Assembly (NCBI GenBank): GCA_036337765.1
Contig: JAYZDP010000161.1
Location: 3,021 to 67,020, forward strand
DNA from: Acidobacteriota bacterium
GTDB lineage: Bacteria > Acidobacteriota > Thermoanaerobaculia > Multivoradales > Multivoraceae
Length of the DNA stretch: 64,000 bases
Reading direction: 5' to 3'
In this document: in pieces, positions 1 through 64,000 of the stretch
How the letters are laid out: every line of letters begins with the position of its first letter
Position numbering within the stretch: position 1 is the first letter of the stretch
The notes under the pieces: generated by a model
Seen by the model: only the letters and a program-made list of their open reading frames with translations
Told to the model about the DNA's origin: nothing
Databases searched by the model: none
Translations under genes and position numbers: made by a program

Positions 1-2
1 TG

Positions 3-236
3 CTGGCAGATCCGCCCGATGGGACCTTCAAGCAGGGTGGTCAGCTCGATGCCGGCCACTTCGCCCGTGCGGTCCGCTACGCCGAGCTGGGAGAGCTCGA
101 GTCCGCGCTCCAAGCTCTCGACCTCGCCCTCGACGGCCTCGAGTGGCAGACTCAGTGGCTGGCCGTCGACCCGACCTGGGATGTCCTGCGTGACGACGTG
201 CGCTTCGCCGCGCTGCTGTCGCGAGCTGGCCTCTAG
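3..236 (+). CDS. 3' end of an upstream gene (partial), TPR/regulatory-protein-like C-terminal tail
   Basis: Open frame from the window edge to TAG at 234-236. The tail reads ...WLAVDPTWDVLRDDVRFAALLSRAGL. Its stop overlaps the convergent aldolase stop. Confidence 0.35.
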   Translation: MADPPDGTFKQGGQLDAGHFARAVRYAELGELESALQALDLALDGLEWQTQWLAVDPTWDVLRDDVRFAALLSRAGL

Positions 237-1279
237 GAAACTGCGCTCTCCATGTCGGGGGAGTAGTCGCCGTGTCTGGCTGCGCCGTTCAGGCGTGCAC
301 GGTGGTGAAAGGCCTCCTGACCGGCTGCGAGGTTCTCCGGCGCGCCGCCCCAGGCAGCCAGCGCCGATGCCTGCAAGGCCCGGCCGTAGGAGAAGCTCAG
401 CTGCCACGGTAGCCCGCCGTGCTGCGTGCCGATCTTGTTCATGGCGTCGAGGTGGGCGGTCGCCTCGACTTCGGTCTGGCCGCCGCTCAGGAAAACGATC
501 CCTGGCAGCGCCACGGGTATGGAGCGCTGAAAACATTCCACGGTCGCCGATGCGACCTGCTCCGTGGACGCCTGCTGCGGACAGTCGCTGCCGGGTAGCA
601 CCATGTTGGGCTTCAGTAGGATCTCTCGCAGGTCGACGCGGTGGTCGTAGAGACGGGCGAAGACTTTGTGCAGGGCGCGCTCGGTCACCTTCGAGCAGGT
701 TTCAATCGAGTGCGTTCCGTCCATCATGACCTCGGGCTCGACGATCGGCACAAGACCCTGCTCGACCGACAGTGCGGCGTAGCGCGCCAGGGCGTGCGCG
801 TTGGCGTCGAGGCAGTAGTCGCTGGGGAGGCCACTCGAGGTGTCGATGTTGATCACCGCGCGCCACTTGGCGAAGCGGGTGCCGAGCTGGTGGTACTCGG
901 CGAGCCGCTCACGTAGTCCGTCGAGGCCCTCCGTGATTTTCTCGCCCGGAGCTGCGGCGAGGTCCTTCGCCCCCCTGTCGACCTTGATACCTGGCACGAT
1001 GCCCTTGGCGGTCAGGAGCTCCGCGAAGCTGCGGCCGTCCTCCGTCGACTGGCGCAGCGTCTCGTCGAAGAGAATGGCTCCGCTGATGAATTCCTCGGCG
1101 CCCGCCGTGGTGAAGAGCATGCCGCGATAGGCGCGACGGCTATCTTCCGTGGACTCGACCTGGATCGAGTCGAAACGCTTCTGGATCGTCGGTGTCGACT
1201 CGTCGGCGGCGAGTATGCCGCGTCCTGGAGCCACGAGTTGGCTGGCAGTTTCACGTAGTTGAGAGTTGCTTGTCATCAT
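233..1279 (-). CDS. fba: Fructose-bisphosphate aldolase, class I (eukaryote-type)
   Basis: 348-aa ORF. The N-terminus ...GRGILAADESTPTIQKRF... and the stretch LKPNMV...FLSGGQ are typical of class I FBA. Confidence 0.9.
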   Translation of the reverse strand: MMTSNSQLRETASQLVAPGRGILAADESTPTIQKRFDSIQVESTEDSRRAYRGMLFTTAGAEEFISGAILFDETLRQSTEDGRSFAELLTAKGIVPGIKVDRGAKDLAAAPGEKITEGLDGLRERLAEYHQLGTRFAKWRAVINIDTSSGLPSDYCLDANAHALARYAALSVEQGLVPIVEPEVMMDGTHSIETCSKVTERALHKVFARLYDHRVDLREILLKPNMVLPGSDCPQQASTEQVASATVECFQRSIPVALPGIVFLSGGQTEVEATAHLDAMNKIGTQHGGLPWQLSFSYGRALQASALAAWGGAPENLAAGQEAFHHRARLNGAARHGDYSPDMESAVS

Positions 1280-1308
1280 CGTCCTGCTGCAAGTTCCGGG
1301 GCTCCCGA

Positions 1309-1872
1309 TTATCCCGCATTCGTCGAGCTGACGCGCTCGAGGAGGTTCTCCAGGATCTCGACTCCGGCGCCGGCGATGGTGACTGGGCCGATGTGTGCGA
1401 TGCGAACCCAGACATTCTCCTCGCCCACCTGGACGGTGCGCTCTTCAACCAGCGACGGGGAGCGTGCAGCGACCAGGGGTAGGGGCGTCTGGTCGCGACC
1501 CGCGTGGTCCTGCGTGTCCGTCTGCGGAGGTGGAACGACCGCCACGCAGGGCACCACGGTTTCGCCTGTGGGAGCTGCGACGTGGTCGAGCTCTCCCAGC
1601 GGCATGAGCCGTTCAGAGTCGACCTCGAGCGTCGACGCGGCGCGACGTGCGGCCTGCCACGCCTCTTCGCTGGAGCTCACTTCGGCCGAGGGAAAGACCG
1701 CTCCGCCGCTGCCGGCCCCGCTGGCGCGTGACAGCAGCACCCATAACTGCCCGGCGTCGACATAGAGCGCCACCAGCGCGGCGTGGCGTTCGGCATCGGT
1801 CTGGAGCGGGCGTGGTGGCGGAGTCGCCAGGCGCTCCTGTACGTGGAGAATCCAGCTGGTCGTCGGGTCCAT
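1309..1872 (-). CDS. Hypothetical protein, NUDIX/CoA-pyrophosphatase-like with a degenerate Nudix box
   Basis: 187-aa ORF. Layout ...VLLSRASGAGSGGAVFPSAEV..EEAWQAARRAASTLEV resembles NudL-type proteins, but the REx2EE residues are not conserved. Confidence 0.35.
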   Translation of the reverse strand: MDPTTSWILHVQERLATPPPRPLQTDAERHAALVALYVDAGQLWVLLSRASGAGSGGAVFPSAEVSSSEEAWQAARRAASTLEVDSERLMPLGELDHVAAPTGETVVPCVAVVPPPQTDTQDHAGRDQTPLPLVAARSPSLVEERTVQVGEENVWVRIAHIGPVTIAGAGVEILENLLERVSSTNAG

Positions 1873-1913
1873 GGCTCGAGTCTAACGGTGGTTGCGGGTC
1901 GGCTCCCAGCGAC

Positions 1914-3521
1914 TCATATCGACGATTCGAACGGTGCCACGGCGAGCGGCTCGAATTTCGGCGCCCCGGTCACCATCGGCAGGATCCTGAGCCGTGCCGG
2001 ACCCAGAGGCCTGCGCAACGGCACGCGAAACAGGTACTTGGAGCCGGGATTCAGATCGAGCGGGAGCTCCGGCCACGCGGTGGCCGCGTTGATATCGATG
2101 CCGGTTAGCTCGTCCCACACTTGAACCCATAGTGACACGCCCCCTGCGCCGCGGCGGGCACCGAGCCAGCGGCAGGCACCGGTATTCTTCAGCCGGACTT
2201 CGAGGTCACGAGCCTCGCCGGCGGGCCATGTCTCGAAGCCCTGTACTTCCATCGTGCCGGTCGTGTCCCTCGAGGTGAGGCTTGTCGGCGCAGGAACGGT
2301 CGCTGCGGTGGGGGTACCAGGCGCGTGTTCGGTGAACTCGACGCAGGCATCGACGATGCGGCGGGCGACGAGGTCTGGGTCGTGTTCGCGGGCGACGAAA
2401 GCTCGCGCGTCATCTCCCATCTGCTCCAGACGGCCCGGAGTCTCGAGCAGGTCCCGGACCTTTGTCGCCAGGGCCTCGACCTCGTCATCGCCGACCACGA
2501 CTTTGAGCGCGCAGGCATCGGGGAGCTCTGCGAACTGTGCGTAGTCGGAGACCAGGCTCGGCCGGCCCATGGCGAGCAGGCGAAGCAGGGACGCCGAGGT
2601 CTCCCCGGCGGTCGGATAGCGCAGGTTGACACACAGATCTGCCGTGGCCATGGCCTGGCCGAGCTCGTCGCGGCTGAGGTAGCCGCACAGGTGAACGCGC
2701 TCTGAAGCGCCGGCTTCGGCGGCTTTGGCTGCAAGGTCGAAGCTCGGTGTCACCACGCCGACGATCAGGAGATGCACGTCCGTCAGCTCGGGCCGAGCGA
2801 GGGCTTCGATGACCACGTCCGTGCGCTTGATGGGTGTCTGAAAGCCGAACGAGCCGAGCACTGGCGCGTCCTCGGGAATGCCGAACCTGCGACGCAGCTC
2901 CGCCCCCTGGCTCCGATCGGCCCGCTCTCGCAGGGGCATCGGCATGGGAATGACCCGCACCTGTGCGTCCTCGATGTCTTCCGCGATGCGGTCAGCGGCC
3001 CACTGGCTGTGGACTAGCACTCCGCGCTGCAGCTGAATCAATCGACGATGACACGGCAGCGAGAAGAGAGGGGCCGCCCCGTAGGCGTTCCAGCGTGGGG
3101 GCTCGGCGACCGCCGCACCGATCCAGCCGTGGTCGTGAACCAGGGTCTCGCGATAGGGCTCGATCTCGCCTCTCGCCAGGGTGCGCTCGTGCAGGAGGTG
3201 GTGGAGGAAGAGATCGTGGAGGGTCAGCAGGCCCGGCCGAGCGTGGGCACGGTCGAGGATCTCCAGGTGATAGACGTTGTTGCCCATCTGGTAGAAGGGC
3301 ACACGGCCGTCGGCACCGATTTCGGCCATCGACACCGGCTGCCACCTTTCGACGAGCTCGTCGGCGACCTCCTGGCCGTCCACCCGGACCACGCGCAGGT
3401 CGCAGAGGGCACCGAGTGCCGGGATCAGGTCGGCGCTGTAGTCCGAGATCCCCGACCGAACCGGGGGCAGCGGGGAGACGAAGTCCAACGCTAGATCGCG
3501 GCGGACCGAGCGGGTCGTCAT
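1914..3521 (-). CDS. Glycosyltransferase (GT4/GT1 family) with a C-terminal beta-sandwich-like extension
   Basis: 535-aa ORF with a GT-B fold signature (...GSFGFQTPIKR..., ...NLRYPTAGETSASLLRLLAMGRP...). Its ATG overlaps the prfB stop (ATGA at 3518-3521). Confidence 0.75.
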   Translation of the reverse strand: MTTRSVRRDLALDFVSPLPPVRSGISDYSADLIPALGALCDLRVVRVDGQEVADELVERWQPVSMAEIGADGRVPFYQMGNNVYHLEILDRAHARPGLLTLHDLFLHHLLHERTLARGEIEPYRETLVHDHGWIGAAVAEPPRWNAYGAAPLFSLPCHRRLIQLQRGVLVHSQWAADRIAEDIEDAQVRVIPMPMPLRERADRSQGAELRRRFGIPEDAPVLGSFGFQTPIKRTDVVIEALARPELTDVHLLIVGVVTPSFDLAAKAAEAGASERVHLCGYLSRDELGQAMATADLCVNLRYPTAGETSASLLRLLAMGRPSLVSDYAQFAELPDACALKVVVGDDEVEALATKVRDLLETPGRLEQMGDDARAFVAREHDPDLVARRIVDACVEFTEHAPGTPTAATVPAPTSLTSRDTTGTMEVQGFETWPAGEARDLEVRLKNTGACRWLGARRGAGGVSLWVQVWDELTGIDINAATAWPELPLDLNPGSKYLFRVPLRRPLGPARLRILPMVTGAPKFEPLAVAPFESSI

Positions 3522-4607
3522 TGGCGCTTGCCCATCCGATCATTGAGCCACGCTTCGATGAACGGCTTCAGGTCGCCGTCAAGCACGCGACCGGCGTCGC
3601 CGACCTCGGTGGAGGTGCGGTGGTCCTTGACCATGCGATAGGGGTGCAGCACATAGCTGCGGATCTGGCTGCCCCAGGCGATCTCCTGCTTCTCGCCCTC
3701 ACGGGCCGCCTGCTCCTCGGCGCGCTTCTTCATCTCGAGGTCGTAGAGACGGGCGCGCAGAATCTTCATCGCGGTGGCGCGATTCTTGAATTGCGAGCGC
3801 TCGTTTTGGCAGGTGACGACGGTGTTGGTCGGCAGGTGGGTGATGCGCACCGCGGAATCGGTGACGTTGACGTGCTGTCCGCCCGCGCCCGACGAGCGGT
3901 AGGTGTCGATGCGCAGGTCCTTGTCGACGATGTCGATGGCAACGTCGTCGTCGACCTCAGGATAGACGTAGATCGAGGCGAACGAAGTGTGGCGCCGGCT
4001 CGCCGCGTCGAATGGGCTGATCCGTACCAGGCGGTGAACACCGATCTCGCTGCGCAGGTAGCCGAAGGCGTAGGCGCCGCGCAGTGCCATGGTGACGCTT
4101 TTGATGCCCGCCTCGTCGCCCTCGAGGCGGTCGAGGATCTCGACCTCGAAGCCCTGCCGCTCCGCCCACCGGATGTACATGCGCATCAACATCTCGGCCC
4201 AGTCCTGCGACTCGGTACCGCCGGCGCCCGGATGGATGGCGACGATGGCGGGCCGCTCGTCGTCCGGGCCGCCGAGCTTCAACTGCAGCTCGAGCGCGCC
4301 GAGGTCGCCGTCGAGTCGCGCTGCGAAGGCCGCCACGTCGTCAGCGACCGAGCTGTCTTCGGCCAGGAGCTCGCGCCAGGTCGCGAGCTCGTCGGCGTCT
4401 TCGCGCATCCGTAGCACGACCTTCATCTTCTTCTCGGCCGAGGCGCGCTTCTGTAGGACCGTCTTGTTGTCGTCCGGGTTCTCCCAGAACGCGGGGTCCT
4501 CCATGGCCTTGTCGAGCTCGGCGAGCTCCTGCTCTACTTCGGAGCCCTCAAAGAAACCCCCGGAGCTCTTCCAGGCGGCTGGCGAGCTTTTCGAGGTCGG
4601 AGCTCAT
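3518..4607 (-). CDS. prfB: Peptide chain release factor 2, expressed via programmed +1 frameshift
   Basis: Frame A runs from ATG 4607 (MSSDLEKLASRLEELRGFL) to an in-frame TGA at 4550-4548. The +1 frame continues EGSEVEQELAELDKAMEDP... into the 328-aa ORF, which carries the SPF and GGQ (SGAGGQHVN) motifs. Confidence 0.9.
4548..4561 (-). promoter_or_regulatory. prfB +1 frameshift site (internal SD-like GGGGG, slippery CTT, TGA)
   Basis: The minus strand reads CGG GGG TTT CTT TGA G. The E. coli site is AGG GGG TAT CTT TGA C, with the same 3-nt spacing between the SD-like element and CTT. Confidence 0.8.
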
Positions 4608-4609
4608 CG

Positions 4610-6127
4610 TTAACGGCCCCGCCGTAGGGGGGGCCGCCGGAATATAGCAAAGGCCCCTAGCAGCACGCAGACCCCTCTGGCGAGCCACGGGCGCCGCGCG
4701 AAGGGCGTCGTCGAGGTGGACGGATGGACCTCGGCGACCAGCACGCCCTCATCGCCGACGCCGAGCCACTGCTCGAGAGAACCGTCCGGACCAATGACCG
4801 CGCTGATCCCGGTCAGGGCCGCGCGGACCATGGGCTTACGGTTCTCGGCGGCGCGAAAGCGGGCGGCGCGCAGGTGCTGCCACGGCGCCCAGCTGTCGCC
4901 GTACCAGGCGTCGTTGGTCATGCTGACCAACACTGTCGCGCCCTCGCGCGCCACGGCCGCCACCTCGTCGGCGAAGATCACCTCGTAGCAGATCGAGAGA
5001 CCCAGCCGCTCGCCCTGCCAGGGCAGGAGGCTGAGCTCCTTCGAGGCGCTGAAGTCGCCGGCGTTTCGGGCCAACGTGCCGATAAAGGGCATGACCTCGG
5101 CGAGCGGCGCGTACTCACCGTAGGGCACCAAGTGGCGTTTGTCGTACGAGTCGCGACGTCCGACTTCGTCGATCAGGAACGCGGAGTTGTAGACGCGGTC
5201 GTCCTCCCACCGGGGCGAGCTCAGAAGTAGGTGGCAGCCGGGTCGCGTGACCAAGCGCGTGTCGACGTTCAGGCGCGGGTCGCGCTGGATTGAGAAGGGA
5301 AAAGCGGCGCTCTCGGGCCAGATCACGAGATCGCCAGCGCAATCTTCGGGTGTGAGCTCGAGCAGGCGTGAGTAGTGGTGCTCGATCCTCTCTGTGTCGT
5401 CCCAGCGGAGGATCGGTGTATTCGGTTGTACTAGATGGATGCGGCGCGTCGGGCCGGCGTCGACAGACGTCGCCGGGCGGGCTGCCAGAGCGAGGGCCGC
5501 GATAGGGACTGCGAGGCCTACGACCGCCTGTTGCCAGCGCAGACGCGACAGCGTCAGCGCCAGACCGGTGTTGGCTAGCACGACGAGGTACCCCACCCCG
5601 TACGGTCCGATCCAGGCGCTCAGCTCGAGCGCTCCTGGCACCTCGATCCAGGCGTATGCGGCCAGATTCCAGGGGAATCCGCTCACCAACACCGTCCGGA
5701 ACGCTTCGACGATGACCCAGAGGGCCGGTAGCGAGAAGAGGACGATCCAGGTTCCCTGGCGCCTCCATGCGATCGCGGCCAGCCAGCAGAAAACCGCATG
5801 AAACAGTCCCAGGTAGACGGCAAGGACGCCGAACAGCAGCCCGCCCACCCAGGGGCCCAGTTCGCCGTAGTTTCCGATCGTCGGCGCGATCCACGGGATC
5901 GAAACGAGCCAGAAGACGAAGCCGTGTATCCAGCCCCAGAGCCATGGCCGCCGCCGCTCGGCCAAGAGCACGAGGGGCGCTAGCGCAAGCCAGGGTAGAG
6001 CTACGAGCGCCTGCTCAGCGAAACTGAACGCCCACGGCAGCGCCCCCGCAATCGCGAGAAACGGTGAGATCCACAGGCTGTCTGTGGGGAAGGCGCCGCG
6101 GCGGGCGGCGCCTCCGTCAGGGTGCAC
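4610..6127 (-). CDS. lnt: Apolipoprotein N-acyltransferase
   Basis: 505 aa. Polytopic N-terminal half plus a C-terminal CN-hydrolase domain (...VIWPESA..., ...LGLSICYEVIFADEV...). Its stop lies 2 nt before the prfB ATG. Confidence 0.85.
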   Translation of the reverse strand: MHPDGGAARRGAFPTDSLWISPFLAIAGALPWAFSFAEQALVALPWLALAPLVLLAERRRPWLWGWIHGFVFWLVSIPWIAPTIGNYGELGPWVGGLLFGVLAVYLGLFHAVFCWLAAIAWRRQGTWIVLFSLPALWVIVEAFRTVLVSGFPWNLAAYAWIEVPGALELSAWIGPYGVGYLVVLANTGLALTLSRLRWQQAVVGLAVPIAALALAARPATSVDAGPTRRIHLVQPNTPILRWDDTERIEHHYSRLLELTPEDCAGDLVIWPESAAFPFSIQRDPRLNVDTRLVTRPGCHLLLSSPRWEDDRVYNSAFLIDEVGRRDSYDKRHLVPYGEYAPLAEVMPFIGTLARNAGDFSASKELSLLPWQGERLGLSICYEVIFADEVAAVAREGATVLVSMTNDAWYGDSWAPWQHLRAARFRAAENRKPMVRAALTGISAVIGPDGSLEQWLGVGDEGVLVAEVHPSTSTTPFARRPWLARGVCVLLGAFAIFRRPPLRRGR

Positions 6128-6827
6128 TCGGCGAGATCCAGCTTTCCAGGCCCCATCGATGCTCGAGCTCTGCCGCCTGTGTCTCGGCGAGCTGACGGTT
6201 GGGCAGCGGCCCGACCCTCACCCGGTACATGGCTTGCTCTGAGTTCTCGGAGGGCGCGAGGAAGGCCATGAAGTCGGCGTCGACGAGCCGATTGACCAGT
6301 CTCTCCGCCTTGGCTTTATCGGCGCTGGCAAAGACCTGAATGGTGAAGCCAGCGGTGACGGCGGGCGCTTCGGCGACTGGCTCGGCTTTCGCGTGGGGCG
6401 CAGCCGGAGGCGGTGTAGTGGATACTTGCTTGGGCTCCATCGCCTCCGGTGGCGGTGTCGGCTCGGCCACGGTCACGGCCTCGGTCGAGCGTCGCTTCTC
6501 GGCACGCTTTGGCTGGCGTGTGCGGTCTTGAGTGGGTTCGCGGGGCCGGGAGGGTGGCGGCTGAGCCGCGGCGACGGGCGTTTCTGGCTTTGGGTGGGAC
6601 GGCTCGTCAGCTTCTTCGGCGGAGAAGAAGCTGTACTCGCCGTTGACCTTGGGTAGATCCGGCGCCGCGGCGTCGGCGTAGGCGTAGGCGGGAGTCTCCT
6701 CTCCCGAGCCCTGGCCGAGCCAGACGCCGGCGAAGAACACGGCGATCAGCGCTGCGAGCAGGACCGCGAAGGCGGTCAGTACCTGGCCGTTGGTCATGGC
6801 GACCTGATAGTGGGTGTCTTCGCTCAC
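6117..6827 (-). CDS. SPOR domain membrane-anchored protein
   Basis: One N-terminal TM helix, a Pro/Ala-rich linker, and a C-terminal SPOR-like repeat ([18 protein letters not shown]...[15 protein letters not shown]). Confidence 0.7.
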
Positions 6828-7609
6828 TGAGAGTCTCCTCCTTGGCCGCCCGTCTTGTCGCGAACGAAATCGAGAAACGGCTTCACGATGTCCATCGGTA
6901 GCGGAAAGAGAATGGTCGAGTTGCGCTCGGTGGCGATGTCGGTGAGCGTCTGTAAGTAGCGCAGCTGCAACGTCACCGGGTTCGTAGCCATGGTGTCGGC
7001 AGCCGTGGCGAGGGTGACGGCCGCCTGCTGCTCACCTTCGGCATGGATGACCTTGGCTCGCTTCTCACGCTCGGCCTCCGCCTGTTTCGCCATGGCCCGC
7101 TGCATTTCCTGCGGCAGGTCGACGTGCTTGACCTCGACCGAAGACACCTTGATACCCCAGGGATCGGTCTGCTTGTCGATGATCGCCTGCAGTTCTTCGT
7201 TGAGCTGATCGCGCTCAGTAAGGAGTTCGTCGAGCTCGGCCTGGCCGAGCACCGAGCGCAGCGTGGTCTGGGCGAGCTGACTGGTGGCGTAGTTGAAGTT
7301 CTCGACTTCGACCACGGCCTTATTCGGCTCGAGAACCCGGAAGTAGACGACTGCGTTGACCTTGACCGATACGTTGTCCTTGGTGATGACGTCCTGCGGG
7401 GGCACGTCATGAACGACAGTACGTAGTGATATTCGCACCATGCGGTCGATCGGCCACAGAATGAGTACCAGCCCCGGCCCCTTTGGCGCGTCGAGCATGC
7501 GCCCAAGCCGGAAGACGACGGCGCGCTCGTACTCGTTCAGCACGTTGATCCAGCGGAAGAAGACGATCGCGGCGAGCGCTGCGAGAACGACCAGAATCTG
7601 AATCATCAA
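6824..7609 (-). CDS. SPFH/band-7 (stomatin-like, slipin) protein
   Basis: 261 aa. N-terminal hairpin TM, then [11 protein letters not shown]...[20 protein letters not shown]...TTLRSVLG, typical of prokaryotic stomatins. Confidence 0.85.
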
Positions 7610-7623
7610 GCTCTCCTAGTTCG

Positions 7624-8940
7624 CTAAGCCGTGCCAGATAGTTGGACCTTGAGGGTCATTCCGTCGACCTCCAAGATCTCGATCTCCTCGCCCACGGCGA
7701 TCGGCGATTCGGAGATCGCGTTCCAGATCTCGCCGTGCACGGACACCTTGCCGCCCGGGTCGATCTGGGTGCGAGCCACGCCGTGCTCGTGAAGCAGCCC
7801 TTCCTGCCCGGTCGCTACGTGGCTGCGGTGCACGCGCAGGATGAGGGTCAAGAGCGTGACGACCACTGCTGTCGTGAACAGAGCGACCCCGAAGATGAGC
7901 TGCAGGCTGACCCGCACCGCCGGGTCGGGGCTGTCGAAGAGCAGGACGGACCCGAGCACCAGGCAGGCCACACCACCGGCCGTGAGCAGGCCGAAGCTGG
8001 GGACTTTGATCTCGAGCAGGAACAGGATCGCAGCGAGGATCATCAGCGCGATGCCGGCGTAGTTCACCGGCAGAACCGACAGCGCGTAGAAGGCCAGAAT
8101 CAGGCAGATGGCACCGATGACGCCGGGGAAGATCGCGCCCGGGTTGGAGAGCTCGAAGTAGAGCCCGAGCCCACCGAAGGTCATCAGCAGGTAGGCGATG
8201 TTGGGGTGCGCGATCGACGATCGCAGACGCTGAAAGAGTGTCATCTCGACCGCGACCATCCGTGCTTGTGCGGTACGGAGGATGACCTCGTCGTCGCCCT
8301 TGGTCACAGCTCGACCGTCCAGCGCTGCGACCAGGTCGTCGATGTCGTCGGCGATCAGATCGATGAGGTTCGCCTCGAGCGCCTCTTTGGCGGTGAAGGA
8401 TCGACTCTCGATCACCGCCGCCTCTGCCAGCTCCTCGTCGCGACCGTGTTGACCGGCGAGAGAGCGAATGTTGGCGGCCGCGTCCTGCTCGACCTTCTCG
8501 GCCATGACACCTTCTATATCTTCGCCCTGGCCACCGACCGGGTGAGCGGCGCCGGTGTTGGTGCCCGGAGCCATCGCCGCGATGTCGGCGCTCATGAGCA
8601 GGAAGAATCCCGCCGAGGCCGCCTGCGATCCCTGTGGCGAGACGTAGACCACGACCGGCATCGATGCCTCGAGCATCGCCGTCGAGATCTCCCGCGTCGA
8701 CGTCATCAGCCCTCCCGGCGTCGACAGCTCGATGATCAGTGCCTGCGCGTCTATGACGTCGGCCTCGACCAGCGCCCCGGCGATCACCTCGGCCGCCACC
8801 GGGTGGATGATCGAGTCGATCGCGACCGTGAGAATCGGACCCGGCGCGCCAACTTCTTCGTCGATCGCGTCGTCCGCTACGGCGCCGATGACGAGTAGGC
8901 TCGCGCCGAGCAGAAGCGCTGCGTTGCGCAACCTGGTCAT
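7624..8940 (-). CDS. NfeD-family membrane-bound ClpP-class serine protease
   Basis: Start chosen at MTRLRNAALLLG (signal-like). It has a ClpP-like domain (...LSTPGGL...ASAGFFLLMSADI...), 4-5 TM helices and a C-terminal OB (NfeD) domain. It sits upstream of the stomatin gene, the classic pairing. Confidence 0.8.
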   Translation of the reverse strand: MTRLRNAALLLGASLLVIGAVADDAIDEEVGAPGPILTVAIDSIIHPVAAEVIAGALVEADVIDAQALIIELSTPGGLMTSTREISTAMLEASMPVVVYVSPQGSQAASAGFFLLMSADIAAMAPGTNTGAAHPVGGQGEDIEGVMAEKVEQDAAANIRSLAGQHGRDEELAEAAVIESRSFTAKEALEANLIDLIADDIDDLVAALDGRAVTKGDDEVILRTAQARMVAVEMTLFQRLRSSIAHPNIAYLLMTFGGLGLYFELSNPGAIFPGVIGAICLILAFYALSVLPVNYAGIALMILAAILFLLEIKVPSFGLLTAGGVACLVLGSVLLFDSPDPAVRVSLQLIFGVALFTTAVVVTLLTLILRVHRSHVATGQEGLLHEHGVARTQIDPGGKVSVHGEIWNAISESPIAVGEEIEILEVDGMTLKVQLSGTA

Positions 8941-9764
8941 TGAATGATCGTCACCGCCGACCAGTCGACGGGCTCGGGCGCGTGGAAGGCAGACTCCGGG
9001 ATCGAGGTGAGAACCGCGATCTCGGTAAGCGCGAACTGGCCGCGGTTGCCCGACAGCTGGATCTCGCCATGGCGACTCCAGTCGGTCCAGGGGGTCACGA
9101 ACTGGGGCTCCTCGTCGGTGGCGTTCGGGTAGTAGGCCCACTGCTCGACCATCGATCGGTCCTTCGAGATCCACACGTGGTATTTGTTCTGCGGCGTGAC
9201 CCCGACGTCCGCGAATGTCATCTGGACGATATCCGCCGCCTGTCCGTCTTCGGTCTCACCTTCACTTATATAGGTGAGGGTGACCCCACTGTCCTTGAGT
9301 TTGTAGGGCATGAGCAGCCAGTAGGAGTCGTTGACCCACGCCTCGTAGCCCTGTTGCAGAGCTTTGGCGAGCTTCTCGGGATCCTCGATCGGCTCGCCGG
9401 CGACCCAGCTAGATCCTTCCCGGGTGTGAATGTTGACCAGGGTCAGCTGGTCCCCGTGCTCGTAGCGCACCTGGCCGGTCTCCTTGTCCCAGATATGGGT
9501 GCGTCCGTCAGGTGGCGGGTAGAAGAAGCGCCACGCGAGGTAGCGGGTGCTGTCCCAAGCGGCGCGACCGCCCATCGACTCCATTACGCGATCGGCCATT
9601 TCCATCGCGACGGCGTCGGAGCCGGCCTCGTTGAAGCCCTCGGCGGCCGGGTTGCCGAGGGTCGCCGGTGGCGGTGTCGGCGCCGCGTCTCGTGGCTCGC
9701 CGGGTCCGCCACACGCAATGACGGCTAGCGCCCCGATCACGGCCAGCAGGTGCAGCCGGTTCAT
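8937..9764 (-). CDS. Hypothetical lipoprotein
   Basis: MNRLHLLAVIGALAVIACGG lipobox. No recognisable domain. ATGA overlap with the nfeD start. Confidence 0.5.
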   Translation of the reverse strand: MNRLHLLAVIGALAVIACGGPGEPRDAAPTPPPATLGNPAAEGFNEAGSDAVAMEMADRVMESMGGRAAWDSTRYLAWRFFYPPPDGRTHIWDKETGQVRYEHGDQLTLVNIHTREGSSWVAGEPIEDPEKLAKALQQGYEAWVNDSYWLLMPYKLKDSGVTLTYISEGETEDGQAADIVQMTFADVGVTPQNKYHVWISKDRSMVEQWAYYPNATDEEPQFVTPWTDWSRHGEIQLSGNRGQFALTEIAVLTSIPESAFHAPEPVDWSAVTIIQ

Positions 9765-9868
9765 CGTCACCTCCGGATTTTTGTCTGGTCGCAAGGACCT
9801 CGGCCGCCAAAAAGTCTAACACGGTGCGGGGTTAGGAGAGCACCGGTGCCGCGCTATGCTATGCGGTC

Positions 9869-11611
9869 ATGAACGAGCGTATTCCGCCACGAAAGTACCT
9901 CCTCTTGGCCGCCCTGACGGGCCTCCTCGCGGCATTGCCCGTCGTGGCCCAGGAGGGCAATCCCGGCGTGCAGGGCAGTCACTGGACCAACGATCAACCG
10001 GTCGGTGACGGCGGCGGGCCGGTGACCGCATCGGCGCTCGAAGAGTCGCCAACGGCCGCCAACTGGCTGCACTACGGTGGCAACTACCAACAGTGGCGCC
10101 ACAGCCCGATCACGTCGCTGACGCCCTCGAGCATCGGCGACCTGCGCCCAGCCTGGATGCTACCGACGGGCATCTCGGTGCAATTCGAGGCCTCGCCAGT
10201 GGTCTACGACGGCGTCATGTACGTGACCTCGTCGTACAACCGGCTGTTCGCACTCGACGCCGCGTCGGGGAAGATCCTCTGGCGCTACGATCATAAGTAC
10301 CCGGTGGATCTGCGTATCTGCTGCGGGCCGATCAATCGCGGCGCGGCCATCTCCGGGAATGCAGTGCTCATGGCGACACTCGATGCGCGCCTGATCGCCT
10401 TCGATCGCAAGAGCGGCGAGATCCTGTGGGACGTGGAGATCGCGCCCTACGCCAAGGGCCTGAGCTCCACTTCGGCTCCTCTCGTGGTCGGCGACGTCGC
10501 GGTCATCGGTGTCGGTGGCGGCGAGTACGGCGTTCGCGGCTTCTTCGATGGCTACGACATCGAGACCGGCGAGCGCCGCTGGCGCCACTACACGATTCCG
10601 ACCGACGGCGAGCCTGGCATCGAGACCTGGGCCGGAGACTCCTACAAGAGCGGCGGCGGTGCCACCTGGGTCAGCGGCTCGTACGATCCCGACACGGACA
10701 CCCTGTTCTGGGCCGCCGGCAATCCGAGCCCGGACTGGAACGGCGATCTACGTGCCGGCGACAACCTGTACTCCGATGCGATCCTGGCCGTCGATCCGCG
10801 TACCGGCGATCGCAAGTGGCACTTCCAGGCGACGCCTCACGACGTCTGGGACTACGACGGCAACAGCGAGATCTGGGTGGTCGACATCGAGCACGACGGC
10901 GCGACGGTCCCCGCGGTCGTGCAGGCGAACCGCAACGGCTACTTCTACGCGATCGATCGACGCAACGGCGACTTCCTGTTCGCCAAGCAGTTCGTTGACC
11001 AGCTCAACTGGGCGACGCTCGACGAAAACGGCCGCCCGATCGTGGATCCGAAGATGATGCCGCAGGACGAGCCGACCCAGCGTGTTTGCCCCGGGCTGGC
11101 CGGCGGCAACCAGGGCTCCTACGCCGGTGCCTACAGCCCCGAGACCGGCCTCGCATACGTGCCGGTCATCGAGAGCTGCATGATGTTCCGCAAGGGCATC
11201 GTGGTCTTCGTCGAGGGCATTCCGTTCATGGGCGGCGAGCCGGTGGCGGTCGACACCATGGCCGGTAAGAGCTACGGCCACCTTAGCGCTATCGATGTTT
11301 CCACCGGTGAGACGAAGTGGCGCTACGAGGATCCGTACCCGATGATGGCCGGAGTCCTCTCTACCGCCGGTGGCGTGGTCGTCACCGGCAACATGGAGGG
11401 GCACATCCTGGCCTTCAACGCCGAGAGCGGCGAAGAAGTGTGGCGCTTCAACGCGGGCTCCACGATCCGCAGTCACCCGGTCGCCTACCAGGCTGACGGG
11501 CGCACCTTTCTGGCGGTGGGCATCGGCGGCGGCGGAGTTGTGGAGGCGGTGGTCGGGCGTCCGGCGATCAATCCCAACGGCGGCGTTCTGATGGTCTTCG
11601 AGCTGCCGTAG
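9869..11611 (+). CDS. PQQ-dependent alcohol/methanol dehydrogenase family, XoxF/PedH-like (lanthanide-type signature)
   Basis: Signal peptide; WLHYGGNYQQWRHSP; vicinal Cys-Cys (ICCGPINRG, 10319-10324); WDYDG with Asp at +2 of the catalytic Asp (10850-10858). Confidence 0.8.
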   Translation: MNERIPPRKYLLLAALTGLLAALPVVAQEGNPGVQGSHWTNDQPVGDGGGPVTASALEESPTAANWLHYGGNYQQWRHSPITSLTPSSIGDLRPAWMLPTGISVQFEASPVVYDGVMYVTSSYNRLFALDAASGKILWRYDHKYPVDLRICCGPINRGAAISGNAVLMATLDARLIAFDRKSGEILWDVEIAPYAKGLSSTSAPLVVGDVAVIGVGGGEYGVRGFFDGYDIETGERRWRHYTIPTDGEPGIETWAGDSYKSGGGATWVSGSYDPDTDTLFWAAGNPSPDWNGDLRAGDNLYSDAILAVDPRTGDRKWHFQATPHDVWDYDGNSEIWVVDIEHDGATVPAVVQANRNGYFYAIDRRNGDFLFAKQFVDQLNWATLDENGRPIVDPKMMPQDEPTQRVCPGLAGGNQGSYAGAYSPETGLAYVPVIESCMMFRKGIVVFVEGIPFMGGEPVAVDTMAGKSYGHLSAIDVSTGETKWRYEDPYPMMAGVLSTAGGVVVTGNMEGHILAFNAESGEEVWRFNAGSTIRSHPVAYQADGRTFLAVGIGGGGVVEAVVGRPAINPNGGVLMVFELP

Positions 11612-12400
11612 ATGCGCATGGTCAGAACGTTTCTGGTCGTGCTCGTCTTCGCCTGCGCCGCGCCAGCGGGGGCGCTCAAGGTGTGTTTCCTCGAGGACGA
11701 TCTGCCGCGCGCACACCGTGCGACCGAATCGGGCTTCGACTTCGAGATTATGAGCGAGCTTGCCGTCATTCTCGACGACGTGCTTGAGCCGGTGTGGATC
11801 CCGTCGCAGGACGGGTTCTCTGAGATCGAGTCCTCCGACCTGCCCCTCGACAAGGTCGCGAGCGGCGAGTGTGTCGCGCTGGCGTCGGTTCCTGGCGAAG
11901 CCGCGCTTGGCCGGTACCGCGACGAGCTTTATCTCTCGAAGCCTTACTACGGTGCTGGCTTCGAGCTGATCGGCGCTGCGTCTGTCGGCACGCTCGATGA
12001 ACTTCGTGGCAAGAAGGTCGCGGTGCGCCTACAGAGCCTCGCGCACGCTGCCCTGGGCGCCCTCGGGGTCGACTGGATGGTGCGTCCGACCGTCGAGGAG
12101 ATGCTGGCTCTCGTGGAAAGCGGCGAAGCCGACGCCGCGCTGGCTTGGGGACCGGCTCTGGCTCCCCTCGGTCGCAAGCCGGCGCCCGGCTTCGAGCCTC
12201 CGCAGGCGCTGCGCTGGAACGAGCATGTCGTGATCCGCGCAGACGTGCCGCTCGGCGCTTGGATCAACCTGACCCTCGATGGGCTCGCCGAATCCGGACG
12301 TCTCGAGGCGCTCGCTCACAAGTACGGGATTCCGTATCATCCACCCTTCGCCACCACCTCGGACCCGGCTGCCATCCGGCGGCTGCGTTCCGGGGGCTGA
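11612..12400 (+). CDS. Periplasmic solute-binding-like protein, MxaJ/XoxJ-like (quinoprotein dehydrogenase-associated)
   Basis: 262 aa with a signal peptide and a type-3 SBP-like sequence. Its ATG immediately follows the dehydrogenase stop. Confidence 0.55.
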   Translation: MRMVRTFLVVLVFACAAPAGALKVCFLEDDLPRAHRATESGFDFEIMSELAVILDDVLEPVWIPSQDGFSEIESSDLPLDKVASGECVALASVPGEAALGRYRDELYLSKPYYGAGFELIGAASVGTLDELRGKKVAVRLQSLAHAALGALGVDWMVRPTVEEMLALVESGEADAALAWGPALAPLGRKPAPGFEPPQALRWNEHVVIRADVPLGAWINLTLDGLAESGRLEALAHKYGIPYHPPFATTSDPAAIRRLRSGG

Positions 12401-12437
12401 GCGCCTCCCAACTACCGAGATCTTGAGGAGTCCAGAG

Positions 12438-12878
12438 ATGAGCTGGCCGAGCACCGTTCCTTGCCTGGCTGTCGCCAGCGTGATCGCCGTTGCTGGTTGC
12501 GCCTCCAGTGGCGGGCCTGTTGCCGAGGCGCCCACCGCTGCGACCGAGCGCGAGCCGGTAGTTGCGGCCGAGGCTCCCGCGCCAGCCGAAACGACGCCAG
12601 CGTCGGCCTACCTTGCAGATGAAGCCGCCCTGAAGCGGGCCAGCCAGCTTTTTCGCGCCGTGTGCACGGGCTATTGCCACACCACCGAGGGGGCCGGCCG
12701 CGAAGCTCCGGATCTGTTCGACTGCGAATCCATGCACGGTGGATCCGACCAGGAGGTCTTCACGGTCATCACGGGCGGGTTGCCGAACACGCAGATGCAG
12801 GCCTTCGGCGGCAAGCTGCCCGACGAGGATCTCTGGCGCATCGTCGCGTACCTGCGCGCCAACTCGACCTGTAGCTGA
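12438..12878 (+). CDS. Class I c-type cytochrome lipoprotein with unusual CX3CH motif
   Basis: The ATG is preceded by GAGGAG. Lipobox VIAVAGC. Haem motif VCTGYCH (12663-12680). Distal Met context NTQMQAFGGKLPDEDLWRIVAYL. Confidence 0.7.
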   Translation: MSWPSTVPCLAVASVIAVAGCASSGGPVAEAPTAATEREPVVAAEAPAPAETTPASAYLADEAALKRASQLFRAVCTGYCHTTEGAGREAPDLFDCESMHGGSDQEVFTVITGGLPNTQMQAFGGKLPDEDLWRIVAYLRANSTCS

Positions 12879-12883
12879 TCGCG

Positions 12884-13915
12884 ATGCGCGCCGGCATCTA
12901 CAGAGGCCGCGACACCATGCGACTGGAGGAGGTGCCCGTTCCGGTCCCGGGGCCTGACGAGGTCCGAGTGAAGGTCGAGGCCTGCGGTGTGTGCGGCTCG
13001 GACCTGCATGTCTACCGAAGCGACTCTCGGCAGGAGATGCTCGGGATGACCCTCGGCCACGAGTTTGTCGGTACCGTCGACGATGCGGGCTCGAGTGCGA
13101 CGTTCCGGGTCGGCGATCGGGTCACCGTCGAGCCGCTGCTGTCGTGTGGCGAGTGCGCGCCGTGTCTCTCTGGCCGCAGCACCGGCTGCGCTCAATTCGG
13201 CCTCATCGGCATGCAGCAGCCCGGCGGCTTCGCCGACTACGTGGTGGCACCGGATCGCAGGCTGTTCCACGTGCCCGACGATCTCGAGCCGGCGATCGCC
13301 GCCTTGGCCGAGCCGGTGGCGGTGTGCGTGCGCGGCATCGACCGTGGGCGCATGGAGCCGGGAGAGCACGTGCTGGTCTTGGGCGGTGGCACGATCGGGC
13401 TTCTCACGGTTGCGGTGGCGCGCCTGCGCGGCGCTGGAAAGATCTCAATCACCGCGCGCTATCCGCACCAGGCCGAAGCGGCTGTCGCGCTCGGCACCGA
13501 TGAGGTTCTCGACCCCGAGACGGTGACCTCGCAGCACATGGCAGATTCTCTTCGAGAGTCTCCGCCGACTCTCGTCGTCGAGACCGTGGGTGGCGGCGCG
13601 CCGACGGTCCAGGCCGGCTATGCGGCAGCGGCACCCGGCGGCAGGGTGGTCGTACTCGGGGTCTTCTTCGAGCCCATGACCGTGGAACCGCTGGTCCTGC
13701 TGCGCAAGGAGGTCAGCCTGATCTGGTCGCTGTGCTACGTACGCCGAGCAGACGGCGGCTCGGACTTCGCCGAGGCGATCGGGATGATCTCGAAGCACTC
13801 GGAGCTCTTCGCCAGGATCCTCACTCACCGCCGGTCGCTCGACGAGGTGGCGGACGCCTTCGCGCTTTCCGACGACAAGAGTCGCGAGACGATCAAGGTC
13901 ACGGTGTTCCCGTGA
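12884..13915 (+). CDS. Zinc-dependent alcohol dehydrogenase (MDR family, threonine/sorbitol DH-like)
   Basis: CGVCGSDLH, GHEFVGTV, structural-zinc CGECAPCLSGRSTGC, and GGGTIGL Rossmann motif. Confidence 0.85.
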   Translation: MRAGIYRGRDTMRLEEVPVPVPGPDEVRVKVEACGVCGSDLHVYRSDSRQEMLGMTLGHEFVGTVDDAGSSATFRVGDRVTVEPLLSCGECAPCLSGRSTGCAQFGLIGMQQPGGFADYVVAPDRRLFHVPDDLEPAIAALAEPVAVCVRGIDRGRMEPGEHVLVLGGGTIGLLTVAVARLRGAGKISITARYPHQAEAAVALGTDEVLDPETVTSQHMADSLRESPPTLVVETVGGGAPTVQAGYAAAAPGGRVVVLGVFFEPMTVEPLVLLRKEVSLIWSLCYVRRADGGSDFAEAIGMISKHSELFARILTHRRSLDEVADAFALSDDKSRETIKVTVFP

Positions 13916-13925
13916 GCGCGGGCCA

Positions 13926-14822
13926 ATGACCGCCGTTGCGCCCAATTCGAATCCGGCGCTGCAGGCGTTGCTCGAGCTGCTTGAGATGGAGCGCATCGAG
14001 GTCAACCTGTTTCGCGCCCAGAACGGGCCGAGCCAGCACGTCTTCGGCGGGCAGGTACTCGGCCAGGCGATCGTCGCTGCGTCGCGCACAGTCGAGGACC
14101 GGCACCTGCACTCGATCCACGGCTACTTCCTCCGCCGCGGCGACGCGTCGACTCCGATCCTCTTCGACGTCGATCGTATTCGCGACGGATCGAGCTTCAC
14201 GACCCGGCGTGTGGTCGGTATCCAGCACGGCCAGGCGATCTTCAACATGTCGTCGTCGTTCCAGCGCGCCGAGAAGGGGCTCGAGCATCAGGGGGAGATG
14301 CCCGACGTGCCGCCGCCGGAGGAGCTGCAGTCAGATCGCGGCTTTTACCGCGAGCGCGCCAAGGTCGACCCGGGCGTGGAGCGCTACTCGTTTCGCTACG
14401 AGGCGATCGAGAGCCGCCAGGTCGAGGGTCTGCACATGGTGCCGCGCCAGCGGCGTGAGGCGCACGAGCCTCGCAAGCACACCTGGATGAGGACGCGCGG
14501 TGCCTTGCCCGAAGATCCGGTCGTTCACGGCTCGTTTCTGGCTTACATGTCCGACATGGACTTCATGTCGACCTCGATGCTGCCGCACGGGCCGGAGCTT
14601 GCCTCGTACACGATCCAGGGCGCGACGCTCGACCACGCGATGTGGTTCCACCGCCCCTTCCGCGCCGACGAGTGGCTGCTGTTCTCGAAGGAGAGCCCGT
14701 CCGCGGCAGGCTCGCGAGGGTTCGTGCGCGGCCACTTCTTCGACCGCGAAGGCCGGCTGGTGGCGTCTACGACGCAGGAGTGTCTGATTCGGCTTCGAGA
14801 GCGGCGGGTGGACGTTCCGTAG
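13926..14822 (+). CDS. tesB: Acyl-CoA thioesterase II
   Basis: 298 aa, double hot-dog. LLELLEMERIEVNLFRAQ...GGQVLGQA...SIHGYFLRRGD...SLDHAMWFHRPF. Confidence 0.85.
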   Translation: MTAVAPNSNPALQALLELLEMERIEVNLFRAQNGPSQHVFGGQVLGQAIVAASRTVEDRHLHSIHGYFLRRGDASTPILFDVDRIRDGSSFTTRRVVGIQHGQAIFNMSSSFQRAEKGLEHQGEMPDVPPPEELQSDRGFYRERAKVDPGVERYSFRYEAIESRQVEGLHMVPRQRREAHEPRKHTWMRTRGALPEDPVVHGSFLAYMSDMDFMSTSMLPHGPELASYTIQGATLDHAMWFHRPFRADEWLLFSKESPSAAGSRGFVRGHFFDREGRLVASTTQECLIRLRERRVDVP

Positions 14823-16281
14823 CGGCGACCGATCCCTGCACAGCGGCTCGAGGCGGTAGGTTCAGCGCCGTCGCCTCGCCCAGGAAGGTGCGAATCTCGC
14901 CCGCTCCGAGTCCCGGAGCAGCGGCCAGTCTCCAGGCGTCGATGTCGGCTGCCAGGAGCAGCGAGCCGCGCGGCCGGCGATGCTCGAGGTAGGTGCCGAG
15001 CAGCTCGGCAGCGCCGGGCTCGAGCTCGTGCAGTTCGGCGCCGTCGATGATGACGAGCGACTTGGAGTCGTCGCGTCGGAGACGGGTGTGCAGAGCATCC
15101 CTATCCCGTTCTTCGGCGAGCTCTTTCAGCAGGTCGTCGAGGCGGGCGTAGGTGACGCTGTGGCCGGACTCGACCATCGCCCTGCCGAAGGCCGCCGCGA
15201 GCTCGGTCCGCTGTGGCCGAGGGCCGCCGGTGAGAACGAGATGGCGACAGTGCTCGATGAACCTCTCGTCGCCGATGAGCTCGCCCAAAGTACCGGCCTC
15301 CTCGCCGGCGGGCCCGGTGAGTAGCGTCGCGAGATCCGTGCTGGGCGGTAGCCGCGACGTCTTGCGAAGCCTTTCTATGGATTCGGGCCAGCTCTGTCTC
15401 GCGCTTCGTTTCCATCGGGTGTGGGGCCAGAACCAAAGCTCCGGCGCCTCGGCGACCCGGTCCTCGATCACCTTCATGTAGCGGCGCGTCAGGCGCACGA
15501 TCTCGGCCTCTCCCTTGTCTTGCGGAACGATCGGCTCGTGGAAGGTCACCGTGTAGCGGCCGTCCCCGCGGGGTACGCAGAAGATCGGCACCGCCGGCGC
15601 ACCGGTCGCGATCGACAGCTGCGCAGGGACCGACGTGGTCCAGGCGAGTCGGCCAAGGAACGGGATCAGCACACCCTCGGTCGGGCGCACCCGCTGGTCG
15701 ATCGCCATCGCGATCACTCCATCGGCGCGCAGGATGTTGAGCATCTTGTGCGCGCTACGGCGTCGGGGCACCTGTTCGACTCCCGTTCGGCGTCGCAGCT
15801 GTGCGATGTCGTCGGCCACGAGTCGATTGTTTTGGGGCCGATACAGGATGTGCATTTCGCCGACTTGCTTGGGGGCCGCGTAGGTGATGAGGTCCCAGGA
15901 GCCGAAGTGTGCGGTGAGTAGGAAGGTCCCGTTTCCTCGTTGAAGCGCACTGTGGAGATGATGCAGACCCTCGAACTCGAAGATATCGTCCAACGCTTTG
16001 CCTTCGTACCCTGAAACCGCGAGAGCTTCGAGAAAGGCAGAGCCGAAGTGTGCGAAGCAGCGACGGCCGAGCGCGTCGCAATCCTCGGCGCTCTTGGCCG
16101 GAAACGAACCGGCGAGGTTCTTCTGAGTCAGGCGACGCCGGCTGGCCAGCAGTCGGTATGCGACCCGACCGAACCACCTCCCGAAGCTCGACACCGCGCG
16201 GCGAGGCAACAGGTGAATGCCGCGACTCAATAGCCAGTAGCCGCAGTACTGCAGTCGGTGAGCGAGGCTTCGAGAGGTCAT
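14767..16281 (-). CDS. LpxL/HtrB-family (lipid A-type late) acyltransferase fused to a degenerate DnaC/IstB-like AAA+ domain
   Basis: The N-terminal ~300 aa are LPLAT/LpxL-like (...LLTAHFGSWDL...). The C-terminal ~200 aa (about 14767-15384) read HLVLTGGPRPQRTELAAAFGRAMVESGHSVTYARLDDLL...SLVIIDGAELHELEPGAAELLGTYLEHRRPRGSLLLAADID, matching the DnaC/IstB layout with altered Walker A and B. Confidence 0.65.
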   Translation of the reverse strand: MTSRSLAHRLQYCGYWLLSRGIHLLPRRAVSSFGRWFGRVAYRLLASRRRLTQKNLAGSFPAKSAEDCDALGRRCFAHFGSAFLEALAVSGYEGKALDDIFEFEGLHHLHSALQRGNGTFLLTAHFGSWDLITYAAPKQVGEMHILYRPQNNRLVADDIAQLRRRTGVEQVPRRRSAHKMLNILRADGVIAMAIDQRVRPTEGVLIPFLGRLAWTTSVPAQLSIATGAPAVPIFCVPRGDGRYTVTFHEPIVPQDKGEAEIVRLTRRYMKVIEDRVAEAPELWFWPHTRWKRSARQSWPESIERLRKTSRLPPSTDLATLLTGPAGEEAGTLGELIGDERFIEHCRHLVLTGGPRPQRTELAAAFGRAMVESGHSVTYARLDDLLKELAEERDRDALHTRLRRDDSKSLVIIDGAELHELEPGAAELLGTYLEHRRPRGSLLLAADIDAWRLAAAPGLGAGEIRTFLGEATALNLPPRAAVQGSVAATERPPAALEAESDTPAS

Positions 16282-16526
16282 TTCGGGGAGGAGACCGCCG
16301 CACCTTCAACGTAGGCCACGATGTCGCCGACGGTGTCGAGGTCGGCCGCGTCCTCGTCGCTGATCACGACCCCGGTCGACTCCTCGATCTCGATCAGAAG
16401 CTCCAGTGCCTTCGGCGAGTCGATGCCCAGATCGACCATCAGATCCATGCCGGGCTCGAGCTCGTCGACCGGCCGCTCACTGATCCGCGAGATGGTCTCG
16501 AGGGCTTTCTGCGCAGGATCGCTCAT
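16278..16526 (-). CDS. Acyl carrier protein (stand-alone)
   Basis: 82 aa with the phosphopantetheine-site context LGIDSPKALELL. ATGA overlap with the acyltransferase start. Confidence 0.8.
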   Translation of the reverse strand: MSDPAQKALETISRISERPVDELEPGMDLMVDLGIDSPKALELLIEIEESTGVVISDEDAADLDTVGDIVAYVEGAAVSSPK

Positions 16527-16709
16527 GTCTCCTCGAACTTTAGGATTGGACGCGCGCCAGCGACGTCGTATTGTGCCGGGTTGGGACTTGGTCAGAAGGT
16601 GACTAGGGCGGGGAGTGTAGCAGCGCTGAGCCCTTCCAACCTGAAGGGGCGGTGGTGCGAAGCGACCTTTGCAGTATGCTGCGCGCCGCCTCCCCCCCGA
16701 GCCGCGAAA

Positions 16710-17516
16710 ATGAAGATCCCGCGCGTCGTTCCGATCCTCGAGAAAGAGCGCATCCTGCGCCTGTTCCACCAGGCGCAGGAGGCCCAATGGTCCGCCCGCG
16801 CCATCTCCTGGGACGCTCCGCAGGTGCTGACCTCGAGCGTCTCGAAAGATCGGATGGCGCGCCTGTTGACACCGATCTTGATGAGCGAGCAGTCCGCCTT
16901 CCACTCCGCGTCGAGGCTGCTGCCGATGCTCGACGAGGCCGGGGAGGCTGAGAGCCAGTACTACATGACCACCTGGATCGTCGACGAGGCGCGCCACGCG
17001 GAGCTCTTCTATCGGCTGCTGAAGCGTTTCGATCGCGAGCCGCTGTCGCCGCGGCGCTTCCCGGCCGCCTACATGTTCCACTCGCGAAACCGTTCGGCGG
17101 AGCTGAATGTCTTTCTGTCGGGGCTTCTGATCATCGAGGTCCTGGCCAAGAAGGCGATGACCGAGTTCTTGCGGATCGACGTCGACACCGCGCTATCGGA
17201 GATCTGCGAGGGCATCCTGCGCGACGAGGCTCGCCATCTCAGCTTCAATCGCATCTACATCGAAGACCACCTTGCCGGCCTCGAGGCGTCGGACCCGGCT
17301 GTCGCGGAGGCCTGCGGCGTACGCCTGACCGATCACATGGAGAGCCTACTCGCCGGGGTCCCGGAGTTCCTGGGGAGCATGCGGGCTGACTTCGACGACA
17401 TCGGCTTTCAGACCGAGATGGTCGTCGAGGAGCTCCGCGTCGAGGCGCGCCAGCGGATGGAGCGCTCGGTCGCCAAGGGAAGGGACAGAGGCTCGAGAGC
17501 CCCTACGACCTCGTAG
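16710..17516 (+). CDS. Ferritin-like diiron-carboxylate protein (R2 / acyl-ACP-desaturase-like superfamily)
   Basis: Start at MKIPRVV. Two E...DEARH pairs (LMSEQ...VDEARHAE; IIEVLA...RDEARHLS), the classic E/ExxH x2 diiron ligand pattern. Confidence 0.6.
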   Translation: MKIPRVVPILEKERILRLFHQAQEAQWSARAISWDAPQVLTSSVSKDRMARLLTPILMSEQSAFHSASRLLPMLDEAGEAESQYYMTTWIVDEARHAELFYRLLKRFDREPLSPRRFPAAYMFHSRNRSAELNVFLSGLLIIEVLAKKAMTEFLRIDVDTALSEICEGILRDEARHLSFNRIYIEDHLAGLEASDPAVAEACGVRLTDHMESLLAGVPEFLGSMRADFDDIGFQTEMVVEELRVEARQRMERSVAKGRDRGSRAPTTS

Positions 17517-17537
17517 GCACCGAGTTCGTGACCGGCC

Positions 17538-17915
17538 TCAAGCGCCATCGAGGGTGATCTCGATCCAGGCCCGTTTGGCCTTGCGCCCGGTGAGGCTGGC
17601 GAAGAAGTCGAGGAGGCGCATCTGCAGACCGTACTTGGAACGGATCGTCCCGTGGGCCTGTTCGATGGCCGCGGCGTCGTCCATCAGGGTGGCGTTCGCG
17701 TCGTGCCACTCGCCATGCACGGCCCCTCGAGCGCCGCATGCGGCCACCCGGGCTCGGGAGGAGTTGCGCAGTCGCTTCACCTTGCCCGCCTTCGACTCCG
17801 AAAAGACGTAGTAGTGCCCGTCACGCTCCGCGAACCAGACCGGTGTTGGCACCTCTCGGCCAGTCTTTCGGAACGTGACCAGGCTGAGGTAGCTCTCACC
17901 TGCGAGGGGATCCAC
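17538..17915 (-). CDS. PPOX-class (pyridoxamine 5'-phosphate oxidase-like) F420/FMN-binding protein
   Basis: 125 aa. SYLSLVTFRKTGREVPTPVWFAERDGHYYVFS..AGKVKRLRN is typical of the PPOX class F420-dependent family. Confidence 0.7.
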   Translation of the reverse strand: MDPLAGESYLSLVTFRKTGREVPTPVWFAERDGHYYVFSESKAGKVKRLRNSSRARVAACGARGAVHGEWHDANATLMDDAAAIEQAHGTIRSKYGLQMRLLDFFASLTGRKAKRAWIEITLDGA

Positions 17916-17941
17916 GCTGCGATTCTACTTTGGCTGGTCAG

Positions 17942-18199
17942 CAACGCATCCTCGGCGCCGAGGATGCCGACTACCTGGTAGCTCTGGCCACTCAGGGTGA
18001 GGCTCGACCCCAGCAGCGACGGGTCTTCGCCGAAGCGCGTCCGCCATACGGCGTTCGAGAGGACGACCGCGGGCGGACCGCCGTACGCCTGCTCGTCCAC
18101 GGTCGGCAGGCGTCCGAGATCCGGCTGCCAGCCGAGCATCTCGAAGAATCCCTGCGTATGCTGGAGCACGGTCAACGGCGCCGAAGGTGTTGGTTGGGT
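17942..18199 (-). pseudogene. Fragment of an ADOP/MacB-type permease periplasmic domain
   Basis: Translation ...FFEMLGWQPDLGRLPTVDE...PPAVVLSNAVWRTRFGEDPSLLGSSLTLSGQSYQVVGILG matches the MacB_PCD consensus. It has no N- or C-terminal TM parts and no plausible start. Confidence 0.5.
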
Positions 18200-18293
18200 C
18201 GCGATCGGTGAACGCGACCAGACGCTGCGTTGTTTCGCGACACCCCGGCCCGCCGGCACGGAGCTTGTACGATTCCGGACCGGAGGAAGAATC

Positions 18294-18782
18294 ATGGTCG
18301 ACGCGGATCTCGCGGCTCGGATCGGACGACTGGAGGACATTGAGGCGATTCGCCGGCTCAAGGCGCGGTACTGCTATGCCTGTGACGATGGCTACGACAC
18401 CGACACGCTGGTCGATCTGTTCGTCGAGGATGCGGTGTGGGATGGCGGGGATCTGGGAGTGGCCGTCGGGCGAGAGAAGATCCGGCGATTCTTCGACAAC
18501 ACCCCGGCCGTCATGCCTTTTGCGGTCCACATGGTGATGGACCCGCTGATCGACGTCGATGGCGATCGGGCGACTGGGGCCTGGTACCTCTTCCAGGCGG
18601 CGACCTATGCGCCGGACGGCACCGCGCTGTGGGGCTCGGCTCGCTACGACGAGGAGTACGTCCGCACGGCGCAGGGCTGGAAGTTCCAGAGTCTGCGGCT
18701 GACCTCGCACTTCTGGACACCCTTCGACGCCGGCTGGCTCGAGAAGCGCTCGATATTCGAGCAGCCGCAGGAGGCCGAGTAG
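18294..18782 (+). CDS. SnoaL-like / NTF2-fold protein
   Basis: GGAGGA sits 7 nt upstream of the ATG. RLEDIEAIRRLKARYCYACDDG...WYLFQAA is typical of the SnoaL_4 family. Confidence 0.7.
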   Translation: MVDADLAARIGRLEDIEAIRRLKARYCYACDDGYDTDTLVDLFVEDAVWDGGDLGVAVGREKIRRFFDNTPAVMPFAVHMVMDPLIDVDGDRATGAWYLFQAATYAPDGTALWGSARYDEEYVRTAQGWKFQSLRLTSHFWTPFDAGWLEKRSIFEQPQEAE

Positions 18783-18784
18783 GG

Positions 18785-19696
18785 ATGGTGCCCGAGCAGC
18801 TGTCGATCGGGGTAGACGCGGGCGGCACCAACATCAAGGCAGTCGCGATCGGTGGGGATGGTGCGATTCGCGCTCAACTGGCGCTGGCGACGCCGCAGGA
18901 CCGCGATGGCCTGATTGATGCGGTCGCCGGGCTGGTGGCCGACGTTGAATCCGAGATCGGCAAGACTGCCGCGAACGTCGGATTTTCTGCTCCGGGGCTT
19001 GCGGCGCGTGATGGCCACTCGATCGCCTGGATGCAGGGGCGGATGGAAGCGGTACAGGGCCTCGACTGGACCTCGGCGCTGGGTCGCGATGCGCCGGTTT
19101 GGGTGCTCAACGACGCTCACGCGGCGATCGTCGCCGAGGCCTGGTTGGGGGCGGCGGTGGGGTGCCGCAACGTGGTCTTGTTCACCCTGGGTACCGGAAT
19201 CGGTGGGGCAGTCATGGTCGACGGACGGTTGCTTCAGGGGCAGTTGGGCCGTGCCGGGCATCTCGGGCACCTGTCGCTCGATATCGACGGCGAACCGGAC
19301 ATCTGCCGAGCTCCTGGCAGCCTCGAGGATGCGGTGGGTGACTGCACGATCGAGGCCCGCAGCGGCGGGCGCTTCTCGACGACCGCGGACCTGGTCGCTG
19401 CGGCCGAGACAGGCGACGAGGGTGCCAGGCACGTATGGAGGCGGTCGGTGCGGGCGTTGGCCTGCGGCATCGCGTCGCTGATCAACGTCGCCGATCCGGA
19501 GATGGTGGTGCTCGGTGGCGGCATCGCCAAGGCCGGGAAGGCTCTGTTCGAGCCGCTCGGACGGGAGATGCAAGACGTGGAGTGGCGACCGGTTGGCGGC
19601 GATGGGGTGCCGATCGTCCCGGCGGCTCTAGGTGAGAACGCCGGAGCGATCGGCGCGGCCCGTTACGCCGCTGCACAGAATAGCGGAGCGACATGA
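18785..19696 (+). CDS. ROK-family sugar kinase (glucokinase-like)
   Basis: IGVDAGGTNIKAV; LNDAHAAIVAE; ROK motif GxGIGGAVMVDGRLLQG..G.AGHLGH. Confidence 0.8.
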   Translation: MVPEQLSIGVDAGGTNIKAVAIGGDGAIRAQLALATPQDRDGLIDAVAGLVADVESEIGKTAANVGFSAPGLAARDGHSIAWMQGRMEAVQGLDWTSALGRDAPVWVLNDAHAAIVAEAWLGAAVGCRNVVLFTLGTGIGGAVMVDGRLLQGQLGRAGHLGHLSLDIDGEPDICRAPGSLEDAVGDCTIEARSGGRFSTTADLVAAAETGDEGARHVWRRSVRALACGIASLINVADPEMVVLGGGIAKAGKALFEPLGREMQDVEWRPVGGDGVPIVPAALGENAGAIGAARYAAAQNSGAT

Positions 19697-20598
19697 GTGA
19701 AGCGACGAAGCAGCGGCCCGTGACATGGGAGGCCTACGAGGCGACCATGGCCCGCATGATCTCGCCGGAGGGGATCGCGAAGGGGCTGGCGTTCCGGCCA
19801 CGGCCAACCGACGTCGTCATCTCGCCCTACTCAAAGAGCGGTACGACCTGGATGCAGCAGATCGTTCACGGGCTGCGCACCCGCGGCGACATGGACTTCG
19901 ACGACATCTCGCGCGTGGTTCCATGGATCGAGACGGCACACACCCTAGGCATCGATTTGGAGGCGGAGCAGGTCAGCGAACCGAGGGCCTTCAAGAGCCA
20001 CCTGCCGGGCGATCTCGTGCCGGCGGGCGCCCGCTACATCGTGCCGTTTCGAGATCCGAAGGACGCCCTGGTGTCGCTGTACCACTTCATGGAGGGGTGG
20101 TTCTTCGCTCACGGGGCGTTCACGCGCGAAGAGTTCGCGCGCGGTCACTTCTATCTGCGTGGGAAGAAGCGGGACTATTGGCACCATCTGCGCACCTGGT
20201 GGGCGCGGCGTGATGAGACCGACGTGATGCTCCTCACTTTCGAAGGAATGAAGGCCGACCTTGCCGGCACCGTGCGGCGGGTGGCAGCCTTCCTTGGGCT
20301 CGACCTGGACCCTGACCTCGAGAGAGTCGTCGTCGAGCAGGCCTCGCTGCAGTTCATGCTGGCTCACAAGGACCGTTTCGACGATCTGCTGATGCGTGAG
20401 CACTCCGAGCGCAACGCGCTCCTTCCAGCCGGCAGCGACTCGGCCAAGGTGCGCGAGGGGAAGGTCGGTGCTTCGAAAGTGGAGCTATCGGCGGATCTGT
20501 CAGCGGAGCTCGAGGAGCTGTGGCGCGACGAGATCGAGGCCCAGATCGGGTTCGCCTCATACGCCGAGGTATGCGACGCGTTAGCGCAGCGAATCTAG
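19693..20598 (+). CDS. PAPS-dependent sulfotransferase (cytosolic SULT-like fold)
   Basis: 5'-PSB loop SPYSKSGTTWMQQIV and 3'-PB motif VPFRDPKDALVSLYHF. ATGA overlap with the ROK kinase stop. Confidence 0.8.
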   Translation: MSEATKQRPVTWEAYEATMARMISPEGIAKGLAFRPRPTDVVISPYSKSGTTWMQQIVHGLRTRGDMDFDDISRVVPWIETAHTLGIDLEAEQVSEPRAFKSHLPGDLVPAGARYIVPFRDPKDALVSLYHFMEGWFFAHGAFTREEFARGHFYLRGKKRDYWHHLRTWWARRDETDVMLLTFEGMKADLAGTVRRVAAFLGLDLDPDLERVVVEQASLQFMLAHKDRFDDLLMREHSERNALLPAGSDSAKVREGKVGASKVELSADLSAELEELWRDEIEAQIGFASYAEVCDALAQRI

Positions 20599-21120
20599 CT
20601 GCACGTCGACCACGAGGTCCAGAGCGATCTCTTCGAGGCTCGCTCGCACGTCGCTCTCGGAGGTGCCGGCCGGCAGGCGGATGGTGGCGCGAGCCTTGAA
20701 GAGCGCCTCTCCCGACATCGGCGCACTCGTTACCTCGGACTCGAGCTCTTCCACGTTGACGCCGTTCGAGGCCAGCGCGGCGGAGATTTCCCGCACGATG
20801 CCAGGCCGATCCTGGCCGACCAGCTCCAACTCGAGCACGGTGCCTGTGGTGTCGAGTTGGTCGCTGGCGCCATCTTCCGGCGCCCCAGCGCCGCCCTTGA
20901 CGACGACCTGAAGGCCATCGCCGAGATCGGCCAGTGCCCGCTCCAGCTCCGACGCCCGGGCGTCCGTGACCGTGACACGCAGGAGCCCCGCGAACTCGCC
21001 GCCCAGGCTTGCCATCCGGCTCTCCTCCCAGTTGCCGTCGTGCGCGGCGACCACGTCGGCGAGCTTGCCAACGAGGCCCGGCCGGTCGGGGCCGATCAGG
21101 GTGAGGACGAGGGACTTCAT
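20581..21120 (-). CDS. Tandem ACT-domain protein (GcvR-like)
   Basis: 179 aa with two ACT repeats (LTLIGPDRPGLVGKLADVV...; LELVGQDRPGIVREISAAL...). Confidence 0.7.
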   Translation of the reverse strand: MKSLVLTLIGPDRPGLVGKLADVVAAHDGNWEESRMASLGGEFAGLLRVTVTDARASELERALADLGDGLQVVVKGGAGAPEDGASDQLDTTGTVLELELVGQDRPGIVREISAALASNGVNVEELESEVTSAPMSGEALFKARATIRLPAGTSESDVRASLEEIALDLVVDVQLDSLR

Positions 21121-21183
21121 GGTGCGGGTAGCGGGAGGCGAGATTGTATCGACCCTCGACGAGCGCCCTCGCTACAATGGGCC

Positions 21184-22382
21184 ATGGCGTTCGACGACAC
21201 GCTGATACGCCGCCTTCCAAAGACAGATCTTCACCTCCACCTGGACGGATCGCTCCGTATCGAGACGCTGATCGAGCTGGCGCGCGAGCGCGGCGTCGAG
21301 CTGCCCTCGCAGACTCCGGAGGGCCTGGCGAGCTGGTCTTCAAAGAGCAGTACGAGGATCTTCCCGATTATCTCCACGGGTTCGCGTGCACCTGCGCCGT
21401 GATGACCGACGAGGAGGCCCTGGAGCGCGTCGCCTACGAGCTCGCCGAGGACAATCTGGCCGAGGGCGTGCGCTACGTCGAGGTCCGATTTGCGCCCCAG
21501 CTGCACGTGCGCAAGGGCCTCGACATCGGCCAGGTCATCTCTGCCGTGGACCGCGGGTTGGCGAGAGCGAAACGCGAGCACGCCGGAAGCGACTCGGTGA
21601 AGCTCAGCGGCGAGCCCGCCTTTAACTACGGCTTGATCACTTCGGCGTTGCGGATGTTTCGCCCCGGCTTCACTCCGTACTACGAGAGCCTGTTCAAGGT
21701 GCTCGACCAATGGCCCGACACCGAGGTCCACGGTGTGGCTTCGCTGTCCCTCGCGTGATCGGTAGTCGAAGCCCGCGACCGGCTCGGCCTGCCGATCGTC
21801 GGCTTCGACCTTGCCGGTGCCGAGGCGGGTAATCCCGCGGTCGATCACGTCGAAGCCTTCGACTTCGCGCACCGCCACTTTCTGAAAAAGACCGTGCACG
21901 CGGGCGAGGCCTACGGCCCCGAGAGCATCTTCCAGGCGATCACCTCCCTGCACGCCGACCGAGTCGGTCACGGTACGCACCTCTACGCGACCCACCTCGC
22001 CGATCAAGAAGATCCCGAGCGCTACGTTGGCCAGCTTGCTCAGTACGCCTCGGACCGTCGCATAACCCTCGAGGTCTGCATCACCTCGAATATGCAGACC
22101 ATGCCGCAGCTCGCCAGCGTCGAAGATCACCCCTTCGGCCGCATGGTCAAGGACAAGCTCTCAGTCACCCTTTGCACCGACAACCGGCTGATGTCACGCA
22201 CCTCGGTTACCGAGGAGATCGTCAAGGCCCACGACGCCTTCCAACTGACGCCGCGCCAGCTCCGGTCGGCGGTGCTCTATGGCTTCAAGCGCAGCTTCTA
22301 CCCGGGGACCTACCTGGAGAAGCGAGCGTACGTGCGCGGGGCGATCGACTTCTACGATCGCGTGATCGAGGAGGACGCCTAA
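21184..22382 (+). pseudogene. add: Adenosine deaminase, disrupted by one frameshift and one in-frame TGA
   Basis: ADA motifs lie in different frames: TDLHLHLDGS in frame 1, then a shift near 21322-21332 to ...FKEQYEDLPDYL...VRYVEVRFAPQ. An in-frame TGA at 21756-21758 is followed by ...GFDLAG.E..., HAGEAYG, DRVGHG and LCTDNRLMS. Confidence 0.75.
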
Positions 22383-22467
22383 GATTCCGGGCTCGCAGCC
22401 GTCACGCGGCCGGCCCTGAGTGGGTACAATCGACGTTCTTCGTTTTCATCACAGAGGAGAGATTCAC

Positions 22468-22950
22468 ATGGCCGTGAAGAGTTTCCCCGTCGAGGCGAGC
22501 CACATCCTGATGTTTGCCCGCGCCGTTAACGACGGGAACCCGATCTACAGCGACGCGAACTACGCGAAGTCCACCGAGCCGGGCAAGGTCATCGCGCCGC
22601 CGACCTTCGTGCAGGCCTCGGCACAATTTGATCCCGACTACCCCCTGCGCCCGCAAGTCGACCAGACTTGGTTCGGCTCCGGAAAAGAAGGCACCGGCAC
22701 GCCTGAACGACAGGGCGGTGGTCCCGGCGGACTGCACGCAGAGCAGGAGTACACTTACCACCGGCAGCTCTCCCCGGGTGACGTCCTCACCGGCGAGTCG
22801 AAGCCTGGCAAGACGTGGGAGAAGCAGGGTCGCCGCGGTGGATCACTGAAGTTCACTGAGTCGATCACCGAGTATCGCGACCAGTCGGGCGAGCTCGTCG
22901 TTACCGCCCGTTCGGTCGGCGTGTTGCCGTCGAAGGTCGTCGAGAGCTAG
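22468..22950 (+). CDS. MaoC-dehydratase N-terminal-type hot-dog protein
   Basis: GAGGAGA upstream of the ATG. FPVEASHILMFARAVNDGNPIY. Paired with the next gene as in split HadAB/Mch-like hydratases. Confidence 0.65.
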   Translation: MAVKSFPVEASHILMFARAVNDGNPIYSDANYAKSTEPGKVIAPPTFVQASAQFDPDYPLRPQVDQTWFGSGKEGTGTPERQGGGPGGLHAEQEYTYHRQLSPGDVLTGESKPGKTWEKQGRRGGSLKFTESITEYRDQSGELVVTARSVGVLPSKVVES

Positions 22951-22962
22951 GGGGATAGGAAC

Positions 22963-23385
22963 ATGGCACTCAAGGCATCCGAGCTTAGCGTCGGCGACGA
23001 GCATTCCGAGCAGGTCGTCGAAAACCTCACCCGCACCCAGATCGTCATGTACGCCGGCGCCTCGGGCGACTACAACCCGGTGCACACCGACGACAAGTTC
23101 ACCCAGGAGATCGCCGGCTATCCGTCGGTCTTCGCGCACGGCATGCTGTCGATGGGCATGACCGGGCGCATGCTCACCAACTACGTCGGCGACGGTCGCC
23201 TCGCCAAGTACGGCGTGCGATTCACCTCACAGGTCTGGCCAGGCGACTCGTTGACCGCGAAGGCCACGGTCGAGGCGATTCGCGAGGAGGATGGTGAGCA
23301 CCTGGTCGACCTCGCGGTCTCGACCACCAACCAGGACGGTACCGAGGTCGTTCGCGGCAAGGCCACGGCCCGCGTCGATCCCTGA
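22963..23385 (+). CDS. MaoC-family (R)-specific enoyl-CoA hydratase subunit
   Basis: 140 aa. YAGASGDYNPVHTDDKFTQEIAGYPSVFAHGM hydratase motif. Confidence 0.8.
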   Translation: MALKASELSVGDEHSEQVVENLTRTQIVMYAGASGDYNPVHTDDKFTQEIAGYPSVFAHGMLSMGMTGRMLTNYVGDGRLAKYGVRFTSQVWPGDSLTAKATVEAIREEDGEHLVDLAVSTTNQDGTEVVRGKATARVDP

Positions 23386-23402
23386 GGACCGGTCTCTCGT
23401 CA

Positions 23403-24740
23403 GTGACGATAGACGGCCGACTGACGCGGCGCGAGGCGCTGGCTGCCGGAACTGCGGTGGTTGGCGTGCTCGCTGGTGGTCGTGCGCGGGCGCAGACTCG
23501 CTCGCGCGTCGCCCTGGTGGGGACGGGCGTTCGCGGCACTTCGCTGTGGGGCCGCAATCTGGTCGAGAACTACGGCGACGCCGTCGAGATCGTCGGTCTC
23601 TGCGACACCAACCCTGGTCGGCTCCAGTACGGGTCGAGCTACATCGGTGCGGGCTGCCCAACCTACGGCAACTTCGACCAGATGTTGGCCGAGGCACGCC
23701 CCGACAAAGTGATCGTCACCACCGTCGATGCGACTCACCACGAGCAGATAGTCGCCGCTCTCGAAGCAGGATCGGAAGCGATCACCGAAAAGCCACTGAC
23801 GACGGACGCGGCGAAGTGCCAGGCGATTCTCGACGCCATCGATCGTACCGGCGGCCGGGTCACCGTGACCCACAACTACCGCTACTCGCCCCATCGCAGG
23901 CGGATCAAGGAGCTGCTGATGGAAAGGCGGATCGGGAGACTGACCTCGATCGACTTTCACTGGTATCTCGACATTCACCACGGTGCCGCCTACTTCCGCC
24001 GCTGGCATGGGAAGGAGCGTTATTCGGGGGGGCTCTACGTTCACAAGGCGAGTCACCACTTCGACCTGCTCAACTGGTGGATCGAGTCGGACCCGGAAGT
24101 GGTGTACGGCCAGGCGGGCCTCGAGCACTACGGTGCCAACGGTCCGTACCGCAGCGACAAGTGCCGTGGCTGCCCCCACGCCGAGCGTTGTGATTTTCAC
24201 TGGGACATCACCTCGTCGCAGCGCATGGTGGATCTCTACGTCGCCAACGAGCATCACGACGGCTACATCCGCGATGGCTGTGTGTACTCCGAAGAGATCG
24301 ACATCTTCGACAAGATGGCGGCCCAGATCCGCTACGTGAACGGAGCCCAGGTGACCTACTCGTGCACGAGCTACTCGCCGTACGAGGGGTACCGCATCGC
24401 CTTTAACGGCACCGAGGGCCGGCTCGAAGCCTGGATTCAGGAGCGCCAGCCCTGGCCGCGCGAGAGCTACGACGAGCTGCGAGTCACTGATAATTTCGGG
24501 GAGACGGAGCTGATCCGGATCCCGCACCGTAGCGGCGGACATGGTGGTGGCGACGTGCTCATGCTGGATCACATCTTCCGAGATTCGCAGGGGACGGACC
24601 CGTTCAAGCAGCGCGCCGACGTGCGTCAGGGAGCGATGGCGGTTCTCACCGGGTTTGCGGCGCGGCGTAGTGCCCGATCCGGGCAGCCGGTGCGGATCGC
24701 CGATCTCACGAGTCTGGTACCGAAGGAGCAGTGGGTATGA
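23403..24740 (+). CDS. Gfo/Idh/MocA-family oxidoreductase with a twin-arginine signal
   Basis: LTRREALAAGTAVVGVLAGGRARA TAT-like leader, then the VALVGTGVRG Rossmann motif. Confidence 0.8.
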   Translation: MTIDGRLTRREALAAGTAVVGVLAGGRARAQTRSRVALVGTGVRGTSLWGRNLVENYGDAVEIVGLCDTNPGRLQYGSSYIGAGCPTYGNFDQMLAEARPDKVIVTTVDATHHEQIVAALEAGSEAITEKPLTTDAAKCQAILDAIDRTGGRVTVTHNYRYSPHRRRIKELLMERRIGRLTSIDFHWYLDIHHGAAYFRRWHGKERYSGGLYVHKASHHFDLLNWWIESDPEVVYGQAGLEHYGANGPYRSDKCRGCPHAERCDFHWDITSSQRMVDLYVANEHHDGYIRDGCVYSEEIDIFDKMAAQIRYVNGAQVTYSCTSYSPYEGYRIAFNGTEGRLEAWIQERQPWPRESYDELRVTDNFGETELIRIPHRSGGHGGGDVLMLDHIFRDSQGTDPFKQRADVRQGAMAVLTGFAARRSARSGQPVRIADLTSLVPKEQWV

Positions 24741-26674
24741 GATGGCGAAGATCTCTCAGAGCAGGTGCTTTCGTTGCCTTGCTGCCAGCGTTGGCGATGG
24801 CACAGACCTCGGCTGGCGATTGGCGGAGCTACGCGGCTGATCACGGCAGCACCAAGTACTCACCGCTCGATCAGATCGATCGGACCAACGTCGATCGGCT
24901 AGATATCGTCTGGCGCTGGAAGAACGTCGACATCGAGCGTGGGGGAGGGGCCGGCGGCCCGTTCGGCAACGTCTTCGAGACCACTCCGATCGCGATAGGC
25001 GGCAAGCTCTACATGTCGAGCGGCGCCGGCCGCGCGGCCGCGATCGACGGCAGGACCGGCGAAACGCTGTGGGTGTTCGAGCCCAAGGAGTTCGGGTGGG
25101 ACAAGGGCGGGCGCGGCTTCGGCATCTCGAGAGGGCTCAGCTCGTACTCGGTCGGTGACGAGGAGCGCCTGCTGCTCACGTCGTTCGGTCATCTGGTGTC
25201 GCTCGACTCGTCGAACGGCCGACCGAAGACCTCCTTCGGCGACGACGGCCGGGTCGACCTGACGATTCTGGGCGAGGGCCGCGAGCCACTACGGAACTTC
25301 TTCTGGACCTCGTCGCCCATGATCTGCGGCAAGACGATGGTCGTTGGCAACTCGACGACCGACCCCTACCACCTCAAGAAGGGTGTGCCTGGCACGATCC
25401 GTGGGTACGACGTCGAAACCGGAGAGATGAAGTGGCTCTTCGACATCATTCCCCGGCCCGGGCAGTTCGGCTACGAGACCTGGGAGAACGGATCTGCCGA
25501 GTACTCGGGCCACGGCAACGTCTGGACCTGGTTCAGCTGCGACGCCGAGCTCGGGTTGGTCTATGCACCCACCTCGACGCCGAACGACGATTGGTACGGC
25601 GGCCATCGCCACGGCGATGGGCTGTTCGGTGAGTCACTGGTAGCCCTCGACCTCGAGACCGGCGAGCGCAAGTGGCACTTCCAAGCTGTGCATCACGGGT
25701 TGTGGGACTACGACTTCCCCTGCGCTCCGCTGCTGGCGGACGTCGTGGTCGACGGTCGGGCGCGCAAGGTGATCGCGGCGCCGTCGAAGCAGGCGATTCT
25801 GTATGTGCTCGATCGCGAGACCGGCGAGCCGATCTGGCCAATTCCCGAAGTGGAGGTGCCGGCCTCCGACGTTCCGGGTGAGAGGGCATCACCCACTCAG
25901 CCGTATCCGACCAAGCCCGCGCCCTACGACCTGCACGGGCTGACGGAGGCCGACCTCATCAGCCTGACGCCCGAGCTCAACCGCGAAGCTCGCGAGATCC
26001 TGGCGAAGCACCGGGCTGGGCCGATCTTTCTGCCTCCCCTGGTGCCCGCGCATGCCGCCGACGGCAAGATCGGGGCGGTTCAGAATCCGGGCCCGGTCGG
26101 CGGCAGTGACTGGAACGGCGCCGGTCTCGATCCGGAGACCGGCATCATCTACATCCCGACCGTCACCGCCCCGATGTCGATCGCGCTCGGGCCCCCTCAG
26201 CGGGGTGACGTCGATTTCATGATCGCGGGCAACGGCTTCCTCGAAGGGCCTCAGGGGCTGCCGCCCACCAACCCGCCGTGGGGAAGCATCGTCGCCATCG
26301 ACCTGAACACCGGCGAGACCCTGTGGAGGGTGGCGAACGGCGACTCGCACCGAGACCATCCGGCCCTGGCCGGTCTGGACCTGCCCGAAGATCTTGGCAA
26401 TCGGGGTCGTGCTGCGCCGCTGGTTACGAAGACCCTGCTGTTTGCCGCCGACGGCTCGAAGGACATGATCGCCGTGCCGCCGGGCGGCGGCGGCCGAGGC
26501 TTCCGCGCCTTCGACAAGAAGACCGGCGAGAAGATCTGGGAGATGGAGCTGCCGGCGGGTGGGACCGGGGCGCCGATGACCTATCTCGCCAGGGGCCGGC
26601 AGTACATCATCGTACCGATCGGTGAGCGGGAGCACGACGGTGAGTTCATCGCGTTGGCGCTCGGAGCCGACTGA
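24731..26674 (+). CDS. PQQ-dependent dehydrogenase (glucose/quinate-type beta-propeller), periplasmic
   Basis: Signal peptide; WRSYAADHGSTKYSPLDQI; HHGLWDYDFPCAPLL; W-docking repeats. Confidence 0.8.
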   Translation: MGMRWRRSLRAGAFVALLPALAMAQTSAGDWRSYAADHGSTKYSPLDQIDRTNVDRLDIVWRWKNVDIERGGGAGGPFGNVFETTPIAIGGKLYMSSGAGRAAAIDGRTGETLWVFEPKEFGWDKGGRGFGISRGLSSYSVGDEERLLLTSFGHLVSLDSSNGRPKTSFGDDGRVDLTILGEGREPLRNFFWTSSPMICGKTMVVGNSTTDPYHLKKGVPGTIRGYDVETGEMKWLFDIIPRPGQFGYETWENGSAEYSGHGNVWTWFSCDAELGLVYAPTSTPNDDWYGGHRHGDGLFGESLVALDLETGERKWHFQAVHHGLWDYDFPCAPLLADVVVDGRARKVIAAPSKQAILYVLDRETGEPIWPIPEVEVPASDVPGERASPTQPYPTKPAPYDLHGLTEADLISLTPELNREAREILAKHRAGPIFLPPLVPAHAADGKIGAVQNPGPVGGSDWNGAGLDPETGIIYIPTVTAPMSIALGPPQRGDVDFMIAGNGFLEGPQGLPPTNPPWGSIVAIDLNTGETLWRVANGDSHRDHPALAGLDLPEDLGNRGRAAPLVTKTLLFAADGSKDMIAVPPGGGGRGFRAFDKKTGEKIWEMELPAGGTGAPMTYLARGRQYIIVPIGEREHDGEFIALALGAD

Positions 26675-26701
26675 AGCCGATAGAAGTGGAGGAACCGACT
26701 C

Positions 26702-27526
26702 ATGAAGCTGACACCCACTCTGATCGCCACCGCGGCCGGCCTGTCCATTGCGGTCTCCGCGGTCGCCGAGTCCCGTTCGTACGTACGCTTCGAGAAGGAC
26801 GGTCGCATCGCCTACGGCCGGGTCATGGGCGACTCGATCGTGGAGCTCGAGGACAACTTCCTCGTCTCGACCCGCGAGTCCGACATGCTGCACCCGCTCT
26901 CGGGCGTCAAGCTGTTGGCGCCGGTGGTGCCGTCGAAGGTCATCGCCGTCGGGCTGAACTACCGCAGTCATCTGGGTAACGCCGAGCCCGCGAAGGAGCC
27001 CGGCCTCTTTTTCAAGAGCCCGACCTCGATCGTCGGGCCTGACGCCGACATCGTGCTTCCTCCCGGCGCCACCAACACCCACTACGAGTCGGAGATGGTT
27101 CTAGTGATCGGCAAGCGCGCCAAGAGTGTCAGCGTCGAGGAAGCACCGAGCCATATCTTCGGCGTGACCGCCGGCAACGATGTCTCTGAGCGGGCCTGGC
27201 AGCGCTCTGACCTGCAGTGGTTCCGGGCCAAGGGCTCCGATACCTTCGGTCCGATTGGGCCGGTGGTCGCCACCGGTCTCGACCCCGACGACCTGATGAT
27301 GGTCGGTAAGCTCAATGGCGAGGTGATGCAGAAGCAGTCGACCAGCGACCTGCTCTTCGGTAGCGCCAAGATCGTCAGCTACCTGTCGAGCTTCCTGACT
27401 CTCGAAGTCGGCGATGTCATCTTTACCGGCACCCCTGGAAGCACGAAGGCAATGAAGCCTGGCGACGTCTTCGAGATCGAGCTCGAAGGGGTCGGGACCT
27501 TGCGCAACCCCATCGCCTCTCGTTGA
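26702..27526 (+). CDS. Fumarylacetoacetate hydrolase (FAH) family protein with an N-terminal signal-like peptide
   Basis: MKLTPTLIATAAGLSIAVSAVA, then FAH core motifs (VIAVGLNYRSH, ESEMVLVIGK, GTPGS). Confidence 0.75.
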   Translation: MKLTPTLIATAAGLSIAVSAVAESRSYVRFEKDGRIAYGRVMGDSIVELEDNFLVSTRESDMLHPLSGVKLLAPVVPSKVIAVGLNYRSHLGNAEPAKEPGLFFKSPTSIVGPDADIVLPPGATNTHYESEMVLVIGKRAKSVSVEEAPSHIFGVTAGNDVSERAWQRSDLQWFRAKGSDTFGPIGPVVATGLDPDDLMMVGKLNGEVMQKQSTSDLLFGSAKIVSYLSSFLTLEVGDVIFTGTPGSTKAMKPGDVFEIELEGVGTLRNPIASR

Positions 27527-27543
27527 CCGCTAAGGAGTCTGCC

Positions 27544-28551
27544 ATGGAGCAGCGATCCCTCGGGCTGACCGGAGCCCGTGTGCCCACCATCTGCCTCGGC
27601 ACCATGACCTTCGGTCTGCAGTGCGACGAAGAGACCTCCTTCGCCATTCTCGATGCAGCGTTCGCGGCGGGAGTCGACTTCTTCGACACGGCTGACGTCT
27701 ATCCGCTCGGTAGCGACCTCGAGCTCAACGGCGAGACCGAGCGGATCATCGGCCGTTGGATGCAGTCGCGCGGCTGCCGCGACTCGATCTTCTTGGCCAC
27801 GAAGTGTCGCGGCAAGATGGGGGAAGGCGCCAACGATGCCGGACTGTCCCGCTACCACATCCAGCGCGCGGTCGAGGAGAGCCTGCGCCGGCTTCAGACC
27901 GATGTGGTCGACCTTTACCAGACGCACTTCTTCGACCCGCACACGCCGATCGACGAGACGCTAGGGGCGCTCGACGACCTGGTGCACCAGGGCAAGGTGC
28001 GCTACATCGGTTGCTCGAACTACCCCGCGTGGCGGTTGAGCGAGGCTCTCGAGGCGTCGAAGCGCCTTGGCCTCGCGCGCTACCAGTCGCTGCAGCCACG
28101 CTACAACCTTCTCTACAGGGAGATCGAAACCGAGGTGCTGCCGCTGGTGCAAGACGCGGGAGTTGGCGTCATCGTCTACAACCCGATCGCCGGAGGGCTC
28201 TTGGCGGGCAAGTATCGGGCCGGCGAGGCACCGAGAGAGGGCACTCGCTTCACGCTCGGGAACTCGGCCGCGATGTACCAGCGGCGCTATTGGGACGAAG
28301 TGCAGCTCGACGCCGTGGACGCGCTGCGAGTGGCGGCGGAGGAGCGAGACGTTTCGCTGGCCACGGTCGCCGTTGCATGGGTCCTCGCACAGCCCGGCAT
28401 CACGTCGGCGATCATCGGTGCATCGAAGCCCCAGCAGCTCGATGCCACTGTCGCGGGAGCGGACCTCGACCTCGACGACGAGATGCGGACCCTGTGTGAC
28501 GAGGTGTGGTGGAAGCTGCCGCGTCGCGAGGTGCTCGAGGGCTATCGTTAG
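27544..28551 (+). CDS. Aldo/keto reductase
   Basis: GTMTFG..., FFDTADVY, DLYQTHFFD, RYIGCSNY. Confidence 0.85.
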   Translation: MEQRSLGLTGARVPTICLGTMTFGLQCDEETSFAILDAAFAAGVDFFDTADVYPLGSDLELNGETERIIGRWMQSRGCRDSIFLATKCRGKMGEGANDAGLSRYHIQRAVEESLRRLQTDVVDLYQTHFFDPHTPIDETLGALDDLVHQGKVRYIGCSNYPAWRLSEALEASKRLGLARYQSLQPRYNLLYREIETEVLPLVQDAGVGVIVYNPIAGGLLAGKYRAGEAPREGTRFTLGNSAAMYQRRYWDEVQLDAVDALRVAAEERDVSLATVAVAWVLAQPGITSAIIGASKPQQLDATVAGADLDLDDEMRTLCDEVWWKLPRREVLEGYR

Positions 28552-28559
28552 AGGCATCC

Positions 28560-29057
28560 ATGGCCGATTTCGATCCCAAGGGCGCCAGCCCCGTGCGCAA
28601 GGGCAACTCCTACGACGACTTCTCGGAGGGTCAGGTCTTCCAGCACCACTGGGGACGCACCTTCAACGAGGGCGACAACTCGTTCTTCTCGGCGACGACT
28701 CTGTTCTTCAATCCGCTGTACTTCAACCGCGAGTACGCCAAGGAGCACGGGCACCCGGACGTGCTGGTCAATCCCATGCTCGTGCTCTCGACGGTCGTCG
28801 GCATGAGTGTCGAGGACCTGTCCGAAGCTGGCGGTCCGTTTCTCGGCGTCAACGACCTGACCTTCCGCCAACCGGTCTATCCGGGCGACACGGTGACCGC
28901 GCGCTCGACCGTAGTGGCGAAGCGCGAGTCCAAGAGCCGGCCCGAGTTCGGCATCGTCACCTGGCACTCCGAGGGCTTTAACCAGGACGGCGAACGAGTG
29001 ATCGACTACACCCGGTCGAACCTGGTCGCCAAACGCCGACCGAGGCAGGCCAGCTGA
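28560..29057 (+). CDS. MaoC-like hot-dog hydratase (itaconyl-/mesaconyl-CoA hydratase-like)
   Basis: 165 aa. YDDFSEGQVFQHHWGRTFNEGDNSFFSATTLFFNPLY... Confidence 0.65.
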   Translation: MADFDPKGASPVRKGNSYDDFSEGQVFQHHWGRTFNEGDNSFFSATTLFFNPLYFNREYAKEHGHPDVLVNPMLVLSTVVGMSVEDLSEAGGPFLGVNDLTFRQPVYPGDTVTARSTVVAKRESKSRPEFGIVTWHSEGFNQDGERVIDYTRSNLVAKRRPRQAS

Positions 29058-30268
29058 TGGCTCAGAACCGCTACCTCGACGATCGCCGTTTGGAGATCCA
29101 GGCGACGGCACGCAAGTTCGCTATGGAAGAGGTGTTGCCGGTCGCCAACGAGCTCGACAAGCACAAGCAGGACATCCCGCGCGACTTCCTGAAGCGGATG
29201 GGCGAGATGGGCTACTTCGGGATCATGATCTCGAAGGAGTACGGCGGCCTGGGGCTCGGTGTGTTCGAGTACTGCCTGAGTGCGGAGGAGCTGGCACGGG
29301 CCTGGATGAGCGTGGCGTCGATCATCGCGCGCGGCAACGGTATGGGCACCGCCGTGTCGGATCCCGAGCGCAGGCGCGCCCTGACGGAAAAGAGCGCGCG
29401 AGGAGACTGGATCGGCGCCGCGGCGCTGTCCGAGCCCAACGCCGGATCCGACCTCGCCAACGTCCAGTGCCGTGCGGAGCTAGACGGCGACGAGTATGTG
29501 ATCACGGGCGACAAGAAGTGGTGTGGCAACGCCTACGCCGCCGACTTCATCCAGCTCCTCGCCCGTACCGAGGACCCGCCCGAGGGTGGCCGCCGGTCAC
29601 AGGGACTCGAGACCTTTCTCATCGACAAGGAGCCCGACTCGTTTCCTGACGGCCTGACCGGCAGGGCCATTGACAAGATCGGCTACCACGGCATGACGAC
29701 CTGGTATCTCGAGTTCCGCGGTCTGCGGATTCCGAAGGGAAATCTGCTCGGTGGGCGGCGATCGTCTCCCTCGGATCCGGCCAGTGGTGAGGGCGGCAAG
29801 GGTCGTGCCTTCAGCGCCACCCAGCGCGGGCTCAACGTCGCTCGCGTGCACACCGCGTCACGGGCCGTGGGCCTGGCGCGCGGAGCGCTCGAAGATTCGG
29901 TGCGCTACGCCCAGGAGCGTGAGCAGTTCAACCGGCCCATCGGTGCCTTTCAGTCGATTCGCTTCATGCTCGCCGACATGGCTACCGAGATCGAGGCGGC
30001 GCGCGCGCTGATGTACCAGGTCGCCCAACAGGTCGACGACGACCAGCCGATCGAGCGCGAGGCCGCGATGATCAAGCTCTTCGCGACCGAGATGGCGGAA
30101 CGCGTCACGCACAAAGGCCTGCAGATCCACGGCGGCAACGGCTACACCACCGAACGGCAGGTCGAGCGTTATTGGCGCGATGCGCGCCTGACGACGATCT
30201 TTGAGGGTACTTCCGAGATCCAGCGCCGCATCATTTCGGACCGCCTGCTGCCGCGAGAGATCCGATGA
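29057..30268 (+). CDS. Acyl-CoA dehydrogenase
   Basis: 403 aa. ALSEPNAGSD, ...QIHGGNGYTTE..VERYWRDARLTTIFEGTSEIQ. Confidence 0.9.
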   Translation: MAQNRYLDDRRLEIQATARKFAMEEVLPVANELDKHKQDIPRDFLKRMGEMGYFGIMISKEYGGLGLGVFEYCLSAEELARAWMSVASIIARGNGMGTAVSDPERRRALTEKSARGDWIGAAALSEPNAGSDLANVQCRAELDGDEYVITGDKKWCGNAYAADFIQLLARTEDPPEGGRRSQGLETFLIDKEPDSFPDGLTGRAIDKIGYHGMTTWYLEFRGLRIPKGNLLGGRRSSPSDPASGEGGKGRAFSATQRGLNVARVHTASRAVGLARGALEDSVRYAQEREQFNRPIGAFQSIRFMLADMATEIEAARALMYQVAQQVDDDQPIEREAAMIKLFATEMAERVTHKGLQIHGGNGYTTERQVERYWRDARLTTIFEGTSEIQRRIISDRLLPREIR

Positions 30269-30747
30269 GCTCTTCCGAGGCGCTGACCGGCAACGGCAAC
30301 TACTTCGAGGACTTCGAGATCGGCCAGAGTCTCCGTCACGTACGCGGCAAGACGGTGGGTGAGTTCGAGAACCAGATTCTCACCAACCTGGTGATGAACA
30401 CCGCTCACTCGCACTTCAACGAAGATGCGATGAAGGACAGCGCGTGGGGACAGCGGCTGGTCTTCGGCCTGGTGACGGGCTCGATCGTGGTCGGCCTGGC
30501 GACGCAGGACGTCGCCGAGAACGCCCTGGCCGAGCTCGGTCTCGACGGGCTGCGTTTCACCGCACCGGTCTTTCACGGCGACACGCTTTATGCCTACTCA
30601 GAGGTCGTCTCGAAGGAAGACTCGGACCGCGAAGACGCGGGAATTGTGGTCTTCTGCCATCACGGCTACAAGCAGGACGAGACCAAGGTCTTTGAGGGGC
30701 TGCGCCGTGTGCTGCTCAAGCGCCGGAGCCACTGGGAGTCGAGTTGA
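30265..30747 (+). CDS. MaoC-like hot-dog hydratase, second copy
   Basis: 160 aa. YFEDFEIGQSLRHVRGKTV... ATGA overlaps on both sides. Confidence 0.65.
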   Translation: MSSSEALTGNGNYFEDFEIGQSLRHVRGKTVGEFENQILTNLVMNTAHSHFNEDAMKDSAWGQRLVFGLVTGSIVVGLATQDVAENALAELGLDGLRFTAPVFHGDTLYAYSEVVSKEDSDREDAGIVVFCHHGYKQDETKVFEGLRRVLLKRRSHWESS

Positions 30748-31955
30748 GCTCCCCTCAAAGTGCGGGCGCCGGACCCCTCGAGGGGCTCCGCATCGTCGAT
30801 CTCACGCAGATGCTGGCGGGGCCCTACTGCACGATGCTGCTGGCCGACCTCGGTGCGGATGTGGTCAAAGTCGAGCCCCCGGGCGGCGACATGACGCGCT
30901 ACTCGGGACCGTTCCTCGAAGGCGACGAAGAGAAGGCCTACGGCGGCTACTTCGGCAGCATCAATCGGAACAAGCGCTCGATAGTGCTGGACCTGAAGTC
31001 CGACGACGGCAAGCAGGCGCTGCGCGAGATGGTGCGTCAGGCGCCGGTTGTGGTCGAGAACTACCGCGCCGGCGTGATGGAGCGGTTGGGACTGTCCTAC
31101 GAGTCGTTGCGTGAGCTCAATCCAGCGCTGGTCTACGCCGCGGTGCGCGGCTTCGGCGATCCACGGACCGGCGAAAGCCCGTGCGTGAACTGGCCCGCCT
31201 TTGACGTCGTCGCGCAGGCGATGGGCGGCATCATGGGGATCACGGGCACTGCCGATGGCACGCCACTCAAGGCCGGCCCGGGGGTTGGCGACATATACCC
31301 GGCGGCCCTTGCCGCTTTGGGCATCGTCGCTGCCGTGCGCCACGCCGAGCGCACCGGCCAGGGTCAGTTCGTCGACGTCGGTATGGTCGATGCGGTCCTG
31401 TCGCTGTGCGAGCGGTTGGTCTACGAGTACTCCTATCACGGCAACGTGCCGGGGCCGGAGGGCAACGCCCATCCCTTCCTGTGCCCGTTCGAGAATTTCC
31501 AGACCGAGGACGGGTGGATCACCATCGCTGGGCCACGCGACAGTCACTGGAAAATCCTGTGCGAAGAGATGGGCCGGCCGGAGCTCGCCGAGGACGAACG
31601 CTTCCGCACCAACCGCGCTCGCGTCCAAAACGCCGACGAGACGCGGCGGATGGTTCGCGAGTGGACCTCGGCCCGCACCACGGACGAAGCGATGAGTGCG
31701 CTCGCGGGCAAGGTGCCGGCCGGGCCGGTGCAGACGATCCAGGACATCTTCGAACATCCGCATTCCCGCAGCCGCGACATGCTCGTCGAGGTCGAGCACG
31801 CCGGTACGGAGCGCAACGTGGTCTACGCCGGCTTACCGATCAAGTACACCGAGACCCCGGGTGGCATTCGCCGCCGACCGCCGCGCCTGGGAGAACACTC
31901 TGGAGAGATTCGTGAAGAGTTCAATTTGCCTCCCGCCGCGGCCGCCGGCGGGTGA
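30744..31955 (+). CDS. Family III CoA-transferase (CaiB/BaiF; Mct/Ict-like)
   Basis: LRIVDLTQMLAGPYCTMLLADLGADVVKVEPPGGD is a family III hallmark. Confidence 0.9.
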   Translation: MSSPQSAGAGPLEGLRIVDLTQMLAGPYCTMLLADLGADVVKVEPPGGDMTRYSGPFLEGDEEKAYGGYFGSINRNKRSIVLDLKSDDGKQALREMVRQAPVVVENYRAGVMERLGLSYESLRELNPALVYAAVRGFGDPRTGESPCVNWPAFDVVAQAMGGIMGITGTADGTPLKAGPGVGDIYPAALAALGIVAAVRHAERTGQGQFVDVGMVDAVLSLCERLVYEYSYHGNVPGPEGNAHPFLCPFENFQTEDGWITIAGPRDSHWKILCEEMGRPELAEDERFRTNRARVQNADETRRMVREWTSARTTDEAMSALAGKVPAGPVQTIQDIFEHPHSRSRDMLVEVEHAGTERNVVYAGLPIKYTETPGGIRRRPPRLGEHSGEIREEFNLPPAAAAGG

Positions 31956-31973
31956 CTCAGGAGGAGAACGCCG

Positions 31974-32879
31974 ATGACCATACGCCTACGCCGGTCCGAG
32001 CTCTCGACCCCCGCCTCGAGCGAGAAGATGATGAGCAAGGCGGCGGCCTGCGACGCTGACCTGGTCTTTCTGGACCTCGAAGACGCTGTTGCGCCTTCGG
32101 AGAAGGAGGGCGCCCGCACGATGGCGGTCGAGGCGCTGAACAGTCTCGACTGGAAGCCGCAGACGGTGGCGGTGCGCGTGAACGACGCCGAGAGCCACTG
32201 GGCCTACGAGGATGTGATCACCGTCGTCGAGGGCGCCGGCCACAAGATCGATCTGCTCATCCTTCCCAAGGTGAAGGCTCCGCGCGACGTCTGGTTCTTC
32301 GACACTCTGCTCGAGCAGATAGAGAAGAAGCTCGGCCTACAGAAGAAGATCGGCCTCGAGATCCTCATCGAGGAGGTCGAGGCGCTGGCGTGCGTCGAAG
32401 AACTGGCTCGCTGCTGTCCACGCCTGGAGGCCCTGATTCTCGGCGTCGGCGATCTGTCGGCGAGCCAGGGCATGAAGCTCGGCCAGATCGGCGGCAGCGA
32501 CGAGCGCTACCCGGGCGACATCTGGCACTTCGCCCGCGCGCGGCTGGTGGTGGCTGCGCGCGCTGCCGGCATCGACGCCATCGACGGCCCCTACGCCAAC
32601 TTCCGCAACCCCGACGGCTACGTGCGCCAGGCGAGCTGGGCCGCGGCCCTGGGCTTCGTCGGCAAATGGGCCATCCACCCCAGCCAGATCGAGCTCGCCA
32701 ACCAGGTGTACTCCCCGACCGACGAGGAGATCACCGAAGCGCGAAACATGATCGAAGAGGTCCGCAAGGCTGAAGAGGGCGGCATGGGCGCAGCCAACAC
32801 TGGCGGCGTCATGATCGACGCCGCCACCGCCCGCATCTTCCAAGTCATCGTCGATCGAGCCGAACTGATGGGCCGCTAA
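31974..32879 (+). CDS. HpcH/CitE-family acyl-CoA lyase, malyl-/citramalyl-CoA lyase-like
   Basis: RSELSTPASSEKMMSKAAACDADLVFLDLEDAVAP...GKWAIHPSQIELANQVY closely parallels methylotroph MclA by eye. Confidence 0.8.
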   Translation: MTIRLRRSELSTPASSEKMMSKAAACDADLVFLDLEDAVAPSEKEGARTMAVEALNSLDWKPQTVAVRVNDAESHWAYEDVITVVEGAGHKIDLLILPKVKAPRDVWFFDTLLEQIEKKLGLQKKIGLEILIEEVEALACVEELARCCPRLEALILGVGDLSASQGMKLGQIGGSDERYPGDIWHFARARLVVAARAAGIDAIDGPYANFRNPDGYVRQASWAAALGFVGKWAIHPSQIELANQVYSPTDEEITEARNMIEEVRKAEEGGMGAANTGGVMIDAATARIFQVIVDRAELMGR

Positions 32880-33042
32880 CACGCCCCTACCTCGGCCCGC
32901 AAGCGCCGTTCCCGGCGCCAAGAACATCGAACTGTGACCAGTTGTCGAAGGTCACCGCTCCGTAGCCCGCGTCCTGGCGCCGGGCCACACCCGAGACCTT
33001 CTGGAAAGTCGTCTCTTCATCCGCCGCGAAGCTGATCAGCAG

Positions 33043-33429
33043 GTGGGTTCGGACCTATTATCCATGTATGGCGTGACCGCGCTTCTGTTGGCCGCCGCCG
33101 GGCTTTTCGCCTCGCTGAGCTTCGACATTCGGCAGCGCCCTTTCGAACTCGGGTTGCGTCAGGCTCTAGGTGCGACACCGCGAACGATTGCGGCGAACCT
33201 GCTCAGCAATGGGCTCGCCCCGGTTGTCATTGGGCTTGTGTTCGGTTTTCCCGCCGCGTGGGTGGCGCGGCGCCTGTTCGAGTCGTACCTATTTGGTGTG
33301 AGTCCCACGCCGCCCGCGCCCTACCTGGCGGCAGGCATCGTGCTCTTGGTCACGAGTGCCCTGGCCTGCGTTGGACCAGCCAGTAGGGCCGCTCGCAGCT
33401 CCCCGTTGGAGGTCTTGAGACACCTCTAG
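33043..33429 (+). pseudogene. C-terminal FtsX-domain fragment of an ADOP-type permease
   Basis: Only the last ~128 aa are present (...RQRPFELGLRQALGATPRTI...PASRAARSSPLEVLRHL), with no upstream domains. Confidence 0.55.
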
Positions 33430-33439
33430 ACGCCGGCGC

Positions 33440-34213
33440 TCACCCGTAGCGACCTTCGATGTAGTCGGCGGTCTCCTGGTGCTGTGGAGTTACAAAGATC
33501 TCGCCGGTCTTTGCGTGCTCGATGACCTTGCCAAGCAACATGAAGACGCACTCGTCGCTGGCACGGCGGGCCTGGGCCATGTTGTGCGTGACAATGAGGA
33601 TTGTGTACTCGCCACGCAGCTCCCAGATCAGCTCCTCGACCGCCTCGGTGCCCTTCGGGTCGAGCGCCGAGCAGGGCTCGTCCATGAGCAGCAGCGTCGG
33701 CTTGACAGGCAGTAGCCGAGCGATGCACAGCTTCTGCTGCTCCTCTAGCGACAGGTCGACGGCGCGCTCGTCGAGGCGGTCCTTGACCGCGTCCCACAGC
33801 AGCACTTGCTGAAGGGCCTGTTCGACGACCTCGTCGCGTTGGGAGCCGGCGTGCTTCTGCGGATGGTGCAGCCGGTAGCCGAACAGCACGTTCTCGCGGA
33901 TCGTGAGCGGTAGGGGATTGGGGCGCTGGAATACCATTCCGACCTGCTGACGCAGCCGGGTCGGCTCGACCCCTGGGGCGAGGATGTCCTGGCCGTGGAT
34001 CTCGACGCTTCCTGTTGTGCGGACGTAGCCGAGGCGCTCGTTGATCCGGTTGACGGTGCGCAGGAAGGTCGTCTTGCCGCAGCCCGACGGTCCGATTAGC
34101 GAAGTGACGACTGCCGTGCGCACGTCGAGGGTGACGTCGTAGAGCGCCTGGAACGTGCCGTACCAGAGATTGAGGTCGCGGGTGGCGATCGCGGGGGACG
34201 GAGAATCAGCCAA
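33440..34213 (-). CDS. pstB: Phosphate ABC transporter ATP-binding protein
   Basis: 257 aa. Walker A GPSGCGKTT, signature-like LSLEEQQKL, and Walker B LLLMDEPCSALD. PstB-type N-terminus NLWYGTFQAL. Confidence 0.9.
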   Translation of the reverse strand: MADSPSPAIATRDLNLWYGTFQALYDVTLDVRTAVVTSLIGPSGCGKTTFLRTVNRINERLGYVRTTGSVEIHGQDILAPGVEPTRLRQQVGMVFQRPNPLPLTIRENVLFGYRLHHPQKHAGSQRDEVVEQALQQVLLWDAVKDRLDERAVDLSLEEQQKLCIARLLPVKPTLLLMDEPCSALDPKGTEAVEELIWELRGEYTILIVTHNMAQARRASDECVFMLLGKVIEHAKTGEIFVTPQHQETADYIEGRYG

Positions 34214-34994
34214 ACTTGCCCTCCACGTACTCCTGGGTGCGAGAGTCCTCGACCTCTCCAGTGAAGAGCTTCTCGGTGTCGCCGACCTCGACGCATTCTC
34301 CGCTGAGGAAGAACGCTGTGCGGCTCGCCAGTCGCCGCGCCTGCTGCACCAGGTTGGTGACGAGCACGATCGTCATCTCCTGGCGCAGCTCCTTGAGCAC
34401 GTCCTCGATGCGCATAGTCGTGACCGGGTCGACGGCGATCGAGAACTCGTCGAGTAGCAACAGCTCCGGGTCCTGCGATAGCGCCCTGGCGATGGTGAGG
34501 CGCTGTTGCTGGCCCCCGGACAGTAGGCTGCCCAGCGAGTCGAGGCGGTCCTTCACCTCGTCCCACAGCGCGGCGCGGGTCAGGCAGCGCTCCACGATCT
34601 CGTCCAACTCGGCCCGTTGTCGGAGGCCCGCCAGGCGCGGCGACAGGGCGACGTTGTCGTAGACGCTCAGCGGTAGGCCGACTGGCAGAGGAAAGACGAC
34701 GCCGATCTTGCGCCGAAGGCTGTAGACATTGCGCCAGCGGCGGATGTCTCCGCCGTCGAACAGGATTTGACCCGACACGCGCATCCCGGTGGTCATCTCG
34801 TTCATACGGTTGATGGAGCGCAGGAACGACGTCTTGCCGCTATTGGATGGGCCGATGATGCCGAAGATCTCGTTTTGCAGGATGTCGAGGTCGACGCCCT
34901 CGAGGGCGCACTTCGATCCGTAGTGGATCGCCAGATCACGGACGCTGAGCTTGACGCTCGGCCTCGCAGTCGTTGGGGCGTGCGGCTCTACCAC
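34206..34994 (-). CDS. Second PstB-like ATP-binding protein (tandem paralogue)
   Basis: 262 aa. GPSNSGKTS, LSGGQQQRL, LLLLDEF. Overlaps the downstream pstB by 8 nt. Confidence 0.85.
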   Translation of the reverse strand: MVEPHAPTTARPSVKLSVRDLAIHYGSKCALEGVDLDILQNEIFGIIGPSNSGKTSFLRSINRMNEMTTGMRVSGQILFDGGDIRRWRNVYSLRRKIGVVFPLPVGLPLSVYDNVALSPRLAGLRQRAELDEIVERCLTRAALWDEVKDRLDSLGSLLSGGQQQRLTIARALSQDPELLLLDEFSIAVDPVTTMRIEDVLKELRQEMTIVLVTNLVQQARRLASRTAFFLSGECVEVGDTEKLFTGEVEDSRTQEYVEGKFG

Positions 34995-35857
34995 TTCTTC
35001 TTGCCCCGCAGATAGATGCGAAACGCGATCGAAAGGGCGTTCATGGCCAAGACCATCCCGATCAGCACCAGTGCGACGCCGTACGGAAGTGCGTCGGGTA
35101 CGTCCGGGACCTGGGTGGAGATGAAGTACAGGTGCAGCGACATCGCCATCGTCTGGTCGAGCACGCTCTGCGGCAAGAAGGGTAGGAACATGGTCGCGCC
35201 GGTGAACATGATCGGCGCGGTCTCACCCGCCGTACGGGAGACCTCGAGGATGATTCCGGTGAGGATGCCGCTGATCGAGTTGGGCAAAACGACCCGCCGG
35301 ATCGTCTGCCAACGGGTCGCACCCATCGACCAGCACGCCTCGCGAAAGGCGTGGGGCACCGCCTGCAGCGATTCACGCGTCGAGACGATGACGACCGGTA
35401 GGGTCATCACCGCCAAGGTCAGGCTGGCGGCGAGGATCGAGGTGCCGAAGCGGAAGAACAGCACGAACGCGCCGACGCCGAACAGCGCGTGCACGATCGA
35501 AGGCACGCCGGCGAGGTTGATGATCGCCAGGTTGATGAGTCGGGTCAGCCAGTTGTCCTTGGCGTACTCACTGAGATAGAGAGCGGCGGCGACGCCAATC
35601 GGTACCGATGCCACGAGCGCCACGACCACCAGCCAGACAGTGCCAATGAGCGCAGGAAAGATGCCACCCGCGGTCATGCCCTGGGTCGGCTCCGTGAACA
35701 GGAAGTCGATCGACAGGATCGGCGCTCCGCGCCAGATGAGAACGCCGAGGATCAACATCACCGGCAGGATCAGGAGCAGCGTCATGACCAGAAAGGCGCC
35801 CTTGACGAGGCGCTCGTCGCGCTGGTTCTTGGCGTCCAGTGCCGTCGCTTCGAACAC
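34988..35857 (-). CDS. pstA: Phosphate ABC transporter permease PstA
   Basis: 289 aa, 6 TM, EAA-type loop ...ACWSMGATRWQTIRRVVLP... Confidence 0.9.
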   Translation of the reverse strand: MFEATALDAKNQRDERLVKGAFLVMTLLLILPVMLILGVLIWRGAPILSIDFLFTEPTQGMTAGGIFPALIGTVWLVVVALVASVPIGVAAALYLSEYAKDNWLTRLINLAIINLAGVPSIVHALFGVGAFVLFFRFGTSILAASLTLAVMTLPVVIVSTRESLQAVPHAFREACWSMGATRWQTIRRVVLPNSISGILTGIILEVSRTAGETAPIMFTGATMFLPFLPQSVLDQTMAMSLHLYFISTQVPDVPDALPYGVALVLIGMVLAMNALSIAFRIYLRGKKKW

Positions 35858-35860
35858 GTC

Positions 35861-36823
35861 CTAGCTCTCCTTTGCGCTACCGGGCCGTGCGGCTCGCCGT
35901 CCGCCCGACCTACGCAGGACGATGTCGGCGGTGAGATTGATGAGGAAGGTCACCAGGAAGAGCAAGATTCCGAGAGTGAAGAGTGCCCGATAGTGGTCCG
36001 AGCCTTGGGCCGCGTCGCCGAGTTCGGTCGCAATGGTGGCGGTCAGTGCGCGCACCGAGTCAAAGACGCTGGTGGGGAGATGGATGGAGTGGCCACTGGC
36101 CATGAGCACCGCCATCGTCTCGCCGAAGCCGCGGCCGACCCCCAGGAGCACTGCGGCGAGCAGGCCGTTGCGGGCCGCAGGCAGAACAACACGGAAGACG
36201 ACCTGCAGCCGGGTTGCCCCGAGTGCCTCGGCGGCCTCGCGGTACGCGTCTGGCACCGCCTTGAGCGCGTCCTCCGCGATGGTGGTCATGATCGGCGCCG
36301 CCATGAGCCCGAGGATCACCCCGGAGTTCAGTACGTTCAGGCCTATCGGCACGTTGAACGCCTTGATGACGAGCGGGTTCAGCAGCGTCAGGCCGATGAA
36401 TCCCCACACCACAGAGGGGATGGCGGCGAGCAGCTCGACGAGGATCTTCAGCGTCTCCCGCAGCCGAGGATTGGCGAACTCTGAGATGTAGATCGCTGCG
36501 CCGAGCGAGAAGGGGACGGCCACCACCATGGCGAGGCCCGTCACGCTGGCGGTTCCCACCATCAGGGCGAGGGCGCCGTAGGTCGGGTTGTAGCCGGAGG
36601 TCGGGGCCCAGCGTGGCGAGGTGAAGAACTCGACGAGGTCTAGCCGGCCGAACACGAAACCCAGACCCTCCTGAGTGACGAAGACGAAGATGCCGACGAT
36701 AAGGACGATCGCCGAGATCCCTCCCAGGAAGATCAGGATCTGCGCGGCTCGGTCGATGAACCAGTCGAGGTTGAGGCTGTCGTCAGCCTGACCCGAGCGT
36801 CCCACCGCCTTGGAGGTACTCAT
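35861..36823 (-). CDS. pstC: Phosphate ABC transporter permease PstC
   Basis: 320 aa. ...EAAEALGATRLQVVFRVVLPAA... Confidence 0.9.
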   Translation of the reverse strand: MSTSKAVGRSGQADDSLNLDWFIDRAAQILIFLGGISAIVLIVGIFVFVTQEGLGFVFGRLDLVEFFTSPRWAPTSGYNPTYGALALMVGTASVTGLAMVVAVPFSLGAAIYISEFANPRLRETLKILVELLAAIPSVVWGFIGLTLLNPLVIKAFNVPIGLNVLNSGVILGLMAAPIMTTIAEDALKAVPDAYREAAEALGATRLQVVFRVVLPAARNGLLAAVLLGVGRGFGETMAVLMASGHSIHLPTSVFDSVRALTATIATELGDAAQGSDHYRALFTLGILLFLVTFLINLTADIVLRRSGGRRAARPGSAKES

Positions 36824-36848
36824 CGGACTCGCAACCCTAGTCGGCGAC

Positions 36849-37922
36849 TCAGCCGGCGCCAGGGCCGTGCAGAGTCTCCATCAGCGATCGCGTCTCCAAG
36901 GAGAGTGACTTCAGTGCCTCGTTCAGCGTCGGTGCCCCGACGCTGTCTACGGCGAGCGACCACGTGACTACCGTCGAATGGAATGGCACCTCGTCGAGGT
37001 GGGGCCGTGGATCGCAGCCGACACCGACGATGATGTCGAAGTCCGACACCGTGCGACCGAGGTCGCCAAGCCCGCGCGGCGCCGCGCCGTCGTAGTCGAG
37101 GCTGTTGTCGGCGAGAAACGCCTGCACGTCGGCATCGATCTGTGCGGCGGGCGCCCATCCAGCCGAGGCGTAGCGGCCGCTCTCGGGAAAGCTCTTGCGT
37201 GCCGTGGCCTCGGCGATCTGGCTCAGACCGGCATTGGTCTCGTCTACGAACAGGATCGAGTAGGCCTTGGGTGCCTTGGTCTCGCCAGTGGCAGCGAAGA
37301 TGGTCTCCTCGCAGATGTTCTTTGCCTGATCGCTCACCCGCTCCAGCCGGTTGAGGATGAGGAGTATGGCGAAGAGGTCGGATACGGGCCGGCTCTCGCG
37401 TTCGCCTTCGCGCTCCAGGTCGGACCACAGCCTTTGGGTCAATGCGCGTGCCTGGCGCGCCATTCCGGCGGTGCCACGGGCCAGCTCGGCGTTGCCGTCG
37501 TGAAACGCCTGGATCGACTGCGCGAGCATCGTGCGGCCCTGCTCGGCCATCAGTTCGATGTCGTTTGCGATCGAAGTGGGCGGCGGCGCCGAGAGCTGCA
37601 CCGCCTCACGACAGACGGTGGCGGCGTAGTCGCCGATCCGCTCGAGCTCGATCGAGACCCGCATGACGGCGGATACGAAACGCAGGTGGCCGGCGCTCGG
37701 TAGGTGACGAGCGACGAACGAGTGGCACAGGGCATCGATCTCGCGCGTCTCGCGATTGATGCGATGGTCACCCAGGATCGTGGCAGAGGCCAGCTCGCGA
37801 TCCCCCGCACGCAGGGTTCGCTCCGCGTTGCGCAGCGCCTCCTCCACATGCGAGGCGGCTCGTATTACGCGAGTACGGATTTCGGAAAGGTCGGCCTCGA
37901 GGCGCTCTTCGTAGTGGGCCAT
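36849..37922 (-). CDS. PhoU (two-repeat) fused to a catalytically degenerate LMW-PTP/ArsC-like domain
   Basis: aa 1-215 are PhoU (two ...ELERIGDYA / ...LERVSDQAKNI repeats). aa ~220-357 have an LMW-PTP fold layout, with the P-loop CXGNXCRS replaced by DETNAGLS (37221-37244). Confidence 0.75.
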   Translation of the reverse strand: MAHYEERLEADLSEIRTRVIRAASHVEEALRNAERTLRAGDRELASATILGDHRINRETREIDALCHSFVARHLPSAGHLRFVSAVMRVSIELERIGDYAATVCREAVQLSAPPPTSIANDIELMAEQGRTMLAQSIQAFHDGNAELARGTAGMARQARALTQRLWSDLEREGERESRPVSDLFAILLILNRLERVSDQAKNICEETIFAATGETKAPKAYSILFVDETNAGLSQIAEATARKSFPESGRYASAGWAPAAQIDADVQAFLADNSLDYDGAAPRGLGDLGRTVSDFDIIVGVGCDPRPHLDEVPFHSTVVTWSLAVDSVGAPTLNEALKSLSLETRSLMETLHGPGAG

Positions 37923-37971
37923 TCTTTATCGGCCCCGTCGGTGGGGCCACTCCAGCCTATGACAGTGTCGA

Positions 37972-38847
37972 CTAGCCGGTTCCACAGGTGACCGCTTGAG
38001 CCGGGGCGTAGCCCTTGCCGAGGAGGATGCACTGCCCGGCGTCGGACAGCACCCAGTTTAGGTACTCAGCGACCGCGCCTTCTGGCGCCGTACGGGTGTA
38101 CATCAAGAGCGGCCGGGCGATCGGATAACTGCCATCGACAGCGGAAGCGATCGACGGCGCGACGCAGCCTTCGTCCCCGTTTATGCACGGCATCTTGACC
38201 TCAGGAGTCGCGTATGCGAGTCCGCTGTAACCGATCGCGCAGGGCGTGTTGGCCACCAGATCGACAACGTCCTTGGAGCCGTGCATGTCGCGGGAGCCGA
38301 GCTTGAAGTCGCGCCTCATGCCGAGCACTGCCTCCCGGAAGTAGACGTAGGTACCGGAGTTGTTCTGGCGGCTGATGCGAACGATCTCGTCGCTCGAGCA
38401 GCCCGGAACCTCGATTCCGAGGTCCGACCAGCTTGCGCTCGATCCGTCTTCGCCGTAGATCTCCGCGAGCTGGGCGGGGGAGATTTCGCCCAGTGGATTG
38501 TCGGTGTGGACGTACACCGCCAACGCGTCGTAGCCGACGACCAGCTCTTTCGGGTCCGCTCCGTTGGTGCGCGCCGACGCCAGTTCTTCGTCCTTGATCT
38601 TGCGGCTCGAGTTGGCGACGTCGACGGTGCCGTTGATGAGCGCAGCGATGCCCGTTCCGGAGCCGCCGCCGGTGACCGCGATGGCCACGTTGGGGTTGAC
38701 GTTCTTGTACTGCTCAGCCCACGCCTGGGCCACGTTGACCAGCGTGTCCGAGCCCTTGTTCTGCAGGACCACCCGCTGCGGGCCGTCCGGCCCCCCACCG
38801 CAGGCAGACGCGAGGGCGACGGCTAGAAGTAGGCACTCTCGTTTCAT
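37972..38847 (-). CDS. pstS: Phosphate-binding lipoprotein PstS
   Basis: Start MKRECLLLAVALASACGG (lipobox) with AGGAG upstream. ...NKGSDTLVN...GGGSGTGIAAL... PBP-like_2 motifs. Confidence 0.85.
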   Translation of the reverse strand: MKRECLLLAVALASACGGGPDGPQRVVLQNKGSDTLVNVAQAWAEQYKNVNPNVAIAVTGGGSGTGIAALINGTVDVANSSRKIKDEELASARTNGADPKELVVGYDALAVYVHTDNPLGEISPAQLAEIYGEDGSSASWSDLGIEVPGCSSDEIVRISRQNNSGTYVYFREAVLGMRRDFKLGSRDMHGSKDVVDLVANTPCAIGYSGLAYATPEVKMPCINGDEGCVAPSIASAVDGSYPIARPLLMYTRTAPEGAVAEYLNWVLSDAGQCILLGKGYAPAQAVTCGTG

Positions 38848-38964
38848 TTCACGGACTCCTTCTCGCCGAGAGAAGAGGCGAAGGTGGACCTGTGGCCGAT
38901 CTCGGTGTGGTGATACGTTCGCCTCCATCAAGCCGAATGCTGCCACGAAACGGCTCCGGCCAGA

Positions 38965-40848
38965 GTGACAGATCTGCAACACTTGCTGGCCCACTTTTCC
39001 TTCTCGGATCCGGCTCTCACGGTCGCGTTGGCCCTCGCCGTCGGCACCCTCGTGCAGGGGATCGCGCACCATCTGCGGGTGCCGGGGATTGTTTTTCTTC
39101 TGGCCGCGGGCGTGGTCCTGGGTCCCGAGGGCGCTGGCGTAGTCCTACCTGCTTCGCTCGGAACAGGTCTCGACATGTTGGTGGGATTCGCCGTCGCCGT
39201 CATCCTTTTCGAGGGGGCGCTGCATCTCGATTTACGACGCTTGCGCCGCGAGGCGCATAGCATTCGCGGACTTGTGACGAGCGGGGCTCTCGTGACTGCG
39301 GTCGGCGGTACCCTCGCCCCTAGACTGCTGCTCGACTGGTCTTGGCGTACGTCCTTGGTCTTCGGCACTCTGGTGATCGTGACCGGGCCGACGGTCGTCA
39401 CGCCGCTCCTGCGCCGTATCCGCGTGCGGCGCAACATCGCTACGGTGCTCGAGGCCGAGGGTGTGCTGGGTGATGCCGTTGGGGCGGTTGCCGCGGCGGT
39501 CGCTTTCGAGATCGCCATCGACTCGGGAGCCGGAGGGTTCGGTGTCGACGCATTCGTCGTGCGGCTAGCGGTCGGTGCGCTGGTCGGCGGCGCGGTCGGT
39601 GGGGTGGCCAGTGGCCTGCTCAAGCTGCGCGGCTGGGTCCCCGAGGGCCTGCGCAACATCTTCACTCTGACCCTGGCGCTGGCCTGCTTTCAGATCTCCA
39701 ACTCGCTGGTACACGAGTCGGGAATCGTGGCGGTGGTGGTCGCGGGCCTGGTGCTCGGTAACCTGCGTGTGCACGACGTCGATGAACTGCGCGAGTTCAA
39801 GGAGCAGCTGACGACCATGTTCATCGGCATGCTGTTCGTGCTGCTGGCGGCCGACGTCGGGCTCGCGGATGTGCGCGGTCTGGGATGGCCTGGCGTCGCG
39901 GTGGTAGGGGTCCTGATGTTCGTCGTGCGGCCGCTCGACGTAGTGGTCGCTACCCGCCGATCCAGCCTCGAGCTGAAGGAGAAGGCGTTTCTCGCCTGGC
40001 TGGCGCCTCGTGGAATCGTCGCGGCGGCGGTCTCGACGCTCTTCGCCGAGAGCCTCGAGAGCGAGGGTCTCGAGGGTGGGGGCGAGTTGCAGGCGCTCGT
40101 CTTTCTCGTCATCGCGGTGACGGTCGTGGTCCAGGGGCTCAGTGGAGGAGTCGTGGCTTCGGCTCTCGGTGTGCGAGAGGCGCCGCGGGGAGGCTACGCC
40201 GTGCTCGGCGCCAACGCGGTCGGGCGCGCCCTGGCGCGTGAGCTCTCGGTGGACACCGCCGGCTCGATACTCATTGACTCCAACGCGACCGAGTGCGGCC
40301 GCGCGGAGGAGGAGGGGCTCTCGGTCGTATATGGCAGCGCTCTGCAGGAAAGTGTGCTCGTGCGCGCGGGGCTCGACCACCGAGCCGGCTGTGTCGGGTT
40401 TACGACGAACGTGGGCATAAACTTCACGTTCGCGCGGCGCGCGGCGCGCGAGTTTCGCTCCTCGGCGGTGTGGGTAGCGTTAGAGCGCAACGAGGTTGCG
40501 GTGGGAGCGGGCATGGTCGAACGGATCGGAGGTCGGGTGCTGTTCGGCGGACCGGTTCGACTCGTCAGCTGGATCCGCGCCCTCGAGCGAGGGACGGCGG
40601 TGCGCTGCGTGCTACTGCCGCCGCCGGAGTCAAAGTCAACACGCCTCGACGCAGTCCTACCCCCGACCGACGAGGTACTTCCTCTGGCCCGCCTGCGGAG
40701 TGGCGCGGCGACCCCCGTCGACGGCGCGACGCGGCTCGGCCCGGAGGACCGGCTGGCTTGTAGCGTTCGCCGCGAGGCGCTCGCAGCGGTCGCAGCGGCG
40801 GTCGCCGAGCGAGGTTGGAGGCTCGAGCAAGCCGGAGAACCATCATGA
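38965..40848 (+). CDS. CPA1-family Na+(K+)/H+ antiporter with a C-terminal RCK/TrkA-like domain
   Basis: About 400 aa polytopic exchanger domain, then YAVLGANAVGRALAREL... (GxGxxG) and a TrkA-C-like tail. GTG start is uncertain. Confidence 0.75.
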   Translation: MTDLQHLLAHFSFSDPALTVALALAVGTLVQGIAHHLRVPGIVFLLAAGVVLGPEGAGVVLPASLGTGLDMLVGFAVAVILFEGALHLDLRRLRREAHSIRGLVTSGALVTAVGGTLAPRLLLDWSWRTSLVFGTLVIVTGPTVVTPLLRRIRVRRNIATVLEAEGVLGDAVGAVAAAVAFEIAIDSGAGGFGVDAFVVRLAVGALVGGAVGGVASGLLKLRGWVPEGLRNIFTLTLALACFQISNSLVHESGIVAVVVAGLVLGNLRVHDVDELREFKEQLTTMFIGMLFVLLAADVGLADVRGLGWPGVAVVGVLMFVVRPLDVVVATRRSSLELKEKAFLAWLAPRGIVAAAVSTLFAESLESEGLEGGGELQALVFLVIAVTVVVQGLSGGVVASALGVREAPRGGYAVLGANAVGRALARELSVDTAGSILIDSNATECGRAEEEGLSVVYGSALQESVLVRAGLDHRAGCVGFTTNVGINFTFARRAAREFRSSAVWVALERNEVAVGAGMVERIGGRVLFGGPVRLVSWIRALERGTAVRCVLLPPPESKSTRLDAVLPPTDEVLPLARLRSGAATPVDGATRLGPEDRLACSVRREALAAVAAAVAERGWRLEQAGEPS

Positions 40849-41963
40849 GCACGAGAGAGGCGGGATGGTTTCACCGCGTCCTGCTGCCGCCGATCATCCT
40901 GCAGTCGATGATCATCGGCGGCGGCTATTCGACCGGCCGGGAGGTGGTCGAGTATGCGGCGAAGCACGGTGCGGCCGGCTGGATGTCGGTGCTGGTTATC
41001 TTTGTCGGCTTCAGCCTGTTTTCGTTCCTGGTCTTCGAGCTCGCTCGGGTGTCCCGCTCGTACGACTACAAGTCGTTCATTCGTCAGCTCATCGGTCCGC
41101 TGTGGCCGCTCTTCGACTTGGTTCTGGTGGTGATGTTTCTGTTCGTCATCGCGGTCATGCTCGCGGCCGTCGGCAGCATCCTCGAGCGCACCCTGGGCCT
41201 GCCCCGTACTCTCGGCGTGCTCTTCACCTTCGTCGTGGTCGCCGTCCTCGCGTACATGGGGCAGCAGACGATCGAGCGCTTCAAGACTGTGGGAACCGTG
41301 CTGCTCTACGTCGGCTACGCGATCTTCAGCGGCATCGTTCTGACGTCGAGCTGGGACGGAGTGGTGGCCGGGCTGCGGGCTTCGGAAGGTGCCGACGTAG
41401 GCGCGGCTGCGGTCTCGGGAGTGCTCTACGTCGGTTATAACCTCTCGGTATACCCGATGGTGCTCTTCTGCCTCTACCGCCAACAGGGGCGCGTCGATGC
41501 CGCCGTCTCGGGGGTGGTGGCGGGAGTGATGATGACCCTGCCGTTCTTGCTGACCTGGCTGTGCCTCATGGCCTTCCCGACTCCCGACGTGATGGCGGCC
41601 GACGTTCCTTGGCTCGAGATGCTGGCCGATGCGGCGCCCGCCTGGGTGATGCTGCTCTACGGAGTAGTCGTCGGATGGACCCTGGTCGAGACCTCGATTG
41701 GCGGCGTGCACGGCATGGAAGACAGGATCGACAAGAACATCGACGACCTGCCGCGAGCGATTGCCACCCGGATCGATCGTTTGTCGAGCACGCAGCGCAG
41801 CGTCGGCGCCGCGTTGATGCTGCTCACGGCGCTCGGGATGTCGCGCTTCGGCATCGTCGCCCTGGTCGCCAGCGGCTACGGTGCCATGGCCTACGTCTTT
41901 CTTGCGCTCCTCGCTGTGCCTCTCTTGACCGTCGGCGTGGTGAAGATCGCGCGTGCCACATGA
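40845..41963 (+). CDS. Polytopic membrane protein (YkvI-like putative transporter)
   Basis: About 11 TM. N-terminal IIGGGYSTGREVVEYAAKHG resembles the YkvI family. ATGA overlaps on both sides. Confidence 0.45.
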   Translation: MSTREAGWFHRVLLPPIILQSMIIGGGYSTGREVVEYAAKHGAAGWMSVLVIFVGFSLFSFLVFELARVSRSYDYKSFIRQLIGPLWPLFDLVLVVMFLFVIAVMLAAVGSILERTLGLPRTLGVLFTFVVVAVLAYMGQQTIERFKTVGTVLLYVGYAIFSGIVLTSSWDGVVAGLRASEGADVGAAAVSGVLYVGYNLSVYPMVLFCLYRQQGRVDAAVSGVVAGVMMTLPFLLTWLCLMAFPTPDVMAADVPWLEMLADAAPAWVMLLYGVVVGWTLVETSIGGVHGMEDRIDKNIDDLPRAIATRIDRLSSTQRSVGAALMLLTALGMSRFGIVALVASGYGAMAYVFLALLAVPLLTVGVVKIARAT

Positions 41964-42802
41964 CCACTCCGACAGAGGCGCTACGCAAGCGACTGGCCGC
42001 ACCGGAGATCCTCATTGTGCCCGGCTGCTTCGACGCGCTGTCGGCGCGGATCGTCGAGCAGGCGGGTGCTGAGGCGGCCTTCATGAGCGGCTTCGCCGTC
42101 TCCGCATCCCGGGCCGCCCTACCCGACGTTGGGCTCCTCTCCTACGGAGAGGTGGTCGATCAGGGCCGCAGCATCTGTTCTGCGGTCTCCATTCCGGTCT
42201 TTGGGGACGCCGATACCGGCTACGGCGACGAGCGCAACGTCCGCCGGACGGTCGAGGGCTTCGCGGCGGCAGGCTTCGCAGCGGTCATGATCGAGGACCA
42301 GACCTGGCCGAAGCAGTGCGGCCACACGCCGGGCAAGACCGTGGTGCCGCGAGCCGAAGCGGTGGCACGGGTCGAGGCCGCTGTCGCCGCGCGCGACGCC
42401 GGCGCCGACGTTCTGATTCTGGCGCGTACGGACGCACTGGCGACCGACGGCCTCGAAGAGGTCGTCGACCGGGCGAAGGCCTTCGCCGATGCCGGCGCCG
42501 ACATCCTCTTCCCCGAGGCGCCGACGCACGAGCAGGAGATGGCGAGCTTGTGCGAGACGCTTCCGCTACCGGTGATGGCGAACATGGTCGAGGGCGGCCT
42601 GAGCCCGTTGCTCGAGCCCCGTCGCCTCGAGGAGCTCGGGTACTGCATGGTCGCCTACCCGCTCACCGGGCTGTCTGCCGCCGCCTGCGCCATGCGCCAG
42701 GCCGCGGAAGGCCTTGTCGGCGGCCGGTCGGCAGCAGAGCTGCTCTCGTTCGCCGAGCTCAAGGCGCTCGTCGGCTTTCCGGAGGGCCGCGCGCACGGTT
42801 GA
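41960..42802 (+). CDS. Isocitrate lyase / PEP mutase superfamily enzyme (methylisocitrate lyase / carboxy-PEP mutase / oxaloacetate decarboxylase-like)
   Basis: VPGCFDALSARIVEQAGAEAAFMSG...GDADTGYG...MIEDQTWPKQCGH. Confidence 0.8.
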   Translation: MTTPTEALRKRLAAPEILIVPGCFDALSARIVEQAGAEAAFMSGFAVSASRAALPDVGLLSYGEVVDQGRSICSAVSIPVFGDADTGYGDERNVRRTVEGFAAAGFAAVMIEDQTWPKQCGHTPGKTVVPRAEAVARVEAAVAARDAGADVLILARTDALATDGLEEVVDRAKAFADAGADILFPEAPTHEQEMASLCETLPLPVMANMVEGGLSPLLEPRRLEELGYCMVAYPLTGLSAAACAMRQAAEGLVGGRSAAELLSFAELKALVGFPEGRAHG

Positions 42803-42998
42803 CGGCGCTCGTCGCAACGCGAACGAGGTAGGGTAGGGGGGTCCGAACGCCCCGATCATTACCAGCTGGCTCTTCGTCGCCGTCGTCGCCGTCGCCTTCA
42901 GTGTCTTCGCGATCGGGCTTGCGGTCGGCCGGCGCCGTCCGCGCGTAGGCCACGAGCTGCCCGGGCTCGGAGACGGCCAGTCGACGATCCGCTCCTAC

Positions 42999-43376
42999 GT
43001 GATCCCCAAGCGCTGGGGGGCTCAGGCGGCAGCGCGTGAGATGCCTCTGGCCGAGGGTGCGGTCGTTACCCGCTACGACGACGCCGCGGTCGAGTTGATC
43101 GACACGGTTACCGATCAGTCAAAGTCGTGGCCGCTGTTGAAGGGACGCTCACTGATCGGACGGGGGTCCGACAACCACATCGTGCTCGACGATGAGCGGG
43201 TCTCGGCACACCACGCCCTCATTGCAGTTCGCGACGGCGTGTACTTCCTCGAGGATCTCGGCTCTACGAACGGTACTTTCACCGAGGACAACGAGCGCGT
43301 AATGGAGCCGCTCGCGCTCGGCGACGGCGACCCGTTCCGCATCGGCGGCGTGACGCGGGTCTTTCGCGGCGAATGA
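42999..43376 (+). CDS. FHA-domain protein (true start probably upstream; see findings)
   Basis: GRSLIGRGSDNHIVLDDERVSAHHALI....YFLEDLGSTNGTF FHA core. The ORF track starts it at GTG 42999. Confidence 0.7.
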   Translation: MIPKRWGAQAAAREMPLAEGAVVTRYDDAAVELIDTVTDQSKSWPLLKGRSLIGRGSDNHIVLDDERVSAHHALIAVRDGVYFLEDLGSTNGTFTEDNERVMEPLALGDGDPFRIGGVTRVFRGE

Positions 43377-43392
43377 CCCGCGGGGTTGCGAG

Positions 43393-44499
43393 CTAGGGGC
43401 GACCGATGCGTACCGGCTGACGGCGCGCACCCCAGTCTCCCGGCGGCCCGTCGAAGACGCCCGAACAGGCCGTGCCGCAGGCGAGGCAGCTGCCTTCGTC
43501 GTCCAGTTCCCAGCCTTCGATCTCGTACCAATCGCGACGAACCACGGCGGCGCCGCAGCCGTGACACGGCGTCGAGTCGCCTTCGGAATCGTGCACGTTG
43601 CCGGTGTAGACGTAGCGCAGGCCGTTGGATCGGGCACGGGCGCGCGCGCGGGTGAGGGTGGCGGGAGGCGTCGACGGACGGTCGAGCATCTTCCAGTCTG
43701 GATGAAAGGCGGTGAAGTGCAGCGGCACGTCGACGCCAAGCTCCGCCGCGATCCAGCCGCTCAGGGCGTCGATCTCGCGCTCCGAGTCGTTGAGCCCGGG
43801 GATCAGCAGGGTGGTGATCTCGAGCCAGACGTCGGTGTCGTGTTGGAGGTGGTGGAGGGTGTCAAGAACAGCCTCGAGCCGGCCACCGCACACCTGGCGG
43901 TAGAACCCGTCGGTGAAGGCTTTGAGATCGACGTTGGCGGCGTCGACGTCGCGAAAGAGCTCGTTGCGCGGCTCGTCGCAGACGTATCCCGCGGTCACCG
44001 CGACAGTCTTCAGGCCCGCGCTCTGACAGGCGGCGGCGGTGTCGGCCGCGTACTCCAGAAACACCACGGGATCGTTGTAGGTGAAGGCGACGCTTCGACA
44101 GCCGAGCTCTGCCGCTACCGAGGCCAGCCGTTGCGGCGACGCCTCGTCCATCAGAGTGTCCATCTCCCGCGATTTCGACATGTCCCAGTTCTGGCAGAAG
44201 CGGCAGGCGAGGTTGCAGCCGGCGGTGCCGAACGACAGAACCGGGGTGCCCGGCAGGAAGTGGTTCAGCGGCTTCTTTTCGATCGGATCCACGCAGAACC
44301 CGCTCGAGCGGCCGTAGGAGCTCAGAACGACCTGATCATCGACTCTGGCTCGTACGAAGCACATGCCGCGCTGTCCTTCTCGCAGTCGGCAGAAGCGGGG
44401 ACACACGTCGCATTGGACGCGCCCGTCGTCGAGCACATGCCAGTGGCGCGTTGGCACCACGCAGGGGTCGGCGAGGGAAAGGGAGTCGATGGGCGGCAT
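43393..44499 (-). CDS. amrS: AmmeMemoRadiSam system radical SAM enzyme
   Basis: Auxiliary N-terminal Cys cluster CDVCPRFCRLREGQRGMC, radical SAM CNLACRFCQNW, and a C-terminal Cys-rich tail. Start taken at MPPIDS. Confidence 0.85.
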   Translation of the reverse strand: MPPIDSLSLADPCVVPTRHWHVLDDGRVQCDVCPRFCRLREGQRGMCFVRARVDDQVVLSSYGRSSGFCVDPIEKKPLNHFLPGTPVLSFGTAGCNLACRFCQNWDMSKSREMDTLMDEASPQRLASVAAELGCRSVAFTYNDPVVFLEYAADTAAACQSAGLKTVAVTAGYVCDEPRNELFRDVDAANVDLKAFTDGFYRQVCGGRLEAVLDTLHHLQHDTDVWLEITTLLIPGLNDSEREIDALSGWIAAELGVDVPLHFTAFHPDWKMLDRPSTPPATLTRARARARSNGLRYVYTGNVHDSEGDSTPCHGCGAAVVRRDWYEIEGWELDDEGSCLACGTACSGVFDGPPGDWGARRQPVRIGRP

Positions 44500-44532
44500 G
44501 TAGCGTGGATCCCAGGAGTATCCTAGTCGCCC

Positions 44533-45330
44533 GTGCGCTCTGACATCCGAGAGCCTGCAGTAGCCGGAAGCTACTACGAACACGACGCGAGCAGGCTGAG
44601 GTCCTCGGTGGCGGCGTTGCTCGACGCCGCGCTACCGGCTCCCGATACGGCGACCGCGTTGATCGCGCCTCACGCCGGCTACGCCTATTCGGGCCCGATC
44701 GCGGCGTCGGCCTTTCGTGGACTCGAGGCGCGTCAGTTCGAACGGGTGATCGTGATTGGTCCGAGTCACTTCGTAGCCTTTCGTGGAATTGCCGCGAGTG
44801 GTGCCCGAGGGTTTTCGACGCCCCTGGGTACCGTTGCGCTCGACACCGAGGCGGAGGCTGCGCTGGAGCGTGCTGGCTCGGTGAGCGTTGCGCCCCACGT
44901 CCATGCTCCCGAGCATTGCATCGAAGTCGAGTTGCCGTTTCTGCAAGTGGCGCTACGCCAGCCGTTTCGCCTTGTCGCCTTGGTCGTGGGTGAGGCCTTG
45001 CCTCAGGAGGTGGCAACGGTTCTCGACGCGCTGTGGGCCGAAGCCACGTTGCTAGTGGTGAGCTCGGATCTGACCCACTTTCTCGACTACGACACCGCGA
45101 AGGCAGCGGACCACGCCACCGCCGAGGCGATCTCGACCCTGGCACGCGACGACTTCACTGCCGAGGAGGCCTGCGGTGCCACGGCCATCAACGGACTCGT
45201 GTCGCTCGCCCGACGTCGCGGCCTCGTGGGTAGGACTCTGGATCTACGGAGCTCCGGCGATGTTTGTGGCGGGCGAGACAGCGTCGTGGGCTACGGAGCG
45301 TGGGCTTTTCGACCGCTGGACAGCTGCTAG
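44533..45330 (+). CDS. amrB: AmmeMemoRadiSam system protein B (MEMO1 family)
   Basis: IREPAVAGSYY......LIAPHAGYAYSG...IGPSH...EHCIEVELPFLQ...SSDLTHF. Confidence 0.85.
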   Translation: MRSDIREPAVAGSYYEHDASRLRSSVAALLDAALPAPDTATALIAPHAGYAYSGPIAASAFRGLEARQFERVIVIGPSHFVAFRGIAASGARGFSTPLGTVALDTEAEAALERAGSVSVAPHVHAPEHCIEVELPFLQVALRQPFRLVALVVGEALPQEVATVLDALWAEATLLVVSSDLTHFLDYDTAKAADHATAEAISTLARDDFTAEEACGATAINGLVSLARRRGLVGRTLDLRSSGDVCGGRDSVVGYGAWAFRPLDSC

Positions 45331-45342
45331 GCTGACCGAGAC

Positions 45343-45732
45343 ATGAGCCAGAGCTCCAGCAGCCCGGCGCTTCCGATTGTCTGTCTGGCACTGATGTCGA
45401 GCACCGTGGTCTACGCCGTACTCGCCTGGTTGCTGCTGTCCGGACAGATGGGGGAGGGGGAGGCGGCACGTTCGGTTGCCGCCGTACCGTGGCTTCCCGG
45501 CGGGGGCGTGGCGCTTCTGCTACTCGGATCGCTCATCGGCCGTCGCTTCCGTAGGCTTCCGGAGCACAGCGCAGTGCAGGGCACCATCGTGACTTTCGCC
45601 TGCTACGAGGGCGCCGCGATCATCGGTCTGGTGACCGCGATCGCGACCTACCAGGTGTGGTGGGCTTGGGGGCTGTCGTTCGCCGCTCTCGCCGCGATGG
45701 CTCTGGCTTGGCCCTCCAAGCGGGCTACCTGA
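45343..45732 (+). CDS. Small hypothetical membrane protein (4 predicted TM)
   Basis: 129-aa hydrophobic ORF, 12 nt after the amrB stop. No recognisable motif. Confidence 0.4.
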   Translation: MSQSSSSPALPIVCLALMSSTVVYAVLAWLLLSGQMGEGEAARSVAAVPWLPGGGVALLLLGSLIGRRFRRLPEHSAVQGTIVTFACYEGAAIIGLVTAIATYQVWWAWGLSFAALAAMALAWPSKRAT

Positions 45733-46141
45733 AGAGAGCGTCGAAGGCGGCTCGCGGATCGTCGGGTGCACTGCCACCCTTGCCATCCGACTCCATAGTC
45801 ACCTTTTTCGCAAAGTGCGCGCAGTCGTTGGCCTTCGTCTTCGACGCCAATCGCTGAGCGATCGGTTTGCGGCATTCGAAGGTGGCAGCGGTGTCCAAGT
45901 GGGCGCAGTTCACGCAGCTGTGAAGCCCCGCACCGCAGCCGTCACACACCGTGTCGACGGCGACTTCCTCGGACAACGACTGCTCGGCGCCGCAGTCGCG
46001 ACAGCGAAAGACTGGCGTAGTGGGCGCGCCGAGGCCGCGGTTCCGCGGGCCCTCCTTCGGCGGTCGCGGGCCGCCGCCGCTACGCTCGCGCGGGCGCCCG
46101 TCGTCCTGATAGCCGCGCTGGCTGTACTTCCTGTCGCTCAT
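45725..46141 (-). CDS. Hypothetical zinc-ribbon protein
   Basis: Basic/Gly-rich N-terminus followed by CxxC...CxxC...CxxC spacing (CRDCG, CDGCG, CVNC). Confidence 0.45.
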   Translation of the reverse strand: MSDRKYSQRGYQDDGRPRERSGGGPRPPKEGPRNRGLGAPTTPVFRCRDCGAEQSLSEEVAVDTVCDGCGAGLHSCVNCAHLDTAATFECRKPIAQRLASKTKANDCAHFAKKVTMESDGKGGSAPDDPRAAFDALFR

Positions 46142-46162
46142 GCTGGCGGGGCTCTCCGGTGG

Positions 46163-46900
46163 TCATGGCTGTGAGGCTGGATTGTAATGTGTCGCGCTGA
46201 TACCGCGACCGACTCCGAGGCCACGCCATAGACGCCGATCGAGGCGATCAGGGGCCGCGCTACGGTTGGGGCTCACCGGCAGCTCGTCGACGGCTCCCGC
46301 CAGCTCGATCTCGGGTAGTGAACGAAGGTTCTGGACTGCACGCTCGAGGTAGGCGGCTCGCTCACGGGCATCGCTGTATGCGCTGCCACTCAACGTGACC
46401 TGGGCGGTGAGGATGTTGTCGCGGTCGTAGCCGTAGTCGGTGGTGCGCTCCTGCACGAAGCTCTTGACCATGAGCACGGCGCCAATCACCAGAGCTGTCG
46501 ACAGCGCGACCTCGGAGCCGACGAGTAGTGCCCGCAACCGTGCGGATCGCCGGCTGGAGCCGCCACGCGAGCCCGAGCGCAGCGCGTCGAAGAGGCCGAT
46601 ACCGGTGGTGCGGAAAACGACGCCGGAGACCGAGATCGCACCGGCCAGAAAGCTCAGCGCCAGGGTGTATACCAGCGCTCGGTAGTCGTACATAGCAAAC
46701 AGGTACGGCGGATCGACCGGCACCATGCCGATCATGGTCCGCGTGCTCAGCACACCGAGGGGGCCGCCGACCAAGCCGCCGAGCATCGCCATGTTGCCGC
46801 CGATACCGAGAGCGAGCACCAAAACGATGGTGAGACTCCAGACCGGGCTCGCCCGTACGATCCGCAGGGCGAGGCGGAGGTCTTGGATCAGGCTCCCCAT
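46163..46900 (-). pseudogene. Internally deleted and 3'-truncated ADOP-type permease remnant
   Basis: The ADOP N-terminus (IQDLRLALRIVRASPVWSLTIVLVLALGIGGN) is joined directly to the end of an FtsX domain and the start of the second periplasmic domain. The rest is missing. Confidence 0.55.
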
Positions 46901-46913
46901 ATCCTGCCCTTCG

Positions 46914-47627
46914 CTACGGCCCAGATTGGCGAAGGTTGCGCCGTACCGGGCTCACGAGCGCCGACCCTGGGCGCAGGCCAGCGAGTGTCCATCGACCTGA
47001 CAGAACGCGCGCGCTCCAGAAGGCGATCATCGGGCTGAGCAGCACAGTCGGAGCGAGCCACAGGACCCAGGCCGGCTCGATCTGAAAGTTGGTCACCGTG
47101 AAGGCCGTGACGGTGGCGATCGTCCCGCCGAGCATCATCGTCAGATGCTGGGCGATGCGGTCGCGTCCGCGCACCCCGCCGGCACGGAATCGCCGCAGGT
47201 TGTCGCCACTCAGGCCGACCCCGATCCCTCCGAAGACCGCGAGCGTGATGCCGTCGCCGTTGCCCCGCGCCATGGCGACGACTCCGACGCCGATCATCAC
47301 CAGGCCGGATAGGCACATCAGCCCGCCGGACCCCCAGTCGATCGACGTCGGTGTGCCGCCGCGATTCTTCGCCAGCCGCCAGCCGGAGAAGGCCAGGTAG
47401 AAGCTGAAGATCGCGATCAGGAAGAGGAAGAAGCTGCCGCCCAGAAAGGCCAGCGGGATGGCGGTAACGAAGACCGCGGACATGGCGACGACGAAGACCG
47501 TACCCGAGAGCACGTGCCAGTAGAACGGCCAGTGTAGAGACACCGAAAGCGCGGCGACCAACGCAGAGAAGAGGGCGAAGAAGCCCGCGGCGATATGCAG
47601 AATGAGAAGGGCGTCGGCTGGTGTCAT
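46914..47627 (-). CDS. Hypothetical polytopic membrane protein
   Basis: Start at MTPADALLILH, with an ATGA overlap to the padR stop. About 6 TM helices. Confidence 0.5.
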   Translation of the reverse strand: MTPADALLILHIAAGFFALFSALVAALSVSLHWPFYWHVLSGTVFVVAMSAVFVTAIPLAFLGGSFFLFLIAIFSFYLAFSGWRLAKNRGGTPTSIDWGSGGLMCLSGLVMIGVGVVAMARGNGDGITLAVFGGIGVGLSGDNLRRFRAGGVRGRDRIAQHLTMMLGGTIATVTAFTVTNFQIEPAWVLWLAPTVLLSPMIAFWSARVLSGRWTLAGLRPGSALVSPVRRNLRQSGP

Positions 47628-48205
47628 CGTGGCCTCCGGGTCGAGTGGGTCCGGGTCGCGGGCGTCGAGTCGAGTGTCTCGAGGGTCTCGTCGCACCAGG
47701 TGAGCAGCGCTTGGTTACCCAGCTGGCCGTAGCGCAAGGTAGTGAGCCAGAACGGCAGGTCCTCGTGGTCTGCATGCTTGGCGTTCAGGCGCTCGGTGAT
47801 CGCGTCGTAGGTGGCGAGCTCGCTGGCGAGCTGAATGCCGTACTCCTCTATCAGGCGGCGGCGTTCTGACGGCCCGAGCGAGCGGGCGAAGAAGAGCTTG
47901 AGCAGCAGTTCGTTGCGCGGCGGTCGGGTGCGTGCCTTCTCGCCGAGCCAACGCTCGAGCTCCTGACGGCCGGCGGCGGTGAGCCGGTAGAGCTTTCTTC
48001 CCCTTCGACCCGTCGGCGCCTCGGTGTGAGCCACCCAGCCACGTTGGTCGAGGCGCTTGAGCATCGGGTAGATCTGCCCATAGCTCTCGCTCCAGAAGTT
48101 GGAGATCGACTCACCTATGGCCTTCTTGATGTCATAGCCCGACATCGGGCCCCAGGTGAGAAAGCCCAGGAGTGCGTGTGCGGTACCGCCTTGAGGTGAC
48201 TTCAT
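47624..48205 (-). CDS. PadR-family transcriptional regulator (long form with C-terminal domain)
   Basis: ALLGFLTWGPMSGYDIKKAI...WSESYGQIYPMLKRLDQRGWV winged-helix signature. Confidence 0.85.
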   Translation of the reverse strand: MKSPQGGTAHALLGFLTWGPMSGYDIKKAIGESISNFWSESYGQIYPMLKRLDQRGWVAHTEAPTGRRGRKLYRLTAAGRQELERWLGEKARTRPPRNELLLKLFFARSLGPSERRRLIEEYGIQLASELATYDAITERLNAKHADHEDLPFWLTTLRYGQLGNQALLTWCDETLETLDSTPATRTHSTRRPR

Positions 48206-48217
48206 CGCTGGTAGTTA

Positions 48218-48230
48218 TATCTTGAAGATA
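48218..48230. promoter_or_regulatory. Perfect 6-1-6 palindrome TATCTT-G-AAGATA just upstream of padR (candidate operator)
   Basis: An AT-rich inverted repeat in a high-GC genome, 13-25 nt upstream of the padR ATG. It overlaps a TATAAC -10-like hexamer on the minus strand. Confidence 0.4.
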
Positions 48231-48275
48231 CATACGCCGTCCGCCAGCCTGTGTTTCACCCTCTAGCGGGAAATG

Positions 48276-48310
48276 AAAAAGCCCCGGCCTCCGCTGGGGA
48301 GGACCGGGGC
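48276..48310 (-). terminator. Intrinsic terminator (GC-rich hairpin plus U5 tract) on the minus strand
   Basis: The minus strand reads GCCCCGGTCCTCCCCAGCGGAGGCCGGGGC followed by TTTTT. Confidence 0.7.
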
Positions 48311-48562
48311 TTGGCTTGCTTCGGTGACCATGGGTTCCCTCTCTTCAAGGGATTCCCGCCATCAAAGCTGACTGCGGTTACCTCTAAGAGGTGGTCACCT
48401 CCACCAAACCGCGTTTATCAATATCCACTGGACCACCTCCTTTCTGGGCAGACCTCACGTTGGCGGCACCCAAACCGCCCAGCCTCCGGGGCCGCCCAAG
48501 AGCCCCCTCGGAGACTGCCGCCCAACACCGTCAGCCAGCGTTGCGCGGGGCTTCTTGACGAA
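48276..48562 (-). ncRNA. Candidate structured RNA or leader (~280 nt) between an SDR gene and padR; family not recognised
   Basis: Bounded by a sigma70-like promoter and the terminator. Contains several long-range complementary segments and a strong SD with a 14-codon mini-ORF. No convincing protein ORF. Confidence 0.4.
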
Positions 48563-48563
48563 A

Positions 48564-48592
48564 ATCATGGAGCAAGGCTCGGACGATGTCAA
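48564..48592 (-). promoter_or_regulatory. Sigma70-like promoter (TTGACA-17 nt-CATGAT)
   Basis: The minus strand has TTGACA (48592-48587), a 17-nt spacer and CATGAT (48569-48564). It lies directly after the SDR stop codon. Confidence 0.35.
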
Positions 48593-48603
48593 TCATCATG
48601 AAC

Positions 48604-49347
48604 TCAAGACATCGTCAGACCGCCGCTGACGGACAGTGTCTGGCCGGTGATGTAGCCGGCCTCCTCCGACGCCAGGAAGGCGACCGCGGGGGCCACGTCG
48701 GCGGGCTTGCCGAGCCGCCGCATCGGCACGCCTCGTACCATGGCGTGGATCACCTTGTCGCCCGACCCAGAGGCGTCGACGATGCCCTGAAGCAGCGGCG
48801 TGTCGGTCGGGCCGGGACAGACCGCGTTCGAGGTGATCCCATAGCGGGCCATCTCCCGGGCGACGGTCTTGGTGAAGGCGATCATGCCGCCCTTCGCACC
48901 CGAATAGATCGCCTCGAGCGACGATCCCACCCGCCCGGCATCGGATGCGATGCTGATGATGCGGCCCCACCTCGCTTCGACCATTCCCGGCAGGACGGCA
49001 CGCGTCACCCGCATCGGCCCCGCCAGATTGATGGCGAGGATGCGCTCCAGAAACGTGTCGTCGGTGTCGAGAAACGGTTTGAGCTCGTCCCAGCCGGCGC
49101 AGTTGACGCAGATGCCCACCGGTCCGAGCTCGGCCGCGGTCCGCGCCACCGCGGCCTCGATCGATGCCGGATCCACCAGGTCGAGCTCCACTGCCAGACC
49201 GTCGATCTCCGCGGCGACCTCGCCCGCGCTCGAGCCCGGCAGGTCCGCCACCGCCACTCGGCATCCGGCAGCCGCGAGCTGGCGGCAGATCTCACCGCCG
49301 ATTCCTCCGGCTCCGCCCGTCACGAAGGCTACGCGCGATTCGGCCAT
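48604..49347 (-). CDS. Short-chain dehydrogenase/reductase (FabG/BadH-like)
   Basis: TGGAGGIG, NCAG, and YSGAKGG (Tyr-x3-Lys). Confidence 0.85.
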   Translation of the reverse strand: MAESRVAFVTGGAGGIGGEICRQLAAAGCRVAVADLPGSSAGEVAAEIDGLAVELDLVDPASIEAAVARTAAELGPVGICVNCAGWDELKPFLDTDDTFLERILAINLAGPMRVTRAVLPGMVEARWGRIISIASDAGRVGSSLEAIYSGAKGGMIAFTKTVAREMARYGITSNAVCPGPTDTPLLQGIVDASGSGDKVIHAMVRGVPMRRLGKPADVAPAVAFLASEEAGYITGQTLSVSGGLTMS

Positions 49348-49356
49348 CGTCGTCTC

Positions 49357-50151
49357 CTATCTGTACTTGGAAAAGTCGGGAGGGCGTTTCTCGTTGAATG
49401 CCTGGACGCCCTCGTTGGCCTCGTCGGTCTCGAGGAAGAGGTCCAACGAGTCGAAGGCCATCGCACCGATCCCCGCAACCGACTCGCTATCGGCGTTGAA
49501 GGAGTGCTTGAGGACCTTCAGAGCGGTCGGGCTCTTGTCGAGCATCTCGTCCGCCCAGGTGCGGACTTCGGCGCGTAGCTCGGCGATCGGCACGACCGCG
49601 TTAACCAAGCCCCAGCGCTCCATGGTGGCGGCGTCGTAGAGGCGGCACAGGTACCAGACCTCGCGCGCGCGCTTCTCGCCGAGGATGCGCGCCAGGTAGG
49701 CGCTGCCGAACCCCGCGTCGAACGATCCGACGCGCGGTCCGGCCTGGCCGAAGCGGGCATGGTCGGCGGCGATTGTCAGATCGCAGATCACGTGCAGCAC
49801 GTGGCCGCCGCCGACCGCAACCCCGTTGACGGCCGCGATCACCGGCTTCGGGATGTCGCGGATCAGCCGGTGCAGAACTTCGACCTCGAACAGCCCGCTC
49901 TCCGTGGGTCCGTAATCGCCGGTCTCTTGGCGTTGCTTCTGATCGCCGCCGGCGCAGAATGCTTTGTCGCCGCGGCCGGTCAGGGCCACGACCCCGACTG
50001 AGCTATCTGCCCAGGCAGCCTTGAAGGCACGGATCAGCTCGTCGATGGTGCGGCCCCGAAACGAGTTGAAGCGCTCGGGACGGTCGATGGTGATCCAGGC
50101 AAGACCTTTGTCGACCTCGTAGGTGACATCTTCGAGTGCATCGAGGTTCAT
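49357..50151 (-). CDS. Crotonase-superfamily enzyme of the MenB/BadI subfamily
   Basis: Collinear with E. coli MenB by eye (TGRGDKAFCAGGDQKQR..., GGGHVLHVICDLTIAADHARFGQAGPRVGSFDAGFGS..., AFNEKRPPDFSKY). Confidence 0.85.
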   Translation of the reverse strand: MNLDALEDVTYEVDKGLAWITIDRPERFNSFRGRTIDELIRAFKAAWADSSVGVVALTGRGDKAFCAGGDQKQRQETGDYGPTESGLFEVEVLHRLIRDIPKPVIAAVNGVAVGGGHVLHVICDLTIAADHARFGQAGPRVGSFDAGFGSAYLARILGEKRAREVWYLCRLYDAATMERWGLVNAVVPIAELRAEVRTWADEMLDKSPTALKVLKHSFNADSESVAGIGAMAFDSLDLFLETDEANEGVQAFNEKRPPDFSKYR

Positions 50152-50158
50152 TCAGCTC

Positions 50159-50518
50159 CTAGTGTTCGTGGTCGTGGTCGTGGCCGTGAGGGCGGGCGGC
50201 GAGCTGGTGGCTGCGCTGGTCGAGCTCCTGGGCGGTGCAGAGGTCGCGGTCGCGCAGCATCTTCTCGAAGGCTCGTTGCCAGCATTCGTAGTAGCGGTAC
50301 TCCTCTTGGTGGTCGGCCCGACTCTCCCACTCGGCAATGGCCGCGATGAGCTCGGTCTGGAAGTCCTTCCACGCGAATACGCCCTGTTCTTGAAGAGCAA
50401 GCGTGAGCCCGAACAGCCGGCTCTGCCACGGCTCCTCGAAGACGAGCTCACCGTTCGAGCGGGGGGGCGCGGCCGGACCCTCGATCGGAAGGTCGGCTTC
50501 GGCGATGCGCTCGCTCAT
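50159..50518 (-). CDS. Nitrile hydratase accessory (activator) protein
   Basis: 119 aa. LVFEEPWQSRLFGLTLAL is a beta-subunit-like motif. His-rich tail HGHDHDHEH. ATGA overlap with the alpha-subunit stop. Confidence 0.75.
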   Translation of the reverse strand: MSERIAEADLPIEGPAAPPRSNGELVFEEPWQSRLFGLTLALQEQGVFAWKDFQTELIAAIAEWESRADHQEEYRYYECWQRAFEKMLRDRDLCTAQELDQRSHQLAARPHGHDHDHEH

Positions 50519-51111
50519 GCGGGCGCCGAGACTTTTGCGACGCCGATCATCGCGTCGCGGCCGACCATGGCGGCCAGCTCTTCCTCCGACGCTCCCTCGG
50601 TTCCGTTGGGGCGCTCGGGCAGCACCATGTAGCGGATCTCGGCCGACGAGTCCCAGACCTTGATCTCGACCTCGTCGTCGAGAACGAGCCCCATCTCGGT
50701 GAGCACGCGGCGTGGCTCGCGCACTATACGCGATCGGTAGGCCGGTTCCTTGTACCAGGTTGGAGGCAAGCCGAGGACCGCCCAGGGGTAGCAGGAGCAG
50801 AGGGTGCAAACCACCACGTTGTGCACGCCGGGCGCGTTCTCCTTGACCTCGAGCCGCTCCATCTGTGCGCCTTCGAAGCCCATCTCACCGACTGCACCGG
50901 TGCCGTCGGTGAGCAGGCGCCGGCGGTAGTCGGGGTCGGTCCACGCCCGAGCCACGATCTGGGCGCCACGCATGGGGCCGATGTCGCGCTCGTAACGCTC
51001 GACGATCCCGTCGACCACTCCCGGATCGAGGAGGCCCTTCTCGGCGAGGAGAGACTCGAGCGCCTCGGCGCGCTGGGCAGGAGAGTCGGAGTCGTGATCG
51101 TGGTCGCTCAT
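50515..51111 (-). CDS. nthA: Nitrile hydratase alpha subunit, cobalt type
   Basis: Metal site VCTLCSCYPW (Thr is Co-type). ATGA overlap with the beta-subunit stop. Confidence 0.9.
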   Translation of the reverse strand: MSDHDHDSDSPAQRAEALESLLAEKGLLDPGVVDGIVERYERDIGPMRGAQIVARAWTDPDYRRRLLTDGTGAVGEMGFEGAQMERLEVKENAPGVHNVVVCTLCSCYPWAVLGLPPTWYKEPAYRSRIVREPRRVLTEMGLVLDDEVEIKVWDSSAEIRYMVLPERPNGTEGASEEELAAMVGRDAMIGVAKVSAPA

Positions 51112-51767
51112 CGTGGCTCCAGATAGCTTTCGAAGAGGTCGAGGTGCACGGTGGTCTCGGGCTCGGCCTCGTCCCCCCACAGCTCCCGGCCGCCGAACCC
51201 GACACAGTAGACATGCTGGGGGCTCTCTCCCAGCCCGTGTGCGTTGGTGTCGGGAAAGACGTAGGACTCGTATACCTCGACGACTGTGCCCTCTTTGTCG
51301 CGCGCGTAGCGCGGTAGTCGGGTGTGTCCGGTCGGATGGATCGGGAACTCGAGCGTCACGACCGCATCTCCCACGGCGAAACGGGGGTCGCGTGCGACCT
51401 CACGTTTGGCTCCCCGCGGCCCGTCGGCGTCCGCGCGGGGCCGAAGCGGCGCAGGGCCTGGAATCGCCTCGCCCGCTTCGATGGCGGTGAGGCGCTCGTT
51501 GATCTCCTCGCGGGCCAGGAGCCCGGTTTCGACGAACAGCGACTCGGCTGCGTGGAGCCAGCGTCCGTAGTAGCCGACGCTGAGATAGACCTCAGGCGGC
51601 AGCCGCTCGATCGCGTGGCGGAAGCGGTCAATGCTCGAGTCAGGGATCGGCACGCCGGTGAGAGCGAAGACCTTGGCCTCCCAGTCGGCGTGGAAGACCG
51701 GCTCGTTCACTTCGACCTCGACCCTGCCGAAGCCGTGCATGCCACCTAGATCGTGGATTCCGTCCAT
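51108..51767 (-). CDS. nthB: Nitrile hydratase beta subunit
   Basis: MDGIHDLGGMHGFGRVEVEVNEPVFHADWE... is the canonical NHase beta N-terminus. Confidence 0.9.
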   Translation of the reverse strand: MDGIHDLGGMHGFGRVEVEVNEPVFHADWEAKVFALTGVPIPDSSIDRFRHAIERLPPEVYLSVGYYGRWLHAAESLFVETGLLAREEINERLTAIEAGEAIPGPAPLRPRADADGPRGAKREVARDPRFAVGDAVVTLEFPIHPTGHTRLPRYARDKEGTVVEVYESYVFPDTNAHGLGESPQHVYCVGFGGRELWGDEAEPETTVHLDLFESYLEPR

Positions 51768-51891
51768 GGGTCATCGGCGATGATACTGCAGGGTTTGGCC
51801 CCGAGCCGCTGCTAAGCTGGCGCGCCGCAGACGGCGCGTTGGAGTGCTGGCGCACTCTCCGAGCACGGCAACGACGCGGTGGAGATCCATT

Positions 51892-53355
51892 ATGCGAAGT
51901 TCGAAGCCTAGAAGAGCTGCAATCCTGGTTCCGGTGGCCGTCGCCTGCTGTCTCGGCACGGCCTTTGCCAACGACGGCAAACAGGCGACCGTGGCCCGGG
52001 TCGAGGCGGGGGCCGACACCTACTGGCAGACCGCGCTCGACATCTGGGGCTGGGCCGAGCCCGGCTACCAGGAGACGCGTTCCTCCGAGCGGCTTCAGAG
52101 TCTGCTGCGGGCCGGCGGCTTCGAGGTGGTGGCGGGGGTGGCTGGGATTCCGACCGCGTTCATGGCCACCTATGGCAGCGGCCAGCCGGTGATCGGCATC
52201 CTGGCAGAGTTCGACGCGCTACCCGGCCTGAGCCAGAAACCGGTACCGCACCAGGAGGCCCGCGACGAGACGACCTGGGGCCACGCCTGCGGCCATCACC
52301 TGTTCGGTACCGCCTCGACCGCAGCGGCACTGGCGATCGCGGAAGACATCCGTGATGGTCGGCTGCGGGGCACGGTACGGCTGTACGGCACTCCCGCCGA
52401 GGAGGGGGGCGGGGCCAAGGTCTTCATGGTGCGCGAGAACCTGTTTTCCGACGTCGACGCGGTGCTGCACTGGCACCCGGGCGACGCCAACAGCGCCGGC
52501 GATCCGACGTCGCAGGCTCGCGTTGCGGCGAAGTTCCGCTTCCACGGCCGCAACGCCCATGCGGCTTCCGCGCCCGAAGCGGGCCGTTCGGCGCTGGACG
52601 CCGTCAACGTGACCAACTACGCGGCGGAGATGATGCGAGAGCACACCCCCGACCTGAGCCGCATCCACTACGTCATCACCGCAGGCGGCGATGCGCCGAA
52701 CGTGGTGCCTGGCTTTGCCGAGGTTTACTACTACGTGCGCCATCCGGATGCGGCCGTGGCGCGCTCGCTCTACGAGCGACTGCTCAAGTGCGCGCAGGCC
52801 GGAGCACTGGCGACCGAGACCGAGCTCGAGGTCGACTATCTCGGGGGTGTCTACAACGTGCTGCCGAACGATGCACTGTCGCAGGTGACTTTGCGTAACC
52901 TTCGCGAGCTCAGCGAGTTGACCTACACGCCCGAGGAGAGCGCCTACGCTGAGACCTTGCAGGCGACCCTGACCACGCCTCAGCCGCTCGCCAACGTGGG
53001 CAAGGTTTTCGACCGCACCGGCGCCGTCAGCAAGGGCTCGACCGACGTGGGCGACGTGTCGTGGGTGGTGCCGACCACGGGTCTGCGCGCTGCCACCTGG
53101 GTGCCTGGCACCCCGGCCCACTCCTGGCAGGCTTCCGGTACGGGTGCAACGACCATCGCGCGCAAGGGCATGATGCTGGCAGCCAAGACCCTGGCGGCCA
53201 CCGCGTGGGATCTGTTCACCAGTCCGGAAGTGCTGGCGCGGGCGCGCCGTGAGCTCGAGGAGCGCACCGGCCGCAACCCCTACGCGGCAATGCTCGAGGA
53301 CGGCCAGCCGCCGCCTTTGACGTACCGCAACCCTCCTTCAGCCGGTTCCCACTAG
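51892..53355 (+). CDS. M20-family amidohydrolase (AbgB/M20D-like) with signal peptide
   Basis: MRSSKPRRAAILVPVAVACCLGTAFA. ...GILAEFDALPGL...HACGHHL... Confidence 0.8.
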   Translation: MRSSKPRRAAILVPVAVACCLGTAFANDGKQATVARVEAGADTYWQTALDIWGWAEPGYQETRSSERLQSLLRAGGFEVVAGVAGIPTAFMATYGSGQPVIGILAEFDALPGLSQKPVPHQEARDETTWGHACGHHLFGTASTAAALAIAEDIRDGRLRGTVRLYGTPAEEGGGAKVFMVRENLFSDVDAVLHWHPGDANSAGDPTSQARVAAKFRFHGRNAHAASAPEAGRSALDAVNVTNYAAEMMREHTPDLSRIHYVITAGGDAPNVVPGFAEVYYYVRHPDAAVARSLYERLLKCAQAGALATETELEVDYLGGVYNVLPNDALSQVTLRNLRELSELTYTPEESAYAETLQATLTTPQPLANVGKVFDRTGAVSKGSTDVGDVSWVVPTTGLRAATWVPGTPAHSWQASGTGATTIARKGMMLAAKTLAATAWDLFTSPEVLARARRELEERTGRNPYAAMLEDGQPPPLTYRNPPSAGSH

Positions 53356-54677
53356 GGAGGTGACTCGGCGGCAGCTGGATGGCGAAGGTTTCGCAATCCA
53401 CGCACTGCGAGCCCGGTCAGGAGAGCTATCGGTGCGAGCCAGGGCAGAAGCGCCGCCATCTCCGGAACCAGCCCCGGCACCAGGTTGTACTCGCCGAGCG
53501 CTGTGGCCCGCTCGGCCATCCAGTGCCAGCTGGTATGGGCGACGATCGCCGACAGCAGGATGGTGCCCAACCGCTCCGGTACGACCTTGCGCAGCAGCCA
53601 GTCGAGGGCCGGCACCAGCAGGATGAGCACGAAGATCTGGCCCAGCTCGACGCCGATGTTGAACGACACTAGCGACGTCAGCAGGTGCGATCCGGCGAAC
53701 TGCAGGGTCTCGCGCAACACGAATGAGAAGCCGAAGCCGTGTACGAGGCCGAAGGCGAAGGTGATCCACCAGCGCCGCTGCACTCGCGCACCCACGATGT
53801 TCTCGAGTGCCATGTAGACGATCGAGACGGCGATCAGAAGCTCCACGAGCGGCGGGAACCACAGCGAATCGGGCACGAAGCCGTAGGCCGAGGCGATCAG
53901 CGTGATCGAGTGGGCGACTGTGAACGAGGTGACGACGACGACCAGTTCGCGCAGCTTGCGCAGCGGGATCACCAGGCAGGCGAGAAAGAGCAGGTGATCG
54001 AGACCGTCGAGGATGTGGAAGAAGCCCTCCTCGACGAAGCGCAGCGCAGCCTGGTGCCAACGCGGGTCGAGGCGCACCAGTCCCGGCTCACCGCGGTACT
54101 GAAAGGCGCGCTCGGCACGGCCGGGCGGGAGATAGCGCAGTACCGTGACGACGCGCATGCCGAGCCGGGCGTGACGCGGCCGGATCGAGAAACTGGCAGT
54201 CTCCGACTGGATGGGCGCTTCGAAGAGCATGTCGAGCATCGCCTGCTGCCAGACGATGCGGGTGCTTGCGGACAAGGGCGATGCGGCGATGTGCGCCACG
54301 GCGTTGTCGAAGGTCGTGAAGGAGCGGTCGGACGGCAGCGATACGCGTACCCCTCGCAACTCCAAGGGCGGCAGCTGGCGACCCTCTTCGTAGAGTTCGA
54401 CGTTCTCACCCACCCAGAGGTCGGCGGCATCGGTCAGCACACGCCCGGCGCGCGCCGCCTCGAGGTCGAGGTATCCCGGCCCCTCGACCGGGAAGCGCAT
54501 GTCCTGTAGAGCCTCCATCGGCACGCGAACAACGAACTGCAGCGTGCGGCCGTCCGGCTTGACGAACGTCTGCAGCGTGACGTCCGTGGGGATGTCGTGG
54601 GCACCCGCGGCGGCGGCGCCGAGCACCGCCAGGGCGGCAACCACGATCCTGGACAGGTTCACCCTCGGCATCAACAC
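53352..54677 (-). CDS. HupE/UreJ-family membrane protein with an N-terminal periplasmic domain
   Basis: The C-terminal half reads GFFHILDGLDHLLFLACLV...FTVAHSITL...FGLVHGFGFS...FNIGVELGQ. Confidence 0.7.
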   Translation of the reverse strand: MLMPRVNLSRIVVAALAVLGAAAAGAHDIPTDVTLQTFVKPDGRTLQFVVRVPMEALQDMRFPVEGPGYLDLEAARAGRVLTDAADLWVGENVELYEEGRQLPPLELRGVRVSLPSDRSFTTFDNAVAHIAASPLSASTRIVWQQAMLDMLFEAPIQSETASFSIRPRHARLGMRVVTVLRYLPPGRAERAFQYRGEPGLVRLDPRWHQAALRFVEEGFFHILDGLDHLLFLACLVIPLRKLRELVVVVTSFTVAHSITLIASAYGFVPDSLWFPPLVELLIAVSIVYMALENIVGARVQRRWWITFAFGLVHGFGFSFVLRETLQFAGSHLLTSLVSFNIGVELGQIFVLILLVPALDWLLRKVVPERLGTILLSAIVAHTSWHWMAERATALGEYNLVPGLVPEMAALLPWLAPIALLTGLAVRGLRNLRHPAAAESPP

Positions 54678-54741
54678 GGACCGACGATTCTATGGCGTGC
54701 CGGCGACGGCACTCGGGAGGGCGGCCCGCTAGGCTCGGCCG

Positions 54742-55116
54742 ATGCCGACGTCTGTCAGTCCGCTCGAACGACCGCGCTCGATCATCTCGGCCTGGCCCGA
54801 GACCGACGAACGCATCTCGCACGGGTCACCGACGTGGTGGGGAGGGCGCAAGACTTTCGCCACCTTCGCTCTCGACCATCACGGAGATGGCCGCGAGGCG
54901 GTGTGGTGCAAGGCCACCCACGATGTCCAGGAGGCCCTCGTCGAGGCAGCACCCCACATCTTCTTCGTGCCGCTCTACGTCGGACCGAGCGGGTGGATCG
55001 GCATCGAGCTAGACGGCGACGTCGACTGGGGGGTAGTGGAGGAACTGCTCGAAGAGGGCTACCGGATGGTGGCGCCGAAACGGGCCATTCGACAGCTCGA
55101 GCTCGACCGGCCGTGA
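54742..55116 (+). CDS. MmcQ/YjbR-family protein
   Basis: 124 aa. ...WPETDERISHGSPTWWGGRKTFATF...GWIGIELDG... is typical of the family. Confidence 0.65.
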   Translation: MPTSVSPLERPRSIISAWPETDERISHGSPTWWGGRKTFATFALDHHGDGREAVWCKATHDVQEALVEAAPHIFFVPLYVGPSGWIGIELDGDVDWGVVEELLEEGYRMVAPKRAIRQLELDRP

Positions 55117-55212
55117 AGTGGCAATGACCATGGTTTCCAGGCCTGCGCAGCTCCTGCCAGCTCGGCTATACTCGCGCTCTCGTAGACAATCGATTCGTTG
55201 GGGGATGAGCGG

Positions 55213-56448
55213 ATGAAGCACACACACGTCTGTGTCGGTCTGGTAGCAGTGTTGGCGCTTGGCGCATGTGGTGGTAGTGGCAACGGTGGCTCGGTCGAGG
55301 CCCCGGAAGACGCGACGGTCATGGCGCCGCGCTTCGAAGTGGATCCATTCTGGCCTAAGCCTCTGCCCGATCACATGCTGATCGGTTCCGCCATCGGAGT
55401 GGCGGTCGATTCGCGCGATCATGTCTGGATCGTGCATCGCAACACCGCCGATCAGTTCGGTTCGTTCAACGAGATCGGCCTGGCGCAGGATCCGCCATTG
55501 AGCGATTGCTGCCAGCCGGCGCCGCCGGTGCTCGAGTTCGATCCCGACGGAAACCTGGTCAACGGTTGGGGCGGCCCCTCCCCGACCGGTGAGTACGAGT
55601 GGCCGGCGTCGAACCACGGCATCGTGGTCGATCACATGGACAATGTCTGGATCGGCGGCAACGGCGGTCCCGACGCGCAGGTGCTGAAGTTCACGCGCGA
55701 CGGCAAGTTTCTCATGCAGGTCGGCAAGTCCGGTGCCCGCGACACCGGTGAGGTGGGGGAGAACGACCGCCCGATCTACAAGCGCGACAGCCACTCCAAA
55801 GACAGCTTCGGCCGCGTCGCCAAGATCTCGTTCGACGCCGAGGCCAACGAGATGTACCTTGCGGACGGCTACTTCAACCGCCGCGTCGCCGTGATCGACG
55901 CCGACAGCGGTGAGCTGAAGCGCTACTGGGGCGCGTACGGTGAGGCGCCCGACGACGAGCTCGATCTCGGTCGTTATTCGCCCGACGATCCGCCGGCCAA
56001 GCAGTTCCGCGGTCCGGTTCACTGCGCCGACCTTTCGAAGGACGGCAAGCTCTACGTCTGCGACCGTGGTGCCGATCGGCTGCAGGTGTTCGACAAGGAC
56101 GGTACCTTCCTCGATGAGACGATCATTGCGCCGCACACCCTGTCGCAGGGCTCGACCTGGGACGTGGCCTTCTCGGAGGATCCGGCGCAGAAGTACCTCT
56201 ACCTGGCGGATGGGCAGAACATGAAAGTGCGCGTGATCGAGCGCGAGTCGATGGATGTGCTCTACACCTTCGGCGACGGCGGCCGCCAGCCCGGGCTCTT
56301 CTTCGCCGTGCACTCGATCGCGACAGACTCTAAGGGCAACATCTACACCACCGAGACCTACCAGGGACGGCGGTTGCAGAAATTCGTCAACAAGGGGGTG
56401 CAGTCGGTTCCTGCTGGGAACTGGGGCGCTCCGTGGCCTTCGGGTTAG
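55213..56448 (+). CDS. NHL-repeat six-bladed propeller lipoprotein, PAL (peptidyl-alpha-hydroxyglycine alpha-amidating lyase)-like
   Basis: Lipobox LALGACGG. GSAIGVAVDSRDHVWIVHR, NHGIVVDHMDNVWIG..AQVLKF, LADGYFNRRVAVIDADSGELKRYWG; these parallel the rat PAL domain by eye. Confidence 0.7.
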   Translation: MKHTHVCVGLVAVLALGACGGSGNGGSVEAPEDATVMAPRFEVDPFWPKPLPDHMLIGSAIGVAVDSRDHVWIVHRNTADQFGSFNEIGLAQDPPLSDCCQPAPPVLEFDPDGNLVNGWGGPSPTGEYEWPASNHGIVVDHMDNVWIGGNGGPDAQVLKFTRDGKFLMQVGKSGARDTGEVGENDRPIYKRDSHSKDSFGRVAKISFDAEANEMYLADGYFNRRVAVIDADSGELKRYWGAYGEAPDDELDLGRYSPDDPPAKQFRGPVHCADLSKDGKLYVCDRGADRLQVFDKDGTFLDETIIAPHTLSQGSTWDVAFSEDPAQKYLYLADGQNMKVRVIERESMDVLYTFGDGGRQPGLFFAVHSIATDSKGNIYTTETYQGRRLQKFVNKGVQSVPAGNWGAPWPSG

Positions 56449-56482
56449 CGCGATTAGTGAGGATCGCCGACGCATAGAACTG

Positions 56483-56503
56483 GTCCGCGGGTTCCCCGCG
56501 GAC
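56483..56503. terminator. GC-rich hairpin (9-bp stem, 3-nt loop) in a convergent intergenic region
   Basis: GTCCGCGGG-TTC-CCCGCGGAC, 35 nt after the 55213-56448 stop. No clear U tract. Confidence 0.3.
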
Positions 56504-56700
56504 GCGCGGGATCCCGTCGTGCTCGCGCAGACTCTACGCGCGCCGGGAGCCCTCCCGCGCTGCTCCCCGCGGCGGGCTGTGGTTGCGCTCGGGTGAGGGG
56601 GCGCCCGGCCCCGGAAGCGGATCGTGTCCTTGCAGGGAAGGGACCGGCTGTGACGGGTTTTACGGCCCGGACGTCGGCAGGGGGCTGAGTCGGGGTGGTC

Positions 56701-57111
56701 TTACGGCTTGACGGCGTGGAAGGCGATGGGTTTGAGGGCCGTGGTCTTTGGGGCGAGCTCGAGGTCCCCTGGGGGGATCTCGTTGGCGGCGAGGATGTAG
56801 GCGAGGACGTCGGCCTTTTCTTGGTTGGTCATGCTGCGGGGGGCGGCTTCGGGCATGGAGACGCGGAGACGCTCGTAGAGGTCGCCTACTGTGAGCTCGT
56901 TCCAGGCCCACATGAAGTCACTGCCGGCCAGGGGCGAGCCCATCTCGCCGCCTTCGAGTTCGGGTCCGTGACACTCGGTGCAGTTGGCTTCGTACAGCGG
57001 CTCGCCGCGCTGCGCCTGTTCCTCGGTGTAGATCCCGTCCCACACGGACTCGGGAGCCTGGCTGGCGATGCCGAGGGCGGCGCGTGCACCCCCCGCCGCG
57101 AGGCTCGTGAT
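56701..57111 (-). CDS. Monohaem c-type cytochrome domain (start codon unresolved)
   Basis: WDGIYTEEQAQRGEPLYEANCTECHG...VSMPEAAP (CXXCH plus Met). There is coding-like GC3 upstream to an ATC at 57111-57109, preceded by AAAGGAGG. The nearest canonical start is only GTG 57045. Confidence 0.55.
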   Translation of the reverse strand: MTSLAAGGARAALGIASQAPESVWDGIYTEEQAQRGEPLYEANCTECHGPELEGGEMGSPLAGSDFMWAWNELTVGDLYERLRVSMPEAAPRSMTNQEKADVLAYILAANEIPPGDLELAPKTTALKPIAFHAVKP

Positions 57112-58136
57112 CCTGCGCCTCCTTTCTTGACGTACATCACCAGCTGACGCGGGCCGACCTCGGCGCCGTAGACGTTGCCCGAGGCGTCCGCCGCGACACC
57201 CTCTGCGGCGCTGGTGCCGGCGTTGTCGGGGTCGGGCTCGGGGTCGGGGATAAAGCCGGTGACGAAGCCGTCCTTGGCGGAGGCGATGCGGATGCCGCGC
57301 TTGAAGCCGCCGTTGCGCCGTGTCGACGACTCGGAGTCGGCGACGTAGAGGGTGTCGTTGGCGTCGATGAAGACGCCGCTCGGTCGGCCGAACTGGTACC
57401 AGGTATGGAGGTGGTTGCCGTTCTGGTCGAAGATCTGCAGGCGCTTGTTCGAGCGGTCGCCGACGAACAGACGCCCCTGCGAGTCGAGGGCCAGGGCGTG
57501 CGGGTCACGGAACTGGCCGTCTTCGCTGCCGGTGCCGCCCCAATCCTTGATGAAGGTACCGTCGGCGGCGAGCTTGACGATGCGGTTGTTGCCGCCGGCG
57601 CCGTGACCATCGGCAACGAAGATCGAGCCGTCGGGTGCCACCAGGACGTCGCTCGGGCCGTTGAAGATCGTCTCGCCCAGACCACCGATACCGGCCACGC
57701 CGAGGCTCATCAGCAGGGCGCCGGTTTCGGAGAACTTGTGGATCTGATGACCCCTGTCACCCTCGCCTCGGGCGTCGGTCACCCAGACGTTCGAGTCCTT
57801 GTCGACGTGGATGCCGTGTGGCCATACGAGGATTCCAGCTCCGAAGCTGCGCACTAGCTTGCCCGCCGGGTTGTAGAGCAGGACGGTATCGAGATCTTCC
57901 TTGCCGGCGCAGCTGTTCGCGCCGCAGCGCTCGGCGACCCATATGTTGCCGCTGCCGTCCTGGGCGGGGTAGACGGCACTGGTCGATCCCCAGGCCCGGC
58001 CCGGCGGATCTTCGGCCCACGCCTCGGCCACCTGGTAGGGGTTGGGGGCGTGGTTTTGTGCCGCCGAGGGCACCGCGCCGCTCATGAGGGCGACGACCGT
58101 GAGAGTGATCGAGGCGGCTCGTAGCTCCATCGACAT
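56886..58136 (-). CDS. NHL-repeat propeller, PAL-like, secreted (3' end unresolved; the last ~75 codons overlap the cytochrome c frame)
   Basis: Signal MSMELRAASITLTVVALMSGAVPSAAQ. PHGIHVDKDSNVWVTDA..HQIHKF, FVADGHGAGGNNRIVKL, DPHALALDSQGRLFVGDRSNKRLQIFD. After ...LVMYVKKGG the sequence becomes low complexity. Confidence 0.65.
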   Translation of the reverse strand: MSMELRAASITLTVVALMSGAVPSAAQNHAPNPYQVAEAWAEDPPGRAWGSTSAVYPAQDGSGNIWVAERCGANSCAGKEDLDTVLLYNPAGKLVRSFGAGILVWPHGIHVDKDSNVWVTDARGEGDRGHQIHKFSETGALLMSLGVAGIGGLGETIFNGPSDVLVAPDGSIFVADGHGAGGNNRIVKLAADGTFIKDWGGTGSEDGQFRDPHALALDSQGRLFVGDRSNKRLQIFDQNGNHLHTWYQFGRPSGVFIDANDTLYVADSESSTRRNGGFKRGIRIASAKDGFVTGFIPDPEPDPDNAGTSAAEGVAADASGNVYGAEVGPRQLVMYVKKGGAGSRASRRGVHAPPSASPARLPSPCGTGSTPRNRRSAASRCTKPTAPSVTDPNSKAARWARPWPAVTSCGPGTSSQ

Positions 58137-58714
58137 GGCAGACCTCGCTTCTCGAAGAGATCCGAAAAAGAGAACTGCCACTATAGCTCGGCCCACCGCC
58201 CATGAGGACCGACGCCTCACTCCCTGTCGAGGCTCGGCGGGGAGTGAGGCGATGGACTGTCTAGTTCTTCAGGTGCGCCGTCAGGGGGCGAAGAAGATCT
58301 CGACGCTCAGGCGACAGCCGGCGACCGGATCGCACTGCCCCGGCGGGCCGGTGAAGATGTCGGAGATTTGCTGGCGGACCATGCCTGGTGTGGCGGGTCC
58401 GTAATCGAGGATGTGGAGGAGAACGGTACCGAGTGGCGCGCGAGCAGTCGGAGCGGATCCCTTTCCGTAGTGGGCAGCCGGAGCTGCACCGCTGCCAGGC
58501 GCTGATGCTCGTCCAGCGGGGGCGACCCGCGGATCGCCCCCTCGCTACGGGCGAGCTGAGCGATGCACGTGCCGGCTACGAGAGGCTCGGAATGTCTCGC
58601 TACGGCGGACTGCCCATCGGTTCAGCCGGTTGACGTAGAATCGAACGGTCGGTTCCACGATCGTCGGGCGATCTCGCCCGGTCGAGTTGTGGGCGGCGCA
58701 GGCAGGGAGTGGAT

Positions 58715-60064
58715 ATGCAGACAAAGACTGGGCGGATCTGTTTCTTGGTATTGCTCGGCCTGGCGGTCGTGAGCTCGAACCCTGCCGCAGCGGCGGGGTC
58801 CGAAGATGCCGTAGCCTCGAGCCCCACGTTTGCTCGCGACGTACTGCCGATCTTCCAACGTTCGTGCCAGAACTGTCACCGCCCCGACGCGGGTGCGCCA
58901 ATGTCTCTGCTGACGTACGAGGAAAGCCGTCCCTGGGCGCGCTCGATCCAGAAAAAGGTCGTCGACCGCTCGATGCCCCCATGGCACCTCGATCCCACTG
59001 TCGGCATCCGCGACTACGTAGGTGACCCGTCGTTGAACGACGCGGAGATTCGCACGATTTCCGCGTGGGTCGAAGCTGGCGCGCCTCGCGGCAACCCGGG
59101 CGATGCGCCGCCGCCGGTCGAGTTCTCGCCGCTCGATGCGTGGACCTTCGGCGAACCGGATCTGGTCGTAGACAACCTCCCGGTCGAGATACCGGCCTCC
59201 TGCGAGGATCAGTATCCGAGCCTGACAGTCGACAGCGGGCTGACCGAGGACCGGTGGATCAAGTGGATCCAGTACATGCCCGGCGATCGTCGGGTCGTGC
59301 ACCACTCGATGCAGTACGCCGTTCAGGACGATCCCGGGCTGATCGACGATGAGCTCACGCGTGTAGCGTTGGGCTCAGGACAGGGGGCCATGCTGGTCGA
59401 GTACGCGGTCGGCAATCAGGGCGACTTCTATCCCGACGGCACAGGACGACTCTTGAAGGCGGGCGCCAAGATCCGCTTCTCCGGTCACTACCACTGCATC
59501 GGCGAGGCCGCGACCGACGTCTCGTCGATCGGGATCAAGTTCTACCCCAAGGGCGAGGAGCCGCACCGCCGTGTGATCTCGTTCATGCTCACCACTGGCG
59601 TACCGGACTCGGAGCGGCTCAACGAACTCTCCATCCCACCGAACACGGTCGCGCGGCACGAGCGCTACTTTCGACTCGAGAAGCCGGCACAGATCATCAC
59701 CTTCCAGCCGCACATGCACTATCTGGGCTCGGCGATGCGACTCGAGGTGATCCACCTCGACGGCCGGATCGAGACCCTGACCGACGTGCCGAAGTACGAC
59801 TTCAACTTTCAGATCTCGTACAACTACGCCGAGCCGCCGGTTTTCCCGGCTGGGTCGTTCCTGCACATCACGTCGTGGCATGACAACACGGCCGACAACC
59901 GCTACAACCCGGATCCCTCGTCTTGGATTGGCTGGGGCAGCCGCACCGTCGACGAGATGGGCAACGGCTGGGTCGAGCTCGCCTATATGAGCGACGAGGA
60001 GTACGAGGCGGCGCTCGCGAAGAACAACGGCCACGGGGCGGCCGCGACCGGCGGCGGTCGTTAG
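58715..60064 (+). CDS. PHM/DBH-like type II copper monooxygenase domain with an N-terminal CXXCH module, secreted
   Basis: Signal peptide; FARDVLPIFQRSCQNCHR...MPPW; then VVHHS, GHYHC, QPHMHYLG, DEMGNGW with PHM-like spacing. AGGGAG sits 5 nt before ATG 58715. Confidence 0.7.
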   Translation: MQTKTGRICFLVLLGLAVVSSNPAAAAGSEDAVASSPTFARDVLPIFQRSCQNCHRPDAGAPMSLLTYEESRPWARSIQKKVVDRSMPPWHLDPTVGIRDYVGDPSLNDAEIRTISAWVEAGAPRGNPGDAPPPVEFSPLDAWTFGEPDLVVDNLPVEIPASCEDQYPSLTVDSGLTEDRWIKWIQYMPGDRRVVHHSMQYAVQDDPGLIDDELTRVALGSGQGAMLVEYAVGNQGDFYPDGTGRLLKAGAKIRFSGHYHCIGEAATDVSSIGIKFYPKGEEPHRRVISFMLTTGVPDSERLNELSIPPNTVARHERYFRLEKPAQIITFQPHMHYLGSAMRLEVIHLDGRIETLTDVPKYDFNFQISYNYAEPPVFPAGSFLHITSWHDNTADNRYNPDPSSWIGWGSRTVDEMGNGWVELAYMSDEEYEAALAKNNGHGAAATGGGR

Positions 60065-60092
60065 GCGACGGGCCTTACGGGGGCGGTGGACG

Positions 60093-60869
60093 ATGCGTCG
60101 GGCGGTGAGTGTGGCTTCGGCGGCGATCCTGATCGCCGGCGCTCTCGCCCACCAAGCGGCAGCGCAGGCCTACGGGCAGCCGGTCTATCCGGGCTATCAG
60201 GGCTTCCTCGACAATCCCGATGGCTCGGTGACGATGGTCTTCCAGTACTTCAGTCACGGTCGCGACCCGGTCATTCTCCCGGCCGGCGAGCGCAACCGCT
60301 TCTCAGGGCATGCCGATCGCAATCAGCCGACGGTTTTCGAGCCCGGCAACCACGAGGACGTCTGTGTGATCGTCGTCGAGTCGCGTCAGGAGGCGCACCA
60401 GCTGCGCTGGTTCATCAGCTTTCCCGACAACGAGTGGTCCACCAGTGTCGATCCGCTCAACGCCGAGTACATGCTGACCGAGCGTGCCGCGAAAGAAGCG
60501 CAGCGCGATCTCGATGTCGGAAGTGCTCCGCGTGGGGTCTGCATCGACAAGCCGCCGACGGTGCGGGCCAACCGACTTCGCCGCTTCGCCGAACGCTCCA
60601 GCGGCACGATCGAGAATCTCGCTGCCCACGTCGGCGAGTCGGTCAGACTGAACGGTCAGGCGCGCGACGAGGGCCTTCCACGGGGTAGCACGGTGGAGGT
60701 CGAGTGGAGCCTGGTCACGGGCCCCGCGGCTGCGGACTTCGCGGATTGTGGATCGGCTACAACGACTGTGCGTTTCGCGTCGGCGGGCACCTACGAGCTC
60801 GAGCTCACTGCCACGGACGGCACCGCCTCTTCTTCAGACCGACTGCGCTTCGAGGTGAGCGCCGAATAG
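60093..60869 (+). CDS. Secreted hypothetical protein with a C-terminal Ig/PKD-like domain
   Basis: Signal MRRAVSVASAAILIAGALAHQAAAQA. The C-terminus VRLNGQARDEG...VEWSLVTGP...YELELTATDG is PKD-like. Confidence 0.45.
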   Translation: MRRAVSVASAAILIAGALAHQAAAQAYGQPVYPGYQGFLDNPDGSVTMVFQYFSHGRDPVILPAGERNRFSGHADRNQPTVFEPGNHEDVCVIVVESRQEAHQLRWFISFPDNEWSTSVDPLNAEYMLTERAAKEAQRDLDVGSAPRGVCIDKPPTVRANRLRRFAERSSGTIENLAAHVGESVRLNGQARDEGLPRGSTVEVEWSLVTGPAAADFADCGSATTTVRFASAGTYELELTATDGTASSSDRLRFEVSAE

Positions 60870-60898
60870 GCGCGTCGAGAGCCCGGCGCGGATCGACC

Positions 60899-62086
60899 CT
60901 AACGGAGCTGGTTCTCGTACCACTTGACGTTAGCGGTGGAGCCGCCCGAGGCCACGAGGTCCAGGTCGCCGTCGCCATCCATATCGGCAGCCTCGCAGCG
61001 TTGCGCGGCGATGCCTCCGTCGTCGATCGTGTGCCTTTCCCAACGGGCACCTTCGGCATCGGTGGCGTCGTAGGCGTACAGGCTGGTGCCCTCGCCGCGG
61101 AAACCGGCCACGATCTCGTCAGAGCCGTCAGCATCGAGATCGGCGACGGCGAGGGCATGGGAGAAAACGAGGGAATCGTCGAGGACGCTTCGCTCCCAGT
61201 CCGTCCCCGATGCGGTCGAGCGATAGACGACTACCTGGTTACCGTGCCACGGCTCGGTAGTGGCGAAGAATCGTCGACCGCCAGCGAGATGGCCGAGGGC
61301 GACTTCGCTCGACCCACGGCGTGGCGCGGGGTCGGACTGGTGTCCATCAGCCAACGCCGTTCGCGTCCAGATCAGACCCTCGGTGGTGGAGCGAGCATCG
61401 AGCAGGTGGACACCCTCGTAGCTAGCGGTCAGAACTTCGTGGCGGCCGTCGCCGTCGAAGTCGACGACCTCGATGCCGTGGGTGACCGGCAGAGAATTGT
61501 CGATGGCGTGGCGTGGCCAAAGTGAGTCGAGCTCGGCTGGCACATCGTAGAAGGCCAGCTTCGCGCCGGCCTGGTCGAAGAGCGGTTCCTCGGCTCCCGG
61601 GCCGAGGATTGGCGAGACCACCAGCTCGGGGGTGCCGTCGCCGTCGAGGTCTCCCCAGTACAGCCTGTGAGCAGTCGGATCGGCGCCGATGCGGTGCGTC
61701 TTCCAGGGCTTGTAGAGGTCTTGGCCACGCCGCAGCAGTGTCAGGGTGCCACCGGCCCGCGAGTCGGCGAGTCCGAAGTCCGAGGCCACGGCGATCTCGA
61801 CCCGACCGTCGCCGTCCAGATCTCGGGCGGCGAGAAAAATGTTGCCCTTGGTCTCGCCGGTCAGGGGATGCCGCGTCCAAGTCGGGTTCTGGAACCAGGC
61901 GAGCTCGCGGCCCTGCGCGATCACGTCGTTGCGGCCGTCGCCGTCGACGTCGACGGCACGAACACAGTACGCGCCCGGGAAGTCGGCGGTGATCGTGTGT
62001 TCGGCAAATCCGGGAAACGGACCTTGTGCCAAGGAGGTCGCGCAGACTACGAGCGCGAGTCCGCTCGCCAGAAGTGGTCGATGCAT
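60899..62086 (-). CDS. FG-GAP/VCBS-repeat beta-propeller protein, secreted
   Basis: Start at MHRPLLASGLALVV. Repeated DxDGDG calcium-type motifs (VDVDGDGRND, DLDGDGRVE, DLDGDGTPE, DFDGDGRHE, DLDADGSDE, DMDGDGDLD). Confidence 0.75.
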   Translation of the reverse strand: MHRPLLASGLALVVCATSLAQGPFPGFAEHTITADFPGAYCVRAVDVDGDGRNDVIAQGRELAWFQNPTWTRHPLTGETKGNIFLAARDLDGDGRVEIAVASDFGLADSRAGGTLTLLRRGQDLYKPWKTHRIGADPTAHRLYWGDLDGDGTPELVVSPILGPGAEEPLFDQAGAKLAFYDVPAELDSLWPRHAIDNSLPVTHGIEVVDFDGDGRHEVLTASYEGVHLLDARSTTEGLIWTRTALADGHQSDPAPRRGSSEVALGHLAGGRRFFATTEPWHGNQVVVYRSTASGTDWERSVLDDSLVFSHALAVADLDADGSDEIVAGFRGEGTSLYAYDATDAEGARWERHTIDDGGIAAQRCEAADMDGDGDLDLVASGGSTANVKWYENQLR

Positions 62087-62152
62087 GGCCGGTGACCTTA
62101 GCAGGAGGGCGGCGCTACACTGTCGGCTGCACCCAGCGGAGGAATTAGGTAG

Positions 62153-62986
62153 ATGAAACAAGCGTTGTTCTCGGGGCTCGTCGCAGCATGCATGGTCTTT
62201 CCATTGGTTGCGCAGGTCGAAGTCACGACCGACATCGCCTACCTCCCGGCGGCCAACTATGCCGACGACAAGGACAAGCTCGACGTTTACCGGCCCGATG
62301 GGGCGACTGACGCGCCGGTCTTCATCTTCGTTCACGGTGGCGGCCTGATGCGGGGCGACAAGGAAGGCCAGGCGCACATCGGTCAGTACTTTGCCCGCCA
62401 CGGCTTCGTCACCGTGTGCATCAACACCCGTCTGTCACCTGCCGTCACCCATCCTGCGCAGGCCCGGGATGCGGCCGCGGCCGTCGCCTGGGTGGAGGAG
62501 AACATCGCAGACCACGGTGGTGACCCTGCCCGGATCGCCCTCGGTGGTCACTCCGCCGGCGCCTACCTCGCGGCCCTTGTGGCACTCGACGACCGTTACC
62601 TGAAGGCCGCGGGAACGAGTCCTGCGGCGATCCGGGCGCTGGTGCCCGTGAGTGGCTTCTACTGGGTCGAGCGGCTAGCGCCCGAGCGCGACAAGTCGGT
62701 TTGGGGGAACGACGAGAAGACTTGGCGCGACGCGTCGCCGTCGCGCTACGCCTCGGCCATGGCGCCGCCGACGCTCTTGATCTGGGCCGATGGCGACACA
62801 GACGCCCGACGCAAGGAGAGCCACGACCTGGCGTCGACGCTGCTGTCTTTTGGGGCTGAGCGCGTCGATGCGTCGCAGATCGCGGATCGCAACCACGGCA
62901 CGGTATGGAGCCTGATCGGCTCCGAGGGCGATCCCGCCGCGCCGCGCATTGCCCGCTTCCTCGAGGAGACGCTCGGAGGCCCCTGA
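62153..62986 (+). CDS. Alpha/beta hydrolase (esterase/lipase, HGGG type)
   Basis: Signal-like N-terminus; FVHGGGLMRGD oxyanion motif; GGHSAGA nucleophile elbow. Confidence 0.8.
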   Translation: MKQALFSGLVAACMVFPLVAQVEVTTDIAYLPAANYADDKDKLDVYRPDGATDAPVFIFVHGGGLMRGDKEGQAHIGQYFARHGFVTVCINTRLSPAVTHPAQARDAAAAVAWVEENIADHGGDPARIALGGHSAGAYLAALVALDDRYLKAAGTSPAAIRALVPVSGFYWVERLAPERDKSVWGNDEKTWRDASPSRYASAMAPPTLLIWADGDTDARRKESHDLASTLLSFGAERVDASQIADRNHGTVWSLIGSEGDPAAPRIARFLEETLGGP

Positions 62987-62996
62987 CCCGCCCCCT

Positions 62997-63605
62997 TCAG
63001 CGGATCGAGGGGTGGAGGTAGCCGGCGGGGAGCACCTGCTCAGGATCGACCCGTATCGACAGGTAGCGAATCGAACTCGTGATTTCCTGGAAGCCGTGGA
63101 AGACGCCGGCAGGGATGACGACGATATCGCCCGCTGCGATGGTGCGGCTCTCACCGGTGGAGGTGCTCGCGCTCATGCTCGGTCCCACCAGTTCGGTGAC
63201 CGCGGATGAGTCCTCGGGCCACTCTCGCCCGGCCTGCACCTGTCCACCCGTCATCAGGATGCCGCTTCCTTCCAGCACATAGTAGATTTCGGTGACGTCG
63301 TGATGGACGATGCCGCGCACCGGCCCGCCGGGCTCGGTCTTCATCGCGCCGCGCTGGAGGGTGCCCACGGCGACATTGGTCTCGCGACCGATGTCGACGA
63401 CCTTCGCCTGGAGGTCGACGCCGTCGCCCAGAGCTTCATAGACCTTCGCGATCTCGGTGCTCGTGACGTCGGTGGCGCTGCGCGAATCACCGTCGGATCC
63501 CTGAGCTCCCGCAACCGCGGCCACGCTCGTCCCGAGCCCGAGCCAGATCAGGAATTGGCCCGCGTAATGGTGTCGTGTGGTCGATCGGAGTCGTTGTCTC
63601 GGCAT
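62997..63605 (-). CDS. Cupin-domain protein, secreted
   Basis: Start at MPRQRL with a signal-like region. HHDVTEIYYVLEGSG...GDIVVIPAGVFHGF cupin motifs. Confidence 0.65.
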   Translation of the reverse strand: MPRQRLRSTTRHHYAGQFLIWLGLGTSVAAVAGAQGSDGDSRSATDVTSTEIAKVYEALGDGVDLQAKVVDIGRETNVAVGTLQRGAMKTEPGGPVRGIVHHDVTEIYYVLEGSGILMTGGQVQAGREWPEDSSAVTELVGPSMSASTSTGESRTIAAGDIVVIPAGVFHGFQEITSSIRYLSIRVDPEQVLPAGYLHPSIR

Positions 63606-63713
63606 GCTGGCCTCCTTGCCGGTGTCTGGGTCGGTTGCGAGACCACATGGGATCTCCGCCGGGCGCGACGTGAGACACTCTGTGGTCACCGTAAAAAGGA
63701 GGGTTTGGTGAGG

Positions 63714-64000
63714 ATGAGGGACACCAGCACCGGTCGTCTTCTGCTCGGCGGCCTCGTTGTCGCTACTCTGGCCGCTGGTTCGGCCTCCGCACAGGAGCAT
63801 CAGTGGCGACACTGGGGAGGCGACGCCGCCAGCAGTCGTTACGCTCCCTACGATCAGATCGACGCCTCGAACTTCGAAGAGTTGGGGATCGCTTGGATCT
63901 GGAAAGGCGACAACTTCGGCCCGTCCACCGACTTCATCCTGCGCTCGACGCCGATCTACGTCGACGGCAAGCTCTTCACCGTCGCCGGACAGCGGCGCAC
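63714..64000 (+). CDS. PQQ-dependent dehydrogenase, 5' part (runs off the window)
   Basis: AAAAAGGAGGG upstream. Signal peptide, then WRHWGGDAASSRYAPYDQIDASNFEELGIAWIW, parallel to the N-terminus of 24731-26674. Confidence 0.7.
   Translation, partial: MRDTSTGRLLLGGLVVATLAAGSASAQEHQWRHWGGDAASSRYAPYDQIDASNFEELGIAWIWKGDNFGPSTDFILRSTPIYVDGKLFTVAGQRR

Follow-up and report, generated by a model that had tools for sequence, protein, structure and literature searches.

A marine acidobacterial LpxL-type acyltransferase fused to an IstB-derived AAA+ domain with degenerate Walker motifs

Genes at the locus and the acyltransferase domain

In this work we looked at a fused gene of a marine acidobacterium, P0001, which encodes an LpxL-type acyltransferase joined to an IstB-derived pseudo-AAA+ domain. 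The window, that is, the whole stretch of DNA that was analyzed, is 64,000 nucleotides long. The neighbors of the fused gene are tesB, an acyl carrier protein (ACP) gene, a diiron gene and a Zn-dependent alcohol dehydrogenase (Zn-ADH) gene, and no istA is adjacent to it. The genes and features are as follows, with positions counted in the window:

12884..13915, plus strand: Zn-dependent alcohol dehydrogenase-family gene, conserved context of the fused gene
13926..14822, plus strand: TesB-type acyl-CoA thioesterase II, P0004, convergent (Pfam 5.1e-40)
14767..16281, minus strand: fused gene P0001, 504 aa, LpxL-type acyltransferase plus IstB-derived pseudo-AAA+ domain
14770..14847, minus strand: disordered, unconserved C-terminal tail, aa 479-504 (pLDDT, family alignment)
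14848..15396, minus strand: IstB-derived AAA+ core, aa 296-478 (Pfam, alignment to IstB proteins, fold search)
15031..15054, minus strand: degenerate Walker B VIIDGAEL, aa 410-417, acidic pair gone (alignment)
15205..15228, minus strand: degenerate P-loop GGPRPQRT, aa 352-359, replacing GxxxxGK[ST] (alignment)
15406..16245, minus strand: acyltransferase domain PF03279, aa 13-292 (Pfam)
15892-15909, minus strand: H125-x4-D130 motif of the acyltransferase domain
16278..16526, minus strand: dedicated acyl carrier protein P0002, 82 aa (Pfam PP-binding 3.1e-11)
16416-16418, minus strand: attachment Ser37 of P0002, in a DSP motif
16527..16709, no strand: divergent spacer of 183 bp that separates the ACP gene from the diiron gene
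16710..17516, plus strand: ferritin-like diiron-carboxylate protein P0003, 268 aa, PF11583 (Pfam, ligands)

All sequence features named in the initial annotation were found where it places them. It had described a stand-alone ACP at 16278-16526 that is translationally coupled to the acyltransferase, and this is confirmed by the Pfam match and by the junction itself: positions 16278-16281 read TCAT on the plus strand, which is ATGA on the minus strand, so the stop of the ACP gene overlaps the start of the acyltransferase gene. It was also claimed that tesB converges on the acyltransferase gene with a 56-nt overlap. The overlap exists (14767-14822) and falls within the disordered tail of the acyltransferase, but the pairing is not conserved, as tesB lies beside the acyltransferase gene in no surveyed locus except the window's own. 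P0004 scores below the cut-off of both family models (279 vs 292.85 for TIGR00189 and 304 vs 481 for NF007817). tesB probably stands outside the module, and its overlap would be incidental. Zn-ADH copies that are directly convergent on the fused gene are 55% identical in L003/L014 and 27% in L007/L018.

The N-terminal part of P0001 matches Lip_A_acyltrans (PF03279) over residues 13-292 with an E value of 2.5e-49 and 168.5 bits (gathering score 22.3), and the C-terminal part matches IstB_IS21 (PF01695) over residues 303-446 with an E value of 6.2e-12 and 46 bits (gathering score 24.1); both Pfam matches are far above chance. H-x4-D/E is the catalytic motif of LpxL/LpxM-type late acyltransferases, and in P0001 it is intact as H125-FGSW-D130. 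The H-x4-[DE] motif is found in ten of ten aligned fused proteins, with H125 invariant. A Foldseek search with the whole of P0001, whose full-length predicted model has a pLDDT of 92.3 and a pTM of 0.89, returns LpxM and PatA first and IstB afterwards, and the acyltransferase fold matches are LpxM 5kn7 at 7.5e-14 and PatA 5f2z_C at 9.9e-13. Judged from motif and fold, the N-terminal 295 amino acids are a catalytically intact acyltransferase of the LpxL/LpxM/PatA fold, and the acyl donor is probably acyl-ACP, as for LpxL/LpxM/PatA. Pfam family, fold and H-x4-D/E motif are common to P0001 and these enzymes, but P0001 carries an additional AAA+-fold domain of 180 amino acids and, in comparison with LpxL/LpxM, shows no linkage to lipid A genes. 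It also stays below every NCBIfam LpxL/LpxP/LpxM and PatA equivalog cut-off (best NF006270, 135.3 bits vs 248; TIGR02207, 111.8 vs 297.8).

The ACP, FAAL and diiron neighborhood

P0002, with an HMM score of 132 bits, shares 49-55% identity with ACPs from operons in five loci (L013, L071, L075, L091, and L104), where the gene order is FAAL-ACP-acyltransferase (FAAL, fatty acyl-AMP ligase) and the acyltransferases are unfused sister enzymes. By sequence comparison P0002 is orthologous to these ACPs and, on the same basis, a private ACP serving an LpxL-type enzyme is a real and recurring module. The acyl-activating FAAL was absent from the account in the initial annotation. No FAAL was found within the window locus, and none lies directly upstream of the ACP; the same genome carries its FAAL ortholog on contig C59 (E 6.6e-156, 49% identity). 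L075 has all four genes: FAAL, ACP, acyltransferase, and diiron. In rhizobia, AcpXL and LpxXL are a dedicated ACP and an LpxL homologue by which a very long hydroxylated chain is put onto lipid A, and such systems have linked FabZ/FabF-type chain-elongation genes. The likeness lies in the gene arrangement, with the gene of an LpxL-family transferase next to that of a private ACP. Here, unlike in AcpXL/LpxXL, no FabZ/FabF-type elongation genes were found among the annotated neighbors (9.9-20.6 kb), activation apparently goes via FAAL, and there is an extra pseudo-AAA+ domain.

The divergent gene encodes, as previously noted, a ferritin-like diiron protein. P0003 is a weak match to PF11583 (AurF-like; 33.3 bits vs a cut-off of 29.6), and its six ligands, E60, E93, H96, E143, E173, and H176, which follow the pattern E, ExxH, E, ExxH, do not vary in any of the 25 sequences of the homologue alignment. 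PDB profile matches are to the R2-like ligand-binding oxidase/RNR-R2 type (9.4e-9) and to aldehyde decarbonylase (6.7e-4), so that P0003 resembles dimetal-carboxylate oxidases in its six-ligand site and in its matches to R2lox and aldehyde decarbonylase. A scan of the 183-bp divergent spacer found no sigma-70-like site. Of the 61 relatives, 16 have the diiron gene, mostly distant from the acyltransferase, and it adjoins FAAL in four of the six other loci fetched, one of these four having an ACP and one a DUF374 acyltransferase-like gene. CylA/CylB/CylC-type modules are described as FAAL, ACP and a dimetal-carboxylate enzyme working on acyl-ACP (PMC8406957). By this description the likeness is a shared grouping of genes for FAAL, ACP and a ferritin-like dimetal-carboxylate protein, and the difference is that here there is no downstream PKS and the output would go to a lipid acyltransferase. 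We group soluble acyl-ACP desaturases and R2-like ligand-binding oxidases with the CylC-type modules among the nearest known systems.

The dedicated route of acyl modification and transfer that had been proposed earlier, with activation now included, is partly supported by the orthology of the ACP, the adjacency of diiron and FAAL genes, and the FAAL on C59. The recurring ACP/FAAL/diiron neighborhood speaks for it, but the fused family as a whole does not keep the three genes together: among the nine fused loci with flanking DNA, only the window has an ACP adjoining the fused gene, and of 178 loci only 2 have the diiron gene close to the acyltransferase.

A rival explanation is that P0001 is a plain housekeeping LpxL, whose only task is to furnish lipid A with an ordinary secondary acyl chain, the ACP being spare and the diiron protein unrelated. 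LpxC, LpxK, and KdtA are indeed present in the genome, on contigs other than that of the fused gene. No more than two genes of the genome belong to PF03279, and the second scores 35 bits; since P0001 is the sole strong LpxL-family enzyme, lipid A is the simplest candidate for the acceptor. The fused gene is also the best LpxL-family match in most genomes having it, and eight of the nine fused loci are without a nearby ACP, FAAL or diiron gene. Yet the ACP of the window is translationally coupled and specifically orthologous to the ACPs of the FAAL operons, the diiron gene recurs beside those FAALs, the LpxL equivalog scores are missed, and the second, weak PF03279 paralog exists; in genome G052 such a weak paralog adjoins lpxK. 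We regard the housekeeping explanation as unlikely. A precedent for a PF03279 enzyme that acylates a glycolipid other than lipid A is VexE, an acyltransferase of the LpxL family that is reported to act on the glycolipid anchor of the Vi antigen (PMC9597891). VexE is not known to have an ACP, FAAL or diiron context or an AAA+ domain.

The IstB-derived C-terminal domain

An AAA+-like character had been proposed for the last ~200 amino acids of the acyltransferase, and both Pfam IstB_IS21 and a fold search with residues 296-504 agree with this. The Pfam match covers profile positions 50-193 of 238, and the limits of the domain are the IstB linker helix ("IERLRK..LP") and a point just past the sensor-1 strand; neither the N-terminal domain of IstB nor profile positions 194-238 are represented. 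The AlphaFold model of residues 296-504 has a pLDDT of 89.2, and its top fold matches are the IstB chains 8q4d_E (E 3.1e-10; TM 0.74) and 8q3w_A (7.2e-10), with TM values of 0.72-0.74, followed by 5bq5, DnaC and DnaA. In the tail the pLDDT falls below 50 at residues 482-492 and 496-504; the tail is unaligned in the fused family, and an in-frame 3-nt deletion variant is found in it (at 14801) in two marine runs. IstB is the best match of the domain in both sequence and structure, over an alignment from the linker helix to the sensor-1 strand. Compared with IstB, the domain lacks Walker A, Walker B and sensor 1, has no N-terminal domain and no C-terminal third of the profile, and is joined to a metabolic enzyme. 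P0001 does not reach the NCBIfam IS21_help_AAA equivalog cut-off (62.7 bits vs 200).

Both altered motifs given in the initial annotation, Walker A GGPRPQRT and Walker B IIDGAE, were located, and GGPRPQRT aligns to the IstB P-loop while VIIDGAEL aligns to the IstB Walker B. A Walker A of the form GxxxxGK[ST] is found in 0 of 22 fused-family sequences vs 69 of 71 IstB-like representatives, and hhhhD[DE] stands at the aligned Walker B position in 2 of 18 full-length fused proteins. The sensor-1 region of P0001 reads LLLAADI, with no sensor-1 Asn column preserved across the fused family. The C-terminal ~200 amino acids are a genuine AAA+ core of the IstB/DnaC clade with dead Walker motifs. Because none of the 22 members has the Walker A sequence, the domain is not an ordinary ATPase, and it would neither bind nor hydrolyze ATP any longer; its role may be that of a non-catalytic scaffold, regulator or partner-binding surface. 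In the earlier proposal of a non-hydrolyzing or nucleotide-sensing module the first part agrees with the lost motifs, but nucleotide sensing is unlikely, as the P-loop is unconserved and varies in length among the fused proteins, with insertions and deletions.

A phylogenetic survey shows that the fusion is conserved. Of 61 related genomes, its own included, eight have it as a single open frame, with matches that extend past residue 440, and nine full-length metagenome proteins have it in one frame as well. Both Pfam domains are present in 3 of 14 word-search matches, and 137 HMMER matches include eight full-length fused representatives together with fragments. The fused ORFs are 457-504 amino acids long and uninterrupted by stops; the family is small, with about 22 sequences. 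At E 0.001 Pfam IstB gives no match in three of the eight other fused loci (L018, L095, and L097), yet the extensions of these three align. In the C-domain tree all 22 fused C-domains, with P0056 counted as a fused fragment, fall on one side of a branch (SH-aLRT 93), and in the N-domain tree constraining the 18 fused rows together improves the likelihood (p-AU 0.8). The two domain trees are compatible with a single in-frame capture of the IstB core. RNA-library contigs (X19) cover the fused gene, which is not proof of transcription. In the literature searched, no description of an LpxL-type acyltransferase-IstB fusion was found, in line with the earlier remark that it is unfamiliar among characterized enzymes.

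A question raised by such a dead domain is whether the IstB part is a neutral relic, a functionless, tolerated leftover of an old IS21 insertion. The C-domain does diverge faster than the acyltransferase domain (mean pairwise identity 26% vs 42%, lower in 153 of 153 pairs), its catalytic motifs are lost, and the unfused sister enzymes function without it. Moreover, its conserved residues (G373, D405, R435, and others) are positions that are also conserved in IstB proteins, so no family-specific surface is evident. However, 157-180 aligned residues are kept open in 18 full-length fused proteins whose N-domains are 33-48% identical to that of P0001, and a functionless tail of 180 amino acids is expected to be truncated over such divergence. 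The fold determinants are also preserved, with a confident model, and every copy is traced to one capture. We therefore give the relic a low probability.

Another hypothesis is that the loop GGxRxxR[TC] in the window's subclade serves as a non-canonical sensor, which binds the phosphate of a nucleotide, CoA or phosphopantetheine and gates the transfer. At the P-loop, GGPRPQRT, GGTRPRRT, and GGSRSDRC are retained in the three closest proteins, and the AAA+ fold is intact, but the loop has no Lys, and both sensor 1 and the acidic pair of Walker B are lost; since loop sequence and length vary across the wider family, such a function would be limited to three known sequences, and we hold it to be very improbable. 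An artefact, in which a sequencing or assembly error fused two genes of this 235-contig metagenome-assembled genome, can be practically dismissed, as the identical single frame occurs in seven other genomes and nine full-length metagenome proteins and the domain junction is crossed gap-free and indel-free by marine contigs of two other studies (X3, 14985-15604; X2, 15364-15866).

A possible route of acyl transfer and its meaning

A mechanism that may join these data is that an IstB AAA+ core was captured once, in frame, with the Walker and sensor-1 motifs lost afterwards, and that the C-domain was retained, still folded, as a mostly acidic and non-catalytic appendage held against the basic acyltransferase domain. 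The FAAL whose ortholog lies on C59 would charge the dedicated ACP with a fatty acid; the divergent diiron-carboxylate enzyme would oxidize the ACP-bound chain, by hydroxylation or desaturation; and the acyltransferase would take the chain over from the ACP and pass it to an acceptor in the membrane, most simply lipid A or else another glycolipid. This whole account, in which a captured, dead IstB domain is a non-catalytic appendage and FAAL, ACP, diiron enzyme and acyltransferase form a route, seems to us rather probable. Which acceptor is used and what reaction the diiron enzyme performs are purely our conjecture.

More tentatively, and with considerable doubt, we can suggest that a domesticated transposon ATPase acts as an ATP-blind control or assembly domain and, together with FAAL, ACP and the diiron oxidase, makes an undescribed oxidized acyl lipid (lipid A or glycolipid) in marine Acidobacteriota. 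The dead AAA+ domain may gate or localize acyl transfer, for example by docking a partner or by covering the basic surface with which the enzyme meets the ACP or the membrane.

Each of the domains is already well known, and only their union is undescribed in the literature searched. If true, the domestication of an IS21 IstB within a metabolic enzyme would clearly exemplify how the ATPase of a mobile element can be exapted into a pseudo-enzyme domain. The locus supplies a compact gene set that is suited to expression and testing. It also ties an LpxL-family transferase to a FAAL-ACP-diiron module, a link that points to an uncharacterized lipid modification in the Thermoanaerobaculia, a widespread and almost uncultured group of marine and soil bacteria.

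Locus layout and the two-domain acyltransferase

The window is located on contig C161 of a 3.99-Mb assembly (235 contigs, 90% complete). Those of its relatives that public records name are MAGs of the Thermoanaerobaculia (Acidobacteriota), and several studies have yielded near-identical DNA in runs on marine, seawater and cold-seep metagenomes. The locus contains four genes, all with a codon-position GC that is normal for the genome:

13926-14822, + strand: tesB (TesB-type thioesterase)
14767-16281, - strand: acyltransferase P0001, 504 aa
16278-16526, - strand: acyl carrier protein (ACP) P0002, 82 aa
16710-17516, + strand: ferritin-like protein P0003, 268 aa

The ACP gene ends and the acyltransferase gene begins within a common ATGA, since 16278-16281 reads TCAT on the + strand. 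The acyltransferase and tesB overlap by 56 nt, and the C-terminal ~25 residues of P0001 that are overlapped by tesB are disordered. Within this overlap, marine metagenome contigs from two runs (X2 and X3) have lost 3 nt in frame at 14801, and X2 also lacks 1 nt at 16692, which lies in the divergent spacer between the ACP and diiron genes, where a promoter scan found no site. RNA-library contigs cover 15072-15251 and 15363-15513 (X19) and 17361-17547 (X20), which is too few for an expression claim. The flanks (9869-12878 and 17538-20598) encode a PQQ-dependent dehydrogenase, a c-type cytochrome, PNPOx-like and SnoaL-like proteins, a ROK kinase and a sulfotransferase; at other loci, no fused gene was found with any of these.

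The initial annotation noted that the C-terminus of the acyltransferase resembles an AAA+ domain of the DnaC/IstB type, and this observation is confirmed, while the interpretation built on it is partly supported. In Pfam, residues 13-292 match Lip_A_acyltrans (2.5e-49) and residues 303-446 match IstB_IS21 (6.2e-12, 46 bits vs a gathering score of 24.1); both halves are also recognised by NCBIfam, with neither reaching equivalog cut-offs. The C-domain model (aa 296-504, pLDDT 89.2) has the IstB chains 8q4d_E (E 3.1e-10) and 8q3w_A (7.2e-10) as its top PDB matches, with TM 0.72-0.74, followed by 5bq5, DnaC and DnaA. In the full-length model (pLDDT 92.3, pTM 0.89) LpxM 5kn7 and PatA 5f2z rank first, and then IstB; the high pTM of this two-domain model suggests that the domains may be held in a fixed mutual orientation. 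For P0001 the ESM Atlas gave no usable feature match, and its structure search returned only unfused or otherwise-fused PF03279 clusters.

Spread and origin of the fused family

The fusion is real, and a family rather than an accident. Contigs from two other studies span the join of the domains (~15396) without a gap, their only indels being the in-frame deletion at 14801 and the single nucleotide in the ACP/diiron spacer. A word-based search returned 14 proteins, three of them with both Pfam domains (P0001 itself, P0005 and P0006, the latter two at 48% identity). Exhaustive HMMER with the C-domain gave 137 matches. Full-length fused proteins account for eight of these, with lengths of 478-507 aa and alignments that start near residue 297; P0072 was left out of the fused set because it joins a different N-terminus to a genuine IstB, and P0019, P0021, P0026 and P0056 each represent only part of a fused protein. 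The distribution survey that had been proposed at the outset found a match beyond residue 440 in eight of 61 related genomes, the own genome (G000) included (the others are G003, G004, G008, G013, G014, G052 and G055); G002 is a possible further case (match 6-379), and in G001 the contig ends within the match. When 301 genomes of the class were sampled evenly, only G000 and G052 passed residue 440 among the matches listed, outside of which stand 22 weaker ones, and G002 was again partial; five of the 301, all unpublished, have matches of unfused length. Across genomes the fused ORFs span 457-504 aa without stops, and Pfam IstB is detected at E 0.001 or better in 5/8 other fused loci; L018, L095 and L097 have no such match at E 0.001, yet their extensions still align. 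A scan of metagenome contigs for those that carry P0005 and P0006 recovered neither, and yielded a single, partial fused locus (L099).

Two metagenome proteins of ~308 aa, P0022 and P0032, show a different architecture, in which an unassigned ~110-aa N-terminal part precedes an intact IstB-like AAA+ domain (GxxGxGKTH). The C-domain tree places this ATP-competent type close to the fused clade.

The phylogenies of both halves suggest that the IstB core was captured once. The acyltransferase-domain tree comprised 105 rows, after removal of duplicates (L014, L018), a distant paralog (L002) and truncated sequences (L015, L062, L074). In it the fused proteins fall within a 26-row clade shared with eight unfused enzymes, 14 of the fused proteins making one group, and constraining the 18 fused rows to one clade gave a likelihood above that of the free quick search (p-AU 0.8). 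The free C-domain tree, which also included 71 IstB-like representatives, places every one of the 22 fused sequences on one branch (SH-aLRT 93). An AU result that seemed to speak against a single C-domain clade (p 0.036) came from counting the fragment P0056 as an IstB protein and was set aside. At the join, the alignment shows the terminal W-x-W-x-H-x-R-W helix of the acyltransferase running directly into the IstB linker ("IERLRK-S-LP..."), and therefore both the first ~50 IstB residues and the last ~45 profile positions are absent. The own genome holds no high-scoring stand-alone IstB as a possible donor.

Neighbouring genes and the possible acceptor

It was proposed initially that the ACP, the acyltransferase, the diiron protein and the thioesterase form a private acyl route. 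This is reasonable for the window and for the sister clade, but it does not define the fused family, as an ACP HMM run on nine fused loci with flanks found an ACP only in the window. The place given to tesB was not borne out, since it adjoins the acyltransferase in one of 178 loci, the window's own. Upstream of other fused genes the neighbours are unrelated (cyclophilin, MsrA twice, pterin dehydratase, redoxin and others); L014 and L018 have a convergent Zn-ADH downstream, the L014 copy being 55% identical to that of the window. Operons of fatty acyl-AMP ligase (FAAL), ACP and acyltransferase house the unfused sister enzymes (L013, L071, L075, L091 and L104; in L107 the ACP is present and the upstream side is truncated), and their ACPs are 49-55% identical to that of the window. 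The AcpXL/LpxXL pair of rhizobia is the closest known analogue of the ACP and LpxL pair.

The own genome has a FAAL ortholog on contig C59 (49% identity, E 6.6e-156). Behind it on the same strand (L187:2234-8262) come an ORF of 431 aa that Pfam does not match, an enoyl-CoA hydratase and a 738-aa Pyr_redox_2 and AIRS/AIRS_C fusion. In G033 (L189:4857-9491) a fusion of this type has a radical SAM gene and the diiron gene as neighbours, and these genes may be further members of the module.

P0003 has six invariant ligands. Its nearest matches by sequence are R2-like ligand-binding oxidases and aldehyde decarbonylases, two groups that bind lipid-type ligands; the ESM Atlas returned only generic ferritin-like and acyl-ACP desaturase clusters for it. 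Such a diiron gene occurs in 16/61 relatives and directly precedes FAAL in four of six fetched loci; in one of them an ACP lies downstream, and one has a DUF374 acyltransferase-like gene. L075 unites FAAL, ACP, acyltransferase and diiron gene. In this unfused locus the acyltransferase is separated from the diiron gene by a radical SAM/SPASM gene and a glyoxalase-family gene (9185-10871), and in L192 (8826-9518) a DUF374 gene follows the diiron-FAAL pair. A FAAL, an ACP and a dimetal-carboxylate enzyme that works on acyl-ACP are a known arrangement in cyanobacterial CylC-type clusters (PMC8406957); P0003 is likened to these by gene set and arrangement.

The acyltransferase half looks active, judging from its predicted fold and motif. 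P0001 retains H125-x4-D130, H-x4-[DE] is present in 10/10 fused proteins, and the N-domain fold matches acyl-ACP- and acyl-CoA-dependent relatives. The genome carries LpxC, LpxK and KdtA, and besides P0001 its PF03279 complement is a single gene with a weak score (35 bits, 358 aa; contig C9, 2.7 kb); lipid A is therefore the simplest candidate acceptor. The C9 paralog is convergent with another PP-binding ORF (L002:19-1934). On contig C85 of G052, which also has a fused gene, a weak match to the LpxL family (C85:15721-16434, E 1.5e-10) comes directly after lpxK (L191:13829-14881 and downstream) and is a candidate housekeeping late acyltransferase; the pair lies ~6 kb from a diiron-FAAL pair. 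Work on ornithine lipid synthesis (PMC12493201) turned out to have no bearing on this locus.

Character of the C-terminal domain

The motif GxxxxGK[ST] is found in none of the 22 fused sequences vs 69 of 71 IstB-like proteins. The fused P-loop varies in both sequence and length (GGPRPQRT, GSNG-VAD, GE---VAE and others), with GGxRxxR[TC] common to the three closest proteins; at the Walker B column hhhhD[DE] is kept in only 2/18 fused proteins, and the sensor-1 T/S-N is replaced. This loss of Walker A, Walker B and sensor-1 supports the non-hydrolysing half of the early suggestion of a "non-hydrolysing or nucleotide-sensing" module; nucleotide sensing seems unlikely for the family, given such a variable loop.

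One option for the function of this domain, a basic, DNA-like surface that binds ACP or membrane, was rejected, as the C-domain is net acidic in 14/18 fused proteins (-10 to +4; N-domain +8 to +23). Mean identity is 26% in the C-domain vs 42% in the N-domain, and lower in 153/153 pairs. The residues that are conserved in the C-domain are those that IstB proteins share too, which fits selection on the fold and not on a site. A literature search on IstB with acyltransferase or LpxL, and on IstB domestication or fusion, found no description of such a protein. We infer that the C-domain is a putative non-catalytic scaffold or regulatory appendage, and it is this exapted, ATP-blind IstB core that is the truly unusual feature of P0001.

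Follow-up and report, generated by a model that had tools for sequence, protein, structure and literature searches.

A haem-fused PHM-type copper protein and two PAL-family propellers in an Acidobacteriota genome: probably two separate periplasmic modules

The window, a 64,000-nucleotide stretch of contig JAYZDP010000161.1 from an Acidobacteriota bacterium, carries a gene (PHMc) for a protein with the fold of peptidylglycine alpha-hydroxylating monooxygenase (PHM) and dopamine beta-monooxygenase (DBH), next to genes for two NHL propellers (NHL-A and NHL-B) that resemble PAL, the other half of animal PAM. Comparison with about 160 related loci (83 PHMc loci and 80 NHL-B loci, the latter from several phyla) indicated that these genes probably belong to two independently conserved periplasmic modules, which adjoin only in this Thermoanaerobaculia lineage and of which the first is a haem-fused PHM-type monooxygenase unit. 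The features originally predicted in 55213-60869 were all found in place.

Fold and conservation of PHMc

PHMc (58709-60064, forward strand) is an open reading frame for an exported 451-aa protein that begins with a signal peptide, followed on the same strand by a haem-c domain (58820-59083, about residues 38-125) and a predicted two-domain copper centre of the PHM/DBH fold, made up of a CuH-type domain (59156-59608) and a CuM-type domain (59621-59989). In an alignment of 42 sequences (49-82% identity), the haem-motif residues C53, C56 and H57 (CQNCH, 58865-58879) and H198, H199, H260, H335 and H337 were invariant, and H262 and M417 were conserved in at least 90%. H198, H199 and H260 correspond to H107, H108 and H172 of PHM, and H335, H337 and M417 to H242, H244 and M314. 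Within the haem-c domain, M89 and H93 were invariant and M65 was conserved in at least 90%; M89, which lies in an invariant MPPWH motif, or M65 is a candidate for the sixth haem ligand. Cytochrome c Pfam families (Cytochrome_CBB3 and Haem_bd) matched all 42 family members.

The AlphaFold model of PHMc (pLDDT 83.8, pTM 0.80) showed three helices in the haem-c domain. A Foldseek search with this model showed that the best 31 PDB matches were all DBH or PHM (E 3.9e-12 to 5e-9), with approximately 300-330 aligned columns covering both copper domains and moderate TM-scores of 0.4-0.6, and that the first unrelated match had an E of 2.6e-6 and a TM-score of 0.21. Judged from the predicted structure, the resemblance to PHM/DBH is not due to chance. 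The fold search and the 42-sequence conservation thus bear out the PHM/DBH-like ligand pattern originally read in 58715-60064, and the CQNCH motif noticed ahead of it belongs to a fused haem-c domain.

The profile search proposed for this gene gave a divided result. Pfam Cu2_monoox_C matched 38 of the 42 family members (best E 1.4e-5), but the window protein scored 16 bits, below the 23-bit cut-off, over residues 327-421, and a Pfam search with its N-domain (the CuH side) gave no match. When PHMc was aligned by hhalign with rat PHM, using a reference sequence verified as 100% identical to 4e4z, H335/H337/M417 paired with H242/H244/M314 at the CuM site in a weak alignment (E 0.024), and a local alignment at the CuH site, also weak (E 0.033), paired VVHHS/GHYH with TVHHM/VHYG.

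The propellers, their permease and the cytochrome c gene

NHL-A (55198-56448, forward strand) encodes an exported, lipoprotein-type NHL propeller assigned to a module separate from that of PHMc, and NHL-B (57126-58136, reverse strand) encodes an exported PAL-homologous propeller. The original prediction that both propellers track PAL was confirmed by hhalign against validated rat PAL, with a probability of 96.9% and an E of 1.9e-10 over 279 columns for the NHL-A family, and 99.7%, 1.9e-25 and 38% identity over 181 columns for the NHL-B family; the phmmer E for NHL-B against PAL was 3e-25. On sequence grounds, both are true PAL homologues. NHL-A has the full PAL catalytic set (R81, H140, Y225, H275, R290 and H372, equivalent to R533, H585, Y654, H690, R706 and H786), and all six residues were invariant in 32 homologues (62-78% identity). 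In NHL-B, column counts over 65 sequences from several phyla showed that R98, H135, H241 and R256 are invariant and that H206 and E340 invariantly replace Tyr654 and His786. The expectation of PAL catalytic residues therefore holds for NHL-A but not for NHL-B, where the catalytic Tyr and third His are missing. At the Ca site, D787 of PAL is replaced by Ser in NHL-A and by Gly in NHL-B.

The NHL-B reading frame (56886-58220, reverse strand; likely start 58136) extends beyond the propeller. DNA alignment to the related loci L001 and L090 showed that the TGA stop of the relatives is GGA in the window, so that the frame continues for 79 codons (56886-57125, reverse strand), out of frame over a cytochrome c gene. 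GC3 was 0.72 in this tail and 0.87 in the NHL-B core.

This cytochrome c gene or remnant (56701-57111, reverse strand) contains one CXXCH and has a GC3 of 0.85 in its own frame. Its predicted cytochrome c domain is present (56701-57045; Pfam Cytochrome_CBB3, E 1.6e-10), but no ATG, GTG or TTG start was found in its frame: position 57111, originally taken as the start, is ATC, six nucleotides after AGGAGG. The signal peptide is weak and degenerate. The orthologue in L090, the nearest relative, is a 141-aa exported protein encoded directly after a 693-aa PQQ dehydrogenase, and the same arrangement occurs in other NHL-B loci; compared with L090, approximately 2.1 kb are missing in the window, and the dehydrogenase is absent at this position. 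Because of its orthology to a cytochrome encoded after a PQQ dehydrogenase, the lack of a canonical start and the degenerate signal peptide, the sequence marks this cytochrome as a poor candidate for an electron donor, and the proposal that the haem modules act as donors was not upheld for it.

A membrane protein gene (53352-54677, reverse strand) is divergent from NHL-A, and its product matched Pfam HupE_UreJ_2 with an E of 2.9e-43, as would a HupE/UreJ nickel/cobalt permease. Signal-peptide cleavage is predicted to expose a His as the first residue of the mature protein. Unlike those permeases, it has an extra N-terminal periplasmic domain of about 200 aa, and its family accompanies PAL-like propellers (in one clade, PHMc) and not hydrogenase or urease genes. 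HupE adjoins NHL-A in L001, L084-L090 and the window, and the two were divergent in every locus inspected. HupE_UreJ_2 was present in 37 of the 80 NHL-B loci, together with NHL-A in 28, and is a conserved partner of the NHL module.

It is possible, although rather doubtful, that NHL-B and perhaps NHL-A are not amidating lyases but metal-dependent hydrolases or lactonases acting on the products of a PQQ dehydrogenase whose electrons pass to cytochrome c. In L090 and in 10/80 NHL-B loci, the NHL genes flank or adjoin a PQQ dehydrogenase and cytochrome c, an NHL-B::PQQ-dehydrogenase fusion frame occurs in L130, the invariant His/His/Glu plus His of NHL-B differs from the three His plus Tyr of PAL, and there are weak Pfam matches to lactonase and SGL families. 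However, no lactonase found was as close to NHL-B as PAL is, the PAL Tyr and both Arg are kept in NHL-A, and no PQQ dehydrogenase lies within 6 kb in the other 70 NHL-B loci.

Partner D, neighbourhoods and rival readings of PHMc

D (60093-60869, forward strand) begins 28 nucleotides downstream of PHMc and encodes an exported 258-aa protein with an Ig-like N-domain (60165-60587, forward strand; no Pfam family) and a PKD domain (about 60615-60860, forward strand). Its AlphaFold model (pLDDT 85.9) showed tandem Ig folds. D has no recognisable functional site, and the homologues in the match list are all named 'hypothetical protein' save one 'PKD domain-containing protein'. A D homologue adjoins PHMc in 80 of the 83 PHMc loci, which were drawn from 80 best matches, all in Acidobacteriota, and more distant members could differ in partners; of the three remaining loci, two are at contig edges. 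In L042, D consists of the N-domain alone, and its stop codon overlaps with the start codon of PHMc in the sequence ATGA. A search for fusions of PHMc with D gave none. Neighbours of PHMc other than D are all clade-specific; in one clade, a HupE-type metal permease paralogue shares the PHMc operon.

An improbable reading is that PHMc is a non-hydroxylating redox protein on a PHM scaffold, such as a haem/copper oxidase, an enzyme handling nitrite or superoxide, or a protein for electron transfer or copper handling. The lack of any conserved PHM substrate-binding residue, the lack of a conserved biosynthetic or catabolic partner besides D, the permease paralogue, and the naming of the family in public databases only as "cytochrome c" are consistent with it. 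However, the three His of CuH and the two His and Met of CuM are kept together with the whole two-domain fold, and mutation of any CuH or CuM ligand leaves PHM with about 5% of its activity at most (PMC12164859).

The original prediction joined the PHM-like and PAL-like proteins into one PAM-like pathway and named synteny of the two families across genomes as a check. Conserved synteny was absent: NHL-A or NHL-B orthologues lay within 10 kb of PHMc in 6 of the 83 loci (NHL-A in five and NHL-B in two, with L001 having both), and neither PHMc nor D was found in the 80 NHL-B loci (0/80). The two modules adjoin in four related contigs (the window, L001, L004 and L090), and in L077, an unrelated locus, an NHL-A orthologue is the immediate neighbour of D and PHMc; locally, the modules may therefore be functionally linked. 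Glycine-extended peptides or N-acylglycines became less convincing as substrates, as hhalign showed that the peptidylglycine carboxylate anchors R240 and Y318 of PHM are replaced by Q333 and W421 in PHMc. A genuine split bacterial PAM, in which PHMc would alpha-hydroxylate such substrates, NHL-A and/or NHL-B would cleave the carbinolamide to amide and glyoxylate, and haem c modules would supply electrons, is thus quite unlikely: the adjacency of the two exported enzyme types, the PAL site of NHL-A, the copper ligands of PHMc and a loose peptide/amide theme (an M20 peptidase and nitrile hydratase in the window; a DmpA-type peptidase or AbgT transporter near PHMc in other clades) are outweighed by the replaced anchors, the altered site of NHL-B, the spread of the genes over both strands and separate transcription units, a damaged cytochrome that groups with PQQ dehydrogenase in relatives, and an NHL module that is widespread in phyla whose sampled loci have no nearby PHMc. 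A search of a paper library found no description of such a bacterial system, in agreement with the original statement that no characterised one was known.

Proposed mechanism and comparison with known systems

In the two-module reading, which we consider the probable one, module 1 would be the two-gene unit of PHMc and D. The N-terminal domain of PHMc would bind haem c covalently through C53-x-x-C56-H57, and H198/H199/H260 and H335/H337/M417 would form CuH-like and CuM-like sites. Most likely, the haem would draw electrons one at a time from the respiratory pool of the periplasm and pass them to CuH, substituting for ascorbate, and CuM would then activate O2 and hydroxylate a C-H bond of some substrate. 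The secreted, two-Ig-domain D probably acts as a stoichiometric subunit, either accessory or presenting the substrate. Module 2 would comprise HupE_UreJ_2 and the two PAL-family propellers, NHL-A with an intact PAL-type site (three His, one Tyr and two Arg) and NHL-B with its invariant site of His/His/Glu and a further His. A PQQ dehydrogenase with its cytochrome c at times accompanies this module in relatives; the window has lost the dehydrogenase and retained the damaged cytochrome c gene.

The copper type II ascorbate-dependent monooxygenases PHM, DBH and tyramine beta-monooxygenase (PDB 1PHM, 1OPM, 4ZEL) have two jelly-roll domains like PHMc, a CuH site of three His with a contiguous HH pair and a CuM site of HxH plus Met, at ligand spacings of 64/70/70 aa in PHM and about 61/75/80 aa in PHMc. 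PHMc differs in being bacterial and periplasmic, in carrying a haem-c domain fused at its N-terminus instead of relying on ascorbate or DOMON, and in its obligatory Ig/PKD partner gene. The PAL domain of PAM (PDB 3FVZ) is an NHL beta-propeller like NHL-A, which keeps its Zn ligands (H585, H690, H786), and like NHL-B, whose identity to it spans blades 2-4; unlike PAL, neither propeller has a consistent PHM-type neighbour from genome to genome.

The cytochrome domain of cellobiose dehydrogenase, a separate flavoenzyme, carries haem b and feeds lytic polysaccharide monooxygenase, the copper of which is a mononuclear histidine-brace. By analogy, PHMc may likewise deliver single electrons from a haem domain to an extracytoplasmic copper monooxygenase with no small-molecule reductant, but its haem is c-type and fused, and the acceptor would be a PHM-type centre with two coppers. 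With over 3,700 proteins in Acidobacteriota, the PHMc family is best read as one of uncharacterised, haem-wired PHM-type copper monooxygenases, this being a candidate function.

PHMc and its partner D

The protein encoded at 58709-60064 (plus strand), here PHMc, is an exported protein of 451 aa. A homologue search gave 3,748 PHMc matches among the 8,000 candidates scored, and the family occupies at least 552 loci in species-representative genomes. The AlphaFold model of PHMc (pLDDT 83.8, pTM 0.80) contained the two-domain jelly-roll core of the PHM/DBH copper type II monooxygenases. A Foldseek search showed that its best 31 PDB matches were human DBH or rat PHM (E 3.9e-12 to 5e-9); these alignments took in both domains of PHM over 290-331 columns, with a TM score (target) of about 0.55-0.64. 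The next match was unrelated (E 2.6e-6, TM 0.21). At the sequence level, Cu2_monoox_C scored 16 bits in the window protein, under the 23-bit Pfam cut-off, the Pfam cytochrome c match was also weak, and the N-domain family Cu2_monooxygen gave no Pfam match. Searches of PDB sequences by phmmer and by profile did not find PHM and returned weak cytochrome c matches only, and NCBIfam held no model matching PHMc or the neighbouring HupE protein. Individual Pfam scans of 42 family members detected Cu2_monoox_C in 38 of them (best E 1.4e-5). PHMc is thus PHM-like, as the original prediction held, by virtue of a PHM/DBH fold, though the window protein itself falls below the Pfam cut-off.

In an alignment of these 42 members (49-82% identity), C53, C56, H57, H198, H199, H260, H335 and H337 were invariant, and H262 and M417 were conserved in at least 90%. 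The PHMc profile was aligned with the rat PHM core (100% identical to PDB 4e4z, residues 45-356). A global hhalign run of the catalytic region gave no alignment, but local ones succeeded. FQPHMHYLG of PHMc was paired with YRVHTHHLG of PHM and VDEMGNGW with SDEMCNLY, indicating that H335, H337 and M417 would correspond to PHM H242, H244 and M314; in the local alignment VVHHS was paired with TVHHM and GHYH with VHYG, indicating that H198, H199 and H260 would correspond to H107, H108 and H172. Both ligand alignments are statistically weak singly (E 0.024, and 0.033 for the CuH site) and are consistent with the fold match and the invariance. The predicted pattern of HH, HxH and Met copper ligands therefore appears, on these alignments, to be conserved across the family and to match the CuH and CuM ligands of PHM.

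In PHM, the guanidinium of R240 binds the substrate carboxylate (PMC12164859). In the profile alignment, R240 was replaced by Q333 and Y318 by W421 in PHMc, each at least 90% conserved, and N419, at the N316 position, was variable. We take Y318 and N316 of PHM to be glycine-carboxylate anchors alongside R240, so the anchor replacement (Q333, W421) argues that PHMc, as read from its sequence, is a predicted PHM-type copper centre that does not bind peptidylglycine in the way PHM does.

PHMc carries a signal peptide, and its haem domain showed class I c-type features, with the CXXCH motif (C53, C56, H57) and M89 in MPPWH invariant and the Pfam cytochrome c family detected in all 42 members. This fused CXXCH domain suggests an electron donor other than ascorbate. 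In public sources PHMc is entered as "cytochrome c" or "hypothetical". On the source contig the stored gene call (P0001, 387 aa) begins only at Met65, so that both the signal peptide and the haem motif CQNCH (within 58709-58900), kept by all homologues, are left out, probably through a start-site annotation error.

The gene for D (258 aa, 60093-60869, plus strand) starts 28 nt 3' of PHMc. The model of D (pLDDT 85.9) showed two Ig-like sandwiches, the C-terminal one being a K319L-type PKD domain, and its PDB fold matches were generic tandem Ig domains. The N-domain belongs to no Pfam family; a search of 1.84 billion representatives gave 414 matches, mostly single-copy in proteins of 160-330 aa. 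It also occurs three to six times in tandem in surface proteins of 650-3,558 aa (P0361, P0363, P0367, P0387 and P0392), together with Ig, DUF11, LamG or fn3 domains. In P0392 the architecture of D is accompanied by a weak match to cytochrome c' (E 5.8e-5, under the Pfam cut-off). No PHMc::D fusion was present among the 150 matches listed of the 414, and D is named "hypothetical" in public sources. Just downstream of D lies an FG-GAP/aldos-2-ulose-dehydratase-like propeller (60899-62401, minus strand), which was found beside PHMc in none of the other 83 loci.

The propellers and the cytochrome c between them

Upstream of PHMc, the window (about 66% GC) encodes a HupE_UreJ_2 membrane protein (53352-54677, minus strand), the propeller NHL-A with a lipoprotein-type leader (55198-56448, plus strand), a cytochrome c domain (56701-57045/57111, minus strand) and the propeller NHL-B (ORF 56886-58220, minus strand; probable start 58136). 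The best matches were from Thermoanaerobaculia and Holophagae MAGs, which makes the source an acidobacterium. An Rfam search of 53000-62500 gave no match, and promoter and terminator scans gave background level only. A cobalt-type nitrile hydratase cluster occupies 49357-53355, comprising the alpha subunit with a VCTLCSC motif (50515-51180, minus strand) and beta and accessory ORFs (50159-50809 and 51108-51767), flanked by an enoyl-CoA hydratase and an M20 peptidase; in L090, the nearest related locus, this cluster precedes HupE and NHL-A in identical gene order.

Both propellers were aligned with rat PAL (reference 100% identical to 3fvz, residues 498-820). NHL-A, whose family numbers at least 8,000 matches with aligned members 62-78% identical to it, aligned over 279 columns (probability 96.9%, E 1.9e-10). 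Its R81, H140, Y225, H275, R290 and H372 matched PAL R533, H585, Y654, H690, R706 and H786, H275 being off by one residue in the alignment, and H140, H275 and H372 were all invariant. NHL-B matched PAL at E 3e-25, and its family (65 sequences from several phyla) at 99.7% probability, E 1.9e-25 and 38% identity over 181 columns. R98, H135, H241 and R256 were invariant in NHL-B, with R98 and R256 at Arg533/Arg706. At the Zn-ligand positions H585, H690 and H786 it has H135, H241 and E340, the third being Glu; H206 occupies the position of the catalytic Tyr654, and E340-G341 that of H786-D787. D787 of the structural Ca site is kept in neither protein: NHL-A has an invariant S373 there and NHL-B an invariant G341. 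On these alignments the propellers are PAL-like to different degrees: both align with PAL, as predicted, and NHL-A has the putative catalytic set, but NHL-B is without Tyr654 and His786. NHL-A is named "hypothetical" in public sources. Other arrangements of NHL-B were seen in L130, a Gemmatimonadaceae locus in which one ORF of 1,187 aa (5962-9522) joins an NHL-B domain to a PQQ dehydrogenase through a linker domain of about 200 aa, and in L092 (543-2528), where a single ORF has two tandem NHL-B domains.

The free-standing cytochrome c (56701-57111) was among the haem c modules proposed as electron donors, a role that is not obvious for PHMc, which has its own haem. L090, with an NHL-A 90% identical to that of the window, has on its minus strand NHL-B, a 693-aa PQQ dehydrogenase and a 141-aa exported cytochrome c, in that order. 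The window aligns with L090 on both sides of a stretch of about 2.1 kb that is absent from it (57030-57140 versus L090:9593-11783); this stretch holds the PQQ dehydrogenase together with the stop codon of NHL-B and the signal peptide of the cytochrome c. The window junction at 57030-57140 contains a G6 run and AGGAGG-N6-ATC, and may reflect a genuine deletion, loss of the stop or faulty assembly. In L090 and the related locus L001, NHL-B stops at a TGA for which the window has GGA; the window ORF therefore continues for 79 further codons, which are not in the cytochrome's frame. No ATG, GTG or TTG occurs in the cytochrome frame, which has an ATC at position 57111, six nt 3' of AGGAGG, and a weak, Arg-interrupted leader. 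GC3 in this frame is 0.85, indicating that it is the coding one. An indel in the G6 run would make the cytochrome an in-frame C-terminal fusion to NHL-B, a reading that was considered and that would require a sequencing error. As the partner of a PQQ dehydrogenase now lost, the cytochrome c is damaged or, at best, has a non-canonical start. Three more PQQ-dehydrogenase homologues lie in the window (24671-26671, 9836-11608 and 63210-63998), the best scoring 468 bits against the L090 enzyme, implying that the organism retains enzymes of this kind at places other than the NHL-B/cytochrome c site.

Two probable modules side by side

The window proteins were searched against the six-frame ORFs of 83 PHMc loci, 80 from species-representative genomes (±10 kb) and three from contig look-ups (±8 kb). 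Neighbours were counted by targeted phmmer; greedy ORF clustering was set aside because of the antisense shadow ORFs of GC-rich DNA. The result showed that D adjoins PHMc in 80 of the 83 loci, two of the three exceptions being contig edges. Its position varies, upstream of PHMc in some loci and divergent in others, and in one clade D consists of the N-domain only, with its stop and the start of PHMc sharing the sequence ATGA. Orthologues of NHL-A or NHL-B were present in 6/83 loci (NHL-A in five, NHL-B in two, L001 having both), and any NHL-type match in 9/83.

Neighbours of PHMc besides D were clade-specific: PPIase-like, HupE-like and AbgT-like genes in the Multivorans clade, and radical-SAM, DmpA/S58 peptidase and SLC13 genes in Vicinamibacterales. 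In L042 (5826-11272) and about 20 other Multivorans/Holophagales loci, PHMc belongs to an apparent operon in the order PPIase-like protein, HupE_UreJ_2 paralogue, AbgT-family transporter, D with the N-domain only (165 aa) and PHMc; the paralogue in this operon indicates that a HupE-type permease accompanies both PHM-like and PAL-like modules. L007 (11646-12701) and some 22 further loci from Vicinamibacterales have a DmpA/S58-type aminopeptidase gene immediately 3' of PHMc in the same orientation, a radical-SAM/B12 gene beyond D and an SLC13 transporter close by.

In the reverse test, the DNA within 6 kb of NHL-B was searched in 80 loci that came from Gemmatimonadota, Acidobacteriota, Gammaproteobacteria and others. 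Neither PHMc (0/80) nor D (0/80) was found. An NHL-A orthologue was present in 30 loci, HupE_UreJ_2 in 37 and both in 28; PQQ dehydrogenase and cytochrome c were each present in 10. NHL-A was divergent from HupE_UreJ_2 in all three further lineages looked up.

These surveys, in both directions, imply that the window juxtaposes two modules. The proposed PHM-PAL coupling did not survive these counts, and the locus is not the proposed bacterial PAM pathway. A real PAM-like coupling confined to the window's lineage would fit the juxtaposition of the two modules, found only in the window and its close relatives L001, L004 and L090, but we regard it as quite improbable. It is considerably easier to believe, and we think it likely, that PHMc and D form a periplasmic, haem-c-wired member of the PHM/DBH fold and that HupE, NHL-A and NHL-B form an independent PAL-family module. 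The features reported in the original prediction were thus confirmed, and its functional story was borne out in part only.

Implications for the PHM/DBH family

PHM, DBH and TBH are textbook eukaryotic enzymes, whose long-range CuH-to-CuM electron transfer and ascorbate dependence are still debated. Searches of one paper library turned up nothing on haem-fused homologues of PHM in bacteria, on bacterial homologues of PAL or on HupE_UreJ_2, and no paper there covers any of the families described here. With about even confidence, we propose that PHMc and D represent a large bacterial branch of the PHM/DBH family, a periplasmic dicopper monooxygenase that would be wired straight into the respiratory chain by its fused c-type cytochrome, in place of ascorbate, and would act on a new substrate class, to which the window's lineage may add recruitment beside intact PAL-type lyases, giving a primitive amidating or N-dealkylating pathway.

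A naturally occurring bacterial form with its own haem for electron input would let single-electron delivery be triggered and followed spectroscopically, and PHMc is of real interest to copper-enzyme specialists. The NHL-A family provides a second candidate enzyme family, with a predicted intact catalytic site and a HupE-type membrane protein as partner. For the PAM question the case is cautionary, as adjacency within one lineage is not a pathway. The identity of PHMc would correct thousands of database entries reading only "cytochrome c", and would widen the known biology of the PHM/DBH family to soil and marine Acidobacteriota.
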